The notes: generated by a model from the sequence alone, not told the origin. 64,000 nucleotides of DNA from Lachnospiraceae bacterium (GCA_017558145.1 JAFYWF010000116.1:4415-68414), one strand, 5' to 3'; shown: positions 1 through 64,000, counted from the stretch's first letter. Translations and numbers: made by a program.

Positions 1-530
1 GGTGCAAAAATTATCGCTGTCATACTTGGAACATATTTTTCACCACAATTTTCGCACTCATAAAAACCTGCTTTTTGATTAATTATTGCCACGCAACCAA
101 TAGTAATCACAAGTTCAATTATAGCACTGGTTGCTAAAACGACTGTCCAAATTGAATTAGGTGCATAGACCGACGCAAGAATTTGAACAAAAAAGGCAAT
201 AAAACCTATCACACAAATCACCTTTCTTAAACCTAATAGCCTTTTTGCGTGCAGTTCCTTTTCTCTGTTTAATGTCATCAAGTTTTCTTCTGCTTTTTCT
301 TTGTAATTTTCCATCGTGTTCATCCTTTCTCCCGTTAAAAGTTCATTAATATTGACATCAAGAATTGAACATAATTCCAACATAATACCCGAATCAGGCA
401 TATTCTTACCCGTTTCCCATTTTGAAACAGCTCTGTCTGATATCCCAATTCTTTCTGCCAAAACAGACTGAGTGAGTCCTTTTTCTTTTCGACACTTTGC
501 TATGAATCTACCAACTTTATTTTGATCCAT
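1..530 (-). CDS. XRE/Cro-C1 family HTH regulator with hydrophobic C-terminal region (start complete; 3' end runs off the window)
   Basis: Hand translation of the minus strand from ATG (rc of 528-530), preceded by GGAGG (rc of 538-542), gives MDQNKVGRFIAKCRKEKGLTQSVLAERIGISDRAVSKWETGKNMPDSGIMLELCSILDVNINELL, a Cro/C1 HTH pattern. I checked every codon down to nt 3 and found no stop. The tail has two hydrophobic stretches (VICVIGFIAFFVQILASVY, IWTVVLATSAIIELVITIGCVAII). It is absent from the ORF track because it has no stop in the window. Confidence 0.75.
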   Translation of the reverse strand, partial: MDQNKVGRFIAKCRKEKGLTQSVLAERIGISDRAVSKWETGKNMPDSGIMLELCSILDVNINELLTGERMNTMENYKEKAEENLMTLNREKELHAKRLLGLRKVICVIGFIAFFVQILASVYAPNSIWTVVLATSAIIELVITIGCVAIINQKAGFYECENCGEKYVPSMTAIIFA

Positions 531-659
531 TAGGCAACCTCCTTTCTGTTTGTATGATACTTCAACACAGGAAAAATGAACACGAACCAATGGTTGAGTT
601 TGCATTTTATATTGTTTCTGAACCAATTATATCAAATATCTTTATTTTTACAATCAGAT

Positions 660-1430
660 TTATCGGCTATGTTCCTGCTGATATATCACTTCATAAGCCT
701 TTTCTCTGTTCTTTCGCTCCAATTCGGCTTTATCATCAATGAGTTTATTATATCGGTCTACTAATTCATTATATTCCTTTGCCATATTATCTAACTTTTT
801 GTTAAGTTCTTCTTTTTCCTGTTCCATTTTCTTCTTATACTCCTTTGCAGACAATCCGCCCTGTTTTTTTTCTTCGGTTTCTTCATATTCATCAATGTTA
901 AAACCGTGTTTCTTAAGTATGATAGGCATAATTCGGTGCATTGAAGTTATAAAATCTCTTGTTATAAGTGTTTTGGCTGATAGTCGGTTATCTTCCGTAA
1001 TCATTAAAATATCTAAGTGCAAGTGTGGAAGTCCGCCTTTTCCGTCAGCACTTCCGCCCTCGTCCAAATGACATACTGCACTCACTACATTATTATTAAA
1101 TCTTGCATTCATATATTTTATGATTAAATCGTTGTATTCGTCCAAGCGTTCAAGTGGTAATTCTTCGGGGTATGAAAATACTACCTCACAAATCCAATTA
1201 CTTGCTTTGGTAATTCTGCCACCGCTTGCCACAACTCGCTTTTCTATTTGTTCCTTACAATCTTTATAAAGAGATTGCTTCGGTGCAATATAAATGCGGT
1301 TTTGTCCGCTTCGTTCCGTATCTATGTCGGGATTGCTGATATAATTCTTGTTCAATCTGCGGTTATGCTTATCAATCCCTCCAAGTTGTCCTGCTTTATA
1401 GCATTGACAATGAAAACTGAACTTTGCCAT
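660..1430 (-). CDS. MobV-family relaxase (Mob/Pre plasmid recombination enzyme), short form
   Basis: ORF 660..1448. N-terminus MAKFSFHCQCYKAGQLGGIDKHNRR and CHLDEGGSADGKGGLPHLHLDIL (the HxDE...PHxH metal motif of MobV relaxases), with a coiled-coil C-terminus. ATG at 1430 is preferred because GGAGGGGG lies just upstream; the track start at 1448 is TTG. Confidence 0.8.
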   Translation of the reverse strand: MAKFSFHCQCYKAGQLGGIDKHNRRLNKNYISNPDIDTERSGQNRIYIAPKQSLYKDCKEQIEKRVVASGGRITKASNWICEVVFSYPEELPLERLDEYNDLIIKYMNARFNNNVVSAVCHLDEGGSADGKGGLPHLHLDILMITEDNRLSAKTLITRDFITSMHRIMPIILKKHGFNIDEYEETEEKKQGGLSAKEYKKKMEQEKEELNKKLDNMAKEYNELVDRYNKLIDDKAELERKNREKAYEVIYQQEHSR

Positions 1431-1451
1431 AATTCCCCCTCCTCTCAAATA

Positions 1452-1528
1452 CTTGGAGCAAGAACGTCTAAATTTCTAAATCTTGCCCCAAGGTATAAGC
1501 CCCTTTACTTTGCCAGCAAAGTTGGGGC
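1452..1528. other. Two strong inverted repeats immediately upstream of the relaxase gene (candidate oriT or terminator structures)
   Basis: IR1 is cttggagcaaga (1452-1463) against tcttgccccaag (1481-1492), 11/12 complementary. IR2 is gcccc-ttt-actttgc-ca-gcaaagt-t-ggggc (1499-1528). MobV oriT sites normally lie directly upstream of mob. No nick-site consensus was recognised. Confidence 0.3.
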
Positions 1529-1532
1529 TCGG

Positions 1533-1703
1533 TTATCGTTCCTCTTCGGTCTGCCTTTGATATTTCTCAACCTTTACAAAATCATCCTCTGTATCTGTTG
1601 CAGGTTGTTTATGTTCTTCTGCTTCATCTTGTGCTACTGCTTCAAGTAAAATATCAAGAGAACTCTTATAAAATATTTCATCATCTATGTCTATTTTTGC
1701 CAC
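1533..1703 (-). CDS. Small acidic hypothetical protein (56 aa, GTG start)
   Basis: Hand translation gives (GTG)AKIDIDDEIFYKSSLDILLEAVAQDEAEEHKQPATDTEDDFVKVEKYQRQTEEER*. GGAGG lies 8 nt upstream of the GTG. It is below the ORF-track length cut-off and I recognise no homology. Confidence 0.25.
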   Translation of the reverse strand: MAKIDIDDEIFYKSSLDILLEAVAQDEAEEHKQPATDTEDDFVKVEKYQRQTEEER

Positions 1704-1773
1704 ATCAAACACCTCCCCTCACCCTTAATATGCCTTTTGGCTTGTGGGTAGGGTATAAAATCTATACACTGGA

Positions 1774-1933
1774 AAAAATCAATTTTTGATACGTTTCGGG
1801 CAAAAGAATCTTTAAAAATCAATTTTCTTCTGTATAGCCTTTTTTATTCAAAAATAGCCCCAAAATAACGCTAAAACCGCCAAAATATCACCTTTCAAAA
1901 ATCAATTTTTGATAAAATCGGCACTTCAAAAAT
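1774..1933. repeat. Iterated AAAAATCAATTTT(TGATA) / TTCAAAAAT motif (iteron-like), partly palindromic
   Basis: aaaaatcaatttttgata at 1774-1791, aaaaatcaatttt at 1814-1826, and tcaaaaatcaatttttgataaaatcgg at 1895-1920. The core TCAAAAAT-CA-ATTTTTGA is an 8-bp palindrome. Further ttcaaaaat copies lie at about 1847 and 1925. Copies 1 and 3 share about 27 nt including the flanking gata..tcgg.ca. Confidence 0.6.
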
Positions 1934-2679
1934 TTTTTTAAATTTAATAAAAGTTTTTGCTCCAAACTGTTCTCTATCGGTCATATTGTTTATGACAAGT
2001 AAATAAATTAAAAAAGCCACCGCTTTGGTGGATGTAGTTGGTGAAGCAATTACAAAGACAAAAGACAGTTCTAAACTGTAAAGTTTTTTATATAGAGTTC
2101 TGATGTGCTTCACCACCTCAGGACTTTTTTAATGGGTGTACGATAAGAAAAAACATCACCCAAAGCAAACAAAATGTTAAATGTCCACGGCGGACAACCT
2201 CAAAAATAATGCCGAACCAAGTGAGGGCGACTTGATTATTGAAAGATAATGAACGGCTACGGCATTGGATGACGTGTGCATTATATGAAAAGTGTAATGC
2301 AGTCTGGTACATATGAAAAACAAGGGCACGTTGCGTATAGTAATTAAAAGATCGACTTTGGTGGTATCGCCATATTACTGTTATGTATAGAAAATGAAAC
2401 ATCTCCGAAGTGTGCGGGGTTAAACACACTCACAGGCGAAAATTGTTTTATTACAGACTTGACCATTCGCAATCGTAAAAAGTATAGAATTTTCTATATT
2501 TTTGGTTGTGAGTGGTCAAGACTTTCTCTCATTATTTAACTAGGCGAAAAGGTCGGTTTTACTGGTTCAGAAAAGTTAATTGTTGAAACTGAACTTGTGA
2601 AGTTTCAACGCTGAAAGGGGGCAAGGGGGAAACCGCCAGAGTGTCCCCCCATTTCTTTCTTTTGCTTCTTTTCTTTCTT

Positions 2680-2882
2680 AAAAACTAATTGGAGGGAATT
2701 CGTAAAATCCCCTCCAATTCTCCACATATGCAACTGGAATAATATATTCCCTTCACACATTAACTAATATATGCAATTTTTTATTTTCGTATACAACAAC
2801 TGAGAGAGAGCCCTTCGACTCTCTCTCCTTCAAAAAAATCTTACTGAGCTTTCGCTCCTTCACATTATCACTTTGTGACAAC
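2680..2882 (-). ncRNA. Candidate ~200-nt non-coding transcript directly downstream of the MazF-like gene
   Basis: Minus-strand promoter TTGACA (rc 2912-2917), 17-nt spacer, extended -10 TGgTATTCT (rc 2889-2897). Minus-strand intrinsic terminator AATTGGAGGG/CCCTCCAATT (2687-2696 / 2710-2719) followed by AGUUUUU (rc 2680-2686). Only very short ORFs lie between them, plus an internal GAGAGAGAG/CTCTCTCTC hairpin (2803-2828). Confidence 0.3.
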
Positions 2883-2950
2883 TCGTACAGAATACCAAAA
2901 AACATTTCTTCTGTCAAGCATATTTTATAATATTTTCAACCAAAAATCAA

Positions 2951-3472
2951 CTAGAAAATGTGACACTTTTTAAGAGCCTCATTTATATCATTCAAAACCT
3001 TTCCTTTAACATTTCCAATTGACGCATTAGTATCTATTCTTTGAATACTAACATTCTGTAAAGTAAGTACATTTGTCCAACGCACCATATTCTTAAATCC
3101 ATAAACCTTTTCTACTTTTACGTGATAATCTTTCTTTACACTTGGTTCTTGAGATGATAAAGGAACAACAAAAACACTTGTTGGTGTCTTTCTTAAAATC
3201 ACAGCAGGATGGCGTCCACCAAATTCATCCCCAACATTAAAACCAAACTCAATCCACACTACGGCTCCACGTTTTAATTTATCTTCTTTATCACATACAA
3301 AAGAAGGTTCATCCATAACATACTGTGTTTTTGTTGAAATCCATTGTAAATAATTATTGGTTCTTTTACGCTCATCATCACTTTCTTTATTAGTTGATGA
3401 ATATAACTTATCAATCTGGGCATCCAGATTTCCTTTACTTTTCTCTAGTTCTTCTTGCGAAATAATCTTCAT
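2951..3472 (-). CDS. PemK/MazF-fold toxin domain protein with ~65-aa N-terminal coiled extension; no adjacent antitoxin ORF
   Basis: ORF 2951..3535. RGAVVWIEFGFNVGDEFGGRHPAVILRK...VFVVPLSSQ matches the MazF pattern (GDLIWVDFDP..G.EQ.G.RPAVVLS...VP.T.Q). ATG at 3472 (MKIISQEELEKS) follows GGAGGTGAG. Confidence 0.75.
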   Translation of the reverse strand: MKIISQEELEKSKGNLDAQIDKLYSSTNKESDDERKRTNNYLQWISTKTQYVMDEPSFVCDKEDKLKRGAVVWIEFGFNVGDEFGGRHPAVILRKTPTSVFVVPLSSQEPSVKKDYHVKVEKVYGFKNMVRWTNVLTLQNVSIQRIDTNASIGNVKGKVLNDINEALKKCHIF

Positions 3473-3593
3473 TCTAATCTCACCTCCCTTGTATACACGT
3501 GCATTGATTGTATCACATACATACGAATATCTCAAACAAATTATAACATTATTTTACAAATTAAGCAGGAGCTTTTACGCTCCTGCTTGTTTA

Positions 3594-5111
3594 CTATTTG
3601 TATTCAATAAGTATGTCTTCGGGTGGATTGCCTTTTAATCGTTCCGCTTTGGCTTTTTCCAATCGTTGCTGCTTCTGTGCCTGCTTTGTTGCTTTTTCCA
3701 GTTCGGTCATCATTTCCTCTTCAATCTGTCGAACCTCACAAGCAAACCGCCAACATTCTGCAATATCGGTAAAAATAGCCTCGTTCCAAAATCTTGTAAT
3801 ATCCCACCTATCGCCTTTATCTTCATTATAAACAGTATTCGATACATTTTGCATTGCTCTCGGCAAGGTATGACCTGCACTTTCATACACTTGGAAAAAA
3901 GAAGCAGGAGCAATAATACTCTTATCATCCTTTTCAATTCCGTGTAATAGCAAAGTAATGTATGTATGTCTTCCGTCGTGTATTCTGCCATAAGGTAATT
4001 CTTCCTTTTTGGCTTTCACTCGGCATTTATTGAGATAATTATAAATCTCTTTCCACTTGCGAGATACTTTTCCAGTGTGGCATACATAATTTTGCAATAA
4101 ATTGATTTCCCACTGTAAAACAAAGGCTTCGGGTGCTACTGGTCTGCCCAGTATAGCCTCCTGCCATTCCTTATATATCTTTAATGTGGTATAGCCTGCG
4201 TTATGCAGTTCAATCTCTCGAACCTTTTCACGCTTTGGCAATTTCACGGTGTCTTTCGTTACCAACTGCACACGGTTATGACAAATGGTAACTCTTTTAG
4301 TTTCCCAATTTATATCTTTCCACATCAAGCCACACAATTCCCCTCGTCTAAGTCCTTGTGTCATAGACATAACAACAAGATACAGAAAACTCGGGTCTTC
4401 CATTGTGGTGGCTTCATAAATCAATTCATTTAATTGCTTGTAATCAAGTGCCGAGGCTTTATATTCCTTTTTCGGTGCAGAGATTTCAGCACCCTCAACA
4501 ACATTTTCACTTACACCATATCTTACTTTATCTTTCAGCATATACGCCCAAATCTGCTTTAAGTGAGTTTTATATTTCTCGATAGATTTCCTAGAAATTC
4601 CCTGCTTTTCTTCAAATTCAAAATATGCTTCAATCTGTGCGGTCTGTATTGTCTTTACAAAAGTGGTACGCTCACCATTAAAGAACCGTTTGAAATGGTC
4701 TGTCTGTATGCGCAATTGTTCAACATAACTATCTTTGATTTTTCCCTTTTTGGCTTGCTTTCGTTTCAATTCAAGAAATTCATCCGCTACATCAACCAAA
4801 CGAATGCCCTCATTTTTGAAAACTACCTTTTTCTCCTTGGCTTCTGCCTTTTGTACTTCTATTTGATGAAGCCACTTTCTTGCTTCTGCCAATGTCTTAA
4901 AGGTCTTTCTTCGTTTGTCTTGCTTTTTTACAAATTTCTTTAATTCTTCGTCATAAATTTCCACCCTGCCAAAATCGGCAGTAGCCTCATAGGAAAACTT
5001 CTTTCCGTCTTTCAGTTTCCGCCTTATGCCCTTTTCAACTGGTTCATAAGTGATTGCTTCTTTCTTCTTTGGTGCTTCGCTTTCATCAAAATTAAATACT
5101 AATTCTTCCAT
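3594..5111 (-). CDS. Tyrosine site-specific recombinase/integrase (phage integrase family), 505 aa
   Basis: GLRRGELCGLMWKDI (catalytic R box), HDGRHTYITLLL (HxxR box) and AGH...VY near the C-terminus. The N-terminal SAM-like/arm-binding region is long. Confidence 0.85.
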   Translation of the reverse strand: MEELVFNFDESEAPKKKEAITYEPVEKGIRRKLKDGKKFSYEATADFGRVEIYDEELKKFVKKQDKRRKTFKTLAEARKWLHQIEVQKAEAKEKKVVFKNEGIRLVDVADEFLELKRKQAKKGKIKDSYVEQLRIQTDHFKRFFNGERTTFVKTIQTAQIEAYFEFEEKQGISRKSIEKYKTHLKQIWAYMLKDKVRYGVSENVVEGAEISAPKKEYKASALDYKQLNELIYEATTMEDPSFLYLVVMSMTQGLRRGELCGLMWKDINWETKRVTICHNRVQLVTKDTVKLPKREKVREIELHNAGYTTLKIYKEWQEAILGRPVAPEAFVLQWEINLLQNYVCHTGKVSRKWKEIYNYLNKCRVKAKKEELPYGRIHDGRHTYITLLLHGIEKDDKSIIAPASFFQVYESAGHTLPRAMQNVSNTVYNEDKGDRWDITRFWNEAIFTDIAECWRFACEVRQIEEEMMTELEKATKQAQKQQRLEKAKAERLKGNPPEDILIEYK

Positions 5112-5144
5112 AGCGTTCTCCTTTACATCGTGAATTTCAGCCTA

Positions 5145-5182
5145 TGGTAATATTTTTGGTAATATTTTATCATATATTACCA
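5145..5182. repeat. TGGTAATAT repeats next to the integrase start (candidate integrase arm/core binding sites at the element end)
   Basis: A perfect tandem tggtaatatttt x2 (5145-5156, 5157-5168), then an inverted copy atattacca (5174-5182). It lies between the integrase start (5111) and the response-regulator stop (5242). Confidence 0.5.
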
Positions 5183-5241
5183 CATAACAAAAGCGATTTT
5201 CCTTAGTGCTTATGCGGTCTGTAAGACTTTTTATTATTTCC

Positions 5242-5931
5242 TTACAATTTAAAGCGGTATCCTACGCCCCAAATAGTTTCAATGTATTGAGGCTTGCCGG
5301 AACCTCCTTCAATTTTCTCTCTAATTTTTTTAATATGAACTGTGACAGTTGCAATATCACCAATAGAATCCATATCCCAAATTTCTCTAAACAATTCTTC
5401 CTTAGTAAATACATGGTTCGGGTTTTCTGCAAGAAATGTAAGTAAATCAAATTCTTTTGTGGTAAAATTCTTTTCTTCTCCATCGATATAAACTCTTCTC
5501 GCAGTTTTATCAATACGAATTCCTCGAATTTCGATTACATCATTATTTTTCTGATTCGTATTAACCAATCGATTGTATCGAGACATATGAGCTTTTACAC
5601 GAGCCACTAATTCACTGGGACTGAAAGGTTTTGTCATGTAATCGTCTGCCCCTAAACCCAGACCATGAATTTTATCAATATCATCTTTCTTAGCAGAAAC
5701 CATAATGATCGGAATATCTTTGTTTTGTCGAATTTGACGACATACTTCAAATCCATCCACTCCAGGAAGCATTAAATCTAATACTATCAAATCAAAGTCT
5801 TCTGCCAAAGCTTTTGAAAGACCTGTATCACCTGCATTTTCAATCGTTACCTGAAAACCGCTTAATTCTAAATAATCTTTTTCTAAATCTGCAATTGCAA
5901 CTTCATCTTCAATAATTAAAATTTTGCTCAT
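5242..5931 (-). CDS. OmpR/PhoB-family response regulator
   Basis: Receiver domain (MSKILIIEDE...DLIVLDLMLPGVDG...KPF) plus a winged-helix C-terminus (LTTKEFDLLTFL...VTVHIKKIREKI...IETIWGVGYRF). Confidence 0.9.
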   Translation of the reverse strand: MSKILIIEDEVAIADLEKDYLELSGFQVTIENAGDTGLSKALAEDFDLIVLDLMLPGVDGFEVCRQIRQNKDIPIIMVSAKKDDIDKIHGLGLGADDYMTKPFSPSELVARVKAHMSRYNRLVNTNQKNNDVIEIRGIRIDKTARRVYIDGEEKNFTTKEFDLLTFLAENPNHVFTKEELFREIWDMDSIGDIATVTVHIKKIREKIEGGSGKPQYIETIWGVGYRFKL

Positions 5932-6010
5932 AATCTTTATTTCTCCTACATATTTTTATTTGACTTTATTAATCGCTACTATATGCACATCTATATTTTC
6001 TCTTTAAATA

Positions 6011-7498
6011 TTACATACCTTCTTGCTCCCGATATCTTCGAATAACAAAATGCATACAGGTACCAACGCCTTCTTTACTTGTTGCCCATATATATCCGCC
6101 ATGATCTTCAATAATTTTTTTAACAATGGATAGACCAATTCCACTTCCCCCTTGAGAAGAATTCCTGGATGCATCCGTCCGATAGAAACGCTCAAAAATA
6201 TTACCTAAATCCTTGGACGCAATGCCTTTTCCGTTATCTGCAATCTCAACTCGTATAGAATCATTATCTTCCGCCAAACGAATATCGATAATTCCCTTTT
6301 CTTTATCCATATATTTAATACTATTTCCAATAATATTATTGATTACTTTTTTCATTTGTTCCGGATCTGCAATAATTAAAGTATTTGGATCAATTAGGTT
6401 AGTGTAATTTAATTGAATATTTTCTGATTCTAATTCCAAGCCAACTTCCTCTACACAATCGTTAAAATAGTCTGTTACATTTAACTTATGAAAATGATAT
6501 GGAATTCGATTGGTATCAATCCCGGAATAAAAAGTTAGTTCATTAATTAATCGATCCATATCACAAGCTTTTGTATAAATTGTTTTAATATAACGATCTC
6601 TTTTTTCCTCTGTATCTGCCACCCCATCTACCAATCCCTCTACATAACCTTTAATAGAAGTAATTGGTGTTTTCAAATCATGAGTAATATTACTCACTAA
6701 CTCTTTGTTTTGCTTTTCCTTTTCTTTCATCTCCTCAGCTGATTCTTTTAGCTTTAGACGCATGTCCTCATAGCTTTTATACAAATCACCCATTTCATCA
6801 GTACTGTTTTCCTTGCACTGCAATACATAATCAAAATTTCCGCTGGCAATATGATGCATGGCAATATTCATTTCCTGAATTGGTAAAAATACTCCTCTAC
6901 GGATCCATTGTGCCAATACCATACTAGTAAAAGATAATATAATCACAATAGATATAAATAAATAAAGAATTAATGTTTTGGAGATAACACTACTTACCTT
7001 AGTTACAATAAATAAACTTCCTCTTTCTCCATCCGGGAAAATAAAGTCAATCTGTTTAACAAGCTTTTGCATATCATTATAATAATATCCTGCATCTGCC
7101 CCTTCTACAATACTTCCGTATTCCGGTAATCTGCTGGCTATCTGACTAGTTGCCAAATCATTTCCCGAAAAATAAATCTCTTTTTCTTTTCTTACAATAA
7201 TATAAGAAGCTGCTCCCGAAATTTTGTCATTTACTTCTCCTAAATAATTTTTATCTAGAAAACGAGAAGCATCCATATTCGCCTGCACTTGCAACTTGTA
7301 AAATATTTCATCCGTTAATTGACCGAAAGAAGAAATGGAATCTGACCACATAGTATAATCATTGATTTCAATTCCATAATTTAGTCCTTCTTTATGAATT
7401 ACCATATAACTTATAATTCCAAATGCGATTGATGTTAGTACGATTGGCAAAATAATCATCATGATAAAGGTAATCCATAACCTTGTTTTAAATTTCAT
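6011..7498 (-). CDS. Membrane sensor histidine kinase (HAMP-HisKA-HATPase)
   Basis: Two TM segments, an H-box at NITHDLKTPITSIKGY, an N-box at NIIGNSIKY, and G-boxes at DNGKGI and GGSGIGLSIV. Confidence 0.9.
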   Translation of the reverse strand: MKFKTRLWITFIMMIILPIVLTSIAFGIISYMVIHKEGLNYGIEINDYTMWSDSISSFGQLTDEIFYKLQVQANMDASRFLDKNYLGEVNDKISGAASYIIVRKEKEIYFSGNDLATSQIASRLPEYGSIVEGADAGYYYNDMQKLVKQIDFIFPDGERGSLFIVTKVSSVISKTLILYLFISIVIILSFTSMVLAQWIRRGVFLPIQEMNIAMHHIASGNFDYVLQCKENSTDEMGDLYKSYEDMRLKLKESAEEMKEKEKQNKELVSNITHDLKTPITSIKGYVEGLVDGVADTEEKRDRYIKTIYTKACDMDRLINELTFYSGIDTNRIPYHFHKLNVTDYFNDCVEEVGLELESENIQLNYTNLIDPNTLIIADPEQMKKVINNIIGNSIKYMDKEKGIIDIRLAEDNDSIRVEIADNGKGIASKDLGNIFERFYRTDASRNSSQGGSGIGLSIVKKIIEDHGGYIWATSKEGVGTCMHFVIRRYREQEGM

Positions 7499-7649
7499 AA
7501 CCTCATCCTTTTACATCTATATTTAATCGAATCTACTTTCATACAAGAAAAATCTTTTATTTTTCTTATTTTACCATATCTTTTCTTTCTATTTATAAAC
7601 CATATAAAATATTATTATAAAAAAAATCTAAAAAATTTTATGAATACTG

Positions 7650-7698
7650 TTGACAACAGGAATATCATCATGTAATATAATGATATCAGTAATCATTA
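7650..7698 (+). promoter_or_regulatory. Candidate sigma-A promoter and Fur/PerR-type inverted repeat upstream of the Fur-family gene
   Basis: TTGACA at 7650-7655. An A/T-rich -10 region tgtaatataat at 7671-7681; the exact hexamer is ambiguous (spacer 17-20). Inverted repeat TAATGAT (7678-7684) / ATCATTA (7692-7698), 7 nt apart, overlaps and follows the -10. Confidence 0.4.
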
Positions 7699-7719
7699 CT
7701 ATTTCTGAAAGGAGAATAA

Positions 7720-8112
7720 ATGGCACTTAAGTACAGTAGACAACGAGAGGCTATTAAGGAATTTATGATGACTCGTAAAGATCATCCTACAGCAGATGTA
7801 GTTTACATGAATGTCAGACAAGAGTTTCCTAATATAAGCCTAGGAACCGTATATCGTAACTTAACCTTATTGTCCGATATGGGAGAATTATTAAGATTAC
7901 GAGTCGGTGACGGTGTAGATCATTTTGATGCGACAACTACACCCCATTATCACTTCATTTGCAAGGATTGCGGAGCTGTTACTGATTTGGATATTCCAAT
8001 TATGCATTCCATTGACGCAACGGCAAGTGAAGATTTTAACGGCCAAATCGAAGGCCATGTAACTTATTTTTATGGAACTTGCGAACATTGTATAAAAAAA
8101 TTGTCGAACTAA
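7720..8112 (+). CDS. Fur-family metalloregulator, PerR-like
   Basis: 130 aa with a winged helix (ISLGTVYRNLTLL), HYHFICKDCG...CEHC (two CxxC pairs) and a context upstream of rubrerythrin. The PerR versus Fur/Zur subtype is inferred from context only. Confidence 0.8.
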   Translation: MALKYSRQREAIKEFMMTRKDHPTADVVYMNVRQEFPNISLGTVYRNLTLLSDMGELLRLRVGDGVDHFDATTTPHYHFICKDCGAVTDLDIPIMHSIDATASEDFNGQIEGHVTYFYGTCEHCIKKLSN

Positions 8113-8184
8113 TTTGTTTGTATCAAGTTTCCCCCAAATGTAAAATGTATTAAAAGTAATATAAAACGAAAAGGAGAATTAATT

Positions 8185-8724
8185 ATGAAATTTGTATGTT
8201 CAGTATGTGGTTATGTTCATGAAGGAGATGCGGCACCAGAAAGATGCCCACAGTGTAATGTTCCAGCGGACAAGTTTGTTGTTCAGGCAGGAGAAAGAGA
8301 ATGGGCTGCAGAACATGTTGTTGGTGTTGCTCAAGGAGTTAGCGAAGATATTTTAGAAGATTTAAGAGCTAACTATATGGGAGAATGTACTGAAGTCGGT
8401 ATGTATCTTGCTATGGCACGTGTTGCTCATAGAGAAGGTTACCCAGAAATCGGTTTATACTGGGAAAAAGCAGCTTGGGAAGAAGCAGAACATGCTGCAA
8501 AATTTGCTGAATTATTAGGCGAAGTTGTAACAGACTCTACAAAGAAAAACCTTGAAATGAGAGTTGAAGCTGAAAACGGTGCAACAGCTGGTAAATTCGA
8601 CCTTGCAAAACGTGCTAAAGCTGCTAACTTAGACGCTATCCATGACACAGTGCATGAAATGGCACGCGATGAAGCTAGACACGGAAAAGCATTCGAAGGT
8701 TTATTAAACAGATACTTTGGTTAA
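8185..8724 (+). CDS. Reverse rubrerythrin (N-terminal rubredoxin-like CxxC..CxxC, C-terminal diiron ferritin-like domain)
   Basis: [25 protein letters not shown], followed by E..EH / E..RH diiron helices ([18 protein letters not shown]). Confidence 0.9.
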
Positions 8725-8758
8725 TTAGAAAAACCTTGATTTTAAAGGATTCTTACAG

Positions 8759-8824
8759 AGAGGATAGAGAAATCTCAATGTCATTTAGATAAGAATGACA
8801 TTGAGAGAAATCTATTCTCTTTTT
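8759..8824 (+). terminator. Rho-independent terminator with a nested inner hairpin
   Basis: Outer stem agaggatag (8759-8767) / ctattctct (8812-8820) with one G-U pair, then TTTT (8821-8824). Inner perfect 12-bp hairpin ctcaatgtcatt (8774-8785) / aatgacattgag (8794-8805). Confidence 0.65.
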
Positions 8825-8835
8825 GTCTATTAAAA

Positions 8836-9237
8836 CTATTCTACAAGAGTTATTGTTCCAATAACTTTTGTAACTTCAAAATCAAATGACTCTGATACAA
8901 TCGCTTCAAACTTCAATATATTTTCTTCAACAAACTCAAAATTTTTGGAATACTGAATCATACCTAATCCAATCATTAATTCTTTGTCATTTGTTTCTAT
9001 TTCTATAACGCCACTCCTTCTCGCAGCTTCAATTGTTTTTAGCATGACATCATTATATCCCTTCGATGCAGCATTCATAGGCTCCTTTGTTAATTCTTTC
9101 GAATCTAAATTATATGTCACTGCATAAAGGTCCATTTTATCTTTATGATTTACATCAAATGCAATATTACACTTTACAAATCTTTTCGATAAATAATTAT
9201 TCCACAAACTATCCTGCTTTCCAGAGTGAATTTTCAA
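8836..9237 (-). CDS. Hypothetical protein (133 aa, TTG start in track), no recognisable family
   Basis: The evidence is the ORF only. It has a weak RBS and sits where the 5' part of a second rubrerythrin gene would be expected. Confidence 0.35.
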   Translation of the reverse strand: MKIHSGKQDSLWNNYLSKRFVKCNIAFDVNHKDKMDLYAVTYNLDSKELTKEPMNAASKGYNDVMLKTIEAARRSGVIEIETNDKELMIGLGMIQYSKNFEFVEENILKFEAIVSESFDFEVTKVIGTITLVE

Positions 9238-9333
9238 TTGTTTAAAGTTCCTTAAAGTGCTATAATACTCCTAAAGATATGGATTTATTAACCTTTTAGG
9301 ATACTTCCCCACAATCACAAACGATGCGAAGTG

Positions 9334-9408
9334 ATTGATGAAATGGCAAGAGATGAAGCTAAACATGGTAGGGCTTTCGAAGGTTTGTTAAAAAGATACT
9401 TTGCGTAA
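9334..9408 (+). pseudogene. 3'-terminal remnant of a second rubrerythrin gene
   Basis: Hand translation ...VIDEMARDEAKHGRAFEGLLKRYFA* (stop 9406-9408) parallels the end of the intact gene, [24 protein letters not shown] (8650-8724). No upstream rubrerythrin-coding frame remains. Confidence 0.75.
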
Positions 9409-9477
9409 GTCTTTTTATAACATATTTTACGACAACTAATTAAAATTTTTCATTTACAAAAGAAGGAGGCTATTATC

Positions 9478-9864
9478 ATGATTACAAACAGACCATTAGG
9501 ACACATTGGTTTAGGAACAAATGATATTGAAGCAACAGTAAACTGGTATATAAATGTACTTGGTTTTAAATTAATTGGAGATTTTAAAAGTCCAGTAGGT
9601 GAACCTATTAAATTTATTCAAAGCAATGATATTATTTACGAAATTTTCCAACCTATTGGTGGTGTTGCTGCTCCAGGAAAAATAGACCATTTTTGCTTTG
9701 CATCTGATGATATTGAAGCAGATTATCAATATTGTTTAGATAAAGGTTATACTTTTGAAGAAGAAGGCATTCAGGAACTTCCTACTGTATGGGAAAAAGG
9801 CGTAAGATATTTTAAAATCATGAGTCCTTCTGGCGAAGCTGTTGAATTTTGCCAAATTCTTTAA
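9478..9864 (+). CDS. VOC-family (glyoxalase/bleomycin-resistance/dioxygenase fold) protein
   Basis: 128 aa. LGHIGLGTNDIEATVNWYINVLGFKL and IDHFCFASDDIEADY are typical paired beta-alpha-beta-beta-beta modules. The RBS is GAAGGAGG. Confidence 0.75.
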   Translation: MITNRPLGHIGLGTNDIEATVNWYINVLGFKLIGDFKSPVGEPIKFIQSNDIIYEIFQPIGGVAAPGKIDHFCFASDDIEADYQYCLDKGYTFEEEGIQELPTVWEKGVRYFKIMSPSGEAVEFCQIL

Positions 9865-9914
9865 TTATCTTTTTTATAAACTATATATTTCTTAACTTTA
9901 AAAGTAATTTACAA

Positions 9915-9943
9915 AGAGGATAGTGAAATCTATTCTCTTTTTT
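9915..9943 (+). terminator. Rho-independent terminator (same core as 8759-8824 but without the nested insert)
   Basis: agaggatag (9915-9923), loop tgaaat, ctattctct (9930-9938), then TTTTT (9939-9943). Confidence 0.7.
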
Positions 9944-10129
9944 AGTTTAACATCTTCTATAGCAAATATATAAACAGCAAGAAATATCCCCATTACCTAT
10001 TTAATTGCTATAAAAATCTTAAATACATTTTATATTCGACAATTATGTCTGATTAATGTATAATGACTTTATGAATATTCTGTTTATTTAAGCAGAAGAA
10101 AGAATTTGTGTCGAAAAAGGAGAAATACT

Positions 10130-10528
10130 ATGGCAAAGAAAAATGGGGCTCAGACAGTTGATGTTGTAGCTGGTAGAAAAATCGTACTTTCCGCAGGTGT
10201 TGGAAAAACTAATATTGACGAATTAAAATGGCTTACAGAAACAGTTTTAGCGAGTGCAAAAGCTTGGAAGGCAAGTGGATGGGCTTACATCGCAGACTGT
10301 TCTCAAATGGAACCAGTTTCCCCTGCAGAAGGTGGAGAATTAGTTACTATGACAAAGAAATTTGTAGAAGCCGGTTGTAAAGCTTTTGCTTTTGCAGAAG
10401 GAAAATCTGTTTTGTTAAAAGTACAGGCTCAAAAGAATACACAACGTTCTCAGACAGGTATTGCTGAAGGACATTTTGAAACCGTAGAACAAGCTCTTGC
10501 TTGGTTAAAAGACGAAGTTAAAATTTAA
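10130..10528 (+). CDS. Hypothetical protein, possibly STAS/SpoIIAA-like fold
   Basis: ORF 10106..10528, whose track start is TTG. ATG at 10130 follows AAAGGAGA. The only support for the fold is weak pattern similarity (small alpha/beta, ...WAYIADCSQMEPVSPAEGGELV...). Confidence 0.4.
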   Translation: MAKKNGAQTVDVVAGRKIVLSAGVGKTNIDELKWLTETVLASAKAWKASGWAYIADCSQMEPVSPAEGGELVTMTKKFVEAGCKAFAFAEGKSVLLKVQAQKNTQRSQTGIAEGHFETVEQALAWLKDEVKI

Positions 10529-10541
10529 TAATTTACATAAG

Positions 10542-10578
10542 AAGATGTGTTTTGAATTTTCAAGGCACATCTTTTTTT
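10542..10578 (+). terminator. Rho-independent terminator
   Basis: aagatgtg (10542-10549) / cacatctt (10566-10573), followed by a T-run to 10578. Confidence 0.6.
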
Positions 10579-10726
10579 ATCAATTCTTTTTATTTTTAAA
10601 ATACCTTTCTTTTTCATGTAATTTAATATATTGTTAACAGTTTTTTGCACTTTTCATGTTTTTATTTTCTTAAAATTCTAATAATATGATATAATTAAAT
10701 TCGTATTTTCAGTGGGGGTCTATTAC

Positions 10727-11335
10727 ATGGGACATAAATTTTATGACATTAAAGAAGAAGCACCAATCGTTTTATCTATTCATGCCAATGAAAAACATAT
10801 GGATTTGGGTGCTGTTGTAAAGAAGCATTTAAGCCAAAATCTTACATTAATCTCCCTTAATTATAACGGGACTAAACGTTTGGTTTTTGATAATGTCAAA
10901 ATAGATGCACTTCATTGTCCCGAAGACGCTGTTCCCATTTTATGGCATAACGTCAAGATTATAAATCATAAAGATGCATACTTATTACAGACTAATTCCG
11001 ATGGTACCAGAAGTAATCGTAGAAACTCTTATCGCGTACCTATTGCAACTTTGGGTTGGTTAACACAGATAGGAAAACCTCCACGACAGGTTATGATTAA
11101 AGATGTTAGTATGACCGGTTTTGCCATTACAGATCGTAAAAAAGAATTGCATTTATCAGCCGGTGACAGAGTATCCCTTGCTTTTGATGATTTAATTTTT
11201 CAAATAAAATTGGAAGGTAAAGTAGTTCGCATTGAAACACATGACCAATATATTATTTATGGTTTTGTAATTCTCAATATATGTAACGATTTACCTGCCT
11301 ATATAAATTTAAAACAACGAAAAGTTAGAAGGTAA
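10727..11335 (+). CDS. PilZ-domain (c-di-GMP receptor) protein, YcgR/MotI-like size
   Basis: RRNSYRV (RxxxR) and DVSMTGF (DxSxxG) motifs with the right spacing, ~200 aa. ATG at 10727 follows GGGGG; the track start at 10712 is GTG. Confidence 0.7.
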   Translation: MGHKFYDIKEEAPIVLSIHANEKHMDLGAVVKKHLSQNLTLISLNYNGTKRLVFDNVKIDALHCPEDAVPILWHNVKIINHKDAYLLQTNSDGTRSNRRNSYRVPIATLGWLTQIGKPPRQVMIKDVSMTGFAITDRKKELHLSAGDRVSLAFDDLIFQIKLEGKVVRIETHDQYIIYGFVILNICNDLPAYINLKQRKVRR

Positions 11336-11343
11336 AATAGTTT

Positions 11344-12000
11344 ATGAAACGCTCTTTGAAAGAAATCTTAATTAGAATTGTAATTTTATTTATTGGATTA
11401 ACCATAGCACACTTAGGTGTTACTTTGTTTTTACTTGCAAACTTAGGTGCGGATCCTTTTAATGTATTTGTTCAGGGAATTTTTAGAACCACAAGTGCAA
11501 TTCCTGGATGGCCATTGCAAACTCACGGTAATACTCATATCGCGATTTGCTTTATTATTATTATTGCTTTGCTATTGATTGATCGAACTTACATAAAAAT
11601 TGGAACTGTTCTTTGTATGATTTTTGGTGGTCCTATTATTGATTTCTTTACACTAATTCTTACAGCACCTTTTGCAAATATGAATTCATTACTTCCAAAA
11701 ATTATCGTCAATGGATTAGGTTGTGTAATCTTAGCATTTGGTATGACAATCGTAATGAAATCCGATGCCGGGACAGGCCCTAATGATTTAGTAGGAATCG
11801 TGTTATCAGATAAGCTTAAGAAAAATTTCGGTGTCATTCGAATTATTGTTGATGTTTCCTTTGTAGCCATTGGTTTCTTCTTAGGAGGTTCCCTTGGAAT
11901 CGGAACATTAATTTGTGCATTTTTAGTTGGACCGGTAGCTAATATATTCCTTCCATTTAATGAAAAATGGATTAGTAATGTTGTAAAAAAATTCAACTAA
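11344..12000 (+). CDS. Polytopic membrane protein (YczE/YitT-like)
   Basis: 218 aa with about six hydrophobic helices. The N-terminus ...RIVILFIGLTIAHLGVTLFLLANLGADPFNVFVQGI is typical of that family. Confidence 0.55.
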   Translation: MKRSLKEILIRIVILFIGLTIAHLGVTLFLLANLGADPFNVFVQGIFRTTSAIPGWPLQTHGNTHIAICFIIIIALLLIDRTYIKIGTVLCMIFGGPIIDFFTLILTAPFANMNSLLPKIIVNGLGCVILAFGMTIVMKSDAGTGPNDLVGIVLSDKLKKNFGVIRIIVDVSFVAIGFFLGGSLGIGTLICAFLVGPVANIFLPFNEKWISNVVKKFN

Positions 12001-12033
12001 GTATTTCCAAAAATATAAGTATCATAAAATAAT

Positions 12034-12076
12034 AACCCCGGAAAGTAATAGCTTTGTACTATAACTTTTCGGGGTT
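12034..12076. terminator. Bidirectional terminator between convergent genes
   Basis: aaccccggaaagt (12034-12046) / acttttcggggtt (12064-12076), flanked by A-runs and T-runs. Confidence 0.65.
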
Positions 12077-12138
12077 TTACTATTGCTTTTGCAGTTATTT
12101 CTTGATAAAAAATTACTTTCTTTTACAAAACAATTAGG

Positions 12139-13668
12139 CTACATCGGTATATTTTTATGAGGAAGCTTATCTGCACATACTTCCTGATCCTGATACAAAG
12201 ATAAAATGTTTATAATCTTCTTTCTAGTATCCGATGGTATAATCACTTCGTCAACATATCCATTATGGGCTGCTTCAAAAGGAGTCATAAATTGTTTCTT
12301 ATATTCCTCTCGATATTTTTCTTTACTCTCTTCGGAGGCATCTCTATACAATACGTCAATAGCAGCTTCTGCACTCATAACAGCTATTTCTGCATTGGGC
12401 CATGCAAAAACCATATCTGCTCCTAACTCTTTACTGCACATAGCAAGATAAGAACCGCCATAAGCCTTTCTTAAAATAACAGTAATCTTTAATACTTCCG
12501 CTTCGCTATAAGCAAATAACATTTTTGCTCCGTGACGAATAATACCTCTCTGCTCCTGTTCCATTCCCGGATAAAATCCTGACACGTCTACAAGATTAAT
12601 TAAAGGAATATTGAAGCTATCACAAATACGAATAAATCCGGCTGCCTTGTCTGCCGCGTCAATATCTATACAACCTGCTTTTTGGGAGGATTGGTTTGCT
12701 ACAATCCCTACCGGATGTCCACCTATTCTAGCTAAAGTAGTAATAATATTTGGTGCATATTTTGCCTTCATTTCCATAATACTTCCTTCGTCAGTAAGAC
12801 ACTTAATTACTTCCATAGTGTCAAAGGCCTGACGATTAGAAAACGGTACAATATCATTTATTTTCTCATTTTTAATCATATTAAAAGGAGCTAATTTATG
12901 AGAACTCGGTCGCTTTTTGTAATTATCAGGAAGATATGTTAATAATTTTTTTATGTAAGCAATACACATTTTGTCATCAGAGGCCACATAATCCGCCATT
13001 CCACTCATCATGGAATGTGTCTCGGTACCACCCAACTCATCCATACTCACTACCTGACCAATAGCTTCCTTTACTACTCTTGGGCCCGTAATAAACATAT
13101 TGCTGGTACCTTCTACCATAAGAATAAAATCCGTAAGTGCCGGCGAATAAGATGCACCACCTGCACACGGTCCCATAATAGCTGAAATCTGTGGAATGAT
13201 ACCGGAAGTTTTCACATTATTGAAAAAAATATTTCCATGACCGGATAAGCTTTGAATCCCTTCTTGTACCCTGGCTCCACCGGAGTCAAATAATCCAATA
13301 ATAGGTACCTTCATTTGTAATGCTTTATTCTGAATATCTGCTATTTTTTTCGCATTCATTTTACTAATGGATCCACCAAATACCGTAAAATCCTGGGCAT
13401 AAACACAAACTGTTCTACCATCTACTTTTCCATAGCCGGTAATGACACCGTCGCCCTCCTGCTTTTTGTTCTGCATACTAAAGTAGGTACAACGATGTTC
13501 TATAAATGCATTTGTTTCTACAAAGGTTCCCTCATCTACCAGTAAGTGAATTCTTTCCCATGCTGTTAGCTTTCCTGCATTATGCTGCTTTTCTTTTCTA
13601 TTTTCTCCATGAACATTTTCTAATCGGGATTTTAACTCCTGATCCGATATCTTCAAATTTGTTCCCAT
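12139..13668 (-). CDS. Acyl-CoA carboxyltransferase subunit (propionyl-CoA carboxylase beta / methylmalonyl-CoA decarboxylase alpha family)
   Basis: 509 aa. HNAGKLTAWERI..., GGSISKMNAKKI, GLFDSGGARVQEG, MGPCAGGASYSPALTDF and RKAYGGSYLAM are typical carboxyl_trans domain blocks. Confidence 0.85.
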   Translation of the reverse strand: MGTNLKISDQELKSRLENVHGENRKEKQHNAGKLTAWERIHLLVDEGTFVETNAFIEHRCTYFSMQNKKQEGDGVITGYGKVDGRTVCVYAQDFTVFGGSISKMNAKKIADIQNKALQMKVPIIGLFDSGGARVQEGIQSLSGHGNIFFNNVKTSGIIPQISAIMGPCAGGASYSPALTDFILMVEGTSNMFITGPRVVKEAIGQVVSMDELGGTETHSMMSGMADYVASDDKMCIAYIKKLLTYLPDNYKKRPSSHKLAPFNMIKNEKINDIVPFSNRQAFDTMEVIKCLTDEGSIMEMKAKYAPNIITTLARIGGHPVGIVANQSSQKAGCIDIDAADKAAGFIRICDSFNIPLINLVDVSGFYPGMEQEQRGIIRHGAKMLFAYSEAEVLKITVILRKAYGGSYLAMCSKELGADMVFAWPNAEIAVMSAEAAIDVLYRDASEESKEKYREEYKKQFMTPFEAAHNGYVDEVIIPSDTRKKIINILSLYQDQEVCADKLPHKNIPM

Positions 13669-13789
13669 TTTATATCTCCAAAATCTTTTAACTTTTTAAG
13701 TATATTTTATAATCAAATAGCTTTATTCTTTATAAAAATTCTTTTGTAATATTTATATCATCTTTTATTACTAAATGACCATCGACAAA

Positions 13790-14689
13790 TTACCAGTTAA
13801 TTTTACCTTCGGCTTTAAATTCCTCAATCAAATCCACCAATGCCATCACCTTCATGGCACGCTTTAACATCGGAGGACCTATCATTTTTCCATTTAATAC
13901 CGCTACACTGCCACCTGCTGCCTGAATCTTATTTACTTCTGCAATCATATCTTTAGCATGCTGAATCTCTTCTTCCGAAGGCGTAAATACTTTATTACAC
14001 CAAGGAAGCTGTATGGGATTAACTATTAAACAACCTGCAAATCCCATGGCTACAGAAGCGTATTCTTCTTCTAAAAAACCTTCTTCATTTTTCAAATCCA
14101 AATACGGCGTATCAATAGGCAAAAGCCCATGGGTTCTGGCTGCCATAACAATCATCGTTCGAGGCATTTCAAAAGCTCTTCTTGGACAATCGTTAATTCC
14201 CGAAACACTATCCAGATAATCCTCTCCACCAAAAAGAATGGCAATATTTCGCTTACTACCGGAGGCAATAGAATCCACATTGATTACTGCTTGCGCATTT
14301 TCAATCAAAGGTAATATTTTTAAGCTTCCACGCTCTAACCCTTCCCGATTCTCTACAAAATCTAAAAGTGCTTCAAAGGCTTTAATATTCCCTACATCCG
14401 TAATTTTTGGAACCACTATGCCTGTAATCTGATCATCTGTAATTAACTTTAAATCCTCCGGCAAATCATCTGTTCCTAACTGGTTCACACGAATAAATAA
14501 TTGTTTTCCACGAAAAACACCTTTATCCAAATATTTTTTTAGCATTGCACGAGCTTCCGGACGCTTTCCCTTCGGTACCGCATCTTCCATATCAAAAATA
14601 ATAGCGTCTGCTTCGCAGGTGATTGCTTTATTTAAGAATTTTTCATTATATGATGGTACAAATAACATGCTTCTGAGTAAGTATTTCAT
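13790..14689 (-). CDS. HpcH/HpaI aldolase - citrate lyase beta (CitE)-like acyl-CoA lyase
   Basis: ORF 13790..14755, whose track start is TTG. LRSMLFVPSYNEKFLNKAITCEADAIIFDMEDAV matches the CitE N-terminal pattern. ATG at 14689 (MKYLLRS) follows GAAGGG. Confidence 0.75.
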   Translation of the reverse strand: MKYLLRSMLFVPSYNEKFLNKAITCEADAIIFDMEDAVPKGKRPEARAMLKKYLDKGVFRGKQLFIRVNQLGTDDLPEDLKLITDDQITGIVVPKITDVGNIKAFEALLDFVENREGLERGSLKILPLIENAQAVINVDSIASGSKRNIAILFGGEDYLDSVSGINDCPRRAFEMPRTMIVMAARTHGLLPIDTPYLDLKNEEGFLEEEYASVAMGFAGCLIVNPIQLPWCNKVFTPSEEEIQHAKDMIAEVNKIQAAGGSVAVLNGKMIGPPMLKRAMKVMALVDLIEEFKAEGKINW

Positions 14690-14841
14690 ATATTTTGCCC
14701 TTCTTTTTATAGGATATTTAGTTACAGTATAGCAAATAAGAGAAAACTTAAGCAACTAAAGGATTTGAAAATATCTATTGACCATAGAAAAAAAAAAGTT
14801 ATGATAAATATAATAATATCTAAGGTGGTTTAAAAAAGATA

Positions 14842-15954
14842 ATGGATAGAAAAATTGAACCTTATGAACTAAACAATCTAAATAATAAAAATACAAACTT
14901 TTCTCTACCCATCTCTGTATGTATTATCACTAAAAACGAGGAAAAATATATAGAAACCTGCTTAAATAAACTAAAAAAATATAATTGGGAAATCATTGTA
15001 ACCGATACCGGCTCTACAGATCGTACTGTAGATATCTGCAAGAAATATACAAACAAAATTTTTCATTTTGATTGGATTAACGATTTTGCTGCTGCCAGAA
15101 ACTTTTGTATTTCTAAAGCAAGCAACAATTGGATTTTATCCGTCGACAGTGATGAGTATTTGATCAATGAACAATCAGAGCAGGAATTATTAAAAATACT
15201 GACACCCTGCTTTTCTCATCCGGAATCTGCAGGTATGGTAGATATTCTTAATCCACAAACAAGTTCCGGACAATTAACCACAAGTAATGATCCTGTGGCA
15301 AGATTTTTCCACAAACAATATTACTCTTATGTTGGGAAAGTTCATGAACAACCTATGCCTGTCACAGAGCAAAAACCTTCCTATTTTAAATCACCTTTCA
15401 GACTTTACCATGAAGGTTATGCTAACCCGGAAATTTTACATAAAAAGGCTACACGTAACATTTCATTATTAAAAAATGAATTGGAAAAAATAACAAATGA
15501 TCCTTATTTATATTTTCAATTAGGACAAAGCTATCTATCATTAAACGATTATGAAAATGCCTATCTCATTTTCCAAAAAGGTCTTGAATTGGATGTAGAT
15601 CCAAACCTACAATATGTTAAAACTATGGTAACCTCCTATGGTTACACCATGCTTCATTTAAAAAAATACAACGAGGCTCTTTCTTTCGACTCTATCTACG
15701 ATACTTTTTCTAATTATGCAGACTTTGTCTTCCTTATGGGGCTTATTTATATGAATAATGCATTTTTTGATGAAGCAATACACCAATTTCTACATGCTAC
15801 CAAGTGTAATGAGTATTCCGTAGAAGGTATTAATAGCTATCTTGCTTACCATAATATCGGCGTTATTTATGAATGTGCTGGAATGGTTGATGAAGCAAAA
15901 AAATATTATGATATGAGCAAACTTGCTAAAGATAATGATAACTATGACAAATGA
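14842..15954 (+). CDS. GT2 glycosyltransferase with C-terminal TPR-like region
   Basis: ISVCIITKNEEKYIETCL...VTDTGSTDRT...DFAAARN...SVDSDE, then YFQLGQSYLSLNDYENAYLIFQKGLELD. It is a paralog of 50226..51302. Confidence 0.8.
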   Translation: MDRKIEPYELNNLNNKNTNFSLPISVCIITKNEEKYIETCLNKLKKYNWEIIVTDTGSTDRTVDICKKYTNKIFHFDWINDFAAARNFCISKASNNWILSVDSDEYLINEQSEQELLKILTPCFSHPESAGMVDILNPQTSSGQLTTSNDPVARFFHKQYYSYVGKVHEQPMPVTEQKPSYFKSPFRLYHEGYANPEILHKKATRNISLLKNELEKITNDPYLYFQLGQSYLSLNDYENAYLIFQKGLELDVDPNLQYVKTMVTSYGYTMLHLKKYNEALSFDSIYDTFSNYADFVFLMGLIYMNNAFFDEAIHQFLHATKCNEYSVEGINSYLAYHNIGVIYECAGMVDEAKKYYDMSKLAKDNDNYDK

Positions 15955-15967
15955 AGGGAATAAAACT

Positions 15968-17143
15968 ATGAAAATTCTAATGATGGAATGGCAAAGTTTC
16001 GGAAACGAAGATATGATTGCCGGATTTAAAGAATTAGGACATGAAGTTGTCACTATGCCTTTTACTAATGAAGAAATGCATCATAATAAAGAAATTGAAG
16101 AAAATATTGTAGGTAAAATCAAGGAATTTTCTCCTGACTTTGTTTTCTCGTTTAATTATTTTCCTATAATATCTCTTGCCTGCAAGCAAGTAGATATGAA
16201 ATATGTTTCCTGGATCTACGACAATCCTCTCGTATTACTTTATTCTTATACTGTTATTTATCCCGGAAACTACATTTTTCTTTTTGATAAAGAATTATAT
16301 ATGGAATTTCATAATTCCGGTATCCAAACCATATATTATATGCCTTTGGCAGCAAATACAGAACGTTTAAAACTTATGGAAAGTTCTGCAAAAGCAGATT
16401 TTTTTGAAAAAAGTAAATGGATGAACCAAGCAGACATCGCTTTTATCGGGTCACTCTACACCGAAAAACATCAATTTTATCAAAGACTAACAGGGATTAC
16501 ACCTTATACCAGAGGTTATTTGGAAGGAATTATGGCTGCTCAAAAACATGTTTATGGCTATAACTTTATTCAGGAAATGATGACTGCAGAAATTATGGAA
16601 GATATGTCAAAATTCCTACCTATGGAACCGGATCCCAGAAGCGTGGCTACGAAGGAATATCTTTTTGCCCAATATGTCATTAACCGACAAATTACTGCCA
16701 TGGAAAGAACAGAAATGCTAACTGCTATCGGCGAAAAATACCAATTTGACCTCTATACACCGGAAGAATCCTTAACACTTCCCGGTTGTATTAATCACGG
16801 AAAAGTTGACTATTATGACATGGCTCCCTTTGTATTTAAACATGCAAAAATCAATTTAAACATTACTCTTAGAAGTATTAAAAGCGGAATTCCTCTTCGA
16901 GCCTTTGATATCTTAGGTGCCGGTGGATTTTTACTTACCAATTATCAAACAGATTTTATGGACTGTTATATTCCGGGGGAAGATTTTGTTTACTACGAAA
17001 GCAAACAAGATTTATTAGATAAAATTGATTACTATTTAAATCATGATGATGAAAGAATTGCCATTGCAAAAAATGGTTTTGAAAGAACTGCCGCTAATCA
17101 TACCTATAAACATAGAATTGAAGAAATGCTGAGTTATTTTTAA
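15968..17143 (+). CDS. CgeB-family (DUF3880 + Glyco_trans_1_2-like) glycosyltransferase, copy 1
   Basis: ORF 15923..17143; ATG at 15968 follows GAAGGGA. Blocks shared with 17140..18357 and 61319..62497 are PLAANTER, DIAFIGSLY, KINLNITL, GIPLRAFDILGAGGF and DERIAIAKNG. Confidence 0.6.
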   Translation: MKILMMEWQSFGNEDMIAGFKELGHEVVTMPFTNEEMHHNKEIEENIVGKIKEFSPDFVFSFNYFPIISLACKQVDMKYVSWIYDNPLVLLYSYTVIYPGNYIFLFDKELYMEFHNSGIQTIYYMPLAANTERLKLMESSAKADFFEKSKWMNQADIAFIGSLYTEKHQFYQRLTGITPYTRGYLEGIMAAQKHVYGYNFIQEMMTAEIMEDMSKFLPMEPDPRSVATKEYLFAQYVINRQITAMERTEMLTAIGEKYQFDLYTPEESLTLPGCINHGKVDYYDMAPFVFKHAKINLNITLRSIKSGIPLRAFDILGAGGFLLTNYQTDFMDCYIPGEDFVYYESKQDLLDKIDYYLNHDDERIAIAKNGFERTAANHTYKHRIEEMLSYF

Positions 17144-18357
17144 ACATAACTCAGCATCTCTTTTATTATCATCCCTAAATCATAATTTCTTTTTAACTTT
17201 TCATAGCCATTTTGGGCAATCTGTTTTCGCTCCTCTTCATGCTCCAAATAATAAGCTACTTTTTCCACTAAATCCTCCATGGAGGAATACATAACCAAAT
17301 CTTCTCCATCCGTAAAATATTCTGCTATCTCCGGCTGATAATTGGTGATACAAAAACCACCACAGCTTAAAATATCAAATACACGTAAGGGAATCCCTGA
17401 TTCAATCGTTTTAGAGGTAATATTTAGATTAATTTTGCTATTGTGAAAAACATATGGCATCTCTTTTTCATAATTTACAAATCCTTTTTCTCGGATATTT
17501 AAACCATGCAAAAAAACTGGTAACGTGGAGCCGGAATATAAATCCACCTCAAAATGTTCTCCTAATACTCTTAATACCTTTTCTCTTTCTCTTGCAGACA
17601 CTTCCATACCCACAGTATCTGCGGCCATCTGAGCTAGATCCTGGTGATACATATCACCCAAACTAAGCTTGCATTTTTCTATGATTTCATTCATGATATC
17701 GTCGGGCAAAGCCTCTTTAATAAAATTATAACCATATACCTTTAGCTGAGATTCTACAAGACCGTCCGTAAATCCTTTGCAATAATCCGACAATACCACA
17801 TTCCGTAATCGATTCTTCTTTTCACTGTATAAATTACCTACAAATGAGATATCACTTTCATACTTCTTTTGAATTTCATCCTTTATCATTTTAGGATTAA
17901 TTTTTTCATTACTTAAATCTATACTTGTATTACTAAGGATTGTCACCAATCTTTCTGCATCTGCTGCCAAAGGAAAATGGATACAGTGCTTTGCTCCTAA
18001 CTGTTGCAAATACAAATTATACTTTCTGTCAAAACAGAAAATATAATTCATTTCGTTTCCAATTGTCTTAGAATATAAGGTATACATAGGACAATCATAT
18101 ATCCAGGACAAATAGGGAATTTGATTCATCTCACATAACATAGAGACCAAAGGAAAATAATCGAAACTAAATACTGCTTGAAACTTTTCTGCATGCAATA
18201 CTTGTAAAAATTCAAAAGCAAATTCTGCATCCGCATGATAGTCTTTTATTTTCTTTGCAAAAACACAATATTCTATTTTATTTTGCTTTAATATTTTTTC
18301 CAACCCGGGCTCACTATTGGAACCGAATTGGTAGAATAGTATTTTCTTCAAAATCAT
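17140..18357 (-). CDS. CgeB-family glycosyltransferase, copy 2 (convergent with copy 1, 4-nt overlap)
   Basis: It has the same conserved blocks: PLAADAER, DISFVGNLY, KINLNITS and GIPLRVFDILSCGGF. The C-terminus EMLSYV* compares with copy 1's EMLSYF*. Confidence 0.6.
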   Translation of the reverse strand: MILKKILFYQFGSNSEPGLEKILKQNKIEYCVFAKKIKDYHADAEFAFEFLQVLHAEKFQAVFSFDYFPLVSMLCEMNQIPYLSWIYDCPMYTLYSKTIGNEMNYIFCFDRKYNLYLQQLGAKHCIHFPLAADAERLVTILSNTSIDLSNEKINPKMIKDEIQKKYESDISFVGNLYSEKKNRLRNVVLSDYCKGFTDGLVESQLKVYGYNFIKEALPDDIMNEIIEKCKLSLGDMYHQDLAQMAADTVGMEVSAREREKVLRVLGEHFEVDLYSGSTLPVFLHGLNIREKGFVNYEKEMPYVFHNSKINLNITSKTIESGIPLRVFDILSCGGFCITNYQPEIAEYFTDGEDLVMYSSMEDLVEKVAYYLEHEEERKQIAQNGYEKLKRNYDLGMIIKEMLSYV

Positions 18358-18513
18358 TTTTCGCTCTTTTATTAATTTATCTTTTTATTAGAAAGAATTA
18401 TTTGAATGAGTAGAATTCCTCTGTTCTAATATTGATAATTAATTGATTTGTTTATTTAAGTATAATTGTCATACTTATTTTATATTTGCTTAAAATTTGC
18501 CAAATAGACAATA

Positions 18514-19521
18514 CTATAAATTATTGATTTGTTCTTGGAATTGTTCTATACTTCCTGCTTCAATCGCAATTCTATGGAAGGATACTAAGACATTATCATC
18601 TTTCTCTTCGCTAATTCGTTCTGCAATATATTTTGGTAGTACGCCAAATTTTTCACATACTTCAAAAACCATAGCTTTTAGAGTTTCTGTCATTTGTGTA
18701 TCCTTTTTCTGCAGCTCGGCATCCAGGCTCTGCAGCTCAGCATCCTTACTCTGCAGCTCGGCATCCAAACTCTGCAGCTCAGCATTTAAACCCTGCAATT
18801 TTGAGTCTTTCTTCTGTAATTCATCAATCATATTCTTTAATTCTTCATCTTTTGCTTTTACCAGCTTATCGACAGACAGATAATGCATATATCTCGCCTC
18901 CACATCCCGATCTTTTTTTAAGATCTTAATTCGATTATGAATTTCTTTTAATTTTTCATTTGTGTTTTGTGCCACATATTCATCGGTAGAATTATTCAAA
19001 TAACCTAAAAAATCTACTAAAATTTTAGGAACTTCTTGCGTATTCTTACCTTTTGTGCTCAAAAAAATTCTTTTTGCACCATCATTTAAATGAATTTTTC
19101 TTTCCTCGCATTGCATTGTAAAAGTATATCGATATAATTCCTCATCAAAAGGATCAAAATTACAAATAAAAATAACATAAACCGGTTTTAAACTCTTATA
19201 ATCTTCACCTTTTTTCAAATTCCCAATATCAATTTGGGCTTGATAAAATCGACTTCTAAGAGGTAAATTATGCTCATTCTTGTTTTGCATTTCCAAATTA
19301 TAAGAAAGTTTGGTTACAGAATCTTTTGCATATACATCCAATCGAATATATTTTAATTCTGAGTTATACTTTTTTGTATACTCGACTTTTATATCCAACT
19401 CACCAATCTTTTCTTCAATGATACATTCCAACACCAATCGACATGTAACAGGATCCTCCAATGCCGCCGGAAAAAGAAACTCATCACTTAAATTAAGTTG
19501 CTGAATATTACTATTACTCAT
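18514..19521 (-). CDS. Rpn-family recombination-promoting nuclease / PD-(D/E)XK 'putative transposase', copy 1
   Basis: The N-terminal half (...IRLDVYAKDSVTKLSYNLEMQN...PLRSRFYQAQ...PVYVIFICNF) fits the PD-(D/E)XK transposase-like family. The C-terminal region is a coiled coil with heptad tandem repeats. Confidence 0.7.
   Translation of the reverse strand: MSNSNIQQLNLSDEFLFPAALEDPVTCRLVLECIIEEKIGELDIKVEYTKKYNSELKYIRLDVYAKDSVTKLSYNLEMQNKNEHNLPLRSRFYQAQIDIGNLKKGEDYKSLKPVYVIFICNFDPFDEELYRYTFTMQCEERKIHLNDGAKRIFLSTKGKNTQEVPKILVDFLGYLNNSTDEYVAQNTNEKLKEIHNRIKILKKDRDVEARYMHYLSVDKLVKAKDEELKNMIDELQKKDSKLQGLNAELQSLDAELQSKDAELQSLDAELQKKDTQMTETLKAMVFEVCEKFGVLPKYIAERISEEKDDNVLVSFHRIAIEAGSIEQFQEQINNL
18709..18798. 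repeat. 21-bp tandem repeat (4 full copies plus a partial one) inside the Rpn copy-1 coding region
   Basis: ctgcagctcRgcatccNNNct units at 18709, 18730, 18751 and 18772, with a partial copy at 18793. They encode (L/K)DAELQS heptads (LNAELQSLDAELQSKDAELQSLDAELQKKD). Confidence 0.9.
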
Positions 19522-19671
19522 TCAAAATCCTCCATAACAGAGGAATTCTATATTCAAATTAGCACAAAATATCGTTCATTTCAACGCTATATCCAAATAA
19601 TTCAACACACATTTCTATTAATGTGAATTGTATTTTTATATTGCACCCTTAAATGGAATTCTAAATTAATT

Positions 19672-20550
19672 CTACACCAATCCTCTTTCCCGATAATATT
19701 CCAAATAAGATCTATCCGGATCCATGAAAATCTCATTATGTGCAGAAGCCCCTTGTACCGGTGTCATATAATCACCATACAATAGCTCTAACACTTTCGT
19801 ATACTCTGCCGGTGCCGGTATCCTTAAATGCTCAAACGGAAGCTCGACAGTCTTTTCATACCATGACTTACTATATTTCCTGTTCATACCGTAAATGGCC
19901 GGTAAAATTAACCCTATTTCCGTAGCTTTATCATAACTGCTTACCAACAAAGCCTCAAACTGTCGAAAGCGATCCCTAATTGGCTTCTCCAATAAAGAAA
20001 TTAGCATATCATACGGTAAGAAAAACGGTGTATTTTTTTCCATTGCCTCTATTACTACTTCCGGACTGGAAATGGTCATCCAGATTTCTCTTTCCATTCG
20101 TTCATAAGGCGCATTCTCTTCCAGAAAAACACCATCTAATGGGAAAATGTCTATATAAATTCCCTGATGAGGTGCATCTTCTGTACAATATACTTCCTCA
20201 ATCGCTGTGGTATTTGTATTTCGAATCTTAGCAAAAGGAAACATCAAACTATCCGTGTATGCAGTCTGAAAAAAGAACGGTTCCCTGATTTCCGTTTCCA
20301 TAATTACTTTTAATTTTTCATAATCAGGTCTTGGCATACCAACATCCAAGTCATCATCCCAAGGAATAAATCCCTGATGACGAGCTGCACCTAGAAGAGT
20401 ACCATGTTCCAGATAATATCTCAAACCATGCTTTTTACAGATTTCATCTAAAAATTCTAATATCTCTAATTCCAAAGCCCATATTTTCTTTTGTTTTTTT
20501 GTAATAAGATAATCCCATCGTGTCTCTTCTTCAAAAAACTTCTTATCCAT
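19672..20550 (-). CDS. LicD-family phosphotransferase (CDP-alcohol/phosphocholine-type), copy 1
   Basis: LEHGTLLGAARHQGFIPWDDDLDVGMPRPDYEKL is the LicD signature. Confidence 0.85.
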   Translation of the reverse strand: MDKKFFEEETRWDYLITKKQKKIWALELEILEFLDEICKKHGLRYYLEHGTLLGAARHQGFIPWDDDLDVGMPRPDYEKLKVIMETEIREPFFFQTAYTDSLMFPFAKIRNTNTTAIEEVYCTEDAPHQGIYIDIFPLDGVFLEENAPYERMEREIWMTISSPEVVIEAMEKNTPFFLPYDMLISLLEKPIRDRFRQFEALLVSSYDKATEIGLILPAIYGMNRKYSKSWYEKTVELPFEHLRIPAPAEYTKVLELLYGDYMTPVQGASAHNEIFMDPDRSYLEYYRERGLV

Positions 20551-20636
20551 TTGTATTTCCTTTTACTAAAAAACTTTATTTTTCCAACAAAATCTCTTCT
20601 TCCACAAAAAATAATGTCAAAAATTTTCTATCATTT

Positions 20637-23210
20637 TTAACTTTCCTTCTTTAGTACATTCATCATAAATTCATGCACCTTCTGTCCACAGGTACCATCT
20701 AAATTAACGGCAATATCAGACAATTCTGTTAACTGCCTTTCTCTCACGTGTTCCAATCGACCCGACACAAAATCATCCATAAAACCTTCCATAGAAAATA
20801 CCCTGCTTTCTCTTCTGGCAAAAGCAGAATAACCTCGATTGATTCGTTCAAAACCATCTTCATTCTCTAACATTTTCTCCATGGATGTTTCAGATAACAT
20901 TGGATATTGAATATTATACTCTTCCGAATCCACTTTTAATTCTATCAACACATCATCAAAGGTACGCTGTATCCATAAAGTATTTTTATCTATCTGCTTT
21001 GCAAATCCGCTAACCATATAGTAGCTTGGATGATAATCATTGCAAGGTAAGTTTGCATCTACCCAAAGTTCTTTTGCACATAAAGAAACATTTCCTGTTA
21101 ACTTATCCACCTTTACCATTCCATTTGCAAATGCAGGTGTGGATATAATCCAATCTCCCATATCAAATAGTCTGTTATGAACCATACGCAAGCCGTCATA
21201 TCTGACATATAATCCTAATTCTGATGGCATTCTTATTTCCCACTCCTGATTGGAGCGACTATCCCATTTGATTATATTACCACTAGCACTTTCTGCAAGC
21301 CAGAAAACTCCATTGGAGCCGGTGATCGCTGAATAGGTATACTCCTGCTCTCCTACAGAGTATATCTTATGTTCTTTGCTACGCATATTAAAACATAAGA
21401 TACGATTCGTATAACAGGAAACCATATACAACATATTCTCATCTTGAACAAAACCACAAACATCCCACAAATACATATATTTTTCTTTTGGAATTTGCTG
21501 GCGCCAATCTTCTAAACATTTTGTATAAGCAGTCCACTGTTTTGTAATAGAACCATATTCCCAAATAGCCTCATTTTTATTTGGTAAAAAGAACCGACTT
21601 TCTTCATAAGAAACCATATCCTTAAATCGCAATAATTTCTTATTTTCTACATATTCTTTTGGTCCATAAGGTCTGAAAAATTCTTGTCTTTTGCAATCAT
21701 AACTAACTGATTGCCAAGCAATCTCCGGTATCATGTGTATTTGATTCTCAACGCTTGCCAAAGAACTATGACTAGTATTCCAATAGGGTGCTCCTTCATC
21801 TCTTCCCTCAAAGCAGATATCATTCCATTCCACTGATTTGGCATTTGTTCTTTCACCATTTACGGAAAAAAGTCCGTTGTAAGAAGACGAAACCATATAC
21901 CATTTTTCATTTACAAATTCCATATCTGCAATGCGTACTTTTCGCTTCCACAATTCATCCAATTCTCTATAAATAAAATTATTCATAAGAAAAATCGGTT
22001 TGCCCACAGCTCCAAATAAATTGATTACTGAGGTCCCTTCTTCTCCGATATATCCATCTACCACAGCTATGGTTCTCTCAATCTCCGGTGTATTGTCAAA
22101 AATTCCTATTTTTTCTTGTTCAAAATATGCTTTTAATATTTGATACTTTTCCAGCAATTGAGGCCGTAAAGAATGCATAGTAGCTTCCAATAAGGGATGC
22201 GGACGCCATACAATTGCAACTTCTTTGTGCTCCTTCACCCATTGAAATAAGACATAAAGCTTTTGTAAATACTGTGCTCCCTGTTGTAAAAAACAATTTA
22301 GACTGGTATTTAGCATCAAAGACTTCTTCCCTTGCAACGTAGCTTTCCACTCTTCGGGTATCCATACTTCTTTTCCTTGCTGACACATTCGAATGGCCTT
22401 ATCTAACTTAGGAGACCCTAAGGCTACAACTTTATCATAATAAAACATATCTTTGCAGCCTTCTTTAAACATAGGAGATTGTGCCACCATATAATCCATA
22501 TGAAAATAAGCCGACAACAACTTATGATCTTGCGCAATTGCTCCTGTCGTCACATAGTAAGGTACATATACCAATTTTCCTACATGCTTCTTCAACTCTG
22601 CAGAATAAAAATACGGATGTACACTAGTTACCAAATTTCTATTATCGTATGGGTTATGTATGTATGCCACATCCGGCTTTTCGTTTTCTAATGAATAATT
22701 CAAATAAGAAACGATTGGTACATGCGATGGAAATTTATCTCCATCATAGCAAACCACTGTTTCTTTCGTCTTGCCTTCATACCTATAATATGGAATCGGA
22801 ACTACCACGGCTTCGCAACATTCATCCCGATTGGCTTCCTGCCAGATACTTTCCAAACTATCCCACATCTCTGCTTTATAGGGAAAAAAGGCTATTTGAT
22901 AAGTTGCCGAAATATTCTCTACAAAATTCTTCACTTGAATGATGAATTCATCTAATACTCGCACTCTTGTTTCTAACACATACTCTTCCTGGCTGATCAA
23001 AAACAATTCTTCGCAATATTGCTCTAATAAGGAAACAGGTTGTTTTGTTAAAACTTGTTTTTCTAAAGTTTCACCCACAACAACAGCAGCCTGCTGGGAA
23101 TCCTGCAGGCTGTCCATCACGTCCAAAGTATTTTTTCCTAATAATTCACTATGCAACATTAACAAAGACTCTAAGATCTCTGTTAACTGCTTTTTCACAT
23201 GTTTTCTCAT
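20637..23210 (-). CDS. Large (857 aa) two-part protein: N-terminal TagB/TagF-like (weak) half plus unknown C-terminal ~430 aa (repeat/beta-rich)
   Basis: VALGSPKLD, SLMLNTS, IVWRPHPLL and VDGYIGEEGTSVINLFGAVGKPIF resemble the Glyphos_transf layout. The C-terminal half has recurring hydrophobic-G/N-x-hydrophobic strands (YNGLFSV, NRILCFN, GNIIKWD). The match is at pattern level only. Confidence 0.35.
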   Translation of the reverse strand: MRKHVKKQLTEILESLLMLHSELLGKNTLDVMDSLQDSQQAAVVVGETLEKQVLTKQPVSLLEQYCEELFLISQEEYVLETRVRVLDEFIIQVKNFVENISATYQIAFFPYKAEMWDSLESIWQEANRDECCEAVVVPIPYYRYEGKTKETVVCYDGDKFPSHVPIVSYLNYSLENEKPDVAYIHNPYDNRNLVTSVHPYFYSAELKKHVGKLVYVPYYVTTGAIAQDHKLLSAYFHMDYMVAQSPMFKEGCKDMFYYDKVVALGSPKLDKAIRMCQQGKEVWIPEEWKATLQGKKSLMLNTSLNCFLQQGAQYLQKLYVLFQWVKEHKEVAIVWRPHPLLEATMHSLRPQLLEKYQILKAYFEQEKIGIFDNTPEIERTIAVVDGYIGEEGTSVINLFGAVGKPIFLMNNFIYRELDELWKRKVRIADMEFVNEKWYMVSSSYNGLFSVNGERTNAKSVEWNDICFEGRDEGAPYWNTSHSSLASVENQIHMIPEIAWQSVSYDCKRQEFFRPYGPKEYVENKKLLRFKDMVSYEESRFFLPNKNEAIWEYGSITKQWTAYTKCLEDWRQQIPKEKYMYLWDVCGFVQDENMLYMVSCYTNRILCFNMRSKEHKIYSVGEQEYTYSAITGSNGVFWLAESASGNIIKWDSRSNQEWEIRMPSELGLYVRYDGLRMVHNRLFDMGDWIISTPAFANGMVKVDKLTGNVSLCAKELWVDANLPCNDYHPSYYMVSGFAKQIDKNTLWIQRTFDDVLIELKVDSEEYNIQYPMLSETSMEKMLENEDGFERINRGYSAFARRESRVFSMEGFMDDFVSGRLEHVRERQLTELSDIAVNLDGTCGQKVHEFMMNVLKKES

Positions 23211-23259
23211 AAGTAAAATTTATTCCCCAACTGTCTTTTGTCATTGTAAAATCTTGTTC

Positions 23260-24339
23260 TCATATCGTTGTTTTCACTTTATATTTGTGTCGCAATGTTT
23301 TCATTGTCCAATCATCAAAACTTACAATTCCATCATTTTGTAATCTACCAAGAACAATTCCCGGATCTCTTTCTATTTGATTCGCAAACCGTTGTATTGA
23401 TTGCAAATTAAAATTTCTCTCATTTATATATTCTTCATATTCTTCCGGTGGAATTAAATTATCTTCTGCATACCTATTTGCTGCTTCTTCCTGTTCTCCG
23501 TCCTCTCTTTCAAAAGAAATACCATAATCTCCATTTATTATATGACCAATTTCATGAAACAGAGTAAACCAGAAAGAATCTGCATTTAGTCTTCTATCAT
23601 TTACCATTAGCATAATATTATCGCCAATTTTTTTTGTTGCTCCGTTTGTTTTTGAACCTGATATGTTTGGCAATATAACAAATACAACCCCTGCTTCTAA
23701 AAATGCTTTGTAAATCAAAGGATAAAAATTATCATGATTTCGGGTCAACGTCAATGCATACTTTACGGCCTCTTCAAACTTCCTTTTATTAAATTTAGGT
23801 GCTTCTGTTTTCAGCACCTTATTTATTGCAATTTGGACCATAACGTTTGCTTTTACAATGCTTCCCTCTGTTATATCTTTGATTGAACTCCTAAAACTAA
23901 CAGCCATATCTCGCTTTGTAAATACTGATAAAGTTGCAACATTAAGAAACTCCCTAACACACTTTATCTGTTCATCTTTTTTTCTAGGCAAATCCGGCAA
24001 ACCAAAATTCTCTCTAAAATACTTATAATTTAAATATTCAAATACATTTCTTTCTTCAATTAATTCCTCTTCTGATTTAAACATTGCAATTAAAGTATCA
24101 TATGAATTCTGTATATTTAACCAGTAAGTAACACTTGTTCCCATCATTCTGGATAATCTTAATGCCATATCTATTGACAGACTTTGCTCTCCTCTTATCA
24201 ACAAACTTAAGTTTTTAGGTGTTGTATCAAGCCTTTTAGCAAAATCCTCCTGAGTCAATCCGCTTTCATCAACAACTTCTTTTATATAATATCCCGGGTG
24301 AAACGCAATCGTATCATTAAATTCTATATAATTACTCAT
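23260..24339 (-). CDS. HigA-type HTH antitoxin fused to an ImmA/IrrE (HEXXH) metallopeptidase domain
   Basis: HPGYYIKEVVDESGLTQEDFAKRLDTTPKNLSLLIRGEQSLSIDMALRLSRMMGTSVTYWLNIQ (HigA/VapI HTH), and FTLFHEIGHIINGD (ImmA/IrrE zinc motif). Confidence 0.75.
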   Translation of the reverse strand: MSNYIEFNDTIAFHPGYYIKEVVDESGLTQEDFAKRLDTTPKNLSLLIRGEQSLSIDMALRLSRMMGTSVTYWLNIQNSYDTLIAMFKSEEELIEERNVFEYLNYKYFRENFGLPDLPRKKDEQIKCVREFLNVATLSVFTKRDMAVSFRSSIKDITEGSIVKANVMVQIAINKVLKTEAPKFNKRKFEEAVKYALTLTRNHDNFYPLIYKAFLEAGVVFVILPNISGSKTNGATKKIGDNIMLMVNDRRLNADSFWFTLFHEIGHIINGDYGISFEREDGEQEEAANRYAEDNLIPPEEYEEYINERNFNLQSIQRFANQIERDPGIVLGRLQNDGIVSFDDWTMKTLRHKYKVKTTI

Positions 24340-24703
24340 AATGTTTGCTCACCTCCGTAATCTCTACTATCTTAACTATTCCTGAAATTTGATCAATGTT
24401 ACATGGCTCATATGGATTCTTATTTTCATCTAAAGGTTGCATAATAATTCGCCAAGGATCTTTTCTTGATTTAACATCAATAGCAAAATAACCTTCCAAA
24501 TCTCTTCCATTTTTATTCTTTAATTTATGAAAATGAAACATTGGTTGCACAATAATATCTTTTATACTATCTGCACTTTTTAATGCATTAATACGAGCCA
24601 GCAAACTTCTTGCTAAAAGTTCATTTCCATCAAATAATCTCTTGGCTGCTTTCATATTTGTGCATTGTGTCTCTGTTTTTTCTGATGTGTATTCAAGCTC
24701 CAA
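24332..24703 (-). CDS. HigB/RelE-superfamily toxin-like protein (TTG start), overlapping the downstream antitoxin by 8 nt
   Basis: The order is toxin first. The pattern ...LLARINALKSADSIKDI...FHKLKNKNGRDLEGYFAIDVKSRKDPWRIIM resembles HigB-like killer proteins (L..a....d....LkG...g.ysi.i...wRi.f). GAGG lies upstream of the TTG. Confidence 0.55.
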   Translation of the reverse strand: MELEYTSEKTETQCTNMKAAKRLFDGNELLARSLLARINALKSADSIKDIIVQPMFHFHKLKNKNGRDLEGYFAIDVKSRKDPWRIIMQPLDENKNPYEPCNIDQISGIVKIVEITEVSKHYE

Positions 24704-24716
24704 ACTCTCTACCTCT

Positions 24717-24773
24717 ACAATAAAATTACCTGTCAGGTAATTTTATTGTAAGCATTTTTGCATCTTTTGTCAA
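24717..24773 (-). promoter_or_regulatory. Sigma-A promoter with a 33-bp perfect palindromic operator for the HigB/HigA cassette
   Basis: Minus strand: TTGACA (rc 24768-24773), 17-nt spacer, TACAAT (rc 24745-24750). The palindrome is acaataaaattacctg-t-caggtaattttattgt (24717-24749), with 16-bp perfect arms that overlap the -10 and the transcription start. Confidence 0.7.
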
Positions 24774-24843
24774 TATAAGCGAATTATTTTTAACGTTTTA
24801 TCATAAAGATTTGGATCCCTATTCCCTTCTTTCTTAGTTATGA

Positions 24844-27183
24844 TTATCTTCTACTAATCTTCTCCTTAATCTTCGTAGAACTGGTACTCTGGGTATATGG
24901 GAAAAATACCAAATCTGCCCCCTGACTCTGTAAATATCTTTTCTTTGCTAACCAATCCGGATCATTCTCATAATCACTGCCGGAAAACTGTACATCAAAA
25001 TGATATTTGCTATATGCAGTCTCCGTATCTCCATAGTTTGGGCCTATTTTTACTGCTTCATCCACATAACGACAGGAACGCACAATCTCAATTCTTTCTT
25101 CAAAAGGTATATATGGATTTGTCTTCTTGTTTTTACGAACACTCTCATCAGATACCACACCCACAATTAGATAATCACACTGCTCTTTTGCCCGCTTGAA
25201 CATATTCAAATGACCTACATGAAACAGATCAAATACTCCTGCAATATATCCCACATGATACTTCTTCGGTGCAGCTACCTCTTCTCCTGAAACACTGACC
25301 AGTACTTTGGGTATCACTTTCTTCCTTGGATACTTTATACTCCAATCATATACTCCGTAATGCTTTACCCCTAATTCCCTCAGCTGTCTCATGACACCTA
25401 CATAATTCTTAATACAGATAATTACCTTATAACTATCCGCCTCCATATTTTTCAAAATATCCGGACTGAAAATAGGAATATCATACATCCGGGTTCCCCA
25501 CTTCTCCGAACTGTTATCCAGAATCCCCTCTACTTCCACTTCTCCTTCAAACTGTTCCAGGAAACGCATAGTAAATCTTCCGGAACCGAATAAATACAGC
25601 TTTTTATCTTCCAAGTTTTCTAAAATATCCTTAAAAATTGCTTGATATTCACTCTCTGAATAATTCATTCTCTGTCGGTTGGAATGAACAATACCGTCAT
25701 TACGTTTATAGGCTACATAAAAACTACCTAACTCTTTCTTGTTACGTAAGACATCTATAAATTTTGTAGAGTACCTTTTCCATAATTGTTCATATTCACC
25801 TAGACCATACCTATCCATCAAAGTCCTTCTCGACAATGCGGATTCCAGACCTGCATCTCCACCATAAATCATATTTATAGAACGATATAGAATCACATTA
25901 GCAGGAAGTTCTTCATAATAAAACTCCTGATCATAGAAAAGAAACCTATCCTCTGTTTTAAAACAGTTTAAGGAAACAAGATCTATGTATCCTCTCTTTA
26001 AAACAGGACCAAAATACTCTGCCTTTTCTGAAAAAGCAACTTTTTTCCATTGCTCCCTGTTTGGATCATCCGGTTTTCTTCTTTCCCAATCCGGATCCAT
26101 CTTGTCCCAATCTACTTCATCATAGGAAATAATATCTGAAGAATGAAAAATAATATCTCTGAAAGCATCTAACTCCTTCAAAAAAACTTCCGTATCTTCT
26201 TTTATTATCCGTCGGAAATAATTCGTTACAATTTCACCCTTTATATACGGCATTATAAACATATCTTGTTCTATATGACCTTCTACTACAGCCACACCAT
26301 GAGCTTTCAAATCCTCATTGTGTTCTACAAGTTTTTTCAGTCGCTCTTTTCCTTCTTCATATAACGCTTTCTTTATTACAGTATCTTTTCCTGTAATAAT
26401 AGTTGCCAAAGCAAACTCTTTTCCTCTATCTATAGAGAGAGTAACATGTTTTACATCCATAAACTCATTATTTAAGGAATATTCTATAAAATAAGAATTA
26501 GCCATAATATGAAACAAACCGTTTTGTACAAGAGTATTATACAATTTCTCTTCTTCCAGAAAAATAGTATCCGGTGTCCTATAGCCTGGAAAAAATCTAA
26601 CTTCTAACTCCTCTTCCGGTAAATAATCTTCCGCATAAATTAATTGCGGCATAGATAGGTTTGGTAATACAGAATAAAATTTTCTGCTGCTAAATCCGGC
26701 TTTGTCCAAAATATTCTCTATTTCTGCTTTGGAATACGCTCTCCCTTTTAACTGATCATAATCTGCTTTGTTAATTTTATAATAATTTTCTATACCATCA
26801 AAATTACGATTAGTAAAAGCATCCCTATCACCACAGAAATAACGGATTCCCAGACGATTATCCATTCCAAGAAGTAATTTCCCATCACTTGCCAAATGTC
26901 TTCTTAGAATAGCCAGCAACTTCTCCGGCTCCTTACAATATTCTAAACAACCTAACAAAATAATATATTCATATCTCTCTAACTTATTCTCTAAGTCAAA
27001 AACTCTTTCTATATCCATACAAGAAACAGCAAGACCTGTTTCCTGAAGCCCTTCTAGAAGAGCTTCATAATTCATTTCTTGCTGTAAACTGTGTGTAATA
27101 AGAAGTGCTGTGGCTCCTTTATTAAATTTGTACCATTTGATGATTCCCTTGGGAAGTTCGCGGATTAGTTGTTGTGTATGCAT
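24844..27183 (-). CDS. Four-domain fusion: class I SAM methyltransferase - kinase-like (APH/ChoK-like) - Rossmann-like FGxG...DN..WG module - HxGH cytidylyltransferase
   Basis: N-terminus LLLGMDNRLGIRYFCG (MTase family common in clostridial glycan loci). Middle YIDLVSLNCF...FYDQEF (HxDxxxxN / D-x-E-like kinase core). Then KKLYLFGSGRF...ILDNSSEKWGT...IPIFSP. C-terminus GYIAGVFDLFHVGHLNMFKRAKEQCDYLIVGVVSDE (TagD-type CTase). Confidence 0.65.
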   Translation of the reverse strand: MHTQQLIRELPKGIIKWYKFNKGATALLITHSLQQEMNYEALLEGLQETGLAVSCMDIERVFDLENKLERYEYIILLGCLEYCKEPEKLLAILRRHLASDGKLLLGMDNRLGIRYFCGDRDAFTNRNFDGIENYYKINKADYDQLKGRAYSKAEIENILDKAGFSSRKFYSVLPNLSMPQLIYAEDYLPEEELEVRFFPGYRTPDTIFLEEEKLYNTLVQNGLFHIMANSYFIEYSLNNEFMDVKHVTLSIDRGKEFALATIITGKDTVIKKALYEEGKERLKKLVEHNEDLKAHGVAVVEGHIEQDMFIMPYIKGEIVTNYFRRIIKEDTEVFLKELDAFRDIIFHSSDIISYDEVDWDKMDPDWERRKPDDPNREQWKKVAFSEKAEYFGPVLKRGYIDLVSLNCFKTEDRFLFYDQEFYYEELPANVILYRSINMIYGGDAGLESALSRRTLMDRYGLGEYEQLWKRYSTKFIDVLRNKKELGSFYVAYKRNDGIVHSNRQRMNYSESEYQAIFKDILENLEDKKLYLFGSGRFTMRFLEQFEGEVEVEGILDNSSEKWGTRMYDIPIFSPDILKNMEADSYKVIICIKNYVGVMRQLRELGVKHYGVYDWSIKYPRKKVIPKVLVSVSGEEVAAPKKYHVGYIAGVFDLFHVGHLNMFKRAKEQCDYLIVGVVSDESVRKNKKTNPYIPFEERIEIVRSCRYVDEAVKIGPNYGDTETAYSKYHFDVQFSGSDYENDPDWLAKKRYLQSQGADLVFFPYTQSTSSTKIKEKISRR

Positions 27184-27203
27184 ATTTATTACCTCTCAAA
27201 TTT

Positions 27204-28532
27204 TTACTTTTTATAAATAAATATATTCTCGTCGCTTACATTTACATTTATTAACTGTTCCTTTATGTCCTTTGCATGTTTTTGATTAGCTATAGCAAAG
27301 CATGCATTGGGATATTTTCTTATACAATTCATCGGCGACTCAATAACATGCTCCCCATACTTAATTCCCCATTTTTTATTATCATTATCACAAACAGCAA
27401 CAATTGAAAAGCATTTTTTCTCTAATAACAAATATAAATCTCGTCCATATTTTCCACATCCAAATATAATAATTTGCTTATTCTGTATTCCCCTTAAGAA
27501 CAAATCCTTATTAAGGCTTACCCTCTTATCTCTATTCTTTAAATATTCAATAAAATTATTGGAAGATTCCAACAAGCTACTTAACAAAAACCAGGTTTCT
27601 TCGCTGTAATCATCTTTTGATAATATCCCCTGATGTATAGCTTTATTCAATTTTTCTTTAAACCAATCATAATATTCATCCCATTCGTTCAACTTAGTAT
27701 AATTATTCATTTGAGATATTTTCACATATTGTCTCAAAAACGAATAACTCATTCGTCTATAAAAACCTTTAGCATATCTCTCTGTTAAATGATTGGATAA
27801 TACATTTTCTTCCAATAGCCAACGAAATTCTTGAAAAGAATATTTCAACACATTTTTAGTATTAGAAGATGCTCCATCTCGATCCATACAATAACAATAA
27901 CAACATTTTTGAAGGTATACTGCCCGTTTTGCATGATACATCACCTGCATAGAAAAACCTATATCTTGAAATGCAGCACCAGGAGTTTCATGAAATCTGA
28001 TACTATTACTAGTCAAAAAATCCTTATTATATATTCCTTTCCAAATACTGTGATCACGTTCAAGAACATCTATTATATTTTGTGGTTTCACAACAGTTTC
28101 ATAGTCATTTTTGCTCTGGAAAAGATGCTCTTCACTAAATAAACGTTCTCCACTTAGCAAAGTAAAAAAAGATTTATAATCCGCTTTCACATAATCGACA
28201 TTTTCTTTCTCTGCACAATTATAAAGAGTTTCATACATATCAGAAACAACAAAATCATCCGTTTCAACAATTCCAATATATTTACCTTTTGCAACATCCA
28301 ACCCCATATTTAGTTGATAACCATAACTCTTAATTTCACTATGTAATAACTTTACTCTACTATCTATATCAGCATATTTTTGAAGAATCTCCTTGGTTCC
28401 ATCTGTGGACCCCGCGTCAATACAGATTATCTCCAACTCCTTTAATGTCTGTTTGAGTACACTATTAATACATTCTCCAATATATGACTTTACATTTAAA
28501 GATGGTAAAATAACTGATACTGCTGGTTTCAT
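27204..28532 (-). CDS. GT2 glycosyltransferase with C-terminal Rossmann-like FGxG...DN..WG module
   Basis: VSVILPSLNVKSYIGECINSVLKQTLKELEIICIDAGSTDGT...ETDD. The C-terminus is KQIIIFGCGKYGRDL...VCDNDNKKWGIKYGEHVIESP. Confidence 0.8.
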   Translation of the reverse strand: MKPAVSVILPSLNVKSYIGECINSVLKQTLKELEIICIDAGSTDGTKEILQKYADIDSRVKLLHSEIKSYGYQLNMGLDVAKGKYIGIVETDDFVVSDMYETLYNCAEKENVDYVKADYKSFFTLLSGERLFSEEHLFQSKNDYETVVKPQNIIDVLERDHSIWKGIYNKDFLTSNSIRFHETPGAAFQDIGFSMQVMYHAKRAVYLQKCCYCYCMDRDGASSNTKNVLKYSFQEFRWLLEENVLSNHLTERYAKGFYRRMSYSFLRQYVKISQMNNYTKLNEWDEYYDWFKEKLNKAIHQGILSKDDYSEETWFLLSSLLESSNNFIEYLKNRDKRVSLNKDLFLRGIQNKQIIIFGCGKYGRDLYLLLEKKCFSIVAVCDNDNKKWGIKYGEHVIESPMNCIRKYPNACFAIANQKHAKDIKEQLINVNVSDENIFIYKK

Positions 28533-28651
28533 CTAATTTTCCTCGTTTACTCTCTATTTTTCTGTTTCTGACCATACATGCTCTAAATTATTAGCAAACA
28601 ATTCCCACGTGTAACATTTCTTATCTTTTCTCACTTATTCCTTGGTGTCTC

Positions 28652-30124
28652 CTATTCCCAAATACAATACCAACGCTCTGCTATCTTATCCCATGATGAA
28701 TGCTCCCATACTAATTCTCTATTTCCCATACATCTATACTTATATTCATCTACATGCTTTACAATATCTTCTATTACTTCTGTAAGCTCTTTTATCTCAT
28801 TCACACCAACAAAATAAATTCCTTTATCTTGTAAATTCTGATAGGGCAACCATTTTCCTGCAATAATAATACTTCCGGCATACATTTCTTCAAGCATCGT
28901 AGAGCTTAATTGATCCGTCGTCTGTACATGAATCATGATATCTGATATTAATGCATATTCAGCCATATCCTCAAAAGTCATATATTCCTTCAAAATAATA
29001 CCTTCAATACTACCATCACTCAATCTTTGTATAATTTCTTTTTCATATTCTTTATCTTTCACACCATAAGTCATTGGAAATACACATACTATTTGCTCTT
29101 TTATTTCATCGGATAGTTGAAGCAACGCATCTACCATTTTCAAATGTTGATGTTCTTTATTTGCATTATGACCACAAGTTACAATCAACTTGTCATTATC
29201 TATGTGAAATTTCTTTCGTATTTCCTCTTTTGAACATTTCCTTTTGCTTTTAATATAATCCAAAACCTCCACCCCATAAGGAAGAGCTCTTATTTTGTTT
29301 CTATCAATTTCTTGAAAATATGCAAGAAAATTATTAACTGTACATTCTGTATCAGCTGTAATTATATCTGCACATGAAATAAGCTTTTTCTTGTATTCTT
29401 TCTCAGCCACAATAGAGCGATAGAAATCACTACCACCCACTTTAATATTCAAACGTTTTGATTTCTTTCTGATTAATTTTGTAAAAAATACCCATTCTCG
29501 TTCTATCCACAATAATTGTATTACGTCATATACTGGTATTTTTTCCAATATAGACTTTATGTCCTCCATAGTATTATAACAATAAATATGTATCAGCTTA
29601 TCTGACTGTATCAAATTTTTACTTTCATATGCATTTGTTAATAATGACAGTTCAATATCTTCATACCTTTTTGACATATTTTCAATTAACTGTTTAACAT
29701 AAGGAGTAAAAAAAGAGCAGCAAAGCAAAATCTTTTTCTTGTCATTTTCCTGCACTTTTCTTTGCAATAAATCATACTGTTTTAATGGAATGTCCGTACT
29801 GTCTAATTTCTCCTCTATAACGGAATAAATTCCACAAACCATCCCTTCCTTTGTTCTATTTAGATAACACATATATATTCGTTCTTCTTTTACGCCCATA
29901 TTAAGTAATTGATTTACTATTTCCATAGCATACTTTGAAGATGTAATAACAATAGCGCATTCCGTATTTATAATTATAGATGGGGCTTCTATTACATAAG
30001 CCCCTATCCTTGTTCCCCATAACTTCTCATTATTATCTATTACAGCTTGAATTTGATACTGTTCTTCTAAAAAAGGCAAGCATTTTTTACCAACTGCACC
30101 TGTTCCAAACACAATTATATTCAT
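28652..30124 (-). CDS. N-terminal Rossmann-like FGxG...DN..WG module fused to a GT-B-like glycosyltransferase (WecF/GT56-like pattern, weak)
   Basis: MNIIVFGTGAVGKKCL...VIDNNEKLWGTRIGAYVIEAPS. Later CGHNANKEHQHLKMVDAL, FPMTYGV..KEYEKEI and VQTTDQLSSTMLEEMYAGSIII. Confidence 0.45.
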   Translation of the reverse strand: MNIIVFGTGAVGKKCLPFLEEQYQIQAVIDNNEKLWGTRIGAYVIEAPSIIINTECAIVITSSKYAMEIVNQLLNMGVKEERIYMCYLNRTKEGMVCGIYSVIEEKLDSTDIPLKQYDLLQRKVQENDKKKILLCCSFFTPYVKQLIENMSKRYEDIELSLLTNAYESKNLIQSDKLIHIYCYNTMEDIKSILEKIPVYDVIQLLWIEREWVFFTKLIRKKSKRLNIKVGGSDFYRSIVAEKEYKKKLISCADIITADTECTVNNFLAYFQEIDRNKIRALPYGVEVLDYIKSKRKCSKEEIRKKFHIDNDKLIVTCGHNANKEHQHLKMVDALLQLSDEIKEQIVCVFPMTYGVKDKEYEKEIIQRLSDGSIEGIILKEYMTFEDMAEYALISDIMIHVQTTDQLSSTMLEEMYAGSIIIAGKWLPYQNLQDKGIYFVGVNEIKELTEVIEDIVKHVDEYKYRCMGNRELVWEHSSWDKIAERWYCIWE

Positions 30125-30141
30125 TTTTATCCAAATCTCCT

Positions 30142-30708
30142 TTACCCTTTCTCACATAACTCCTTATCTTTTTCAAAATACTCTCTGCCACAAGACGAAC
30201 ATATCTTTTTTTTATTCAAGCGTTCTCCACACTTACATACCCATCCTATCTGTTTTGCCGGAACTCCTGCCATCAAGGCATAATCTGGTACATTCATTGT
30301 AACAACAGCTCCCGCCGCAATGAACGCCCACTTACCAATTATATGACCACATACTATTGTTGCATTTGCTCCTATGCTTGCTCCTTGCTTAACCAGCGTC
30401 TTTTTATATCCAACTGTACCTTTCGGAAATGGTGCTCGCGGTGTTAAATCATTTGTAAATACACATGAAGGACCACAGAACACCTCATCTTCTATCTCTA
30501 CACCTTCATAAATAGAAACATTATTCTGTATCTTTACACCATTTCCAATTTTTACATGATTTGAAACATTGACATTCTGCCCTAAAGAACAATTCTTCCC
30601 AATATGAGCACCTTTCTGAATATGGCAAAAATACCATATTTTTGTATTCTCCCCTATTTCTACCCCCTCATCAATGTAACTACTCTCATGCACAAAATAA
30701 TTCTTCAT
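30142..30708 (-). CDS. Hexapeptide-repeat (left-handed beta-helix) amino-sugar N-acetyltransferase, WbpD/WlbB-like, with a C-terminal Cys4 ribbon
   Basis: VHESSYIDEGVEIGENTKIWYFCHIQKGAHIGKNCSLGQNVNVSNHVKIGNGVKIQNNVSIYEGVEIEDEVFCGPS, with the tail CKCG...CSSCG. Confidence 0.75.
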   Translation of the reverse strand: MKNYFVHESSYIDEGVEIGENTKIWYFCHIQKGAHIGKNCSLGQNVNVSNHVKIGNGVKIQNNVSIYEGVEIEDEVFCGPSCVFTNDLTPRAPFPKGTVGYKKTLVKQGASIGANATIVCGHIIGKWAFIAAGAVVTMNVPDYALMAGVPAKQIGWVCKCGERLNKKKICSSCGREYFEKDKELCEKG

Positions 30709-30710
30709 TC

Positions 30711-31841
30711 TTAGCGCTCCATATACTCTACAATTTTTTCTATTACTTTATCCGCATCCTTCATATCCATATAAGGATGAAATGGCAAAGACAACACCGT
30801 CTGACTTAAATGAATCGTATTCTGATAATTTTCATCTGCATATTCATATTTCTCAAATGCCTTCTGCTGATGCATTGGCTTCTGATAATACACTGCTGTT
30901 GGAATCCCATTATCTTTCAAAAACTGTTGTAACTCATCTCTATCATTCTGATTTTCTACTTGTATGGTATATTGTGCCCAACTTGAACGATATCCCTCTT
31001 TTACACTCGGAATCTTTACATAAGCACTTAATTTCTCATTATAATACTGTGCTAGTTTCTCCACCTCTATTAGTTCTTTCTGTTCAAATATCGGTAATTT
31101 TGCTAATAGAACTGATGCTTGAATAGTATCTAATCTGGAGTTCATTCCTATACGAATATTATCATATTTTGATTCACCTTTTCCATGAACTCTCAATGAT
31201 TTAATTACTTCTGCCCACTCATCACAATTCGTAAAAATTGCACCACCATCACCATAACAACCTAATGGTTTTGCCGGAAAAAAGCTAGTGGTTGCTACAT
31301 CACCAAAAGAACAGGCTCTTGCCTCTCCAATTCTACCACCAAACCCTTGTGCGCCATCCTCCAAAATGTACATATGATATTTTTCAGCAAGTTTTCTTAT
31401 TGCTTCATATTCTGCCGGTTGTCCAAACAAATCTACAGAAATAATCACTTTAGGGGTTAATTTTCCTTCTGCTATAACCTTCTCAATCATATATTGCAAG
31501 CTATCTATACTGATATTGCAGGTATCTTTATCAACATCTACAAATATTGGTGTTGCTCCTACTGCCGCAACTACTTCTCCGCTAGAAAAAAATGTAAAAT
31601 CGGGCACAAATACCGCATCCATAACACCTACATTCCATGCTATCAATGATAACTGTAACGCATCTGTACCATTTGCACATGTAATGCAATGCTTTACACC
31701 TACATACTCCGCCAAAGCATTCTCGAGTTCCACTACCTGACTTCCCATAATGAAATTTGCATCATTCAGTACCTTTTGTATGTTTTGATCAATTTGCATT
31801 TTCATACTAGCATATTGTTTTCTTAAGTCCCTAAACTCCAC
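30711..31841 (-). CDS. DegT/DnrJ/EryC1/StrS-family PLP sugar aminotransferase (WbpE-like); GTG start
   Basis: 376 aa. ...CANGTDALQL..., DVATTSFFPAKPLGCYGDGGAIFT (PLP-lysine region) and SLPFHPYM. Confidence 0.85.
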   Translation of the reverse strand: MEFRDLRKQYASMKMQIDQNIQKVLNDANFIMGSQVVELENALAEYVGVKHCITCANGTDALQLSLIAWNVGVMDAVFVPDFTFFSSGEVVAAVGATPIFVDVDKDTCNISIDSLQYMIEKVIAEGKLTPKVIISVDLFGQPAEYEAIRKLAEKYHMYILEDGAQGFGGRIGEARACSFGDVATTSFFPAKPLGCYGDGGAIFTNCDEWAEVIKSLRVHGKGESKYDNIRIGMNSRLDTIQASVLLAKLPIFEQKELIEVEKLAQYYNEKLSAYVKIPSVKEGYRSSWAQYTIQVENQNDRDELQQFLKDNGIPTAVYYQKPMHQQKAFEKYEYADENYQNTIHLSQTVLSLPFHPYMDMKDADKVIEKIVEYMER

Positions 31842-31852
31842 GTATTTTACCT

Positions 31853-32929
31853 CTACTTATTAAATCTACCTACAAAATCCATTGTCGAACAATCTGTTAA
31901 TGGAAGTTTAATACTTTTACCTTCCGCTGCTGACTTATAAATTGCTAATACCAATTCCATTGCTTTCTTACCATCCATCGCAGTAATATATGGCTGTCTA
32001 TCATTTTCTATGGCATTTATCATATCTGCATATAGCGGTGTATGACCATAGCCATATACATTCGGTGGATTCTCGTGGAATCTCTCCTTCACTACCTCCG
32101 GATCATCTAGTAAATCTGAAAATCTCCATTCTTCAATTATATTTACCGATTGTCCTCCTGCCTTCACGGTACCTTTCTCCCCAAATATATATAATGTCTC
32201 TTCTAAGTTTTTAGGATAAACATTTGTGGTCCCATCAATCATCCCATAACTTCCATTTTTAAACTTTACTAAAGCAATTCCTAAATCTTCCGCTTCTATG
32301 TAGTCATGATTTAATTTGTCTGTCATACCCACTACTTCTACAATTTCACTTCCCATCATCCAACGAAGCAAGTCAATATTATGAATACATTGATTCATTA
32401 ATGCACCACCATCCTGTGCCCACGTACCACGCCAATCTGCTCTATCATAGTACTCATGGTCTCTGCACCATCTGATATGTGCTGTTCCATAAAAAAGTCT
32501 ACCAAAACGATTCATATCTATCGCTTCTCTGATAATCTGTACTGACTTATTAAATCGATTCTGATGACATGCACTAACCTTCACATGATACTTTATAGCA
32601 GCTGCAATAATTGCATCCGCATCCTTTATAGATAAAGCAATCGGTTTCTCTATAATGCAATGACAACCATGTTCAATACAATATAGTGCAATTTCTGCAT
32701 GCTTACCACTTTCCGTGCATATTGCAACTAACTCCGGTTTTTCTTTATCCAACATTTCCTTATAATCAGTATGGCTTTTTACTTCCTCCCCAAGTTTAAA
32801 TTTCAATCTTTTGTCTTCCATACATGCTTCTACCACATCACAAATCGCTACTATTTCTAACTTATTATTCTGTGCTGCCACTATATGATTTGGTGAGATT
32901 CTGCCACATCCAATTAATGCATATCTCAT
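31853..32929 (-). CDS. Gfo/Idh/MocA-family NAD sugar oxidoreductase (WbpB-like)
   Basis: MRYALIGCGRISPNH..., EKPIALS, and a C-terminal alpha/beta dimerisation domain. It sits next to the aminotransferase and acetyltransferase. Confidence 0.75.
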   Translation of the reverse strand: MRYALIGCGRISPNHIVAAQNNKLEIVAICDVVEACMEDKRLKFKLGEEVKSHTDYKEMLDKEKPELVAICTESGKHAEIALYCIEHGCHCIIEKPIALSIKDADAIIAAAIKYHVKVSACHQNRFNKSVQIIREAIDMNRFGRLFYGTAHIRWCRDHEYYDRADWRGTWAQDGGALMNQCIHNIDLLRWMMGSEIVEVVGMTDKLNHDYIEAEDLGIALVKFKNGSYGMIDGTTNVYPKNLEETLYIFGEKGTVKAGGQSVNIIEEWRFSDLLDDPEVVKERFHENPPNVYGYGHTPLYADMINAIENDRQPYITAMDGKKAMELVLAIYKSAAEGKSIKLPLTDCSTMDFVGRFNK

Positions 32930-32951
32930 ATTATTCCCTCCTATTCGTAAA

Positions 32952-33893
32952 TTACTTAAAATAATAATTTTGATTCTTAGTTGCTCTTACCCATAAAACT
33001 CCCCGTCTATCCTCTTCAATCTTTTCTATTAGTCTATTGTTCTTTACATTCAAATAAGCATCTTTTTCATCTGCATATGCTAAACGATATGTACTAATAT
33101 TAAAATATTTTAATAGCATATCTTCTAATAACGATACTGTTAAAGTATATGGCACCGTTTCCGTTTTAGGCTCATTTATATTAAAACTAGCTAATAATGT
33201 TCCATTGTGTTTTAATATTCTTATTAATTCCTTACACATACTTTCCAAATCCCTTACATGATCTAAAGCATTAGTTGTCACCAAAACATCTACACTTTCA
33301 TCAGGTAAAGGTATGTATTGCTCACTTGATGTTACATATACCATTTCATGTGTTATCATATTATCACCAAACTTCTTTAAGTATTCCGGAACTAATACAT
33401 CTATCCCTATTTTCATCGTTGGAGTGTTCGTCCATTTCAAACTACCTCTTGGTCCACATCCAAAGTCTGCTACAATTTTATTCTTCCAAAATTCATCACT
33501 CGATTCTTCTGCTATTGAAAGCATGAAATCTTTGTAAAAATCATTCTTAAACTCCAATTTTTCTTCCTGATATCTTACTTTCCAAAAATCCAATTCAGCT
33601 TCATATTTATTTTCCGGAATTGCAATTGTAATAATTTTATCAATAGGAATCGCATATAACTTCACTAATTGTTCTTTAATTTCCAAATTATATTTTTTCG
33701 TACATAATAAAATTTCATCAAACTGATAATCCATCAAATTCTGGGGAGCGATAATTTCTACACCATTATAAGTGCTTCCCCATTTATTTTTGTCATTATC
33801 ACAGAATGCAATTATATCATATTCTGCAAGCATATCTCTCATAATTACTCTTTTTAAATATTGCCCTACCCCGAATACAACAACTTTCTTCAC
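32952..33893 (-). CDS. N-terminal Rossmann-like FGxG...DN..WG module fused to a class I SAM methyltransferase; GTG start
   Basis: KKVVVFGVGQYLKR...FCDNDKNKWGSTYNGVEIIAPQ, then IVADFGCGPRG and LVTTNALDHVRDLESMCKELIRILKHNGTLL. Confidence 0.75.
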   Translation of the reverse strand: MKKVVVFGVGQYLKRVIMRDMLAEYDIIAFCDNDKNKWGSTYNGVEIIAPQNLMDYQFDEILLCTKKYNLEIKEQLVKLYAIPIDKIITIAIPENKYEAELDFWKVRYQEEKLEFKNDFYKDFMLSIAEESSDEFWKNKIVADFGCGPRGSLKWTNTPTMKIGIDVLVPEYLKKFGDNMITHEMVYVTSSEQYIPLPDESVDVLVTTNALDHVRDLESMCKELIRILKHNGTLLASFNINEPKTETVPYTLTVSLLEDMLLKYFNISTYRLAYADEKDAYLNVKNNRLIEKIEEDRRGVLWVRATKNQNYYFK

Positions 33894-33925
33894 CTTAACA
33901 TATCCTCCTTCTAAATCATATTACC

Positions 33926-35296
33926 TTAATTATCTCTATCTAACGATTCAATTATTGTCAACAGATTATTCCCTATATATTCATAGTCAAATTTCAAAAG
34001 TACTTCCTCGTTAGGATTATGTTCTAATCTCCCTTTACCTATAAACTCTTTATACTTTCCTTTCAAATATTCATATAATTCTTTTGTATCTGTTTCTGCA
34101 TGTGACTCTTCATATGCACATCCTAGATTCCCACTTCGTATAATCTCCGCCAATTCACTATGTTCTATATCACCATTTATAATGGCTATGATCGGTTTGT
34201 TTGCAGACATATATTCCAATGCTTTTCCCGTGATAACTCCACCTACTTCTGTCTGATAATCAAAAGAGGACACCAATAATACATCCGACTCCATTTGCAA
34301 TTGCAATGAATCTTTTCGGGTTAACATTCCGCAATATACACAGTTATTTTCTAATTCATATTTCTTTGCCTGTGCTCTAAACACTTCATATGCCGATTGC
34401 TTTCCTGCATACAGAAATTCTACTCTATCGACATCTATTACGTTTTCGTCTATCAGAACTCTTATATTACAAAAAAATGAAGATAAATCCTGTAGTCCGC
34501 CATACATCCCTCCTGTATAGGCAAATCTCAATTTACCATTTATTCTTTCTTTTACATGTATACCTAACCTATCTCGTTTATCATATCCATTGGTTACACA
34601 ATATGCCTTATGCCGATATTTATGAGAAACTCTTTCACATATTCCTTTTGATACAGCCGTAATACAATCTGCTTCTCTCCATACATATCGTTCTTGATTT
34701 TTCGCAATCCATCTCACATATTTAGGTGTAAATTTATACCGACAAATAGAATCTCTTATATCAAATATCCAAATAATACTTTTATTCTTTTTATGAATAT
34801 ATTTACCAATAAAATATCCAAATAAGCCTCCATACGATGTAAACAAAAAATTTTGTTCCCAATGCCCTTCCAACTGTTTTCTCGCCATTTTTGCCAAATC
34901 ATATTGACGCAATAATTCCACTAAATAATCTAAGCTTCCAATTACCGGATATGCCACTTCAAAAGGAAAAAATTCATACTTTCCAGTCTTTCGATTAATT
35001 TTAATTCGATTATCCAAATTATCATATCTTTTATTTTTTATTGGCGTCATTATTTTTTTATACATTGAAACTATATTTTTTCCTTTACAAGAATTTTCAA
35101 TCCAAATAACTTCTATCCCCTCTGCATCTCTTTCTAAAATCTCATCTTTTATTTCACTATATTTTTTTTCCGCCAAAATAGTCACTTTATATCCTTGCAA
35201 ATGCAAATACCTTGCTATCTTCGTAAGTCGCACGGCAGCAATAGTATTATCCGGTGCAAAGTAATTACAAGCAATCAATATTTTTTTTCCCTGCAT
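33926..35296 (-). CDS. GT-B fold glycosyltransferase (GT4-like)
   Basis: KKILIACNYFAPDNTIAAVRLTKIARYLHLQGYKVTIL and, in the C-terminal domain, GGVITGKALEYMSANKPIIA. Confidence 0.6.
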   Translation of the reverse strand: MQGKKILIACNYFAPDNTIAAVRLTKIARYLHLQGYKVTILAEKKYSEIKDEILERDAEGIEVIWIENSCKGKNIVSMYKKIMTPIKNKRYDNLDNRIKINRKTGKYEFFPFEVAYPVIGSLDYLVELLRQYDLAKMARKQLEGHWEQNFLFTSYGGLFGYFIGKYIHKKNKSIIWIFDIRDSICRYKFTPKYVRWIAKNQERYVWREADCITAVSKGICERVSHKYRHKAYCVTNGYDKRDRLGIHVKERINGKLRFAYTGGMYGGLQDLSSFFCNIRVLIDENVIDVDRVEFLYAGKQSAYEVFRAQAKKYELENNCVYCGMLTRKDSLQLQMESDVLLVSSFDYQTEVGGVITGKALEYMSANKPIIAIINGDIEHSELAEIIRSGNLGCAYEESHAETDTKELYEYLKGKYKEFIGKGRLEHNPNEEVLLKFDYEYIGNNLLTIIESLDRDN

Positions 35297-35402
35297 TTTC
35301 GCTCCTCGTTCTATTCATTTGATTCTAACATCGCTGCATCTAAATAAGTTATTTTCTCATCTTCAATTTCTTTATTTTCGAATTTTGTCAAATAATTTCT
35401 TT

Positions 35403-36530
35403 TTACTTACCTAAATACTCTTTTTCAATTATTTTCACTTGATCGCGCAGATTATATCCTGCATTAACAAGCTTCTCTGGAGTTTTCTCTCTCTTATTTT
35501 CATCTAAGCTGTATTCACTATATAGTGACATAATCTTCTCTTTCCATTTACATTGTTCCAAGGGCAAAAATGAAACATTATCACATATCTTAACTTCTTC
35601 TGTAATCTCTGAACTCGCAATACAACATACACCCGATGCTTGTGCTTCTATCATTGATAATGGTAATCCTTCAAATCGCGATGGCAAACAAAAAATATCC
35701 ATAGCAGAATACCAATTATAAATATCATCTCTATGTCCCAAAAACAAAACATCATTTTCTAATTTAAGTTCTTTAACCTTTCTCTTGACTTCTGGTAATA
35801 ATTCTCCATCTCCCAAAAGTACCAATTTTATATTGTCTACTTCTTTAGTAAGTTCATAAAACACATTTATTAAAAAATCATGGTTTTTTTGATAAACGAA
35901 TCTTCCAATGTGTCCTATAACAAAATAATCTTCCATTTCATTTGCTCTTCTATATTCTTTGCGTACTTCAGAATTAAAAGCAAATTTATCCAATTCAATA
36001 GCATTAGGCATTACTTTTATTTTCTTTTTATCTATCTGTTCTCCAAACAAAAATTCCCCGGCTTTTTTAGAGCATGCCCAATAATCTGTTGCCATTTTTT
36101 CAGTAAAATTACGTTTTGTTTCCTCATGCAATTTTATTTCCAAATCTCTTTTTTTACTATCCAGTGTATCAATACCAGCATTATGTGCATGTACAATTAT
36201 TTTTTTTACTCCTTTTTCTTTACAGATTTGTTCTACTAAGAAACTCTTCCACTGTTTTGTGTGCAAATGAACTATATCGTATCTTTCATCTAGAATTTTT
36301 TCAAATTCATATCTAAACTGTTCCTTATTATCTTCAGCATAACAAGATATATAATGAATTTTGCTACCTGTTTGTATAATTTCATTTTCAAAATCAATTT
36401 TTTTACTCATAGTTGCAAAATCACAATGGAAACAATCTTTATCCATAAATTTCCAGTTATTTAGTGCATAATGCGTAATTCCCCCGTTTGAATTAGCTAT
36501 CGGAAATTGTAAAATTTTTATTTTATTCAT
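35403..36530 (-). CDS. GT4 (glycosyl transferase group 1) glycosyltransferase
   Basis: ORF 35403..36548 with FCLPSRFEGLPLSMIEAQASGVCCIAS (the E-x7-E region). The start is uncertain. ATG 36548 lies inside a leader hairpin. ATG 36530 (MNKIKILQFP) follows the U-tract but has no clear SD. Confidence 0.8.
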   Translation of the reverse strand: MNKIKILQFPIANSNGGITHYALNNWKFMDKDCFHCDFATMSKKIDFENEIIQTGSKIHYISCYAEDNKEQFRYEFEKILDERYDIVHLHTKQWKSFLVEQICKEKGVKKIIVHAHNAGIDTLDSKKRDLEIKLHEETKRNFTEKMATDYWACSKKAGEFLFGEQIDKKKIKVMPNAIELDKFAFNSEVRKEYRRANEMEDYFVIGHIGRFVYQKNHDFLINVFYELTKEVDNIKLVLLGDGELLPEVKRKVKELKLENDVLFLGHRDDIYNWYSAMDIFCLPSRFEGLPLSMIEAQASGVCCIASSEITEEVKICDNVSFLPLEQCKWKEKIMSLYSEYSLDENKREKTPEKLVNAGYNLRDQVKIIEKEYLGK

Positions 36531-36646
36531 AAAACATCGAAAAGGCATCGAAACCGAAGCCTTTTTTCCCCTTTCAACAATATTAAATCACTTCCTTGTG
36601 ACAACTTATCTCAAAGTTTTGCTTCCTTGCATCTATTCTACTTTTT
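36528..36646 (-). ncRNA. Conserved 5' leader, copy L1 (twin GGA-loop hairpins plus a terminator-like hairpin)
   Basis: In RNA sense: UGC-AAGGAA-GCA (rc 36620-36631), UCAC-AAGGAA-GUGA (rc 36588-36601), and GGCUUCG-GUUU-CGAUGCC followed by UUUU (rc 36540-36561). It is homologous block-by-block to 41455-41618. Confidence 0.5.
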
Positions 36647-36674
36647 ATATCGGAAAGTTTTTATTAATTCTTTA
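36647..36674 (-). promoter_or_regulatory. Sigma-D/sigma-28-type promoter (TAAA-N17-CCGATAT), copy L1
   Basis: Minus strand: TAAA (rc 36671-36674), 17-nt spacer, CCGATAT (rc 36647-36653). It lies just downstream of a terminator. Confidence 0.6.
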
Positions 36675-36704
36675 CCCTCTATCAATATTCACAAAACCAA
36701 CAAT

Positions 36705-36726
36705 AAGGTGCCTTTTTTGGCACCTT
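36705..36726 (-). terminator. Rho-independent terminator after the TagF-like gene
   Basis: aaggtgcc (36705-36712), loop tttttt, ggcacctt (36719-36726). The minus-strand downstream sequence is auuguugguuuug. Confidence 0.6.
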
Positions 36727-36740
36727 ACTCGTTCTTCTAC

Positions 36741-38003
36741 TTAATTGTTCATATATATACTTTTTATCACTTCTGCAAGATCCTCTGATGCATGTCCCGT
36801 AAAAACTATTCCAAGTTCATCAAATATATCATCAATAGCTATTTCATACTCTTTTTCATTGAATTTAGAAATGATTTGCTCAAGCTCATCATTATTTGTT
36901 GCTATTGCGAATGGAAATTTTGCATCAAATGTAGGAGTAATATCCTTATTGTTTCTAACATTATCCAACGGATCTGTTGCTATATTCCACATAAGCTCTC
37001 CTCTGTCATTTGCATATTTTTGTATGTCATCTGCATAAATAAACACGGGAATCTTTGCATACCCTGCTTCAAAACAGGCACTTGAATAATCTGTTATATA
37101 TCCATCCATTGCCGCCAGTATTTCATACATATCATCAGCCTTACTCTCATTTATGATTCTGTCGTTAACTTCCTCATCCTTATAGTCTTCAAAAGTAGGT
37201 GCAAGCTGTGGATGTACTCTTACGCATATATACCATGTTCCTGTGAATTTCTTTTCCAGGACATTGATAAGTCGTTTAAAATCCAAACTCCAAATTTCCG
37301 AAAACACAAACCTCTTCCCGTCTTTTGCTCCTTCTCTAAAAGTAGGTGCATACATAAGTATCTTTGCATCCAATGGAAGATTATGTTTTTTTCTAAAATT
37401 CTCTTTTTGTACTGTTCTGTCCCCGTACATCACATCCACTCTTGGAGCTCCTGTCATCTGATAGGTTCCACCGTACACAAGACCTTTTGGGGACACTTCT
37501 TCACACCATCTTGAATCTATTACCAAATCATCTATCATATCCGAGTCATTTTTGCTTACCAGATATGCCATTTTAGAAAATCCTTTTCCGCGCCAAAGTC
37601 CGGTACATTTGATTGCTATTGTATAATGATTCACATTTAAATAGTACTGGGCTTTTCTTTTAACAGTGCCATATGGTTTTCTGTAGTTATCTATCCATAC
37701 TTTGGATCTCGTAAGATAATATGCACGATTTAAAAGCGTATTGGGAACTTTTTTTATATAGTTTGGAAATTCTTTATTCATATCATTTACAAACCACACA
37801 AATTCATAATCCGGCTTTTGCTTGTGAAGTGCCTGTACAAGATATTTGGGATTGCACCCAAATCCACCTTTTCCTTCAAAGGTACATACACTGATTAGAT
37901 TTTTCTTTATAGGAAATATTCTGCATGCATAAAAGCATAAGCTATCTCCAAAAGCTTTTATTCTTCTTTTCAATATATACAATTCTGTTTTTATTCTTCC
38001 CAT
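36741..38003 (-). CDS. CDP-glycerol/polyol-phosphate transferase, TagB/TagF family
   Basis: ILMYAPTFREG, ICVRVHPQL and DGYITDYSSACFEAGYAKIPVFIYADD are classic Glyphos_transf blocks. Confidence 0.85.
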   Translation of the reverse strand: MGRIKTELYILKRRIKAFGDSLCFYACRIFPIKKNLISVCTFEGKGGFGCNPKYLVQALHKQKPDYEFVWFVNDMNKEFPNYIKKVPNTLLNRAYYLTRSKVWIDNYRKPYGTVKRKAQYYLNVNHYTIAIKCTGLWRGKGFSKMAYLVSKNDSDMIDDLVIDSRWCEEVSPKGLVYGGTYQMTGAPRVDVMYGDRTVQKENFRKKHNLPLDAKILMYAPTFREGAKDGKRFVFSEIWSLDFKRLINVLEKKFTGTWYICVRVHPQLAPTFEDYKDEEVNDRIINESKADDMYEILAAMDGYITDYSSACFEAGYAKIPVFIYADDIQKYANDRGELMWNIATDPLDNVRNNKDITPTFDAKFPFAIATNNDELEQIISKFNEKEYEIAIDDIFDELGIVFTGHASEDLAEVIKSIYMNN

Positions 38004-38027
38004 TTTTACCTCTTAAGTAAATGCATA

Positions 38028-38762
38028 TCACTTCTCTGATACTAGACTTGTCAAACTTTCCGGTATATTTGCTGCTGCACGCTCATAATCCTCTAAAAAA
38101 TCCACTTCAGCCCAAAAAGCATCTTCTGTAGAAACAGTTTTTATGTCGTAATTTTCTTCATCGATTAATCTTTGTATTGCACTTTCAAAATAAGCTGTAA
38201 ATTCCTTTTCTTTCAAAAGTTGTTTAGTTTTTGCTTTTAATGCAGGCAGCACCTCTTTACGAAAAGAAGCCATCCCTATAAATTCGCCTTCAGCTTCATC
38301 CAATGACATTTGCTTTGTGATTTCGATTACTTTTCCATTTTTACTACGTACCTTCATGGCTTCGTCATCACACTTTTTATAATCCACCGGAAGAATTACA
38401 TCTGCTTCTAATTTAAGCATTTTTTCAAAGATAATTGGCTCGCACAGAGTATCTGCATGCAAATATACAAAATCATCACTTAAGGCTTCCATTCCCATAT
38501 AAAACGATCCCAGCACATTCACCATTTCATAAAAAGGATTATACATTAAACACACATTGTCCATATCTTTTGTCAATTCTTCAAAGGCTTCACACTGATA
38601 TCCTGTGACAATAACTATTTTCTCAATTCCATAATATTGCAATAATTGCAGATTATATTCAATCAATTTTTTACCTGCGATTTCTGCAAAGGATTTTGGT
38701 TTCCCTTCCGTTAATTTCCCTAATCTGCTGCCTTTTCCGGCTGCCATAATAATTGCCTGCAT
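38028..38762 (-). CDS. LicC-like sugar/alcohol-phosphate nucleotidyl(cytidylyl)transferase
   Basis: MQAIIMAAGKGSRLGKLTEGKPKSFAEIAGKKLIEYNLQLL is the NTP_transferase G-rich loop. 244 aa. Confidence 0.8.
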   Translation of the reverse strand: MQAIIMAAGKGSRLGKLTEGKPKSFAEIAGKKLIEYNLQLLQYYGIEKIVIVTGYQCEAFEELTKDMDNVCLMYNPFYEMVNVLGSFYMGMEALSDDFVYLHADTLCEPIIFEKMLKLEADVILPVDYKKCDDEAMKVRSKNGKVIEITKQMSLDEAEGEFIGMASFRKEVLPALKAKTKQLLKEKEFTAYFESAIQRLIDEENYDIKTVSTEDAFWAEVDFLEDYERAAANIPESLTSLVSEK

Positions 38763-38764
38763 AT

Positions 38765-39913
38765 CTAATTCTCCATTGCTTTCTTAAATATTTTTTTAAT
38801 AATATCCGATTCTTCACTTAATTTATCATTAGAAAGATTTCCTGTTACCTGACCGCTCAATTCATCCAGCATTTGCTCTTGTATTCCCAAATCAGATAAT
38901 AAATACAAGATGTCTAATTTATTCAAAAATACCTTAAACATATTTTCTGCCTCTTCTGCAGACTTTACTTTTGAGTATCCTAACCCATTTAATATCTGAT
39001 TTATTTTTTCTTGATTAACTTCATATTCATATTTTATCCATGCGGGGTATAGTGCCAACAATCCTGCTCCGTGACTGGTATCTGTATATGCTCCTATAGA
39101 ATACTGCATACGATGCGGTAAACATGTTCCTACATTTGCAAGATTCATTCCTACTATCATGCTGGCATAACACATCTGACTTCGTGCTTCATGATTATCC
39201 AAATCCTGTTTTAATAACGAAAGATTATGACCTACAATCTGAATTGCTTTTTCTGATATCATCTCAGAAAACGGATTTGCTTTTACAGCTACATAACTCT
39301 CAATAGCATGCGCCAAAACATCAAATCCTGTCTCCATAGTTATTTTTTCCGGAACTGTCCATGTAAACATATCGTCTACAATCGCAATTTTCGGCAAAAT
39401 ATTTTTACCGCGTATTCCTGTTTTAATTCTGTGATATGTGCTGGAAATAATTGCTCCTTTACTTAGTTCAGTGCCGGTTCCTGCTGTTGTAGGAATTGCA
39501 ATAATTGGCAGAGTCTCTTTTCTCGGCTCTTTTCCTTCCAATAAATATGTCTCGATAGGCTCTTCTACAGGTATTCCTACTGCAACTGCTTTGGCAGCAT
39601 CAATAGCACTTCCTCCACCAAATCCAATGACACAATCAATTGATCTTTCTTTTCCAATCTCAATTGCCTGTTTTACTTCTTCTAACTTTGGATTTTGACT
39701 AATCTTATCGTAAATATATATCTTATTATTTCCGATTATCTCAACAATTGCTTGCTGAATTAACTGCTGATATCCATGTTTCACAAGACTTCTTCCGGTA
39801 GTAATAATCATTATATTTCCGATTAATCTCGCTTTTTCTTTTTGCAATGCCTCTTTCCATATATTGGTTCCAAAATAAATCTTAGTAGATAATTCAAAAG
39901 TAAATTCTTTCAT
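38765..39913 (-). CDS. Iron-containing (group III) alcohol dehydrogenase family oxidoreductase
   Basis: VIGFGGGSAIDAAKAVA, with downstream His-rich metal ligands (DVLAHAIE, CLPHRMQYS). Confidence 0.8.
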   Translation of the reverse strand: MKEFTFELSTKIYFGTNIWKEALQKEKARLIGNIMIITTGRSLVKHGYQQLIQQAIVEIIGNNKIYIYDKISQNPKLEEVKQAIEIGKERSIDCVIGFGGGSAIDAAKAVAVGIPVEEPIETYLLEGKEPRKETLPIIAIPTTAGTGTELSKGAIISSTYHRIKTGIRGKNILPKIAIVDDMFTWTVPEKITMETGFDVLAHAIESYVAVKANPFSEMISEKAIQIVGHNLSLLKQDLDNHEARSQMCYASMIVGMNLANVGTCLPHRMQYSIGAYTDTSHGAGLLALYPAWIKYEYEVNQEKINQILNGLGYSKVKSAEEAENMFKVFLNKLDILYLLSDLGIQEQMLDELSGQVTGNLSNDKLSEESDIIKKIFKKAMEN

Positions 39914-39921
39914 ACATTTAT

Positions 39922-41454
39922 TTACAGATTTTCTATCCGTACCTCTCTATCATTTCTTATTTTGTCCAAAATCTCTATTCTTCTGACATATAAGTCTTTT
40001 AATGAATTATAAGTTTCTTTATACAATTCATACATATATATGTATTTACGGTGATTTTCCAAGTTTGGCTTTATAATCATTCTAATTAATGCAAATTTAT
40101 TAGCTGCTTCTTTCATATTCTGATAAACACCCTGACCTGCCAATACCATCATTGCTGCACCTGATGCTGTAGTTTCGAATTCTGCCAATACCATAACATC
40201 TCTTCCCAAAACATCGGCTTTAATTTGAGATATCAGGTTTATTCTCGCCAATCCCCCTGATAAACGTACAGATTCTATGTCCACTCCTGTTTCCTTTATT
40301 GCATCAATAATATCCAAGTCAATAAAGCCTGTACTTTCAAAAACGGCTCTTGTCATATCTTTACGTGTATGCATTCTTTCCAAGCCAAAGAAAACACCTC
40401 TGGCATTATTATCCCATACCGGTGTTCTCTCTCCCAATAAATATGGTAAGAAAATTAGACCTTTGGCTCCTATTTCAGATTCATTTGCATCTTTTTCCAT
40501 GATTTCATATGGATATTGTTCTCCCTGATAATAACATTGCTTTACCCATTCTATCAATCCTCCCCCTAAATTATTGGATCCTCCAACTATATTGGCATCT
40601 TCCTGATAGAATGGAACATTATATATCTTATTACTATTAACTAAACCTTTTTTCTTGCTTAAAGCTCTAAAAACAGTTACTGTGCCGGATACATCACTAG
40701 CTTCTCCTTCTTCTGATACACCACTGCCTATAAATGAACATATTGCATCATACGAAGTTACAACGACTTTAATATCTTGATTTGAATTTATTTTCTCCGC
40801 TGTATTCCGATTAATCTTCCCAATACAAACTCCTGTATCAGTTACTTCCGGTAACTTATTTACAGATATTCCTAATTTTTTTAGAAAAACTTCAGGATAC
40901 ATCTTTTTAGCCAAATCATAATGATACTTTGTTGCATTTAAATAATCTGTAACACATTCTCCGCAAAGTTTATAGATCAAATAATCATTAGGTGTCATAA
41001 AATAACGTGTTTTTTCAAACATTTCCGGTAAATTTCTTTTAACCCATAATATTTTAGGTAACATAAGACTTACAGACATATCTAATCCGGTATTCTTTTT
41101 AACTTCTTCAAATTCTTTCATTTCTGAAATCATTTGAACTTCTTTTTCTGCACGCTTATCTGAAACCATAAACGCTTTTCCTAACGGATTTCCATTAGAA
41201 TCAACACATACCAAACAAGATGCAGATGTTGTAACTGTTATATATTCTATCTTGACATTTCCGGCATCTTTTAATGCTTTTCTCATTACGATTTCAGCCT
41301 TTTCCCACCATTCCGCAGGATCCTGCTCAACCCTTTTATCATTTATTGCTGTATTTATTGCTATAGCTGCACTTCCGAGTTTTAAACCATTCTGATTAAA
41401 AATAATACATCGTATACTTTTTAATCCCATATTAATAACCATGACATTATTCAT
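39922..41454 (-). CDS. FGGY-family carbohydrate/polyol kinase
   Basis: ORF 39922..41472, whose track start is TTG. ATG at 41454 follows AAAAGGA. VMVINMGLKSIRCIIFNQNG...QDPAEWW, and a C-terminal GGLARINLISQIKADVLG. Confidence 0.8.
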   Translation of the reverse strand: MNNVMVINMGLKSIRCIIFNQNGLKLGSAAIAINTAINDKRVEQDPAEWWEKAEIVMRKALKDAGNVKIEYITVTTSASCLVCVDSNGNPLGKAFMVSDKRAEKEVQMISEMKEFEEVKKNTGLDMSVSLMLPKILWVKRNLPEMFEKTRYFMTPNDYLIYKLCGECVTDYLNATKYHYDLAKKMYPEVFLKKLGISVNKLPEVTDTGVCIGKINRNTAEKINSNQDIKVVVTSYDAICSFIGSGVSEEGEASDVSGTVTVFRALSKKKGLVNSNKIYNVPFYQEDANIVGGSNNLGGGLIEWVKQCYYQGEQYPYEIMEKDANESEIGAKGLIFLPYLLGERTPVWDNNARGVFFGLERMHTRKDMTRAVFESTGFIDLDIIDAIKETGVDIESVRLSGGLARINLISQIKADVLGRDVMVLAEFETTASGAAMMVLAGQGVYQNMKEAANKFALIRMIIKPNLENHRKYIYMYELYKETYNSLKDLYVRRIEILDKIRNDREVRIENL

Positions 41455-41618
41455 TGTTAATTTCCTTTTCAATTATAATCAGTCTCTTTTCAAAATTCTA
41501 CTTTTGTAAAAGTAAAAAGACATCGAAAATCGATGCCTTATAAATCATACTAATATTATATCACTTCCTGTGATACTCTTATACGAGTTTTGCTTCCCTG
41601 CATCTTATTCTGATAATA
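41455..41618 (-). ncRNA. Conserved 5' leader, copy L2 (twin GGA-loop hairpins plus an intrinsic-terminator-like hairpin)
   Basis: In RNA sense: UGC-AGGGAA-GCA (rc 41591-41602), AUCAC-AGGAA-GUGAU (rc 41560-41574), and GGCAUCGA-UUU-UCGAUGUC (rc 41519-41537) followed by UUUUUACUUUU (rc 41507-41518). The SD AAAAGGA and the ATG at 41454 follow. Confidence 0.5.
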
Positions 41619-41645
41619 ATATCGGAAATTTTGCGAATTAGCTTA
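41619..41645 (-). promoter_or_regulatory. Sigma-D/sigma-28-type promoter (TAAG-N16-CCGATAT), copy L2
   Basis: Minus strand: TAAG (rc 41642-41645), 16-nt spacer, CCGATAT (rc 41619-41625). Confidence 0.6.
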
Positions 41646-41665
41646 ACCTTTTTGGTAATATTCCT

Positions 41666-43462
41666 TTACTTGCTCTTGGGTAAATACAGCTCTGGTACAT
41701 TAGTAATTATATCTGTCACACCAAACATAGCATATTTTTCAAGATGCTTTTCCTTTAGCTGTCTTGTCTGCCCAAAGAAAGGCTCTTCTCCATTCCATGC
41801 TCTTACAGGAATACCTTCTGTCTGTTTGATTTCTTCTTCATCTACAGACAATCCTCCAATCCATGGATGAATTGCATCTGCTTCGTATTTTAGATAATCC
41901 AATCGACACTGTTCCATATCCACTCCCAAGATTCCGGTTTGAGCATATGGTGCTAACTTCTTAATTAGTCCCATGGATTCTGGTAGGAAGGAAGAATATA
42001 CAATATTCTCTTCCAAACCATAATCAGCTACCAATTGAAGAACTTTTTCTTCCATACCTTCATAGCGGATAATACTGTTCTTCAGCTCAATGTTAATCAG
42101 AAATTTTCCCTCCGGTCTTTCTTCTTCACACACAGAATATAATAAACGGAATACTTCTTCTAAGGTAGGAATTGTTGTATATGTTCCATTTACACTTGCA
42201 ATTTTCAAGTTCTTCAGTTCTTGCAAAGTATAATCACAAACCCTTCCTTTTCCATTGGTGGATCGATCTACAGTTTCATCATGTATTACTACCAATTCTC
42301 CATCTTTGGTCAGCTGAACATCCAATTCGATTCCAGTAATACCTTTGATTTCAGAAGCTGCTTTGAATGCTTCCAATGTATTCTCAGGATAAGCCATACT
42401 GCAACCTCTATGAGCCCAGAATCGAATATTCTTTTTATCTATACTATTGTTTGTATCTTCTTTATCATCTTGAGAATTACTGTTCAATTTCTTAGTCTCT
42501 TGTTTTCGATTTCGATATTTCAGATACTGTTCCATTTTATCTGCCAACCAAATACTCTCTTCCGGTGTTACAATAGGGACCATTCCATCTAATATCTGTT
42601 CCACAAAAGCCTTAACTTCATATCGAAGCCCTTGCCCTTCATACGGGAATTCGTAAATGTCTTTTTTGTTAGGGTTTTCATATCTTACTTCAAATCGTCT
42701 TGTTAACCACCAAGGAGCCTGCACCACAATATAACCTACACTTCCTGCAATTACTAATTGGCCCTCCGACTTTACTTCCAATCCCGTTTTCGCTAACCCT
42801 GTCGCACTACCATATTCAAAACTTGCTTTAGTATAGATATCCGTTCCGTTTATAGCCAAAGCGGAATGAAACTGAAGATCTGTTTCTTCCGTTCCCAATA
42901 GTTTCAAGGAAGGAAGCATGGAATAAGTACCTAATTCTAAGAAACTTCCTCCATGATTAGAATCTAAAATTTCTCTCATATTGGTTGAACCTAATTTAGA
43001 AAAACATGCTTCCACATCATATATTTTTCCTATTTTTCCGCTTTTAATTACCTGTTGCAATGCCTGGAATCCAGGACAATACGCTGTCTTGATACCTTCC
43101 ATTAGTACAAGATTATTTTCTTCTGCTATAGCAAATAACTCTTCCGCTTGTGCTTTAGAAAATACCATAGGCTTTTCACACAATACATGTTTTCCTGCCA
43201 ACAACATCTTTTTGGCATATTCATAATGTGTTTCATGCGGTGTTGCAATATATATAGCATCTACAGCCTCTATAAATTCATCTTTTTTATCGGTATAATT
43301 TGAAATAAACAATTCCGTTGCAAATAATTTTGCACTATTAAGATTAGGATTATAAACTGCACTTACTTCTATTCTTTCCACATATCTTGCTTCAGGTACA
43401 AAACGCTTTGCAATTCGTCCAGTTCCAATGATACCTAATCTTATTTTATAATTATTTTCCAT
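41666..43462 (-). CDS. Fusion: Gfo/Idh/MocA oxidoreductase (N) + glycerophosphodiester phosphodiesterase GDPD (C)
   Basis: N-terminus IRLGIIGTGRIAKRF...EKPMVFS. C-terminus FWAHRGCSMAYPENTLEAFKAA...GIELDVQLTKDGELVVIHDETVDRSTNG (GDPD HR..E..D..H pattern). The N-domain is a paralog of the C-domain of 48834..50177. Confidence 0.75.
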   Translation of the reverse strand: MENNYKIRLGIIGTGRIAKRFVPEARYVERIEVSAVYNPNLNSAKLFATELFISNYTDKKDEFIEAVDAIYIATPHETHYEYAKKMLLAGKHVLCEKPMVFSKAQAEELFAIAEENNLVLMEGIKTAYCPGFQALQQVIKSGKIGKIYDVEACFSKLGSTNMREILDSNHGGSFLELGTYSMLPSLKLLGTEETDLQFHSALAINGTDIYTKASFEYGSATGLAKTGLEVKSEGQLVIAGSVGYIVVQAPWWLTRRFEVRYENPNKKDIYEFPYEGQGLRYEVKAFVEQILDGMVPIVTPEESIWLADKMEQYLKYRNRKQETKKLNSNSQDDKEDTNNSIDKKNIRFWAHRGCSMAYPENTLEAFKAASEIKGITGIELDVQLTKDGELVVIHDETVDRSTNGKGRVCDYTLQELKNLKIASVNGTYTTIPTLEEVFRLLYSVCEEERPEGKFLINIELKNSIIRYEGMEEKVLQLVADYGLEENIVYSSFLPESMGLIKKLAPYAQTGILGVDMEQCRLDYLKYEADAIHPWIGGLSVDEEEIKQTEGIPVRAWNGEEPFFGQTRQLKEKHLEKYAMFGVTDIITNVPELYLPKSK

Positions 43463-43516
43463 ATCTTTTATAAGAATTATTTCTTCCTTTTCTCCTTTTG
43501 TATGAACGGCTTCTGT

Positions 43517-44449
43517 TCATATGTTATCTATTTGTTTGGCCATGGATACTCCGGTATCATAAATTACCTTTAGTACTGCTTCTGATAGTTTATGAGGAAA
43601 ACTATTCATGGCAGGAAATGTTTCAAAACTTAAGGTACCTTTATATCCTATTTCTTTTAATGCCTTTAAAATTCCTTCCCAATCAGCACCTCTATCTTCT
43701 CCCTTACCGAATGTGTATGGTAGCTGATGAGTATCGTCTGTTCCATTATTTTCATGAAGATGTAATACCTTAATTCTTGAACCCATTTTCTTAATAAAAT
43801 CATATGGATCTTTCTTTGCCAATTGAAGATGTCCGGTATCAAGGCAGAAACCAAATAATTCTTCCCCTGCATACTCATTAAGAGTGTCTATATACCAAAT
43901 AGCATCTTCTACATCAGAACATACACCTTCTACAATTCTTCCTCCAACACTTTCGTAAAGATTTTCTAAACAAACTCTAACACCACACTGTTTTAACAAT
44001 GGCACCAACATCTTAAAATATTCCAGATTCGTTTGCTTTTCTGCTTCTTTTCCTTTGCTATATTGTAATTTAAAAGGATGGATTACTACCCACGGTACTC
44101 CCATGGCTTCCGCAATAATAATACTTTTAGGAATTACATTTCCTTGCATATACGCCGTTGCTTTTCCATTTCCCGGTACATACACAGGATATGGTGCATG
44201 CATCTGCGAAGGTAATAAACCATACATATCCATTGCATGTTTATATTTTCCAAAAATAGTTACCAACTCCGGTATCTCTTTGTCAAAAAACTTATTTAAT
44301 TTTCCTGCATATACATTGCTATTGATTAAAAATGCATCTAGATTAAAATCCACCTTGGTAAATCCAGCATTTGCAATTTTTTGAAATCCCTTCGTTATAT
44401 CGCCTTGTTCTGTAACAATTCCTTTTGTTTGTACTCCTATTGTCAACAT
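43517..44449 (-). CDS. Xylose-isomerase-like TIM-barrel sugar(-phosphate) isomerase/epimerase
   Basis: VCLENL...FCLDTGHLQLA...VLHLHENNGTDDTHQLPYTFG...GTLSFETF. Confidence 0.7.
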   Translation of the reverse strand: MLTIGVQTKGIVTEQGDITKGFQKIANAGFTKVDFNLDAFLINSNVYAGKLNKFFDKEIPELVTIFGKYKHAMDMYGLLPSQMHAPYPVYVPGNGKATAYMQGNVIPKSIIIAEAMGVPWVVIHPFKLQYSKGKEAEKQTNLEYFKMLVPLLKQCGVRVCLENLYESVGGRIVEGVCSDVEDAIWYIDTLNEYAGEELFGFCLDTGHLQLAKKDPYDFIKKMGSRIKVLHLHENNGTDDTHQLPYTFGKGEDRGADWEGILKALKEIGYKGTLSFETFPAMNSFPHKLSEAVLKVIYDTGVSMAKQIDNI

Positions 44450-44458
44450 ATTTTTCTC

Positions 44459-46495
44459 CTATACATCATACAAATCATGATAGCATCTATATTTAATTCC
44501 CATACTATCTAATTGTGCTCCAATTGGTCCATAATATTGGTTTGCAATAAACACCAATCTTTCTTTCTCAGGAACTTCTAAAATTGCTTTCGGTGATTTA
44601 ATAATTAATCCAAATCTTGTCGTGTTCCATATGGAAGAATCGTTATCCACTAAAAATTCTGGTCTATATTTAGTACCCCAAATTTCTGTAAAATTATACG
44701 CCATAACTCCAGCCCCAAACAAAATAATCTTTTTATTTGGCTGATTCAAATACTCTTCCAATCGAATAACCTCTTCCCATTCATTTGCTATACTTCCTAA
44801 CAAAGAAATATAGGGCATGTGTAAATCATTTGGTGCTTTATTAAAGATTCCTTCTGTGTTAAATATCAAACGTCCTGCATAATGCTGTCTTCTGAGTTCG
44901 CCGATGATTCTATGCCAATCTGTGGTTTTATTTCCTCGTCCCATAGTATAGGTATATGGTATCTGCCTATCATTATGAATTCCATCATTATCATTTATAT
45001 GTACTAATTTAAGTAAATTGCCTGCCTCCTCTATCATAGTACGAAGGTTCTTGGATAATACATTCCCATTACCAACATCAATACTAATTCCAATACATTC
45101 CTTATCACAGATGCGATTAATCTGCCTTGCTATTCTTTTTAAATTAGTTATCTCTGATGCTTCACTGCAAATATATTCTTGTTGCTTAGAGATCACATAC
45201 CCATTTTCAAGATAGATTTCTATTTCCTTATCTATCAAGAGATCAACAAAACTTTCCAAGATATATGAAATAATACGTGTAGAGGCTACTCCTTCTGTAT
45301 TGATTACAATATAGCTTACACCCATGTCCTCCGCTATCATTACTGCATGAAAAAACTGTTCTTCATCTAAATCAATTCCCTTTAAGATTATCCCTGTTGG
45401 AACCGGCGTGCTATTCTGAGAGATTACTCCATCCTGCCATTGTTTATATTCATCCAAATCTTCATAGTTTATTTCCGTTTCTGTAAATCCCTGTTCACAT
45501 AAGAATGCCGGAACATCTTCCCTCCACACATGTTTCATATAAGGGATTCCTGTTTTAAATTTTCTATCCTTCATTACTCCAATACTTTCTCCTGTCATTA
45601 GTTGTAAATTCTTATCTGCTTTTTCTATGGATTCTGAACCTAAGATAAATTCTCTTCTGAAATCATAATAGAAAGGCGACTCTTTTGCATAATCCCACCA
45701 CAATTGCTCCATTTCAAAATGTCCAATTTTAGGATTCCAAGGTTTTCCCGCCAAAAAATGTACCAGCGTTACTTTTTCTTTCGCTTCTTTGTAACCAACA
45801 CCAAAATTGTGTGCAAATCTGGCATATAAATTATATTTAACAGTTTCTACGAATTTTACATCTTTCCAATGAACATAATTCAACAAATCCTGATCCGGTG
45901 TTTCCAACCGATAATCATACTTTTGGGCTACTTCCATGTATGCCTTTAATCCATATTTTTCTCGAAGTAGCTTTAAGTTCATTAATAATACACCAGAATT
46001 AAAATAGGTGAATCCTTCCCTTACATGTTCTTTGAACATTTCATCACGATATTGAAACACACCAATACCGGAAAATGGTTCCGGACAAGCACACAAAGCA
46101 TTTCCATTAAATTCTGTATGATATAGTTCTTTTAAGGAATGATTTACAACAATATCTACATCCAGATACAAAATTCTCTCTATTTCCTCCGGTAATATTT
46201 CCGGAAGCACCAATCGATAAAAAGACTCCACCGGCCAATTTGCATATTCTGTACATTCTTTTGGAAAATAAGATGGTTCAATCTGCAACCAATGCACATA
46301 TCCCCCATAGGATTGTATCAAGTTTTCTAAACAATGTTTTTCTTTTTCAATCAGTTCGCTTTGCAATAGATAAATATGCATCTGAACATCTTTACCTTGG
46401 TTTTCAAATAAAGACATCAACATTACATAAGTATATCTGACATAATTTCTATCCAATGCAACTGCAATATTCATTCTGCTATCATCCATGTGCAT
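44459..46495 (-). CDS. Triple fusion: GT8 glycosyltransferase - xylose-isomerase-like TIM barrel - Rossmann-like FGxG...DN..W module
   Basis: N-terminus MNIAVALDRNYVRYTYVMLMSL...LYLDVDIVV...FNSGVLLMNL (GT8). Middle LVHINDNDGIHNDRQIPYTYTMGRG...RLIFNTEG, parallel to the 43517 protein. C-terminus KKIILFGAGVMAY...LVDNDSSIWNTTRFGLIIKSP. Confidence 0.7.
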   Translation of the reverse strand: MHMDDSRMNIAVALDRNYVRYTYVMLMSLFENQGKDVQMHIYLLQSELIEKEKHCLENLIQSYGGYVHWLQIEPSYFPKECTEYANWPVESFYRLVLPEILPEEIERILYLDVDIVVNHSLKELYHTEFNGNALCACPEPFSGIGVFQYRDEMFKEHVREGFTYFNSGVLLMNLKLLREKYGLKAYMEVAQKYDYRLETPDQDLLNYVHWKDVKFVETVKYNLYARFAHNFGVGYKEAKEKVTLVHFLAGKPWNPKIGHFEMEQLWWDYAKESPFYYDFRREFILGSESIEKADKNLQLMTGESIGVMKDRKFKTGIPYMKHVWREDVPAFLCEQGFTETEINYEDLDEYKQWQDGVISQNSTPVPTGIILKGIDLDEEQFFHAVMIAEDMGVSYIVINTEGVASTRIISYILESFVDLLIDKEIEIYLENGYVISKQQEYICSEASEITNLKRIARQINRICDKECIGISIDVGNGNVLSKNLRTMIEEAGNLLKLVHINDNDGIHNDRQIPYTYTMGRGNKTTDWHRIIGELRRQHYAGRLIFNTEGIFNKAPNDLHMPYISLLGSIANEWEEVIRLEEYLNQPNKKIILFGAGVMAYNFTEIWGTKYRPEFLVDNDSSIWNTTRFGLIIKSPKAILEVPEKERLVFIANQYYGPIGAQLDSMGIKYRCYHDLYDV

Positions 46496-46523
46496 ATTCT
46501 CCTTGGAACAATCTTTCTAATAT

Positions 46524-46552
46524 ATTATCGTCTATATATCTACTTTTCTCAA
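46524..46552 (-). promoter_or_regulatory. Candidate sigma-A promoter for the 46495<-41666 operon
   Basis: Minus strand: TTGAGA (rc 46547-46552), 17-nt spacer, GATAAT (rc 46524-46529). Confidence 0.3.
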
Positions 46553-46566
46553 CCCTTATCTCTTCC

Positions 46567-46594
46567 TAAAGTTTTATCGTTTTCTTTCCGATAT
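46567..46594 (+). promoter_or_regulatory. Sigma-D/sigma-28-type promoter (TAAA-N17-CCGATAT) for the plus-strand glycan operon
   Basis: TAAA (46567-46570), 17-nt spacer, CCGATAT (46588-46594), 34 nt upstream of the ATG at 46629. Confidence 0.55.
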
Positions 46595-46628
46595 ATTTAA
46601 AAATGTAAGAAAGAAAAAGTATGTATTT

Positions 46629-47660
46629 ATGGCAAAAGTGAGTGTGATTATTCCCTGCTTCAATGCACAGTTTTATATAGACAGATGCCTTACCTCAGTT
46701 ACTTCCCAATCCATCGGAATAGATTCCTTAGAAATCATATGTGTTGATGATGCTTCTACGGATAATACCTGGGAAAAACTGCAGCAATGGGAACAGCGAT
46801 ATCCCAATCAGATTATGATTCTTCATTTTGATACCAATTCCAGACAAGGAACTGCCCGTAATGTAGCATTACAATATGCCACTTCTCCTTGGATAAGCTT
46901 CGTGGATTCCGATGACTGGATTGAGCCTGATTATTACCAAAAGCTACTATATTGTGGAGAACAGACAGCTTCTGATATCGTAATCTGTAAGACTATACGG
47001 GATTCTTCTTTAGAATTATCATTTTTAGATAATACTAAAACAGGTGAACCGAATCGTTTTATGGTGATAGACTCTTTGGAAAAACGCAAACTATTCTTAG
47101 TGCTTCGCAGCATGGATTCTCTTGCTTGTGCAAAGATTGTTCGTAAAGATTTTCTGTTAGAAAATCAGATTTTTTTTCCGGAATACCTTACCTACGAAGA
47201 TACCTATTGGGGCTCTTTGCTTCATCTGTATACAAACAGGGTGTATTTTTTAGAAGAAACTCTTTATCATTATTATATTAATGAACATTCTTCTGTTTTA
47301 CAGTCTAACTCGGAACATCATTTGGATCTTCTTACGGTACAGATGCGGTTATGGAACGAATGGGAAGAACGAGGCTTTCTAGAAAATTTCAGAGAAGAAT
47401 TAGAATATGATTTTCTTCATTCCTGTTATCTTCGCTTTTTGAAGGTTCTGGTTTACCGCTACCAAACACCCCCTTTATCACTGTTTCTTTTATTACAGCA
47501 ATTGATTCAGAAACGAATTCCGGATTTTTTAAATAACTCTTATTTACAACAAATAGAGCAACCGGATTTTTATAAAATATTATTTCAAGCAATAACATTA
47601 CCCATGAATAAGGAATCGTTTATGGAATTTACTACATCTATCCAAAGAATTGGAATGTAG
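46629..47660 (+). CDS. GT2 glycosyltransferase (paralog of 51317..52360)
   Basis: VSVIIPCFNAQFYIDRCLTSVTSQSIGIDSLEIICVDDASTDNT...SFVDSDDW. Confidence 0.85.
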   Translation: MAKVSVIIPCFNAQFYIDRCLTSVTSQSIGIDSLEIICVDDASTDNTWEKLQQWEQRYPNQIMILHFDTNSRQGTARNVALQYATSPWISFVDSDDWIEPDYYQKLLYCGEQTASDIVICKTIRDSSLELSFLDNTKTGEPNRFMVIDSLEKRKLFLVLRSMDSLACAKIVRKDFLLENQIFFPEYLTYEDTYWGSLLHLYTNRVYFLEETLYHYYINEHSSVLQSNSEHHLDLLTVQMRLWNEWEERGFLENFREELEYDFLHSCYLRFLKVLVYRYQTPPLSLFLLLQQLIQKRIPDFLNNSYLQQIEQPDFYKILFQAITLPMNKESFMEFTTSIQRIGM

Positions 47661-47661
47661 T

Positions 47662-47806
47662 TGTAACAGTTCAACCATGACCAATCACTACGCTGATTGG
47701 TCATGAGAGAAAGTGTAAATATAAAGAAAGCAGCACCCAGCTCGCTGAAAGCGACTTTAAATCTGGGTGCTGCCCGTAACAGGAAGCCGGAGGCTGAACT
47801 GTTACA
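47662..47806 (+). other. GC-rich ~145-nt structured insert: three perfect 11-12-bp helices in a three-way-junction layout (MITE-like element or unknown cis-RNA)
   Basis: P1 is tgtaacagttca (47662-47673) / tgaactgttaca (47795-47806). P2 is catgaccaatca (47676-47687) / tgattggtcatg (47694-47705). P3 is gcagcacccag (47730-47740) / ctgggtgctgc (47763-47773), with an inner tcgc-tgaaa-gcga. TGTAG lies on both flanks (47656-47660, 47807-47811). Confidence 0.6.
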
Positions 47807-47831
47807 TGTAGGTATTACAAGGAGGTAAATT

Positions 47832-48812
47832 ATGTTACAATTCGAACCATCTTATTTTAACGCAGAAGACCGCGATGGTTTCCACATCAAATCTATGGTA
47901 AAACGCTGCTGGGCTGTTCAGCTTAAGGTTCTATCAGAAATTGATGCTATCTGCAAACGCCACAATATTATGTATTATGCTGAATGTGGAACTCTTTTAG
48001 GCGCTGTCAGACATGGTGGCTTTATTCCTTGGGATGACGATTTAGATATTGGTATGCGACGCGTGGATTATACCCGCTTTCTTCATTATGCAAAAACAGA
48101 ACTTCCGGAAGGATATTCTATTATTAATGTAAAGGGAAATGGTATCCAATTAATTTGTAGAGTTGTAAATACCCTTTTTATTACCATGAATCCTAAACAA
48201 CTAGAAGAATTCTATGGTTTTCCCTATATTGGCGGTATTGATATTTTTATAACCGATAATATTCCTAAAAACAAAAATGAAGAAAATGTTCAACTGGAAT
48301 TATTGGCCGCCGTTAACAGCTTAGCCATTAATTGGGATAAAAAATTTTCTAATACACAATCTGATAATCTGGATGTAGAATCTGTAGAAAATGCTTCTAT
48401 GGAAGAAAAAATGGAATTAGTCAAACAAATTGAAGAATTATGTAATATAAAATTGGATCCAAACAAATCCATGAAACGTCAGCTACTTATTCTATCAGAT
48501 CAGATTTGTGCCATGTATTGGGATGACGAACCAAACGAAGTTTCCTTAATGCCTGATTTGGTGCTTAAAAGAGAGTTTCGTTTTCCGGTAAGCTATTATG
48601 CCTCTACCATAGATATGCCGTTTGAAAATACTACCATTCCTGTACCGAAAGAATATGATAAAATTTTACGAAAACGATATGGTGACAACTATATGACTCC
48701 AATCCAATGTACAAGTTCTCACAATTATCCTTTTTACTGTCATCAGGAAAAACGTTTATTCGCTGAATTTGAAAAACAGAATCTACCAATTCCTGCTTAT
48801 TTGAAAGAATAG
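47832..48812 (+). CDS. LicD-family phosphotransferase, copy 2
   Basis: AECGTLLGAVRHGGFIPWDDDLDIGMRRVDYTRF. Confidence 0.85.
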   Translation: MLQFEPSYFNAEDRDGFHIKSMVKRCWAVQLKVLSEIDAICKRHNIMYYAECGTLLGAVRHGGFIPWDDDLDIGMRRVDYTRFLHYAKTELPEGYSIINVKGNGIQLICRVVNTLFITMNPKQLEEFYGFPYIGGIDIFITDNIPKNKNEENVQLELLAAVNSLAINWDKKFSNTQSDNLDVESVENASMEEKMELVKQIEELCNIKLDPNKSMKRQLLILSDQICAMYWDDEPNEVSLMPDLVLKREFRFPVSYYASTIDMPFENTTIPVPKEYDKILRKRYGDNYMTPIQCTSSHNYPFYCHQEKRLFAEFEKQNLPIPAYLKE

Positions 48813-48833
48813 TCTCCTACAGGAGGTTTGCTT

Positions 48834-50177
48834 ATGAAAAAAGTTATTACATACGGTACTTATGATTTATTTCATCAAGGTCATTATAATCTGTTAAAAC
48901 GTGCCAAAGAATTAGGCGATTACTTAATTGTTGGTGTTACTACAGAGCATTACGATGAATCCAGGGGAAAGGTTAATGTCATTGATCCTTTACTGGAACG
49001 CATTGAAAATGTCCGAAAAACCGGGTTTGCGGATATGATTATTGTAGAAGACCATGAAGGACAAAAAATTGAAGATATTCAAAAATATAATGTGGATATT
49101 TTTACCTTAGGATCTGATTGGGTTGGTACTTTTGATTATTTAAAACAATTTTGTAAGGTTATTTATTTAGATCGTACGCCCAATATTTCCTCTACTCAAT
49201 TACGTCAAACCAGAAGCCAGATTATTCGTACCGGTATTATCGGCACCGGACGAATCGCACCCCGTTTTCTTTCTGAATCCAAATACGTAAGTGGAATTGA
49301 AATTACTTGTGCATACAATCCGGAAAAAGCAGAAGGAAAATTATTTGAAATCAATCATGATATCAAATGCTTTTCAGATTCCATTGATGAATTTTTATCT
49401 TATGTAGATGCCGTTTATATTGCATCTCCCAACGAAACTCATTATGAATACGCTAAAATTGCTTTAGAACAAGGTAAACACGTATTAAGTGAGAAACCGT
49501 TAGCTTTTACCAAAGAAAAAACTTTAGAGCTACATGATTTAGCAGATGCCAATAACTTAATTTTATTAGAAGGAATTAAAACTGCTTATTGTCCCGGTTT
49601 TCAGCAGCTTCTTAACATTGCCCATAGTGGACGAATTGGCAAAATATACGATGTGGAAGCCACTTTTACACGTCTGGCAAATCCGGAAGCCAGGGAATAC
49701 ACAGATTATAACTATGGTGGTTCTTTTTTGGAATTTGGTGGATATACCATGCTTCCTATTATTAAATTGTTAGGAACCGATTATAAAGAGATACAGTTTA
49801 ATAGTATCTTGAATGAAGATGGTAATGATATCTACACTAAACTTCACATAAAATATAAAGATACTATGGCATCCGCAAAAACCGGTATTGGTATTAAATC
49901 AGAAGGACAATTGGTTATCGCTGGAACCAAAGGATATATTTTAGCCGAATCCCCTTGGTGGCTTACGAAAAAATTTGTAGTTCGCTATGAAGATCCTACC
50001 GTGATAGAAACCTACGAACCTAATTTCCAAGGAGATGGTCTTCGTTATGAAATTGCAGAATTTGTTGCATCTATTAATGGTTACAGCAAAAATAGCTATA
50101 AATTAACCAAAGAAGAATCTCTTGCCATGGCTGCCATTACAGAAGAATTTATGAAACTCCGTAAGGAACAAAAATAA
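48834..50177 (+). CDS. Fusion: TagD-type (HxGH) cytidylyltransferase (N) + Gfo/Idh/MocA oxidoreductase (C)
   Basis: ORF 48828..50177, whose track start is TTG. ATG at 48834 lies 7 nt after AGGAGG. KKVITYGTYDLFHQGHYNLLKRAKELGDYLIVGVTT, then IRTGIIGTGRIAPRF...EKPLAFT. Confidence 0.8.
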   Translation: MKKVITYGTYDLFHQGHYNLLKRAKELGDYLIVGVTTEHYDESRGKVNVIDPLLERIENVRKTGFADMIIVEDHEGQKIEDIQKYNVDIFTLGSDWVGTFDYLKQFCKVIYLDRTPNISSTQLRQTRSQIIRTGIIGTGRIAPRFLSESKYVSGIEITCAYNPEKAEGKLFEINHDIKCFSDSIDEFLSYVDAVYIASPNETHYEYAKIALEQGKHVLSEKPLAFTKEKTLELHDLADANNLILLEGIKTAYCPGFQQLLNIAHSGRIGKIYDVEATFTRLANPEAREYTDYNYGGSFLEFGGYTMLPIIKLLGTDYKEIQFNSILNEDGNDIYTKLHIKYKDTMASAKTGIGIKSEGQLVIAGTKGYILAESPWWLTKKFVVRYEDPTVIETYEPNFQGDGLRYEIAEFVASINGYSKNSYKLTKEESLAMAAITEEFMKLRKEQK

Positions 50178-50225
50178 ATTTTCTAAATTATTTTATTTCT
50201 ATTTTTACATTTATGGAGAAATATT

Positions 50226-51302
50226 ATGTTACCAATTTCTATCTGCATGATTATGAAAAATGAAGAAAAGAATCTGAAGACATGTTTGGAATCTGTCAAA
50301 TGCTTAAATTGTGAATTAATTTTAGTAGATACCGGTTCCACAGATTCTACTCTGGAAATTGCAAAAAAATATACGGATAAAATCTATCATTTTGATTGGA
50401 TTCATGATTTTGCAGCTGCAAGAAATTATTCTCTTTCACTTGCTATCAATGATTGGGTACTTGTTTTAGACTGTGATGAATCCATATCTTCCATAGATAT
50501 GGATTCTCTTTCTATGTTTATGGATATTCACCCTGATAAAATAGGTCTTCTTTCCCGTCGTAACCATTATGAAATGAACCAAAGCGATTCCGTATATACA
50601 GATCAAGTTGAACGTTTTTTTAATCGCAAGCTATATGAATACCGTGGTGAAGTTCATGAACAGGTAGTACCAAAAGCTTCCGCTATTTCTTTAAATCTTG
50701 GAAAAAAAGAATCGATTAATCTGTATTTAGAGCACTTTGGATATGTAGGCTCTCCGGAAGAATTACATGCAAAAGCTATGCGTGATGCTGAGATACTGAA
50801 AATAATGCTTGTAAAAAATCCTAATGATCCCTATCTCTATTTTCAATTAGGACAAAGCTACAATATGCTTCATGATGATGAGAAAGCTTTGTATTATTAT
50901 GATAAAGGACTTTCCTTTGATGTAAATCCCGAAGCAGAATATGTTCAAATGATGGTCATAGGATATGGATATGCCCTACTTCATTTAGAACGATATGAGC
51001 AGGCGCTGGGATTAGCTAATATTTATGATGTCTTTGCCGTATCCGCTGATTTTATTTGCCTTATGGGTTTAATCTATTTACGCACCGGTAATCTACTTAG
51101 TGCTATGGGTGAATTTTTAAAAGCAGCTTCCCATCCGGTTGCTCATATGGAGGGGGCCAACTCTTTTATTCCTTATTACAATATGGGCTGTATCAATGAA
51201 TTGTTGGGGGATTATAATATGGCACTTTCCTTATATAAAAAATGTGGTTCTTTTCCTATGGCTTTATCTAAGATTCAAGAATTAGAATCTAAAATACAAT
51301 AA
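50226..51302 (+). CDS. GT2 glycosyltransferase with C-terminal TPR-like region (paralog of 14842..15954)
   Basis: ISICMIMKNEEKNLKTCL...VDTGSTDST...DFAAARN...LDCDE, and YFQLGQSYNMLHDDEKALYYYDKGLSFD. Confidence 0.8.
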   Translation: MLPISICMIMKNEEKNLKTCLESVKCLNCELILVDTGSTDSTLEIAKKYTDKIYHFDWIHDFAAARNYSLSLAINDWVLVLDCDESISSIDMDSLSMFMDIHPDKIGLLSRRNHYEMNQSDSVYTDQVERFFNRKLYEYRGEVHEQVVPKASAISLNLGKKESINLYLEHFGYVGSPEELHAKAMRDAEILKIMLVKNPNDPYLYFQLGQSYNMLHDDEKALYYYDKGLSFDVNPEAEYVQMMVIGYGYALLHLERYEQALGLANIYDVFAVSADFICLMGLIYLRTGNLLSAMGEFLKAASHPVAHMEGANSFIPYYNMGCINELLGDYNMALSLYKKCGSFPMALSKIQELESKIQ

Positions 51303-51316
51303 AGGAGGATTCTTCT

Positions 51317-52360
51317 ATGGCCGCAATTAGTGTAATCATACCTTGCTACAACGTTTCCTCCTATATCGATAGATGCCTTACTTCCATTACTTCACAAACC
51401 ATAGATCTTTCCCTCCTGGAGATTATTTGTATCGATGATGCATCCACCGATGATACCTGGCAAAAGCTTCAAACATGGGAAGCAAAGTATCCGGATAATA
51501 TTATGATTATCCAATGTAAAGAAAACGGACGGCAGGGAAAAGCCCGCAATATTGGCTTATCCTATGCTTCTGCTAATTGGATTGCTTTTATAGATTCCGA
51601 TGATTGGATAGAACGTGACTATTTTCAAAAAATGTATGCTGCTGCCTGCAGCACTGCTGCTGATTTGATTACCTGTGGAAATGTACGTGATTTTTCTTAC
51701 CAATTACAATATCGACATGATAACAATTATGACTATTCCAAAGATGCTGTTTGTGGCAAATATATTACAATAGACTCTGAAGAAAAGAAAAAACTATATA
51801 TCCGTATGATGAGTTCTGACTTAACCGCTTGGGGAAAACTAATCAAAAAGGATATTTTATTAGACAATGAAATCTTTTTCCCCGAAGGACTGGCTTACGA
51901 AGATAACTATTGGGGAACTTTATTACATTTTTATGTTAATAAAATTTATGAAATAGACCTTCCCTTATATCACTATTTTGTAAATGAGAAATCTACCATT
52001 CTTTCCATGAATGCAGATTATCACGAAGATTTCCTAACTGTCCAATTACTAAAATGGAATACTTTTTTGGAACGTGGATTTTTTGAACAATATTCAGAAG
52101 AAATTATCTTTGATTTTCTTCACGCATGTTATTTAGATTACCTTAAAATCATTTGCTTAAGATTCGATCCACCATCCTTTAGTAGATTCCTACTACTAAA
52201 AGAAATTATATTAACACACATTCCTAATTATTCTCACAATAAATACTTTGAACAAGGCTTCACAGAATTCCAACACATGCTAATAGACATGCTTCGATTA
52301 CCTGTGAACAAAGACCAATTTCTTGAAATTTCCGGATATATTAAACTTCATGGAATTTAA
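51317..52360 (+). CDS. GT2 glycosyltransferase (paralog of 46629..47660)
   Basis: ISVIIPCYNVSSYIDRCLTSITSQTIDLSLLEIICIDDASTDDT...AFIDSDDW. Confidence 0.85.
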   Translation: MAAISVIIPCYNVSSYIDRCLTSITSQTIDLSLLEIICIDDASTDDTWQKLQTWEAKYPDNIMIIQCKENGRQGKARNIGLSYASANWIAFIDSDDWIERDYFQKMYAAACSTAADLITCGNVRDFSYQLQYRHDNNYDYSKDAVCGKYITIDSEEKKKLYIRMMSSDLTAWGKLIKKDILLDNEIFFPEGLAYEDNYWGTLLHFYVNKIYEIDLPLYHYFVNEKSTILSMNADYHEDFLTVQLLKWNTFLERGFFEQYSEEIIFDFLHACYLDYLKIICLRFDPPSFSRFLLLKEIILTHIPNYSHNKYFEQGFTEFQHMLIDMLRLPVNKDQFLEISGYIKLHGI

Positions 52361-52364
52361 TTTA

Positions 52365-52552
52365 GAGGGGCTGATTGCAAATTACTCAGAAATGGATTTT
52401 TTGTATCTAACTTGTACGCATCTGCGAAACATTGTTTGTGAGAAACGAACAAAACTGTTTACAGTTTTTGTACGTTAATCGCAAACAATGTAATGAGCAG
52501 TAAGCGAACAAGAGATACATAAATCCATGACTGATATTTGCAACAGCCCCTC
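52365..52552. repeat. ~188-bp long imperfect palindrome (single extended hairpin; ERIC/MITE-like)
   Basis: The arms pair end to end. gaggggctg-a-ttgcaaat (52365-) pairs with atttgcaa-cagcccctc (-52552). The inner blocks cag..atggattt..gtatct..ttgt..acattgtttg.ga pair with tc.caaacaatgt..acaa..agatac..aaatccat..ctg. The apex is acaaaactgt-tt-acagttttt near 52459. Confidence 0.8.
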
Positions 52553-52565
52553 TCGCTTTATAGAT

Positions 52566-52596
52566 GAAAAAGAGGAAGTCTTGCGACTTCCTCTTC
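52566..52596 (-). terminator. Rho-independent terminator of the flagellin gene
   Basis: Minus-strand RNA AAGAGGAAGUC-GCAA-GACUUCCUCUU followed by UUUU (stem 52570-52580 / 52585-52595). Confidence 0.8.
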
Positions 52597-52634
52597 TTAC
52601 AGCTATTTTTTTAATAAGCTTATTATTATTTTGA

Positions 52635-53495
52635 TTAGCCAAGTAATGCCAATACACCCTGATTAGACTGGTTAGCCTGAGCCAACATAGACTGTCCTGC
52701 CTGAGCAAGAATGTTGTTGTTAGAGAATCTAACCATTTCAGCTGCCATATCTGTATCACGAATCTGGCTTTCTGCTGCTGTTGTATTTTCTACAACGTTG
52801 TCTAAGTTTCTAATTGTGTGTTCAAGACGATTCTGGATAGCACCGAGTTCAGAACGCTGTGTAGAAACTGTTTCAAGCGCTTGCTTAACATAATTGTTAA
52901 GGCTGGAGAATTTACTTGTTGTAAATACTGTTGTAGAAGCTGTAATGCTTGCCTGTGTATAGAATGTAGAAATAGAAGAATAGTAAGATGTAGATAAACT
53001 ACTACAACTCATAGAATCAATAGTAATCTTAATATACTGTCCTGTTTCTGCACCAACCTGAAGACCGATATTAGTGAATTTACCATCTAATAAGCTCTTT
53101 TCGTTGAAAGTTGTTGTAGATTTAACTCTGTCGATTTCGCTCATTAACTGCTGAACTTCCATAGCGATGTAGTTACGGTCTGCTGTTGCAAGAGTTCCGT
53201 TTTCACCTTTAACTGCTAATTCGTTCATACGCTGTAACATATCATGTACTTCAGTTAAAGCACCTTCTGCTGTCTGTACACAAGAGATACCGTCAGATGC
53301 GTTTGCAGAAGCCTGTGTAAGACCTCTAATCTGTCTTCTCATTTTTTCAGAAATAGCTAATCCAGCTGCGTCATCTGCTGCACGGTTAATTTTGTAACCG
53401 GAAGATAATTTTTCTGTGGATTTTGCCTGTGCACCTGTTGTGATGTTAAGCATTCTCTGAGAATTCATTGCTGTAAGATTGTGTTGTACTACCAT
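52635..53495 (-). CDS. fliC: Flagellin (short, 286 aa; D0/D1 core with a minimal Ser/Thr/Tyr-rich central segment)
   Basis: N-terminus MVVQHNLTAMNSQRMLNITTGAQAKSTEKLSSGYKINRAADDAAGLAISEKMRRQIRGLTQA. C-terminus LGAIQNRLEHTIRNLDNVVENTTAAESQIRDTDMAAEMVRFSNNNILAQAGQSMLAQANQ. It has a strong SD (GGAGG). Confidence 0.95.
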   Translation of the reverse strand: MVVQHNLTAMNSQRMLNITTGAQAKSTEKLSSGYKINRAADDAAGLAISEKMRRQIRGLTQASANASDGISCVQTAEGALTEVHDMLQRMNELAVKGENGTLATADRNYIAMEVQQLMSEIDRVKSTTTFNEKSLLDGKFTNIGLQVGAETGQYIKITIDSMSCSSLSTSYYSSISTFYTQASITASTTVFTTSKFSSLNNYVKQALETVSTQRSELGAIQNRLEHTIRNLDNVVENTTAAESQIRDTDMAAEMVRFSNNNILAQAGQSMLAQANQSNQGVLALLG

Positions 53496-53650
53496 AAATT
53501 TACCTCCTTGTATTACTGGACAACTCCTTTTGTCTCAGTTAAAAATTATTTAAATAGTTTTTAATTTATATTAACTACAAGTCAAAAGCTTTAAGTCGGG
53601 CCCTGACGAAAGGCCTATGACTTGTAGTTAGTATCACCTTTGTATATTTT
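53496..53650 (-). ncRNA. Flagellin 5' UTR with CsrA-type sites and a GC-rich palindromic insert
   Basis: In RNA sense: a 10-bp perfect-stem hairpin CUACAAGUCA...UGACUUGUAG (53575-53627), then ACAA-AAGGAG-UUGU with GGA in the loop (rc 53520-53533), and 8 nt later ACAAGGAGGUA overlapping the SD (rc 53501-53511). Confidence 0.55.
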
Positions 53651-53676
53651 ATATCGGAAGGTTTTTTTATTACTTA
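53651..53676 (-). promoter_or_regulatory. Sigma-D/sigma-28-type promoter of the flagellin gene (TAAG-N15-CCGATAT)
   Basis: Minus strand: TAAG (rc 53673-53676), 15-nt spacer, CCGATAT (rc 53651-53657). The -35 context GGTTAAG is the same as in copy L2. Confidence 0.7.
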
Positions 53677-53796
53677 ACCCCTTTTTTTTAATTTTTTAAT
53701 AAATTTTTATTCGGCCTCATTTTTCAAATTAAATGCAACCCCTACTTCATCCAAACTAGAAGTTACTGTTTTATTAGCAAACTTATTTCATCCAAT

Positions 53797-54717
53797 TCAA
53801 TCTATATGATACAATACTCTATCTTCTTCTGGTATCATCAAAGCCTCCATTGCTTTTTCCAATGTAAGATTCATACTTTTCATAAGATTTTCCAGATTTT
53901 CCTTGATTGCCTCTTGTCTTCCTTCTTGCCTTCCACTTTCCTTATGATCATTCCATGCTTTACACATATCAAATCTCTCCCCTTCTTCTGTTTTTACTTT
54001 ATATTTGTTAATGTTTATATTAATACCTAAAACTCCAAAAATAGCTCTCATAGATTCTTTATCCAGCAAATAACCATTCATGTATACACTTATTATCTCA
54101 TTCATTTTGTTTTCGTCTTTTGAATTTAATAATAATTCAAATATAAAGCGATTTTCTGTTTTAAATTGAGAAAAATCTTTATAATCATGATAGTCAAAAA
54201 GATTTAGTCTGTAATTTGTTACAAATGGTTGCAACCTTTCATCCATCTCCAATAACTCATATAACGATCGTGCTCCATCCCAAGCTTCATTTTTTCCTAA
54301 ATATAAGATTAATGTGATTATTGGTTGAAATTTTTCATTTTTTCTCATTTGACTTAAAAATTCATTCTTAGTAAATTTATATCTAGCATTAATCCATTTC
54401 CTATAAGAATGTTTTTGCTGCTTTAGATAGCCAACCGCTTCTTCCAGCATGACTCTTAACACCATTCTGTAATCTACATAAGATTGATTTTCTAAAATAC
54501 AAATTGAAATTTTCTGTCCTTTCCACCTATAAACCTTGTCTCTTATCACCTTTATAGCTTCTTCATTTTTTTCATGATGCACCAGTTGAGAATCTAATTC
54601 TTCCAATTCCTCTTCCCTGATAATTTGTTCGCCATGAAACATAACTCCATTAATCATATCCGCAAAACGTCTTTTATCATCAAAATAGTCGCTTTGCCAC
54701 AAATCTTTTTTTCCCAA
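53797..54717 (-). CDS. Rpn-family recombination-promoting nuclease / putative transposase (YhgA-like), copy 2; TTG start
   Basis: DYFDDKRRFADMINGVMFHGEQII..., ISICILENQSYVDYRMVLRVM, and a C-terminal GRQEGRQEA repeat followed by a helix. These are typical of this family. Confidence 0.7.
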   Translation of the reverse strand: MGKKDLWQSDYFDDKRRFADMINGVMFHGEQIIREEELEELDSQLVHHEKNEEAIKVIRDKVYRWKGQKISICILENQSYVDYRMVLRVMLEEAVGYLKQQKHSYRKWINARYKFTKNEFLSQMRKNEKFQPIITLILYLGKNEAWDGARSLYELLEMDERLQPFVTNYRLNLFDYHDYKDFSQFKTENRFIFELLLNSKDENKMNEIISVYMNGYLLDKESMRAIFGVLGINININKYKVKTEEGERFDMCKAWNDHKESGRQEGRQEAIKENLENLMKSMNLTLEKAMEALMIPEEDRVLYHID

Positions 54718-55010
54718 TTTGCCTTCCTTCCCTATTTAATTTTTTAAAAAAGGGAATTTCTGATGCGATAGGATTTAGATTTGCCCTTAAGATATGCGAT
54801 AGAATCCCTTGTGTTAAATTAAATATATTATAATTTTTTATTATATTATCACAGTTTTACGTTTCCTCATATGTGCAATATTCACAAACTTTCTGCAATG
54901 TAAAATAAGGTATCATTTTGACACCTTATTTTACTATCATCACTATTTATAAATCTTGTTGGATATTAATCACTACCTTTTATTAATTCAAATTCTACAA
55001 AACATGAAGA

Positions 55011-56069
55011 TTATTTCATTCCTAAAACATTTTTATTCCAAAGAATCTTACATCCATCTTGATATAAAGAATAATCTTCTAAGTGCAAGGCTTTTTCTAA
55101 TATACTATAATATTTTGAGGATGTAGAAAATCCGGTTGCATACTTTCTATACAACTCAACAGTCAAAAAGAATATAGCAGTTTTAACCATTTCTTCCATT
55201 TGATTTGTTCGAATGTAATTTAGTGCAATTTGATCTAATAATTTTTCATATATTTTTATGTCCATAGGAAGATTTAATTTTTCTCTCTCTTCCATCATTA
55301 ACTCCGTAATCCAATAGGTATCAATACACTTAATATTCCTTCCCGCATTTGCCGTGATTCCCTTTGCATTTTGGCGGTACCAATATACGGTATTATCATA
55401 TTTGATCACTTTATGACACCTGGGAGCAATCAAATAACCCATAATAGAATCTTCATACCAGTATCCTTCCGGAAAATCTACATGTTGCAATAAGTGACTC
55501 TTTATTATCTTTCCCCATACATAACCGGATACTTGATTTTGATCTATTTCATTCATTGTTTTTGTATCATCTGATTTTAATTCCATGATTTCTGTTATAT
55601 CAGAAAATGTTTTAAAATCACCTTCCACCATGTCTGCATCGTATTCCATTGCAATCTGTAGCATTTCTTCTATGGCATTTTCTGCCAGAATATCGTCCGC
55701 ATCTACAAACATATAATATCTGCAATCCATTTTCTGCATTCCACGATTACGGGATCCGGAAAACCCTTTGTTTTCCTGATGGATAATTTTTATATTATCA
55801 TATTTTGTATATGATTCTAATATCTCTCCTGTTCGGTCTGTAGATCCATCATTGATACATACCACTTCCCATTGATACCTCGTCTTTTGATTCACAAGAG
55901 ATTGCAGGCACTCTTCCAGATATTTTTCTTCGTTATAACAGGGAACCACTACTCGCAAATCTATTGCTACTTCTTCCATTTTTTTACTTGTTATGGAAGA
56001 GGATTGAGGTTTAGGGGATAGTGTATTCAGAAAATTTCTTACAAACAACAAATCATTTTCATTTAACAT
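55011..56069 (-). CDS. GT2 glycosyltransferase
   Basis: LRVVVPCYNEEKYLEECLQSLVNQKTRYQWEVVCINDGSTDRT...FVDADD. Confidence 0.85.
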   Translation of the reverse strand: MLNENDLLFVRNFLNTLSPKPQSSSITSKKMEEVAIDLRVVVPCYNEEKYLEECLQSLVNQKTRYQWEVVCINDGSTDRTGEILESYTKYDNIKIIHQENKGFSGSRNRGMQKMDCRYYMFVDADDILAENAIEEMLQIAMEYDADMVEGDFKTFSDITEIMELKSDDTKTMNEIDQNQVSGYVWGKIIKSHLLQHVDFPEGYWYEDSIMGYLIAPRCHKVIKYDNTVYWYRQNAKGITANAGRNIKCIDTYWITELMMEEREKLNLPMDIKIYEKLLDQIALNYIRTNQMEEMVKTAIFFLTVELYRKYATGFSTSSKYYSILEKALHLEDYSLYQDGCKILWNKNVLGMK

Positions 56070-56070
56070 A

Positions 56071-57033
56071 TCAAATACCCAACTTCTTTAGTATCTCCAT
56101 ACATTTTTCCAGAGTCATACTTAATTCCAATTTTTCTTGATTCAGCTTTTCAATAGTGTCATTCATAAATCCACTGTCCACTTCATTTAACACCACATCT
56201 TCTAATAATTGTATATAAAATGGAGTCAGCTTGGCATACTGCCACCAGAATTTCTCCGTATTGAAATGCAATGCTTCATGCTGCCATGGTTTTCTTCCTG
56301 CAAAATGAATGATAGAAGTATTTTCTTTTACCCAATCGTAATCAAGTCCTTCATTAAAGGCAAGTTTTGCGAAAAGATTATATTTTTTTTCATCCAAATA
56401 ACGTACATCACCATGATATACATAATTTAATAAATCTTGATCTTGTGCTCCTATATTTAATTTTAGACCCATTTGAACAAAAAATTCCAAATTTACATTT
56501 TCTCTCATCTTATCCAAATTCATCAAAAGAATTCCGGCATTAAAGTATTGAAAATTCTCTTGTTTCATATGTTCTTGGAATAATTCATACTGCTTCTGCA
56601 TTAATCCTCCGGTTAATACACTCATATCCGGACAAACACACAAAGATTTTCCCTGAAAATCCGTATGATAGAAATCCCAAATAGACTCCTTCACAATCAC
56701 ATCTACATCCAGGTATAAAATTCGATTTATTTCTTTTGGCAATATATCCGTTAATGCCAAACGATAATATACTTCCAACGGCCATTCCTCTGTGTGAGGA
56801 AGCTCTTGTGGAAACCATTCTTTTTCCATTTTCACCAAATATATTATTTGCTTATATTTTTCTGCCAAATCATGAAAGTGCTGTAACTCTTTCTCTGCTA
56901 CTTGTCCATACAGTACAAAAACCTGTACCTCTCTATCTTTATGATTTTCAAATACCGATGTCAGCATAACGCATGCATATTTTACAAATTTTTCGTTTAC
57001 CGCAATGGCAATATTCATTCTCTTTTGTTCCAT
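56071..57033 (-). CDS. GT8 glycosyltransferase (paralog of the N-domain of 44459..46495)
   Basis: MNIAIAVNEKFVKYACVMLTSVFENH...LYLDVDVIV...FNAGILLMNL. Confidence 0.85.
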   Translation of the reverse strand: MEQKRMNIAIAVNEKFVKYACVMLTSVFENHKDREVQVFVLYGQVAEKELQHFHDLAEKYKQIIYLVKMEKEWFPQELPHTEEWPLEVYYRLALTDILPKEINRILYLDVDVIVKESIWDFYHTDFQGKSLCVCPDMSVLTGGLMQKQYELFQEHMKQENFQYFNAGILLMNLDKMRENVNLEFFVQMGLKLNIGAQDQDLLNYVYHGDVRYLDEKKYNLFAKLAFNEGLDYDWVKENTSIIHFAGRKPWQHEALHFNTEKFWWQYAKLTPFYIQLLEDVVLNEVDSGFMNDTIEKLNQEKLELSMTLEKCMEILKKLGI

Positions 57034-57088
57034 TTTTTATCCCGCTTTTTTATAATTTGTATTTTATGTCAGCCAAATTATAATTTCT

Positions 57089-58216
57089 TTATATTATTAT
57101 ATCTTTCAACTGTTCTGTTATCACTTGGGTACTGAAATGATCTTCATAGACATATCTTCCTGCCTGAGCAATAGCAGATAAATTATTTTTTTCTGCAATT
57201 ACAAGTAAAATTCTTTTTAACAGTTCCTGCACATTTTCACTTGGGAAAACAAAGCCATTCACACAATCTTGCATGAACTTGGAAATACCCGTAGCATCTG
57301 ATACAATACACAACTTTTGAAACATCATTGCTTCCACAATTGTGGTTGGTGTTGCGTCTACTCTGGAAGGCGCCAAAACACAATCGCAAATCTCGTACCA
57401 TTCATACACCTGTGATTTATCTATACTTCCTAAAAATTCTGCATTAGGTAACATTTCTATGGCTTTACAAATAGTTTCTCCATATTCTTTTTGTCCCGGC
57501 AAGGAATAACCACAAAAATAAAATTTGGATTTTTTCTGAAATTCTTCCGGTAACATCGTAATAGCTTTAATCAGAAGATCCTGTCCCTTAATACTGGTTA
57601 GTGCTGCCGGGATAAAAAATATAACCTGCTCATTTTCTTTTACTATAAATTCTTTCTTTCTTTTATCCTGAATTGGCATAGAAAGGAGTTTTATATTTTT
57701 ACCATACAGTTCCTGAACTCCTTCTTGTACCGCTGGTGTAACACCTGCAATTTGTATGTTGGAACTTAACAAACTCAGATTTAAAAAATCCTTCTGCATT
57801 ATTTCCAACTGTGTTTTTGTTTCATGAAACCACCATAACACTTTCGTTTTAGTATTTAAAAAATAATACACATAATAATAACAGCCTGCAGAATTAACAA
57901 ATATTAAATCAAAGGATTCTCTTAAAACCTCTCGATATTCCTCAGAGCAATATACATATGGGCGGATAATAATATTGACACCCATTTGTAACATTTTTTC
58001 TCTATATTCACCATCCTCAGAAGAAATCATATATATTTCATACTTCTCCCAAAGAGCCAGCTCTAACAATTCTTTCATTACTGTCATAGCTCCGCTTAAT
58101 CTTAAGTCAGGAACAATAACCAGCATTTTCTTTTCCTTTTCCGGTAATTTTGAATCATAGATTTGACTTGCTTCTTTGGAAAGCTTTACCATCAAGTCTT
58201 CTCTTGGAATGCTCAT
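57089..58216 (-). CDS. GT4 (group 1) glycosyltransferase
   Basis: GT-B layout. The C-terminal domain has LAPSRVDATPTTIVEAMMFQKLCIVSD (the E-x7-E-like region). Confidence 0.7.
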   Translation of the reverse strand: MSIPREDLMVKLSKEASQIYDSKLPEKEKKMLVIVPDLRLSGAMTVMKELLELALWEKYEIYMISSEDGEYREKMLQMGVNIIIRPYVYCSEEYREVLRESFDLIFVNSAGCYYYVYYFLNTKTKVLWWFHETKTQLEIMQKDFLNLSLLSSNIQIAGVTPAVQEGVQELYGKNIKLLSMPIQDKRKKEFIVKENEQVIFFIPAALTSIKGQDLLIKAITMLPEEFQKKSKFYFCGYSLPGQKEYGETICKAIEMLPNAEFLGSIDKSQVYEWYEICDCVLAPSRVDATPTTIVEAMMFQKLCIVSDATGISKFMQDCVNGFVFPSENVQELLKRILLVIAEKNNLSAIAQAGRYVYEDHFSTQVITEQLKDIII

Positions 58217-58374
58217 GAAATCTTACTCCTTATGATATCGTAAAGATATACTCTTAATTTCCTTTATTTTATCATTCATTGTCTTTATTAACAATTGTGC
58301 ATATTGTACATACATACGTATAAAAATGTGTTAAAATAATTCCAACATTTGACAGTATCAATTGGAGTATTCTT

Positions 58375-60126
58375 ATGAAAATACAAAAGTTAAAGAATCA
58401 AATATTGGATTCTATAAATGAGCAAAATTATGTAAAGGCATTAGAATATTATCTTCACTACGAAAAGGAAGGGTATCCCTTTGATGATTCCATTGCCATT
58501 TTAGCCGGTAGTATTTTTCATTATTTTGGAGAACGTGAAAATGCCTGGGATGCTATTTCTAAAGGACTTTCCTATAACCATGCCAACTATGAATTATATG
58601 TTATGTTGGGAAATTACTACTTAGAGCAAAATTTAATACAGGCCTATTTGTGCTTTGAAAATGCTTTGTTTTTTTGCGACAACGAAGACGATAAAAATGT
58701 AATTCGCTCTTTAATGGAACAGTTATCCACAGAATATCAGGTACCTGTCCCTAAAACATCCTTCGTGATTCTTTCCTATAATTTATTAGAATACACAAAA
58801 AAATGTATTGAAAGTATTCGTTCCTCTACACCTGAAAGTGCCAGAGAAATTATTGTTGTTGATAACGCTTCTCTAGATGGCAGTGTAGAATGGCTTCGCA
58901 TGCAATCGGATATCATCCTGATTGAAAATAAGGATAATGTTGGCTTTCCGGCCGGCTGCAACCAGGGAATAACAGCATCCTCTCCGAATACTGATATTTT
59001 CTTATTAAACAATGATACAATTGTTACTCCCAATTCTCTTTTTTGGCTTCGTATGGGATTATATGAAAATGATAATGTTGGTTCCACAGGAAGTGTTTCC
59101 AATTACGTTGCTAACGGTCAGCAAATAGAAAAAGATTTTACGTCCATAGAAGATTGGCTTTCTTTTTCAGATACCAATAATATTCCTATGAAATCTCCTT
59201 ACGAAGAAAAATTATGCTTAGTAGGATTTGCTTTATTGATAAAAAGAAGTGCTCTAAATGAAATTGGTCTTTTGGATGAAATCTTTACTCCGGGCAATTG
59301 TGAAGATGTAGATTATGGACTTCGTATGTTAAAAGCCGGTTATCACAATATTTTGTGTAAGAACAGCTTTATACTGCATTTCGGAAGTAAATCCTTTAGA
59401 AAAGATGATCAGAAGTATTTTAATCTTTTAGAAAATAATATTTTAAAACTAAATTCAAAATGGAATATGGATATTTCTAAATATATGCATCCATCTGTTG
59501 AACTATTAGATATGATATCTTGTAAACAAGATACGCCCATAAATATTTTAGATATTAATTGTGGATGTGGTGCTCTCATGGCCAAAATAAAAAGTTGGTA
59601 TCCTAATTCTACTATTTATGGTATTGAAGTTGATTCCGAAGCTACCGCTATTGCTAGGGCTTTTGGACAGGTGATTTGCAATGATATAGAAGAATTGGAA
59701 TTATCGTGCCCGGAAAATTATTTTGATTATTGTATCATAGGAGATGCTTTAGAACATTTACCTAATCCCAAAAAATTCTTAGAAATTTTACGTAGATACA
59801 TAAAACAAAATGGACATATCATTTTATCCATACAAAATGTAAAGCATTGGTCTGTATTACTTCCTTTACTGACAGAAGATGCATTTTCATATTCTAATAA
59901 TGGACTTACAGATGATACACCTTCTAATATTTTTACTCTTCGAGAAGTATTAAAGCTCCTTTTATTGTGTGGGTACGAAGTTGAAAATTATAATTTTACT
60001 ACTTTAGGTGAACCAACTGTAAAAGAACAGGAAATGATTCAGAATCTTGTTACGTATATGAAGCAACCAAATATTTCCACTTTTATGGCTCATAAATATG
60101 TGATACTTGCAAAAGTAGTCGATTAG
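58375..60126 (+). CDS. Triple fusion: N-terminal TPR - GT2 glycosyltransferase - C-terminal class I SAM methyltransferase
   Basis: TPR-like YVKALEYYLHYEK...YELYVMLGNYYLEQNLIQAYLCFENAL. GT2: SFVILSYNLLEYTKKCIESI...VVDNASLDGS...LLNNDT. MTase: ILDINCGCGALM...IIGDALEHLPNPKKFLEILRRYIKQNGHIILS. Confidence 0.8.
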   Translation: MKIQKLKNQILDSINEQNYVKALEYYLHYEKEGYPFDDSIAILAGSIFHYFGERENAWDAISKGLSYNHANYELYVMLGNYYLEQNLIQAYLCFENALFFCDNEDDKNVIRSLMEQLSTEYQVPVPKTSFVILSYNLLEYTKKCIESIRSSTPESAREIIVVDNASLDGSVEWLRMQSDIILIENKDNVGFPAGCNQGITASSPNTDIFLLNNDTIVTPNSLFWLRMGLYENDNVGSTGSVSNYVANGQQIEKDFTSIEDWLSFSDTNNIPMKSPYEEKLCLVGFALLIKRSALNEIGLLDEIFTPGNCEDVDYGLRMLKAGYHNILCKNSFILHFGSKSFRKDDQKYFNLLENNILKLNSKWNMDISKYMHPSVELLDMISCKQDTPINILDINCGCGALMAKIKSWYPNSTIYGIEVDSEATAIARAFGQVICNDIEELELSCPENYFDYCIIGDALEHLPNPKKFLEILRRYIKQNGHIILSIQNVKHWSVLLPLLTEDAFSYSNNGLTDDTPSNIFTLREVLKLLLLCGYEVENYNFTTLGEPTVKEQEMIQNLVTYMKQPNISTFMAHKYVILAKVVD

Positions 60127-60238
60127 AAATATGTTTTTTACAATATTAAAATTCTTTGGTAGTTTCAATTTATAAAATCAAGAATAAGGCTTTTATGAAC
60201 CTTATAAATCGTAAATATCTTATTTCGAGGTCAATGTT

Positions 60239-61057
60239 ATGATTAGTGTTATTATACCTACCTATAATAGAGCCGGTACCATATTAAGATCTGTAAACAG
60301 TGTTTTAAATCAAACTTATAAAGATTTGGAACTTATTATTATTGATGATGGTTCTACAGACAATACAAAAAAATTAATAGAGGAAATGGAAGACGATAGA
60401 ATCCGTTATATTTATCTTGGAGCCAATGGCGGTGCTTCCAATGCTCGTAACATTGGTGCTTCTTATGCTTTAGGAGATTGGATTGCTTTTCAGGATAGTG
60501 ATGATGCATGGCGTCCTGAAAAACTGGAAAAACAAATGATATTGGCCAATGAACATCCGGAGTATTCTTTAATTTATTCCTCTTTTGAGTATCATGATTT
60601 AGATGGAACATCTACCGGTTTTCCCGCAAGACCATACACCGGTATTATGGAAAATGATATGTATTCTTCTCTTCTTCTTTGTAATGTGATTGGTTGTCCA
60701 ACGATGCTAATCAAAAGAGATGCTTTTTCACAATCGGGAGGATTTGATACCAATTACCATAGTTTGGAAGATTGGGAATTTGTCATTCGATTTTCTAAAA
60801 ATAATTTGATTGGTTTTGTACCGGATTATCTTATGGATGTTTATTTATTAAACAACGGTGTATCCTCTCGTGTAGCACCTTATTATGAAAGTCGATGTCG
60901 TATGCTTGCAGAATATCGAGAGGATATTATGAAATTAGGCTTATTTGATACTATTGTTTTAGATATTTTTAATCGAGCCAAAGATTCCGGCGTTCAAAAA
61001 CAGGTACAGGACATGATGATGCTTTACCTTCAAACAATTTCTCCGAAGAATATATAA
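60239..61057 (+). CDS. GT2 glycosyltransferase
   Basis: MISVIIPTYNRAGTILRSVNSVLNQTYKDLELIIIDDGSTDNT...FQDSDD. Confidence 0.85.
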   Translation: MISVIIPTYNRAGTILRSVNSVLNQTYKDLELIIIDDGSTDNTKKLIEEMEDDRIRYIYLGANGGASNARNIGASYALGDWIAFQDSDDAWRPEKLEKQMILANEHPEYSLIYSSFEYHDLDGTSTGFPARPYTGIMENDMYSSLLLCNVIGCPTMLIKRDAFSQSGGFDTNYHSLEDWEFVIRFSKNNLIGFVPDYLMDVYLLNNGVSSRVAPYYESRCRMLAEYREDIMKLGLFDTIVLDIFNRAKDSGVQKQVQDMMMLYLQTISPKNI

Positions 61058-61234
61058 TATAATCATAGATTTTTTATGTTTGATTAACAAAACTCCTCGA
61101 TTTATTAATCTAATGCCTTATTTTAATGACATTGATTTCTAAACCGAGGAGTTTTTGTTTTCATTATTATTTCATAATCCTTATCATTATGGCATGATTC
61201 TACATCTTTACTTTAATTCTCTTTAATATTATAT

Positions 61235-61330
61235 GATTTGATGATTATACCTTAATTTTTTTACTATAACCCGATTCGATGACTCTACCCTAATTCATTT
61301 TACTATTACACAATTTGATTACTCTACCAC
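61235..61330. repeat. ~38-bp tandem repeat (2.5 copies) reiterating the stop-codon region of the CgeB-like gene
   Basis: R1 gatttgatgattataccttaattttttt actataac (61235-61270). R2 gattcgatgactctaccctaattcatttt actattac (61273-61309). R3 atttgattactctaccac (61313-61330) contains the real stop (61319-61321). Confidence 0.75.
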
Positions 61331-62497
61331 TCTTCGTATCATATCCACCATTCGATTGACATAACCATGGTATTCTTTTACTTTTTTATAACCATTCAAC
61401 GCAATTTTTACTCTCTCATCCTCATGGGTCAAATAGTAAAAACATTTATCCACCAATTCTTCTAAACTACTATAAGCTTCCAAATCTACTCCAATATCAA
61501 ATAATTCCGGAAGCTCTGCTTGAAAATTCGTCATACAAAATCCACCACAACCCATAATATCAAAGATACGAAGTGGTAAACCTGTCTGGATTGGTTTGAT
61601 GGTCATGTTTAAATTTATTTTACTTAAGTGAAATATTTTAGGCATTTCTGTCAGAGTTTTCACTCCTTCATGAACATGTACATTTTTTAACTTAGAAGTA
61701 TCACTTCTGGTGTACAAATCTACATTAAAATATTGCGCCAATGTATTCAGTGTTCGAATACGGTCCTTTTCTGCTGCCTCCATCCCAAGATAAGAATGGG
61801 CTACTATAAATTTATCGGTATCTAATAGACTATCTTTTGGAGAATAAAAGTTAGAATCTGCCTTTTTTATGTCTTTAACTATTTCTTGTGTTATGGTTTC
61901 TTCCATAAAGTTATATCCCATAACCTTTAAAGATGCTTCTACCACACCGTCAATATAGCCTATCGTAAATTCTGATAATTTATCACCCATTTTTCTCAAT
62001 GGATTTTTTTCGATATAAAGAGAACCTACAAAAGAAATATCACTACTAAATTTTTCTTTCTCACTTTTTTTAATCTCTGCAATTACTTTGTCAAATCTTT
62101 CTGTAGCTGCTGCCAAAGGTAAATAAAAAACACCATCCGGATTCAAGGGATGAATTGCTTCATATTGTGCCCGATCAAAAAGAAAAATTCGATTGGTACT
62201 ATGTTGTACTGATCTGGAAAATAATTCCGGAACCGGACAGTCCACTGTCCAACAAAGGTATTTCGTTCCATAAATCTGACAGATATCTGCAATAGATGGG
62301 AAAAAATTGATACTAAAAACAAACATTGGATGGTATTGATCCAATGCCTGTTTTACTAATTTTACTTGATCGGAAGGTAGGAGACCCTTCTGATCAATTT
62401 CTGTTGTTTCTTCTATCACATTTAGCCCCATTTTTTGAAAAGCTTCTACAATATCGGGCTCACAAATACTGCCATAACGGTAAATTAATATGTTCAC
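61319..62497 (-). CDS. CgeB-family glycosyltransferase, copy 3; GTG start
   Basis: PLAAATER, DISFVGSLY, KINLNMTI, GLPLRIFDIMGCGGF and DERVKIALNG. Confidence 0.6.
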   Translation of the reverse strand: MNILIYRYGSICEPDIVEAFQKMGLNVIEETTEIDQKGLLPSDQVKLVKQALDQYHPMFVFSINFFPSIADICQIYGTKYLCWTVDCPVPELFSRSVQHSTNRIFLFDRAQYEAIHPLNPDGVFYLPLAAATERFDKVIAEIKKSEKEKFSSDISFVGSLYIEKNPLRKMGDKLSEFTIGYIDGVVEASLKVMGYNFMEETITQEIVKDIKKADSNFYSPKDSLLDTDKFIVAHSYLGMEAAEKDRIRTLNTLAQYFNVDLYTRSDTSKLKNVHVHEGVKTLTEMPKIFHLSKINLNMTIKPIQTGLPLRIFDIMGCGGFCMTNFQAELPELFDIGVDLEAYSSLEELVDKCFYYLTHEDERVKIALNGYKKVKEYHGYVNRMVDMIRRVVE

Positions 62498-62554
62498 CTT
62501 AATCTTTTTTAGCTCCTTTTAATTCTCGATACTTTATTGACAATATAATATTAT

Positions 62555-62860
62555 TTAGTTAACTTCAAAATCCAAACACATTCTTATCTTAGTATAAGGT
62601 CTTACTTTTCCATCTGCCACAGCTACATGCTCTGGATGAGTTGCATATAATTTTAATGCTTCTTCATTTTCAAAAGTAGAATCTAACATTACTTCTGCAT
62701 TGGAAGAAGCCAGTCCTTCAATCTGTACTTTAATTTCTGTCAGTCCTGGAATTTTTCCTGCCAAACCTTCTAAACCTTCTTTGATTCCTTTTTTTACTTC
62801 CTGTTTTTCTTTCGCAGTTAATTCATCCTTCAATTGCCATAAAATAATGTGTTTTACCAT
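62555..62860 (-). CDS. Dabb (stress-responsive alpha/beta barrel) domain protein
   Basis: 101 aa. MVKHIILWQLKDELT...FENEEALKLYATHPEHVAV. Confidence 0.75.
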   Translation of the reverse strand: MVKHIILWQLKDELTAKEKQEVKKGIKEGLEGLAGKIPGLTEIKVQIEGLASSNAEVMLDSTFENEEALKLYATHPEHVAVADGKVRPYTKIRMCLDFEVN

Positions 62861-62934
62861 GTTTTTCCCTCTCTTTACTTTTTAAATTTATTTATGAAAT
62901 TAATATAAGTATATTTTCTTAGTCTATCTATTTT

Positions 62935-63810
62935 TTATTCCATTCCATACATTTTTAACATCTCGTCAATGACATACGCTACTCCGTCTTCTTCGTTAGA
63001 CTTAGTAATATATTTCGCTAATTTTTTTATTTCTTCATCAGCGTTAGCCATAGCTATAGTAGCGCCAAAATCCATTTCCATCATGGAATAATCGTTTAAG
63101 CTATCCCCTAATACCATGACTTCATCCATGGTATATCCTAATGACTCGATATATTTTTTTAATATGGGTCCCTTTTGCGCTCTAATGTCAGTTACCTCTA
63201 AATTATTTTTAAAAGAAGAACTAACGGCAATATCTCCTTTTTCTTCCAATTCTATTTTTATAGTTTGAAGCATATCTACATCATCCGAAACCAGAAACAT
63301 TTTCGTGATTGGGATATCATTTTTTCTTAATGCTTCAAAATCTTTTACTTCCTTTGTTTTGTCCCACATCATTTTATACAGTGGTGATTTTCTTAATTCA
63401 TCTCTGTCTTTTGTATCATGAAAATATTTAATATAATCTAAGATTCCTTGATCCGCTTCTTCAAATGATCCAATAATATAATTTTTTTCTTCACTACAAA
63501 ACATAATTCCTAAAGGATATTTTTTTATCTTTTCATACAAATACTCACATTGATCAAAAGAAAGTGCAAGTGACAACCAAACCTCTTGCTTTGGATTACG
63601 GATTTCTGCTCCACTACTTAAGATATAATCACAAACCAAATCTGTTTTCCCAAGGGGTTCCAAAGCGCTGACATAGTTTCGTCCTGTTACTACCATAAAT
63701 CGAATTCCTTGTTTACAAGCTCTTTTTAAGCTTTCTATTGTTTTTTCACTGAATACATGATTGTTATTTAATAGTGTTCCATCCATATCACTGGCAATTA
63801 CTTTAATCAT
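62935..63810 (-). CDS. Cof-type HAD-IIB phosphatase
   Basis: VIASDMDGTLLNNNH...VVTGRNY...LGDSLNDYSMMEM. Confidence 0.85.
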   Translation of the reverse strand: MIKVIASDMDGTLLNNNHVFSEKTIESLKRACKQGIRFMVVTGRNYVSALEPLGKTDLVCDYILSSGAEIRNPKQEVWLSLALSFDQCEYLYEKIKKYPLGIMFCSEEKNYIIGSFEEADQGILDYIKYFHDTKDRDELRKSPLYKMMWDKTKEVKDFEALRKNDIPITKMFLVSDDVDMLQTIKIELEEKGDIAVSSSFKNNLEVTDIRAQKGPILKKYIESLGYTMDEVMVLGDSLNDYSMMEMDFGATIAMANADEEIKKLAKYITKSNEEDGVAYVIDEMLKMYGME

Positions 63811-63846
63811 CCATTTATCCTCTTTTTCATTACTATCTATTTTTAA

Positions 63847-64000
63847 TTATTCCATAATACCAAATTCAAGATAAAGTTTTTTTCTTACTTCTTCATCCTT
63901 CGTGGCTAATTCTATATCTGATAATCTATTTTCCACAAGTAAACGGAAAATTAATTCCGATAATTTTATTTCTCCTTCGGCTCTTCCTTCGGCTCTTCCT
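63847..64000 (-). CDS. C-terminal fragment (gene start outside the window) of a probable third Rpn-family protein
   Basis: Hand translation gives ...GRAEGRAEGEIKLSELIFRLLVENRLSDIELATKDEEVRKKLYLEFGIME* (stop rc 63847-63849). The EGRAEG x2 is encoded by a 12-bp tandem repeat (63973-63996). Compare GRQEGRQEA in copy 2. Confidence 0.45.
   Translation of the reverse strand, partial: GRAEGRAEGEIKLSELIFRLLVENRLSDIELATKDEEVRKKLYLEFGIME

Follow-up and report, generated by a model that had tools for sequence, protein, structure and literature searches.

A LicD phosphotransferase and a cytidylyltransferase-oxidoreductase fusion as the putative core of a flagellin glycan modification module in Lachnospiraceae

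A LicD-family phosphotransferase and a fusion of a TagD-like cytidylyltransferase (CT) with a Gfo/Idh/MocA oxidoreductase (CT-Gfo), encoded by adjacent genes in a 64,000-nt stretch of DNA from a gut Lachnospiraceae bacterium (the window), have in our estimate about an even chance of being the central enzymes of a flagellin 'post-glycosylation modification' module that makes and attaches a CDP-activated glycerol-type phosphate. What the sequences show directly is the identity of the domains, the integrity of their motifs, a gene order that is conserved and fusions that occur naturally. We infer the substrate, the redox direction, the order of the two steps and the flagellin glycan, rather than capsule or teichoic acid, as the acceptor. 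A profile scan of the window placed approximately 45 kb of glycosylation genes around one flagellin gene, and the following features were used in the analysis.

36741-41472: XylB-like kinase, Fe-ADH, NTP transferase and TagF-like transferase, a separate candidate pentulose route
41666..43462, - strand: Gfo/Idh/MocA paralogue fused to a GDPD glycerophosphodiesterase (Gfo-GDPD), 598 aa (Pfam; HRG and E..D..IHD GDPD motifs in translation)
43517..44449, - strand: PF01261 'xylose isomerase-like' TIM-barrel protein, 310 aa (PF01261, 88 bits)
44459..46495, - strand: GT8 glycosyltransferase fused to a PF01261 TIM-barrel domain (GT8-TIM), 678 aa (Pfam)
46629..47660, + strand: GT2 glycosyltransferase, first gene of the + strand run (PF00535, 110 bits; paralogue of 51317-52360, 48% identity)
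47832..48812, + strand: LicD-family phosphotransferase, 326 aa (PF04991, 127 bits, profile positions 1-227 of 227; acidic DxD-type motif PWDDDLD in translation)
48834..49217, + strand: TagD-like CT domain of CT-Gfo, aa 1-128 (PF01467; ~50% identity to TarD/TagD)
49224..50177, + strand: Gfo/Idh/MocA NAD(P)-dependent oxidoreductase domain of CT-Gfo, aa 131-447 and stop codon (PF01408 and PF22725)
50226..51302, + strand: GT2 glycosyltransferase with a C-terminal TPR domain (GT2-TPR; PF00535 and TPR families; best NCBIfam match SunS-family peptide glycosyltransferase)
51317..52360, + strand: GT2 glycosyltransferase, last gene of the + strand run (PF00535, 118 bits)
52635..53495, - strand: flagellin, 286 aa (Flagellin_N 143 bits, Flagellin_C 96 bits)

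The GT2-TPR enzyme is of the kind that glycosylates proteins such as flagellin, the flagellin is presumed to carry the decorated glycan, and the PF01261 protein at 43517-44449 is a putative accessory enzyme of the LicD/CT-Gfo module. Its best NCBIfam matches, both weak, were CbiR phosphodiesterase and ketose 3-epimerases; the latter would suit a head group longer than C3, which counts against our main reading. Promoter and terminator scans gave no clear operon boundaries, with promoter-like sites fewer than in shuffled controls.

The reading frames that an earlier note on this DNA had proposed for LicD (47832-48812, + strand) and for the fusion (48828/48834-50177, + strand) were both recovered, and the HxGH motif that it had quoted, TYGTYDLFHQGHYNLL, was found in the translation of the fusion gene. 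Pfam likewise upheld its assignments of LicD (PF04991, 127 bits) to the upstream gene and of a CT and a Gfo/Idh/MocA domain to the fusion, with catalytic motifs intact in both halves. CTP_transf_like (PF01467) matched the fusion at 62 bits (aa 7-127), GFO_IDH_MocA (PF01408) at 81.6 bits (aa 133-247, cut-off 24), and PF22725 at 29.1 bits (cut-off 27); since all matches of LicD and the fusion lie above the Pfam cut-offs, they are far beyond chance. The ATG at 48834, 21 nt past the LicD stop, is the likely start, preferred because homologues open with MKKVITYG. An AlphaFold2 model of CT-Gfo showed two domains (mean pLDDT 82.4).

The CT half is approximately 50% identical to the solved enzymes TarD (2b7l, E 2e-35) and TagD (1coz, E 1e-31). 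Its HxGH motif is H14-Q-G-H17 within FHQGH, invariant in 24 of 24 and in at least 97% of 82 homologues; R44, K46 and R56 align with the phosphate-binding basic residues of TagD/TarD (TagD K44, K46, R55), R114-T-P-N-I-S-S-T121 aligns with their RTxGISTT motif, and the GSDW motif is conserved. Pfam gave no match to the IspD or NTP_transferase family in this half at E up to 0.01. On TIGR01518, the curated glycerol-3-phosphate cytidylyltransferase equivalog, CT scored 105.9-108.9 bits, below the cut-off of 165.4, with streptococcal Gct controls at 195 and 208 bits, and TagD K72/N73/W74 are replaced by D73/H74, invariant in the family, and a residue 75 that is mostly acidic (E75 here). The low score and these replacements suggest that the CT substrate may not be sn-glycerol 3-phosphate.

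In the oxidoreductase half, the GIIGTGR Rossmann motif (invariant among the fusion homologues aligned), E220-K221-P222 and E300-F-G-G-Y304 are all intact. Its nearest folds were uncharacterised Gfo proteins, dimeric dihydrodiol dehydrogenase (2o48) and the NDP-sugar 3-ketoreductase KijD10, with TM-scores against solved Gfo members of 0.81-0.86 (normalised to target); the fold search returned no characterised close neighbour beyond those from the sequence search. Across the family, the equivalent of Lys221 or Tyr304 was lost in 32 of 72 CT-fused Gfo domains (~44%) and both were intact in 40, and the degenerate domains still keep the Rossmann motif. 'Bifunctional', the term proposed earlier, therefore fits the protein here, with its intact motifs, but not the whole family. 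Lys221, Glu300 and Tyr304 were kept in all 62 second-copy or multi-domain Gfo domains, and the signature K/E/Y is also intact in Gfo-GDPD (41666-43462, - strand), which is, as the earlier note had it, a paralogue of the fused oxidoreductase (53% identity to the Gfo half).

The fusion is common, occurring in at least 211 species genomes, mostly Lachnospiraceae, and its cultured carriers include Roseburia lenta NSJ-9, Lachnospira hominis NSJ-43, [Lactobacillus] rogosae CLA-AA-H255 and Agathobacter sp. LCP21S3_B2, but no paper characterising it was found in literature on the fusion with LicD, on flagellin phosphoglycerol and on Lachnospiraceae flagellin phosphodiesters. Among 80 related loci surveyed, 34 have LicD as the next gene upstream, in the same orientation, and 60 have one no more than 8 kb away; the gene that immediately follows CT-Gfo encodes a second Gfo paralogue in 38 (20 Gfo-GDPD, 18 alone). 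A PF01261 TIM barrel occurs in 26, homologues of GT8-TIM (44459-46495; 34-40% identity) lie beside CT-Gfo in 14, and flagellin is within 10 kb of CT-Gfo in 37. The earlier note had noticed the Gfo-GDPD paralogue, correctly, but not the flagellin setting, and it had not tied the constant partners (second Gfo, GDPD and TIM barrel) to the module. The recurrent gene order in related loci was fliD-fliS-flgN-fliC-fliC-LicD-CT-Gfo, and in the late flagellar operon of one very prevalent gut species it was fliC-fliW-csrA-flaG-fliD-fliS-fliC-LicD-CT-Gfo-(LicD-Gfo-GDPD)-x-TIM. Natural fusions comprised Metallophos-CT-Gfo-GDPD, CT-Gfo-GDPD, TIM-Gfo-GDPD, LicD-Gfo-GDPD, LicD-TIM and, once, GpsA-CT-Gfo, and one fused form alone accounted for 729 blocks indexed in a metagenome collection. 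The roles of the GDPD, TIM-barrel and metallophosphoesterase partners fall outside a simple synthase-plus-transferase scheme, a further observation that counts against our main reading. Modules of IspD, SDR and TagF were found separately in the same kind of island.

Complementarity between the fused Gfo domain and its neighbours was counted in 56 loci from related genomes with at least 5 kb on each side of the fusion. In each of the 25 loci with a degenerate fused Gfo there was also either a second Gfo that is intact (20 loci) or an aminotransferase (five loci), the residue signatures including KES beside Gfo-GDPD and KEN beside an aminotransferase, and 7 of the 31 loci with an intact fused Gfo had neither a second Gfo nor an aminotransferase (Fisher p = 0.013, uncorrected for phylogeny); an intact Gfo and an aminotransferase occurred together in 4 of the 56. 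The GpsA-CT-Gfo fusion has lost both the Gfo Lys and Tyr (ETP; F for Y) and has a dihydroxyacetone phosphate (DHAP) reductase attached, the pattern expected if Gfo reduces DHAP or a close analogue. Together, the 25 of 25 complementarity and the fusion partners point to reduction or amination of a precursor that is a carbonyl phosphate, with DHAP as the simplest candidate. Identity of the CT domain was 81% in aminotransferase-linked and 82% in reductase-linked loci, with no class-specific active-site change; this equal conservation fits cytidylyl transfer before redox, and the GpsA fusion fits reduction first.

In the mechanism that we propose, the Gfo/Idh/MocA domain would draw a phosphate with a carbonyl group, in the simplest case DHAP, from central metabolism and reduce it at the expense of NAD(P)H, either as the free phosphate or in its CDP form, and the TagD-like domain would join the phosphate to CMP from CTP, the two halves together yielding a CDP-glycerol-type donor. 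LicD would then transfer the glycerol-type phosphate to form a phosphodiester on a sugar of an O-glycan that the GT2-TPR, GT2 and GT8 enzymes encoded nearby would build on flagellin still in the cytoplasm. Gfo-GDPD and the PF01261 TIM barrels would serve the same pathway, either as its suppliers or as editors of its product; GDPD enzymes free glycerol 3-phosphate from diesters.

An alternative that we regard as unlikely, in spite of several points in its favour, is that CT makes ordinary CDP-glycerol out of glycerol 3-phosphate of housekeeping origin, and that Gfo, Gfo-GDPD and the TIM barrels later oxidise the glycerol phosphate, once bound to CDP or to the glycan, to a ketone or aldehyde, which would be tailored by amination in the aminotransferase loci and elsewhere by isomerisation, C2 inversion, cleavage or trimming. 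The genome encodes a housekeeping GpsA, so that a second DHAP reductase is not strictly needed, which favours late oxidation and counts against our main reading; in the same direction point the fusion of Gfo paralogues to handlers of phosphodiesters (GDPD, LicD) and not to free-phosphate enzymes, the equal conservation of CT whichever enzyme lies downstream, the nucleotide-linked substrate of the structural neighbour KijD10, and the four loci in which an intact Gfo and an aminotransferase coexist. Pairs of Gfo and PF01261 proteins also follow an oxidise-then-eliminate or oxidise-then-isomerise pattern in levoglucosan and C-glycoside catabolism. Against late oxidation, five aminotransferase loci are without any intact Gfo, so the carbonyl there cannot stem from Gfo oxidation; the replacement of Gfo by GpsA points to triose phosphate reduction, and CT scores below the curated TagD cut-off.

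The earlier note had proposed a CDP-alditol synthase paired with a transferase. The logic of reductase, CT and LicD is supported, with comparative genomics backing a reductive role for Gfo, but a C3 head group is more probable than a C5/C6 alditol, given the TagD-like CT and the GpsA and GDPD partners. We doubt a fuller version of this proposal, a synthase of a C4-C6 CDP-alditol. It would cytidylylate and reduce a ketose phosphate, in the manner of the CDP-arabinitol, CDP-mannitol or CDP-6-glucitol routes, with LicD as an alditol-phosphate transferase resembling FKTN/FKRP. Residues in the pocket region of CT are smaller than those of TagD (W74 to E/D, R63/Y64 to G/F), at positions that we take, from CCT structures, to lie near the head group, and the TIM-barrel partners resemble ketose 3-epimerases; both would suit the longer alditol. 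The longer alditol also has a precedent for cytidylyl transfer first and reduction second (PMC10918830), and ribitol phosphate transfer is possible for LicD-fold enzymes (PMC11982090). A C3 glycerol-type head group is nevertheless favoured because CT is so close to glycerol-3-phosphate enzymes, and because GpsA and GDPD, the fusion partners that point to glycerol phosphate, make or release glycerol 3-phosphate. The characterised alditol-phosphate cytidylyltransferases, moreover, have the IspD/NTP-transferase fold, and IspD, SDR and TagF form separate modules in similar islands; the window also has its own candidate pentulose route (36741-41472). An inositol head group, considered for the IolG-like, IolE-like and GDPD similarities, was ranked low, with no myo-inositol-1-phosphate synthase found in the 88% complete genome.

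It is similarly doubtful that Gfo, instead of duplicating GpsA, makes a non-canonical product, such as sn-glycerol 1-phosphate or a polyol derived from CDP-dihydroxyacetone, with GDPD, TIM-barrel and metallophosphoesterase partners providing a new cytoplasmic editing of flagellin-glycan phosphodiester head groups; if this were so, abundant gut commensals would vary their host-facing flagellar surface by this route.

Two further explanations appear very improbable. The Gfo half here could be catalytically silent, a cofactor-binding scaffold that pairs, for example, with an active Gfo-GDPD and leaves CT alone catalytic, which would agree with the loss of the catalytic Lys or Tyr but not of the Rossmann motif in 32 of 72 orthologous fusions, the loss of both residues in the GpsA fusion and the intact paralogue in the window; Lys221, Glu300 and Tyr304 are, however, intact here, as in 40 of 72 orthologues, and in the seven loci whose intact fused Gfo is accompanied by neither a further Gfo nor an aminotransferase, activity must reside in the fused domain. 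The module could instead decorate a cell-wall polysaccharide or a teichoic-acid-like polymer, its fliC neighbourhood being incidental, and related fusions do turn up in loci for capsule or O-antigen, where they neighbour Wzy or are joined to a flippase of the MATE/MurJ type; but no Wzx/Wzy, initiating transferase or ABC exporter was found among the genes scanned at 17140-63810, a GT2-TPR glycosyltransferase of the protein-modifying type adjoins the fusion, and in many species the block lies inside a fliD-fliS-fliC operon.

Among the antigens of the human gut microbiota, Lachnospiraceae flagellins are major ones, and receptors of innate immunity bind them as ligands. Hundreds of species from gut and rumen carry the LicD/CT-Gfo module, which leads us to expect a glycerol-type head group, linked by a phosphodiester, on their flagella. 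The predicted substituent would be phosphoglycerol (+154.00 Da) or, in the KEN class with an aminotransferase, an amino-propanediol phosphate (about +153.02 Da). The combination of a TagD-like CT with Gfo/Idh/MocA would also be a third, non-orthologous protein solution to CDP-polyol synthesis by a reductase plus a cytidylyltransferase.

Among known systems, TagD/TarD (Gct) enzymes have the CT fold and catalytic motifs in common with CT-Gfo (~50% identity), and, paired with a transferase that takes CDP-glycerol (of the TagF family or, in streptococcal capsule loci, of the LicD family), they share the logic of a CDP-alcohol and a phosphotransferase; one Streptococcus capsule-type locus has a LicD gene directly followed by a TagD-type CT gene as a simple pair. 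Unlike in TagD/TarD, CT here is fused to Gfo/Idh/MocA and, within its flagellin island, is accompanied by GDPD and TIM-barrel proteins. KijD10 and dihydrodiol dehydrogenase, of the Lys/Tyr Gfo branch, share the fold of the Gfo half (TM-score 0.81-0.83, normalised to target) and its Lys and Tyr pair, and the nearest solved structures bind NADP(H), but identity is 20-25%, the CT fusion is absent and the substrates are a TDP-ketosugar or dihydrodiols/xylose.

Haemophilus influenzae Bcs1 and TarI/TarJ combine a reductase and a cytidylyltransferase to make a CDP-polyol, as proposed here, in Bcs1 as a single fused protein, and reduction precedes cytidylyl transfer (as cited in PMC10918830). Their families differ from those here, as the earlier note had stated and Pfam confirmed: an IspD-type CT with an SDR (Bcs1) or MDR (TarJ) reductase, compared with a TagD-like CT and Gfo/Idh/MocA. 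They start from a C5 pentulose phosphate and supply capsule or teichoic acid. In Campylobacter jejuni HS5.18/HS5.17 (CDP-6-D-glucitol) and S. pneumoniae 35A Mnp1/Mnp2, cytidylylation of a ketose phosphate comes first and NADPH-dependent reduction of the resulting CDP-ketose follows (PMC10918830), which is one of the two possible orders for CT-Gfo; these systems differ in having a separate NTP-transferase-fold CT and SDR, a hexitol head group and a capsule target.

The S. pneumoniae CDP-2-glycerol enzymes Gtp1/Gtp2/Gtp3 with WchX, by annotation a reductase, nucleotidyl transferase and phosphotransferase (PMC3493582, PMC1391919), provide activated glycerol phosphate for glycan decoration, a likeness drawn from annotations. 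A search of 401 Streptococcus genomes with the CT-Gfo fusion gave no split pair of CT and Gfo homologues: the CTs found were TagD-like and stood alone (41-49% identity), and the Gfo homologues were distant and not beside a CT. A Streptococcus search with the Fe-ADH of the window, which tested the neighbouring operon as a Gtp analogue, gave AdhE-like matches only. LicD enzymes accept several CDP-alcohols (PMC11982090).

The type A flagellin system of C. difficile, FtaABCD, uses CDP-threonine, with the head group tailored at the CDP level (bioRxiv 10.64898/2026.02.12.704994). It differs from the module described here in its N-methyl-threonine head group, in FtaD, which is TagF-like and not LicD, and in having no Gfo, GDPD or TIM barrel. 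It nonetheless places a CDP-activated small head group in phosphodiester linkage on a flagellin O-glycan, a precedent for the proposed module, and, as in FtaABCD-type systems, the LicD and CT-Gfo genes lie with a flagellin gene (52635-53495) and a GT2-TPR gene (50226-51302), an association that recurs in related loci.

The earlier note had described a TagD-like cytidylyltransferase domain (CT) fused to a full Gfo/Idh/MocA oxidoreductase domain (Gfo) and paired with an upstream LicD gene, and a Gfo paralogue fused to a glycerophosphodiesterase domain (GDPD). The ORFs, Pfam matches and motifs were all present:

47832-48812, plus strand: LicD-family protein (PF04991, 127 bits over the full profile; PWDDDLD motif)
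48828/48834-50177, plus strand: ORF of the CT-Gfo fusion (CT, PF01467 at aa 7-127; complete Gfo, PF01408 and PF22725)
41666-43462, minus strand: Gfo-GDPD paralogue, Gfo part 53% identical to that of the fusion
52635-53495, minus strand: flagellin, the single flagellin gene of the surrounding island

The likely CT-Gfo start is the ATG at 48834, 21 nt past the LicD stop, because homologues begin MKKVITYG. Compared with solved structures, the CT half was ~50% identical to TarD (2b7l, E 2e-35) and TagD (1coz), and every motif was present (HxGH, R44/K46, R56, GSDW, RTPNISST). Its TIGR01518 score was 106-109 bits, under the 165.4 cut-off, with streptococcal Gct controls at 195-208, and where TagD has K72/N73/W74 the CT family has D73/H74, both invariant, and a residue 75 that is mostly acidic; candidate substrates are glycerol phosphate (sn-3, sn-1 or 2), DHAP or a larger phosphate. 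The AlphaFold2 model of CT-Gfo (pLDDT 82.4) had two domains, and the Gfo half superposed best on uncharacterised Gfo proteins, dimeric dihydrodiol dehydrogenase and KijD10 (NDP-sugar 3-ketoreductase). No protein in the genome scored above the curated TagD cut-off, the only CT domains were that of CT-Gfo and a second in a 779-aa protein, and the housekeeping GpsA was present.

In a protein search, the best 120 of at least 8000 scored candidates all contained both domains, at 69-90% identity, and CT-Gfo relatives were encoded in at least 211 stretches of species-representative genomes, nearly all Lachnospiraceae (Lachnospira, Agathobacter, Acetatifactor, Roseburia, Butyrivibrio), with generic source annotations only. 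The fusion is common, and literature searches on it found no paper characterising it. A survey suggested by the earlier note, covering 80 related loci in other genomes, placed LicD within 8 kb of CT-Gfo in 60; in 34 it was the co-directional gene immediately upstream. Immediately downstream were Gfo-GDPD (20 loci), a stand-alone Gfo paralogue (18) or a gene for a PF01261 'xylose isomerase-like' TIM-barrel protein (TIM; 11), and a flagellin gene lay within 10 kb in 37/80. The recurrent order was fliD-fliS-flgN-fliC-fliC-(GT2)-LicD-CT-Gfo-Gfo-GDPD-TIM, and one very prevalent gut species has the block within its late flagellar operon.

Fusions in other genomes included Metallophos-CT-Gfo-GDPD (many clusters), Metallophos-CT-Gfo, CT-Gfo-GDPD, TIM-Gfo-GDPD, LicD-TIM, LicD-Gfo-GDPD (904 aa, 729 blocks of a metagenome collection) and, in one case, GpsA-CT-Gfo. 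These natural fusions argue that CT, Gfo, GDPD, TIM, LicD and metallophosphoesterase share one pathway.

The Gfo catalytic signature was defined as Lys221 (EKP) plus Glu300-x-x-x-Tyr304, the family's acid-x-x-x-His/Tyr motif, numbered as in the window's CT-Gfo protein. Every one of the 62 second-copy or multi-domain Gfo domains kept it, against only 40/72 CT-fused ones; among the latter, Tyr had changed to Ser/Asn/Phe/Asp in 26 and Lys to Asn in 6. The term 'bifunctional' in the earlier note therefore suits the window's protein, whose signature is intact, but not the 32/72 CT-fused orthologues that have lost it. Of the 56 loci flanked by 5 kb or more on each side, 25 had a degenerate fused Gfo, and every one of these carried either a second Gfo that was intact (20) or an aminotransferase (5); the other 31 had an intact fused Gfo, and 7 of them lacked both (Fisher p = 0.013, uncorrected for phylogeny). 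The Gfo of the GpsA-CT-Gfo fusion has neither the Lys nor the Tyr, and here a DHAP reductase is joined instead. Many orthologues can do without the Gfo half.

The simplest reading is a pathway entered by a carbonyl-bearing phosphate from central metabolism, which would then be reduced (by Gfo or GpsA) or aminated (by the aminotransferase). DHAP would fit the Gfo, GpsA and aminotransferase cases alike, with glycerol phosphate or serinol phosphate as the product, and GDPD enzymes release glycerol 3-phosphate, which agrees with a C3 head group. A search of the genome, which is 88% complete, found no inositol-phosphate synthase, which makes an inositol-type head group less probable. CT conservation was 81% between aminotransferase- and reductase-linked loci and 82% within reductase-linked loci, with only three class-specific changes, all conservative; this equal conservation would favour cytidylyl transfer ahead of the branch point, and the GpsA fusion would favour reduction first. 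The PF01261 TIM barrels weakly matched CbiR phosphodiesterase and ketose 3-epimerases, and GDPD, TIM barrels and metallophosphoesterase may serve glycerol phosphate supply or product editing. Of the proposed CDP-alditol synthase plus transferase, the reductase, CT and LicD logic was retained, but the head group is likely a C3 glycerol-type phosphate, and the decorated target would be a flagellin glycan, the inferred acceptor.

The LicD/CT-Gfo pair lies within ~45 kb of glycosylation genes (about 17140-62500) around the flagellin gene. The plus-strand run is GT2, LicD, CT-Gfo, GT2-TPR (a protein-type glycosyltransferase) and GT2, with GT8-TIM, a PF01261 TIM-barrel protein and Gfo-GDPD divergent on the minus strand; the genes scanned included no Wzx/Wzy, initiating transferase or exporter. 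The GT2 genes flanking the LicD/CT-Gfo/GT2-TPR block, 46629-47660(+) and 51317-52360(+), are 48% identical, suggesting modular duplication within the island. Beyond Gfo-GDPD, four co-directional genes resemble a separate second CDP-polyol module, which may run from a pentulose to CDP-pentitol or be analogous to pneumococcal wchX-gtp1-3:

within 36741-41472, minus strand: XylB-like FGGY kinase (267 bits, under the XylB cut-off)
within 36741-41472, minus strand: Fe-ADH, lactaldehyde-reductase-like
within 36741-41472, minus strand: NTP transferase (second-best match inositol-1-phosphate cytidylyltransferase)
within 36741-41472, minus strand: TagF-like phosphotransferase

A second LicD (19672-20550, minus strand) is 32% identical to the first, and the 779-aa protein (24844-27183, minus strand) has a C-terminal TagD-like CT, a weak methyltransferase match and a large middle without family match; given this second LicD and CT, the island may install two different phospho-head groups. 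The row of a further Gfo, a DegT-type aminotransferase and a hexapeptide acetyltransferase at 30142-32929(-) is the usual 3-acetamido sugar nucleotide set (WbpB/E/D-like) and is unrelated to the paralogues fused to CT. The minus-strand genes at 18514-19521, 53797-54717 and 23260-24339, of PD-(D/E)XK transposase-like, YhgA-like transposase and HTH + M78 peptidase (ImmA/IrrE-like) types, are scattered through the island, a pattern that fits frequent rearrangement of its glycosylation cassettes. An 857-aa ORF (20637-23210, minus strand) has no Pfam match, nor does a ~697-aa family (for example L055:9341-11434) alongside the module in 19/80 loci, often straight after the four-domain fusion; either could be an unrecognised transferase. 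In some relatives (L037, L040, L076, L078, L083), a single CT-Gfo gene is surrounded by five or six LicD paralogues and accompanied by a PhnW-like class V aminotransferase, which scored 170 bits against the AEP aminotransferase model, under its cut-off; this arrangement points to several additions of phospho-head groups or to a short polymer. In the flagellin islands of L028, L064, L085 and L008, trios of IspD-type cytidylyltransferase, SDR (epimerase/dehydratase family) and TagF-like genes are similar to the enzyme pairs characterised for CDP-glucitol and CDP-mannitol, so flagellin glycans decorated with alditol phosphate may be widespread in the Lachnospiraceae as well.

The window's module shares its working logic with TagD/Gct plus LicD, which are adjacent genes in one Streptococcus capsule-type locus. 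Its reductase-plus-CT logic is common to Bcs1/TarIJ and HS5.18/HS5.17 (PMC10918830), but it falls outside those families because both of its domains differ in fold from theirs, in line with the non-orthology to known CDP-alditol synthases first proposed. LicD enzymes accept several CDP-alcohols (PMC11982090). The module is an uncharacterised, readily testable variant of an already known type of surface decoration. Among flagellin systems that have been characterised, C. difficile FtaABCD comes nearest to it; there, CDP-threonine is tailored and then moved to GlcNAc-flagellin by a TagF-like enzyme (bioRxiv 10.64898/2026.02.12.704994).
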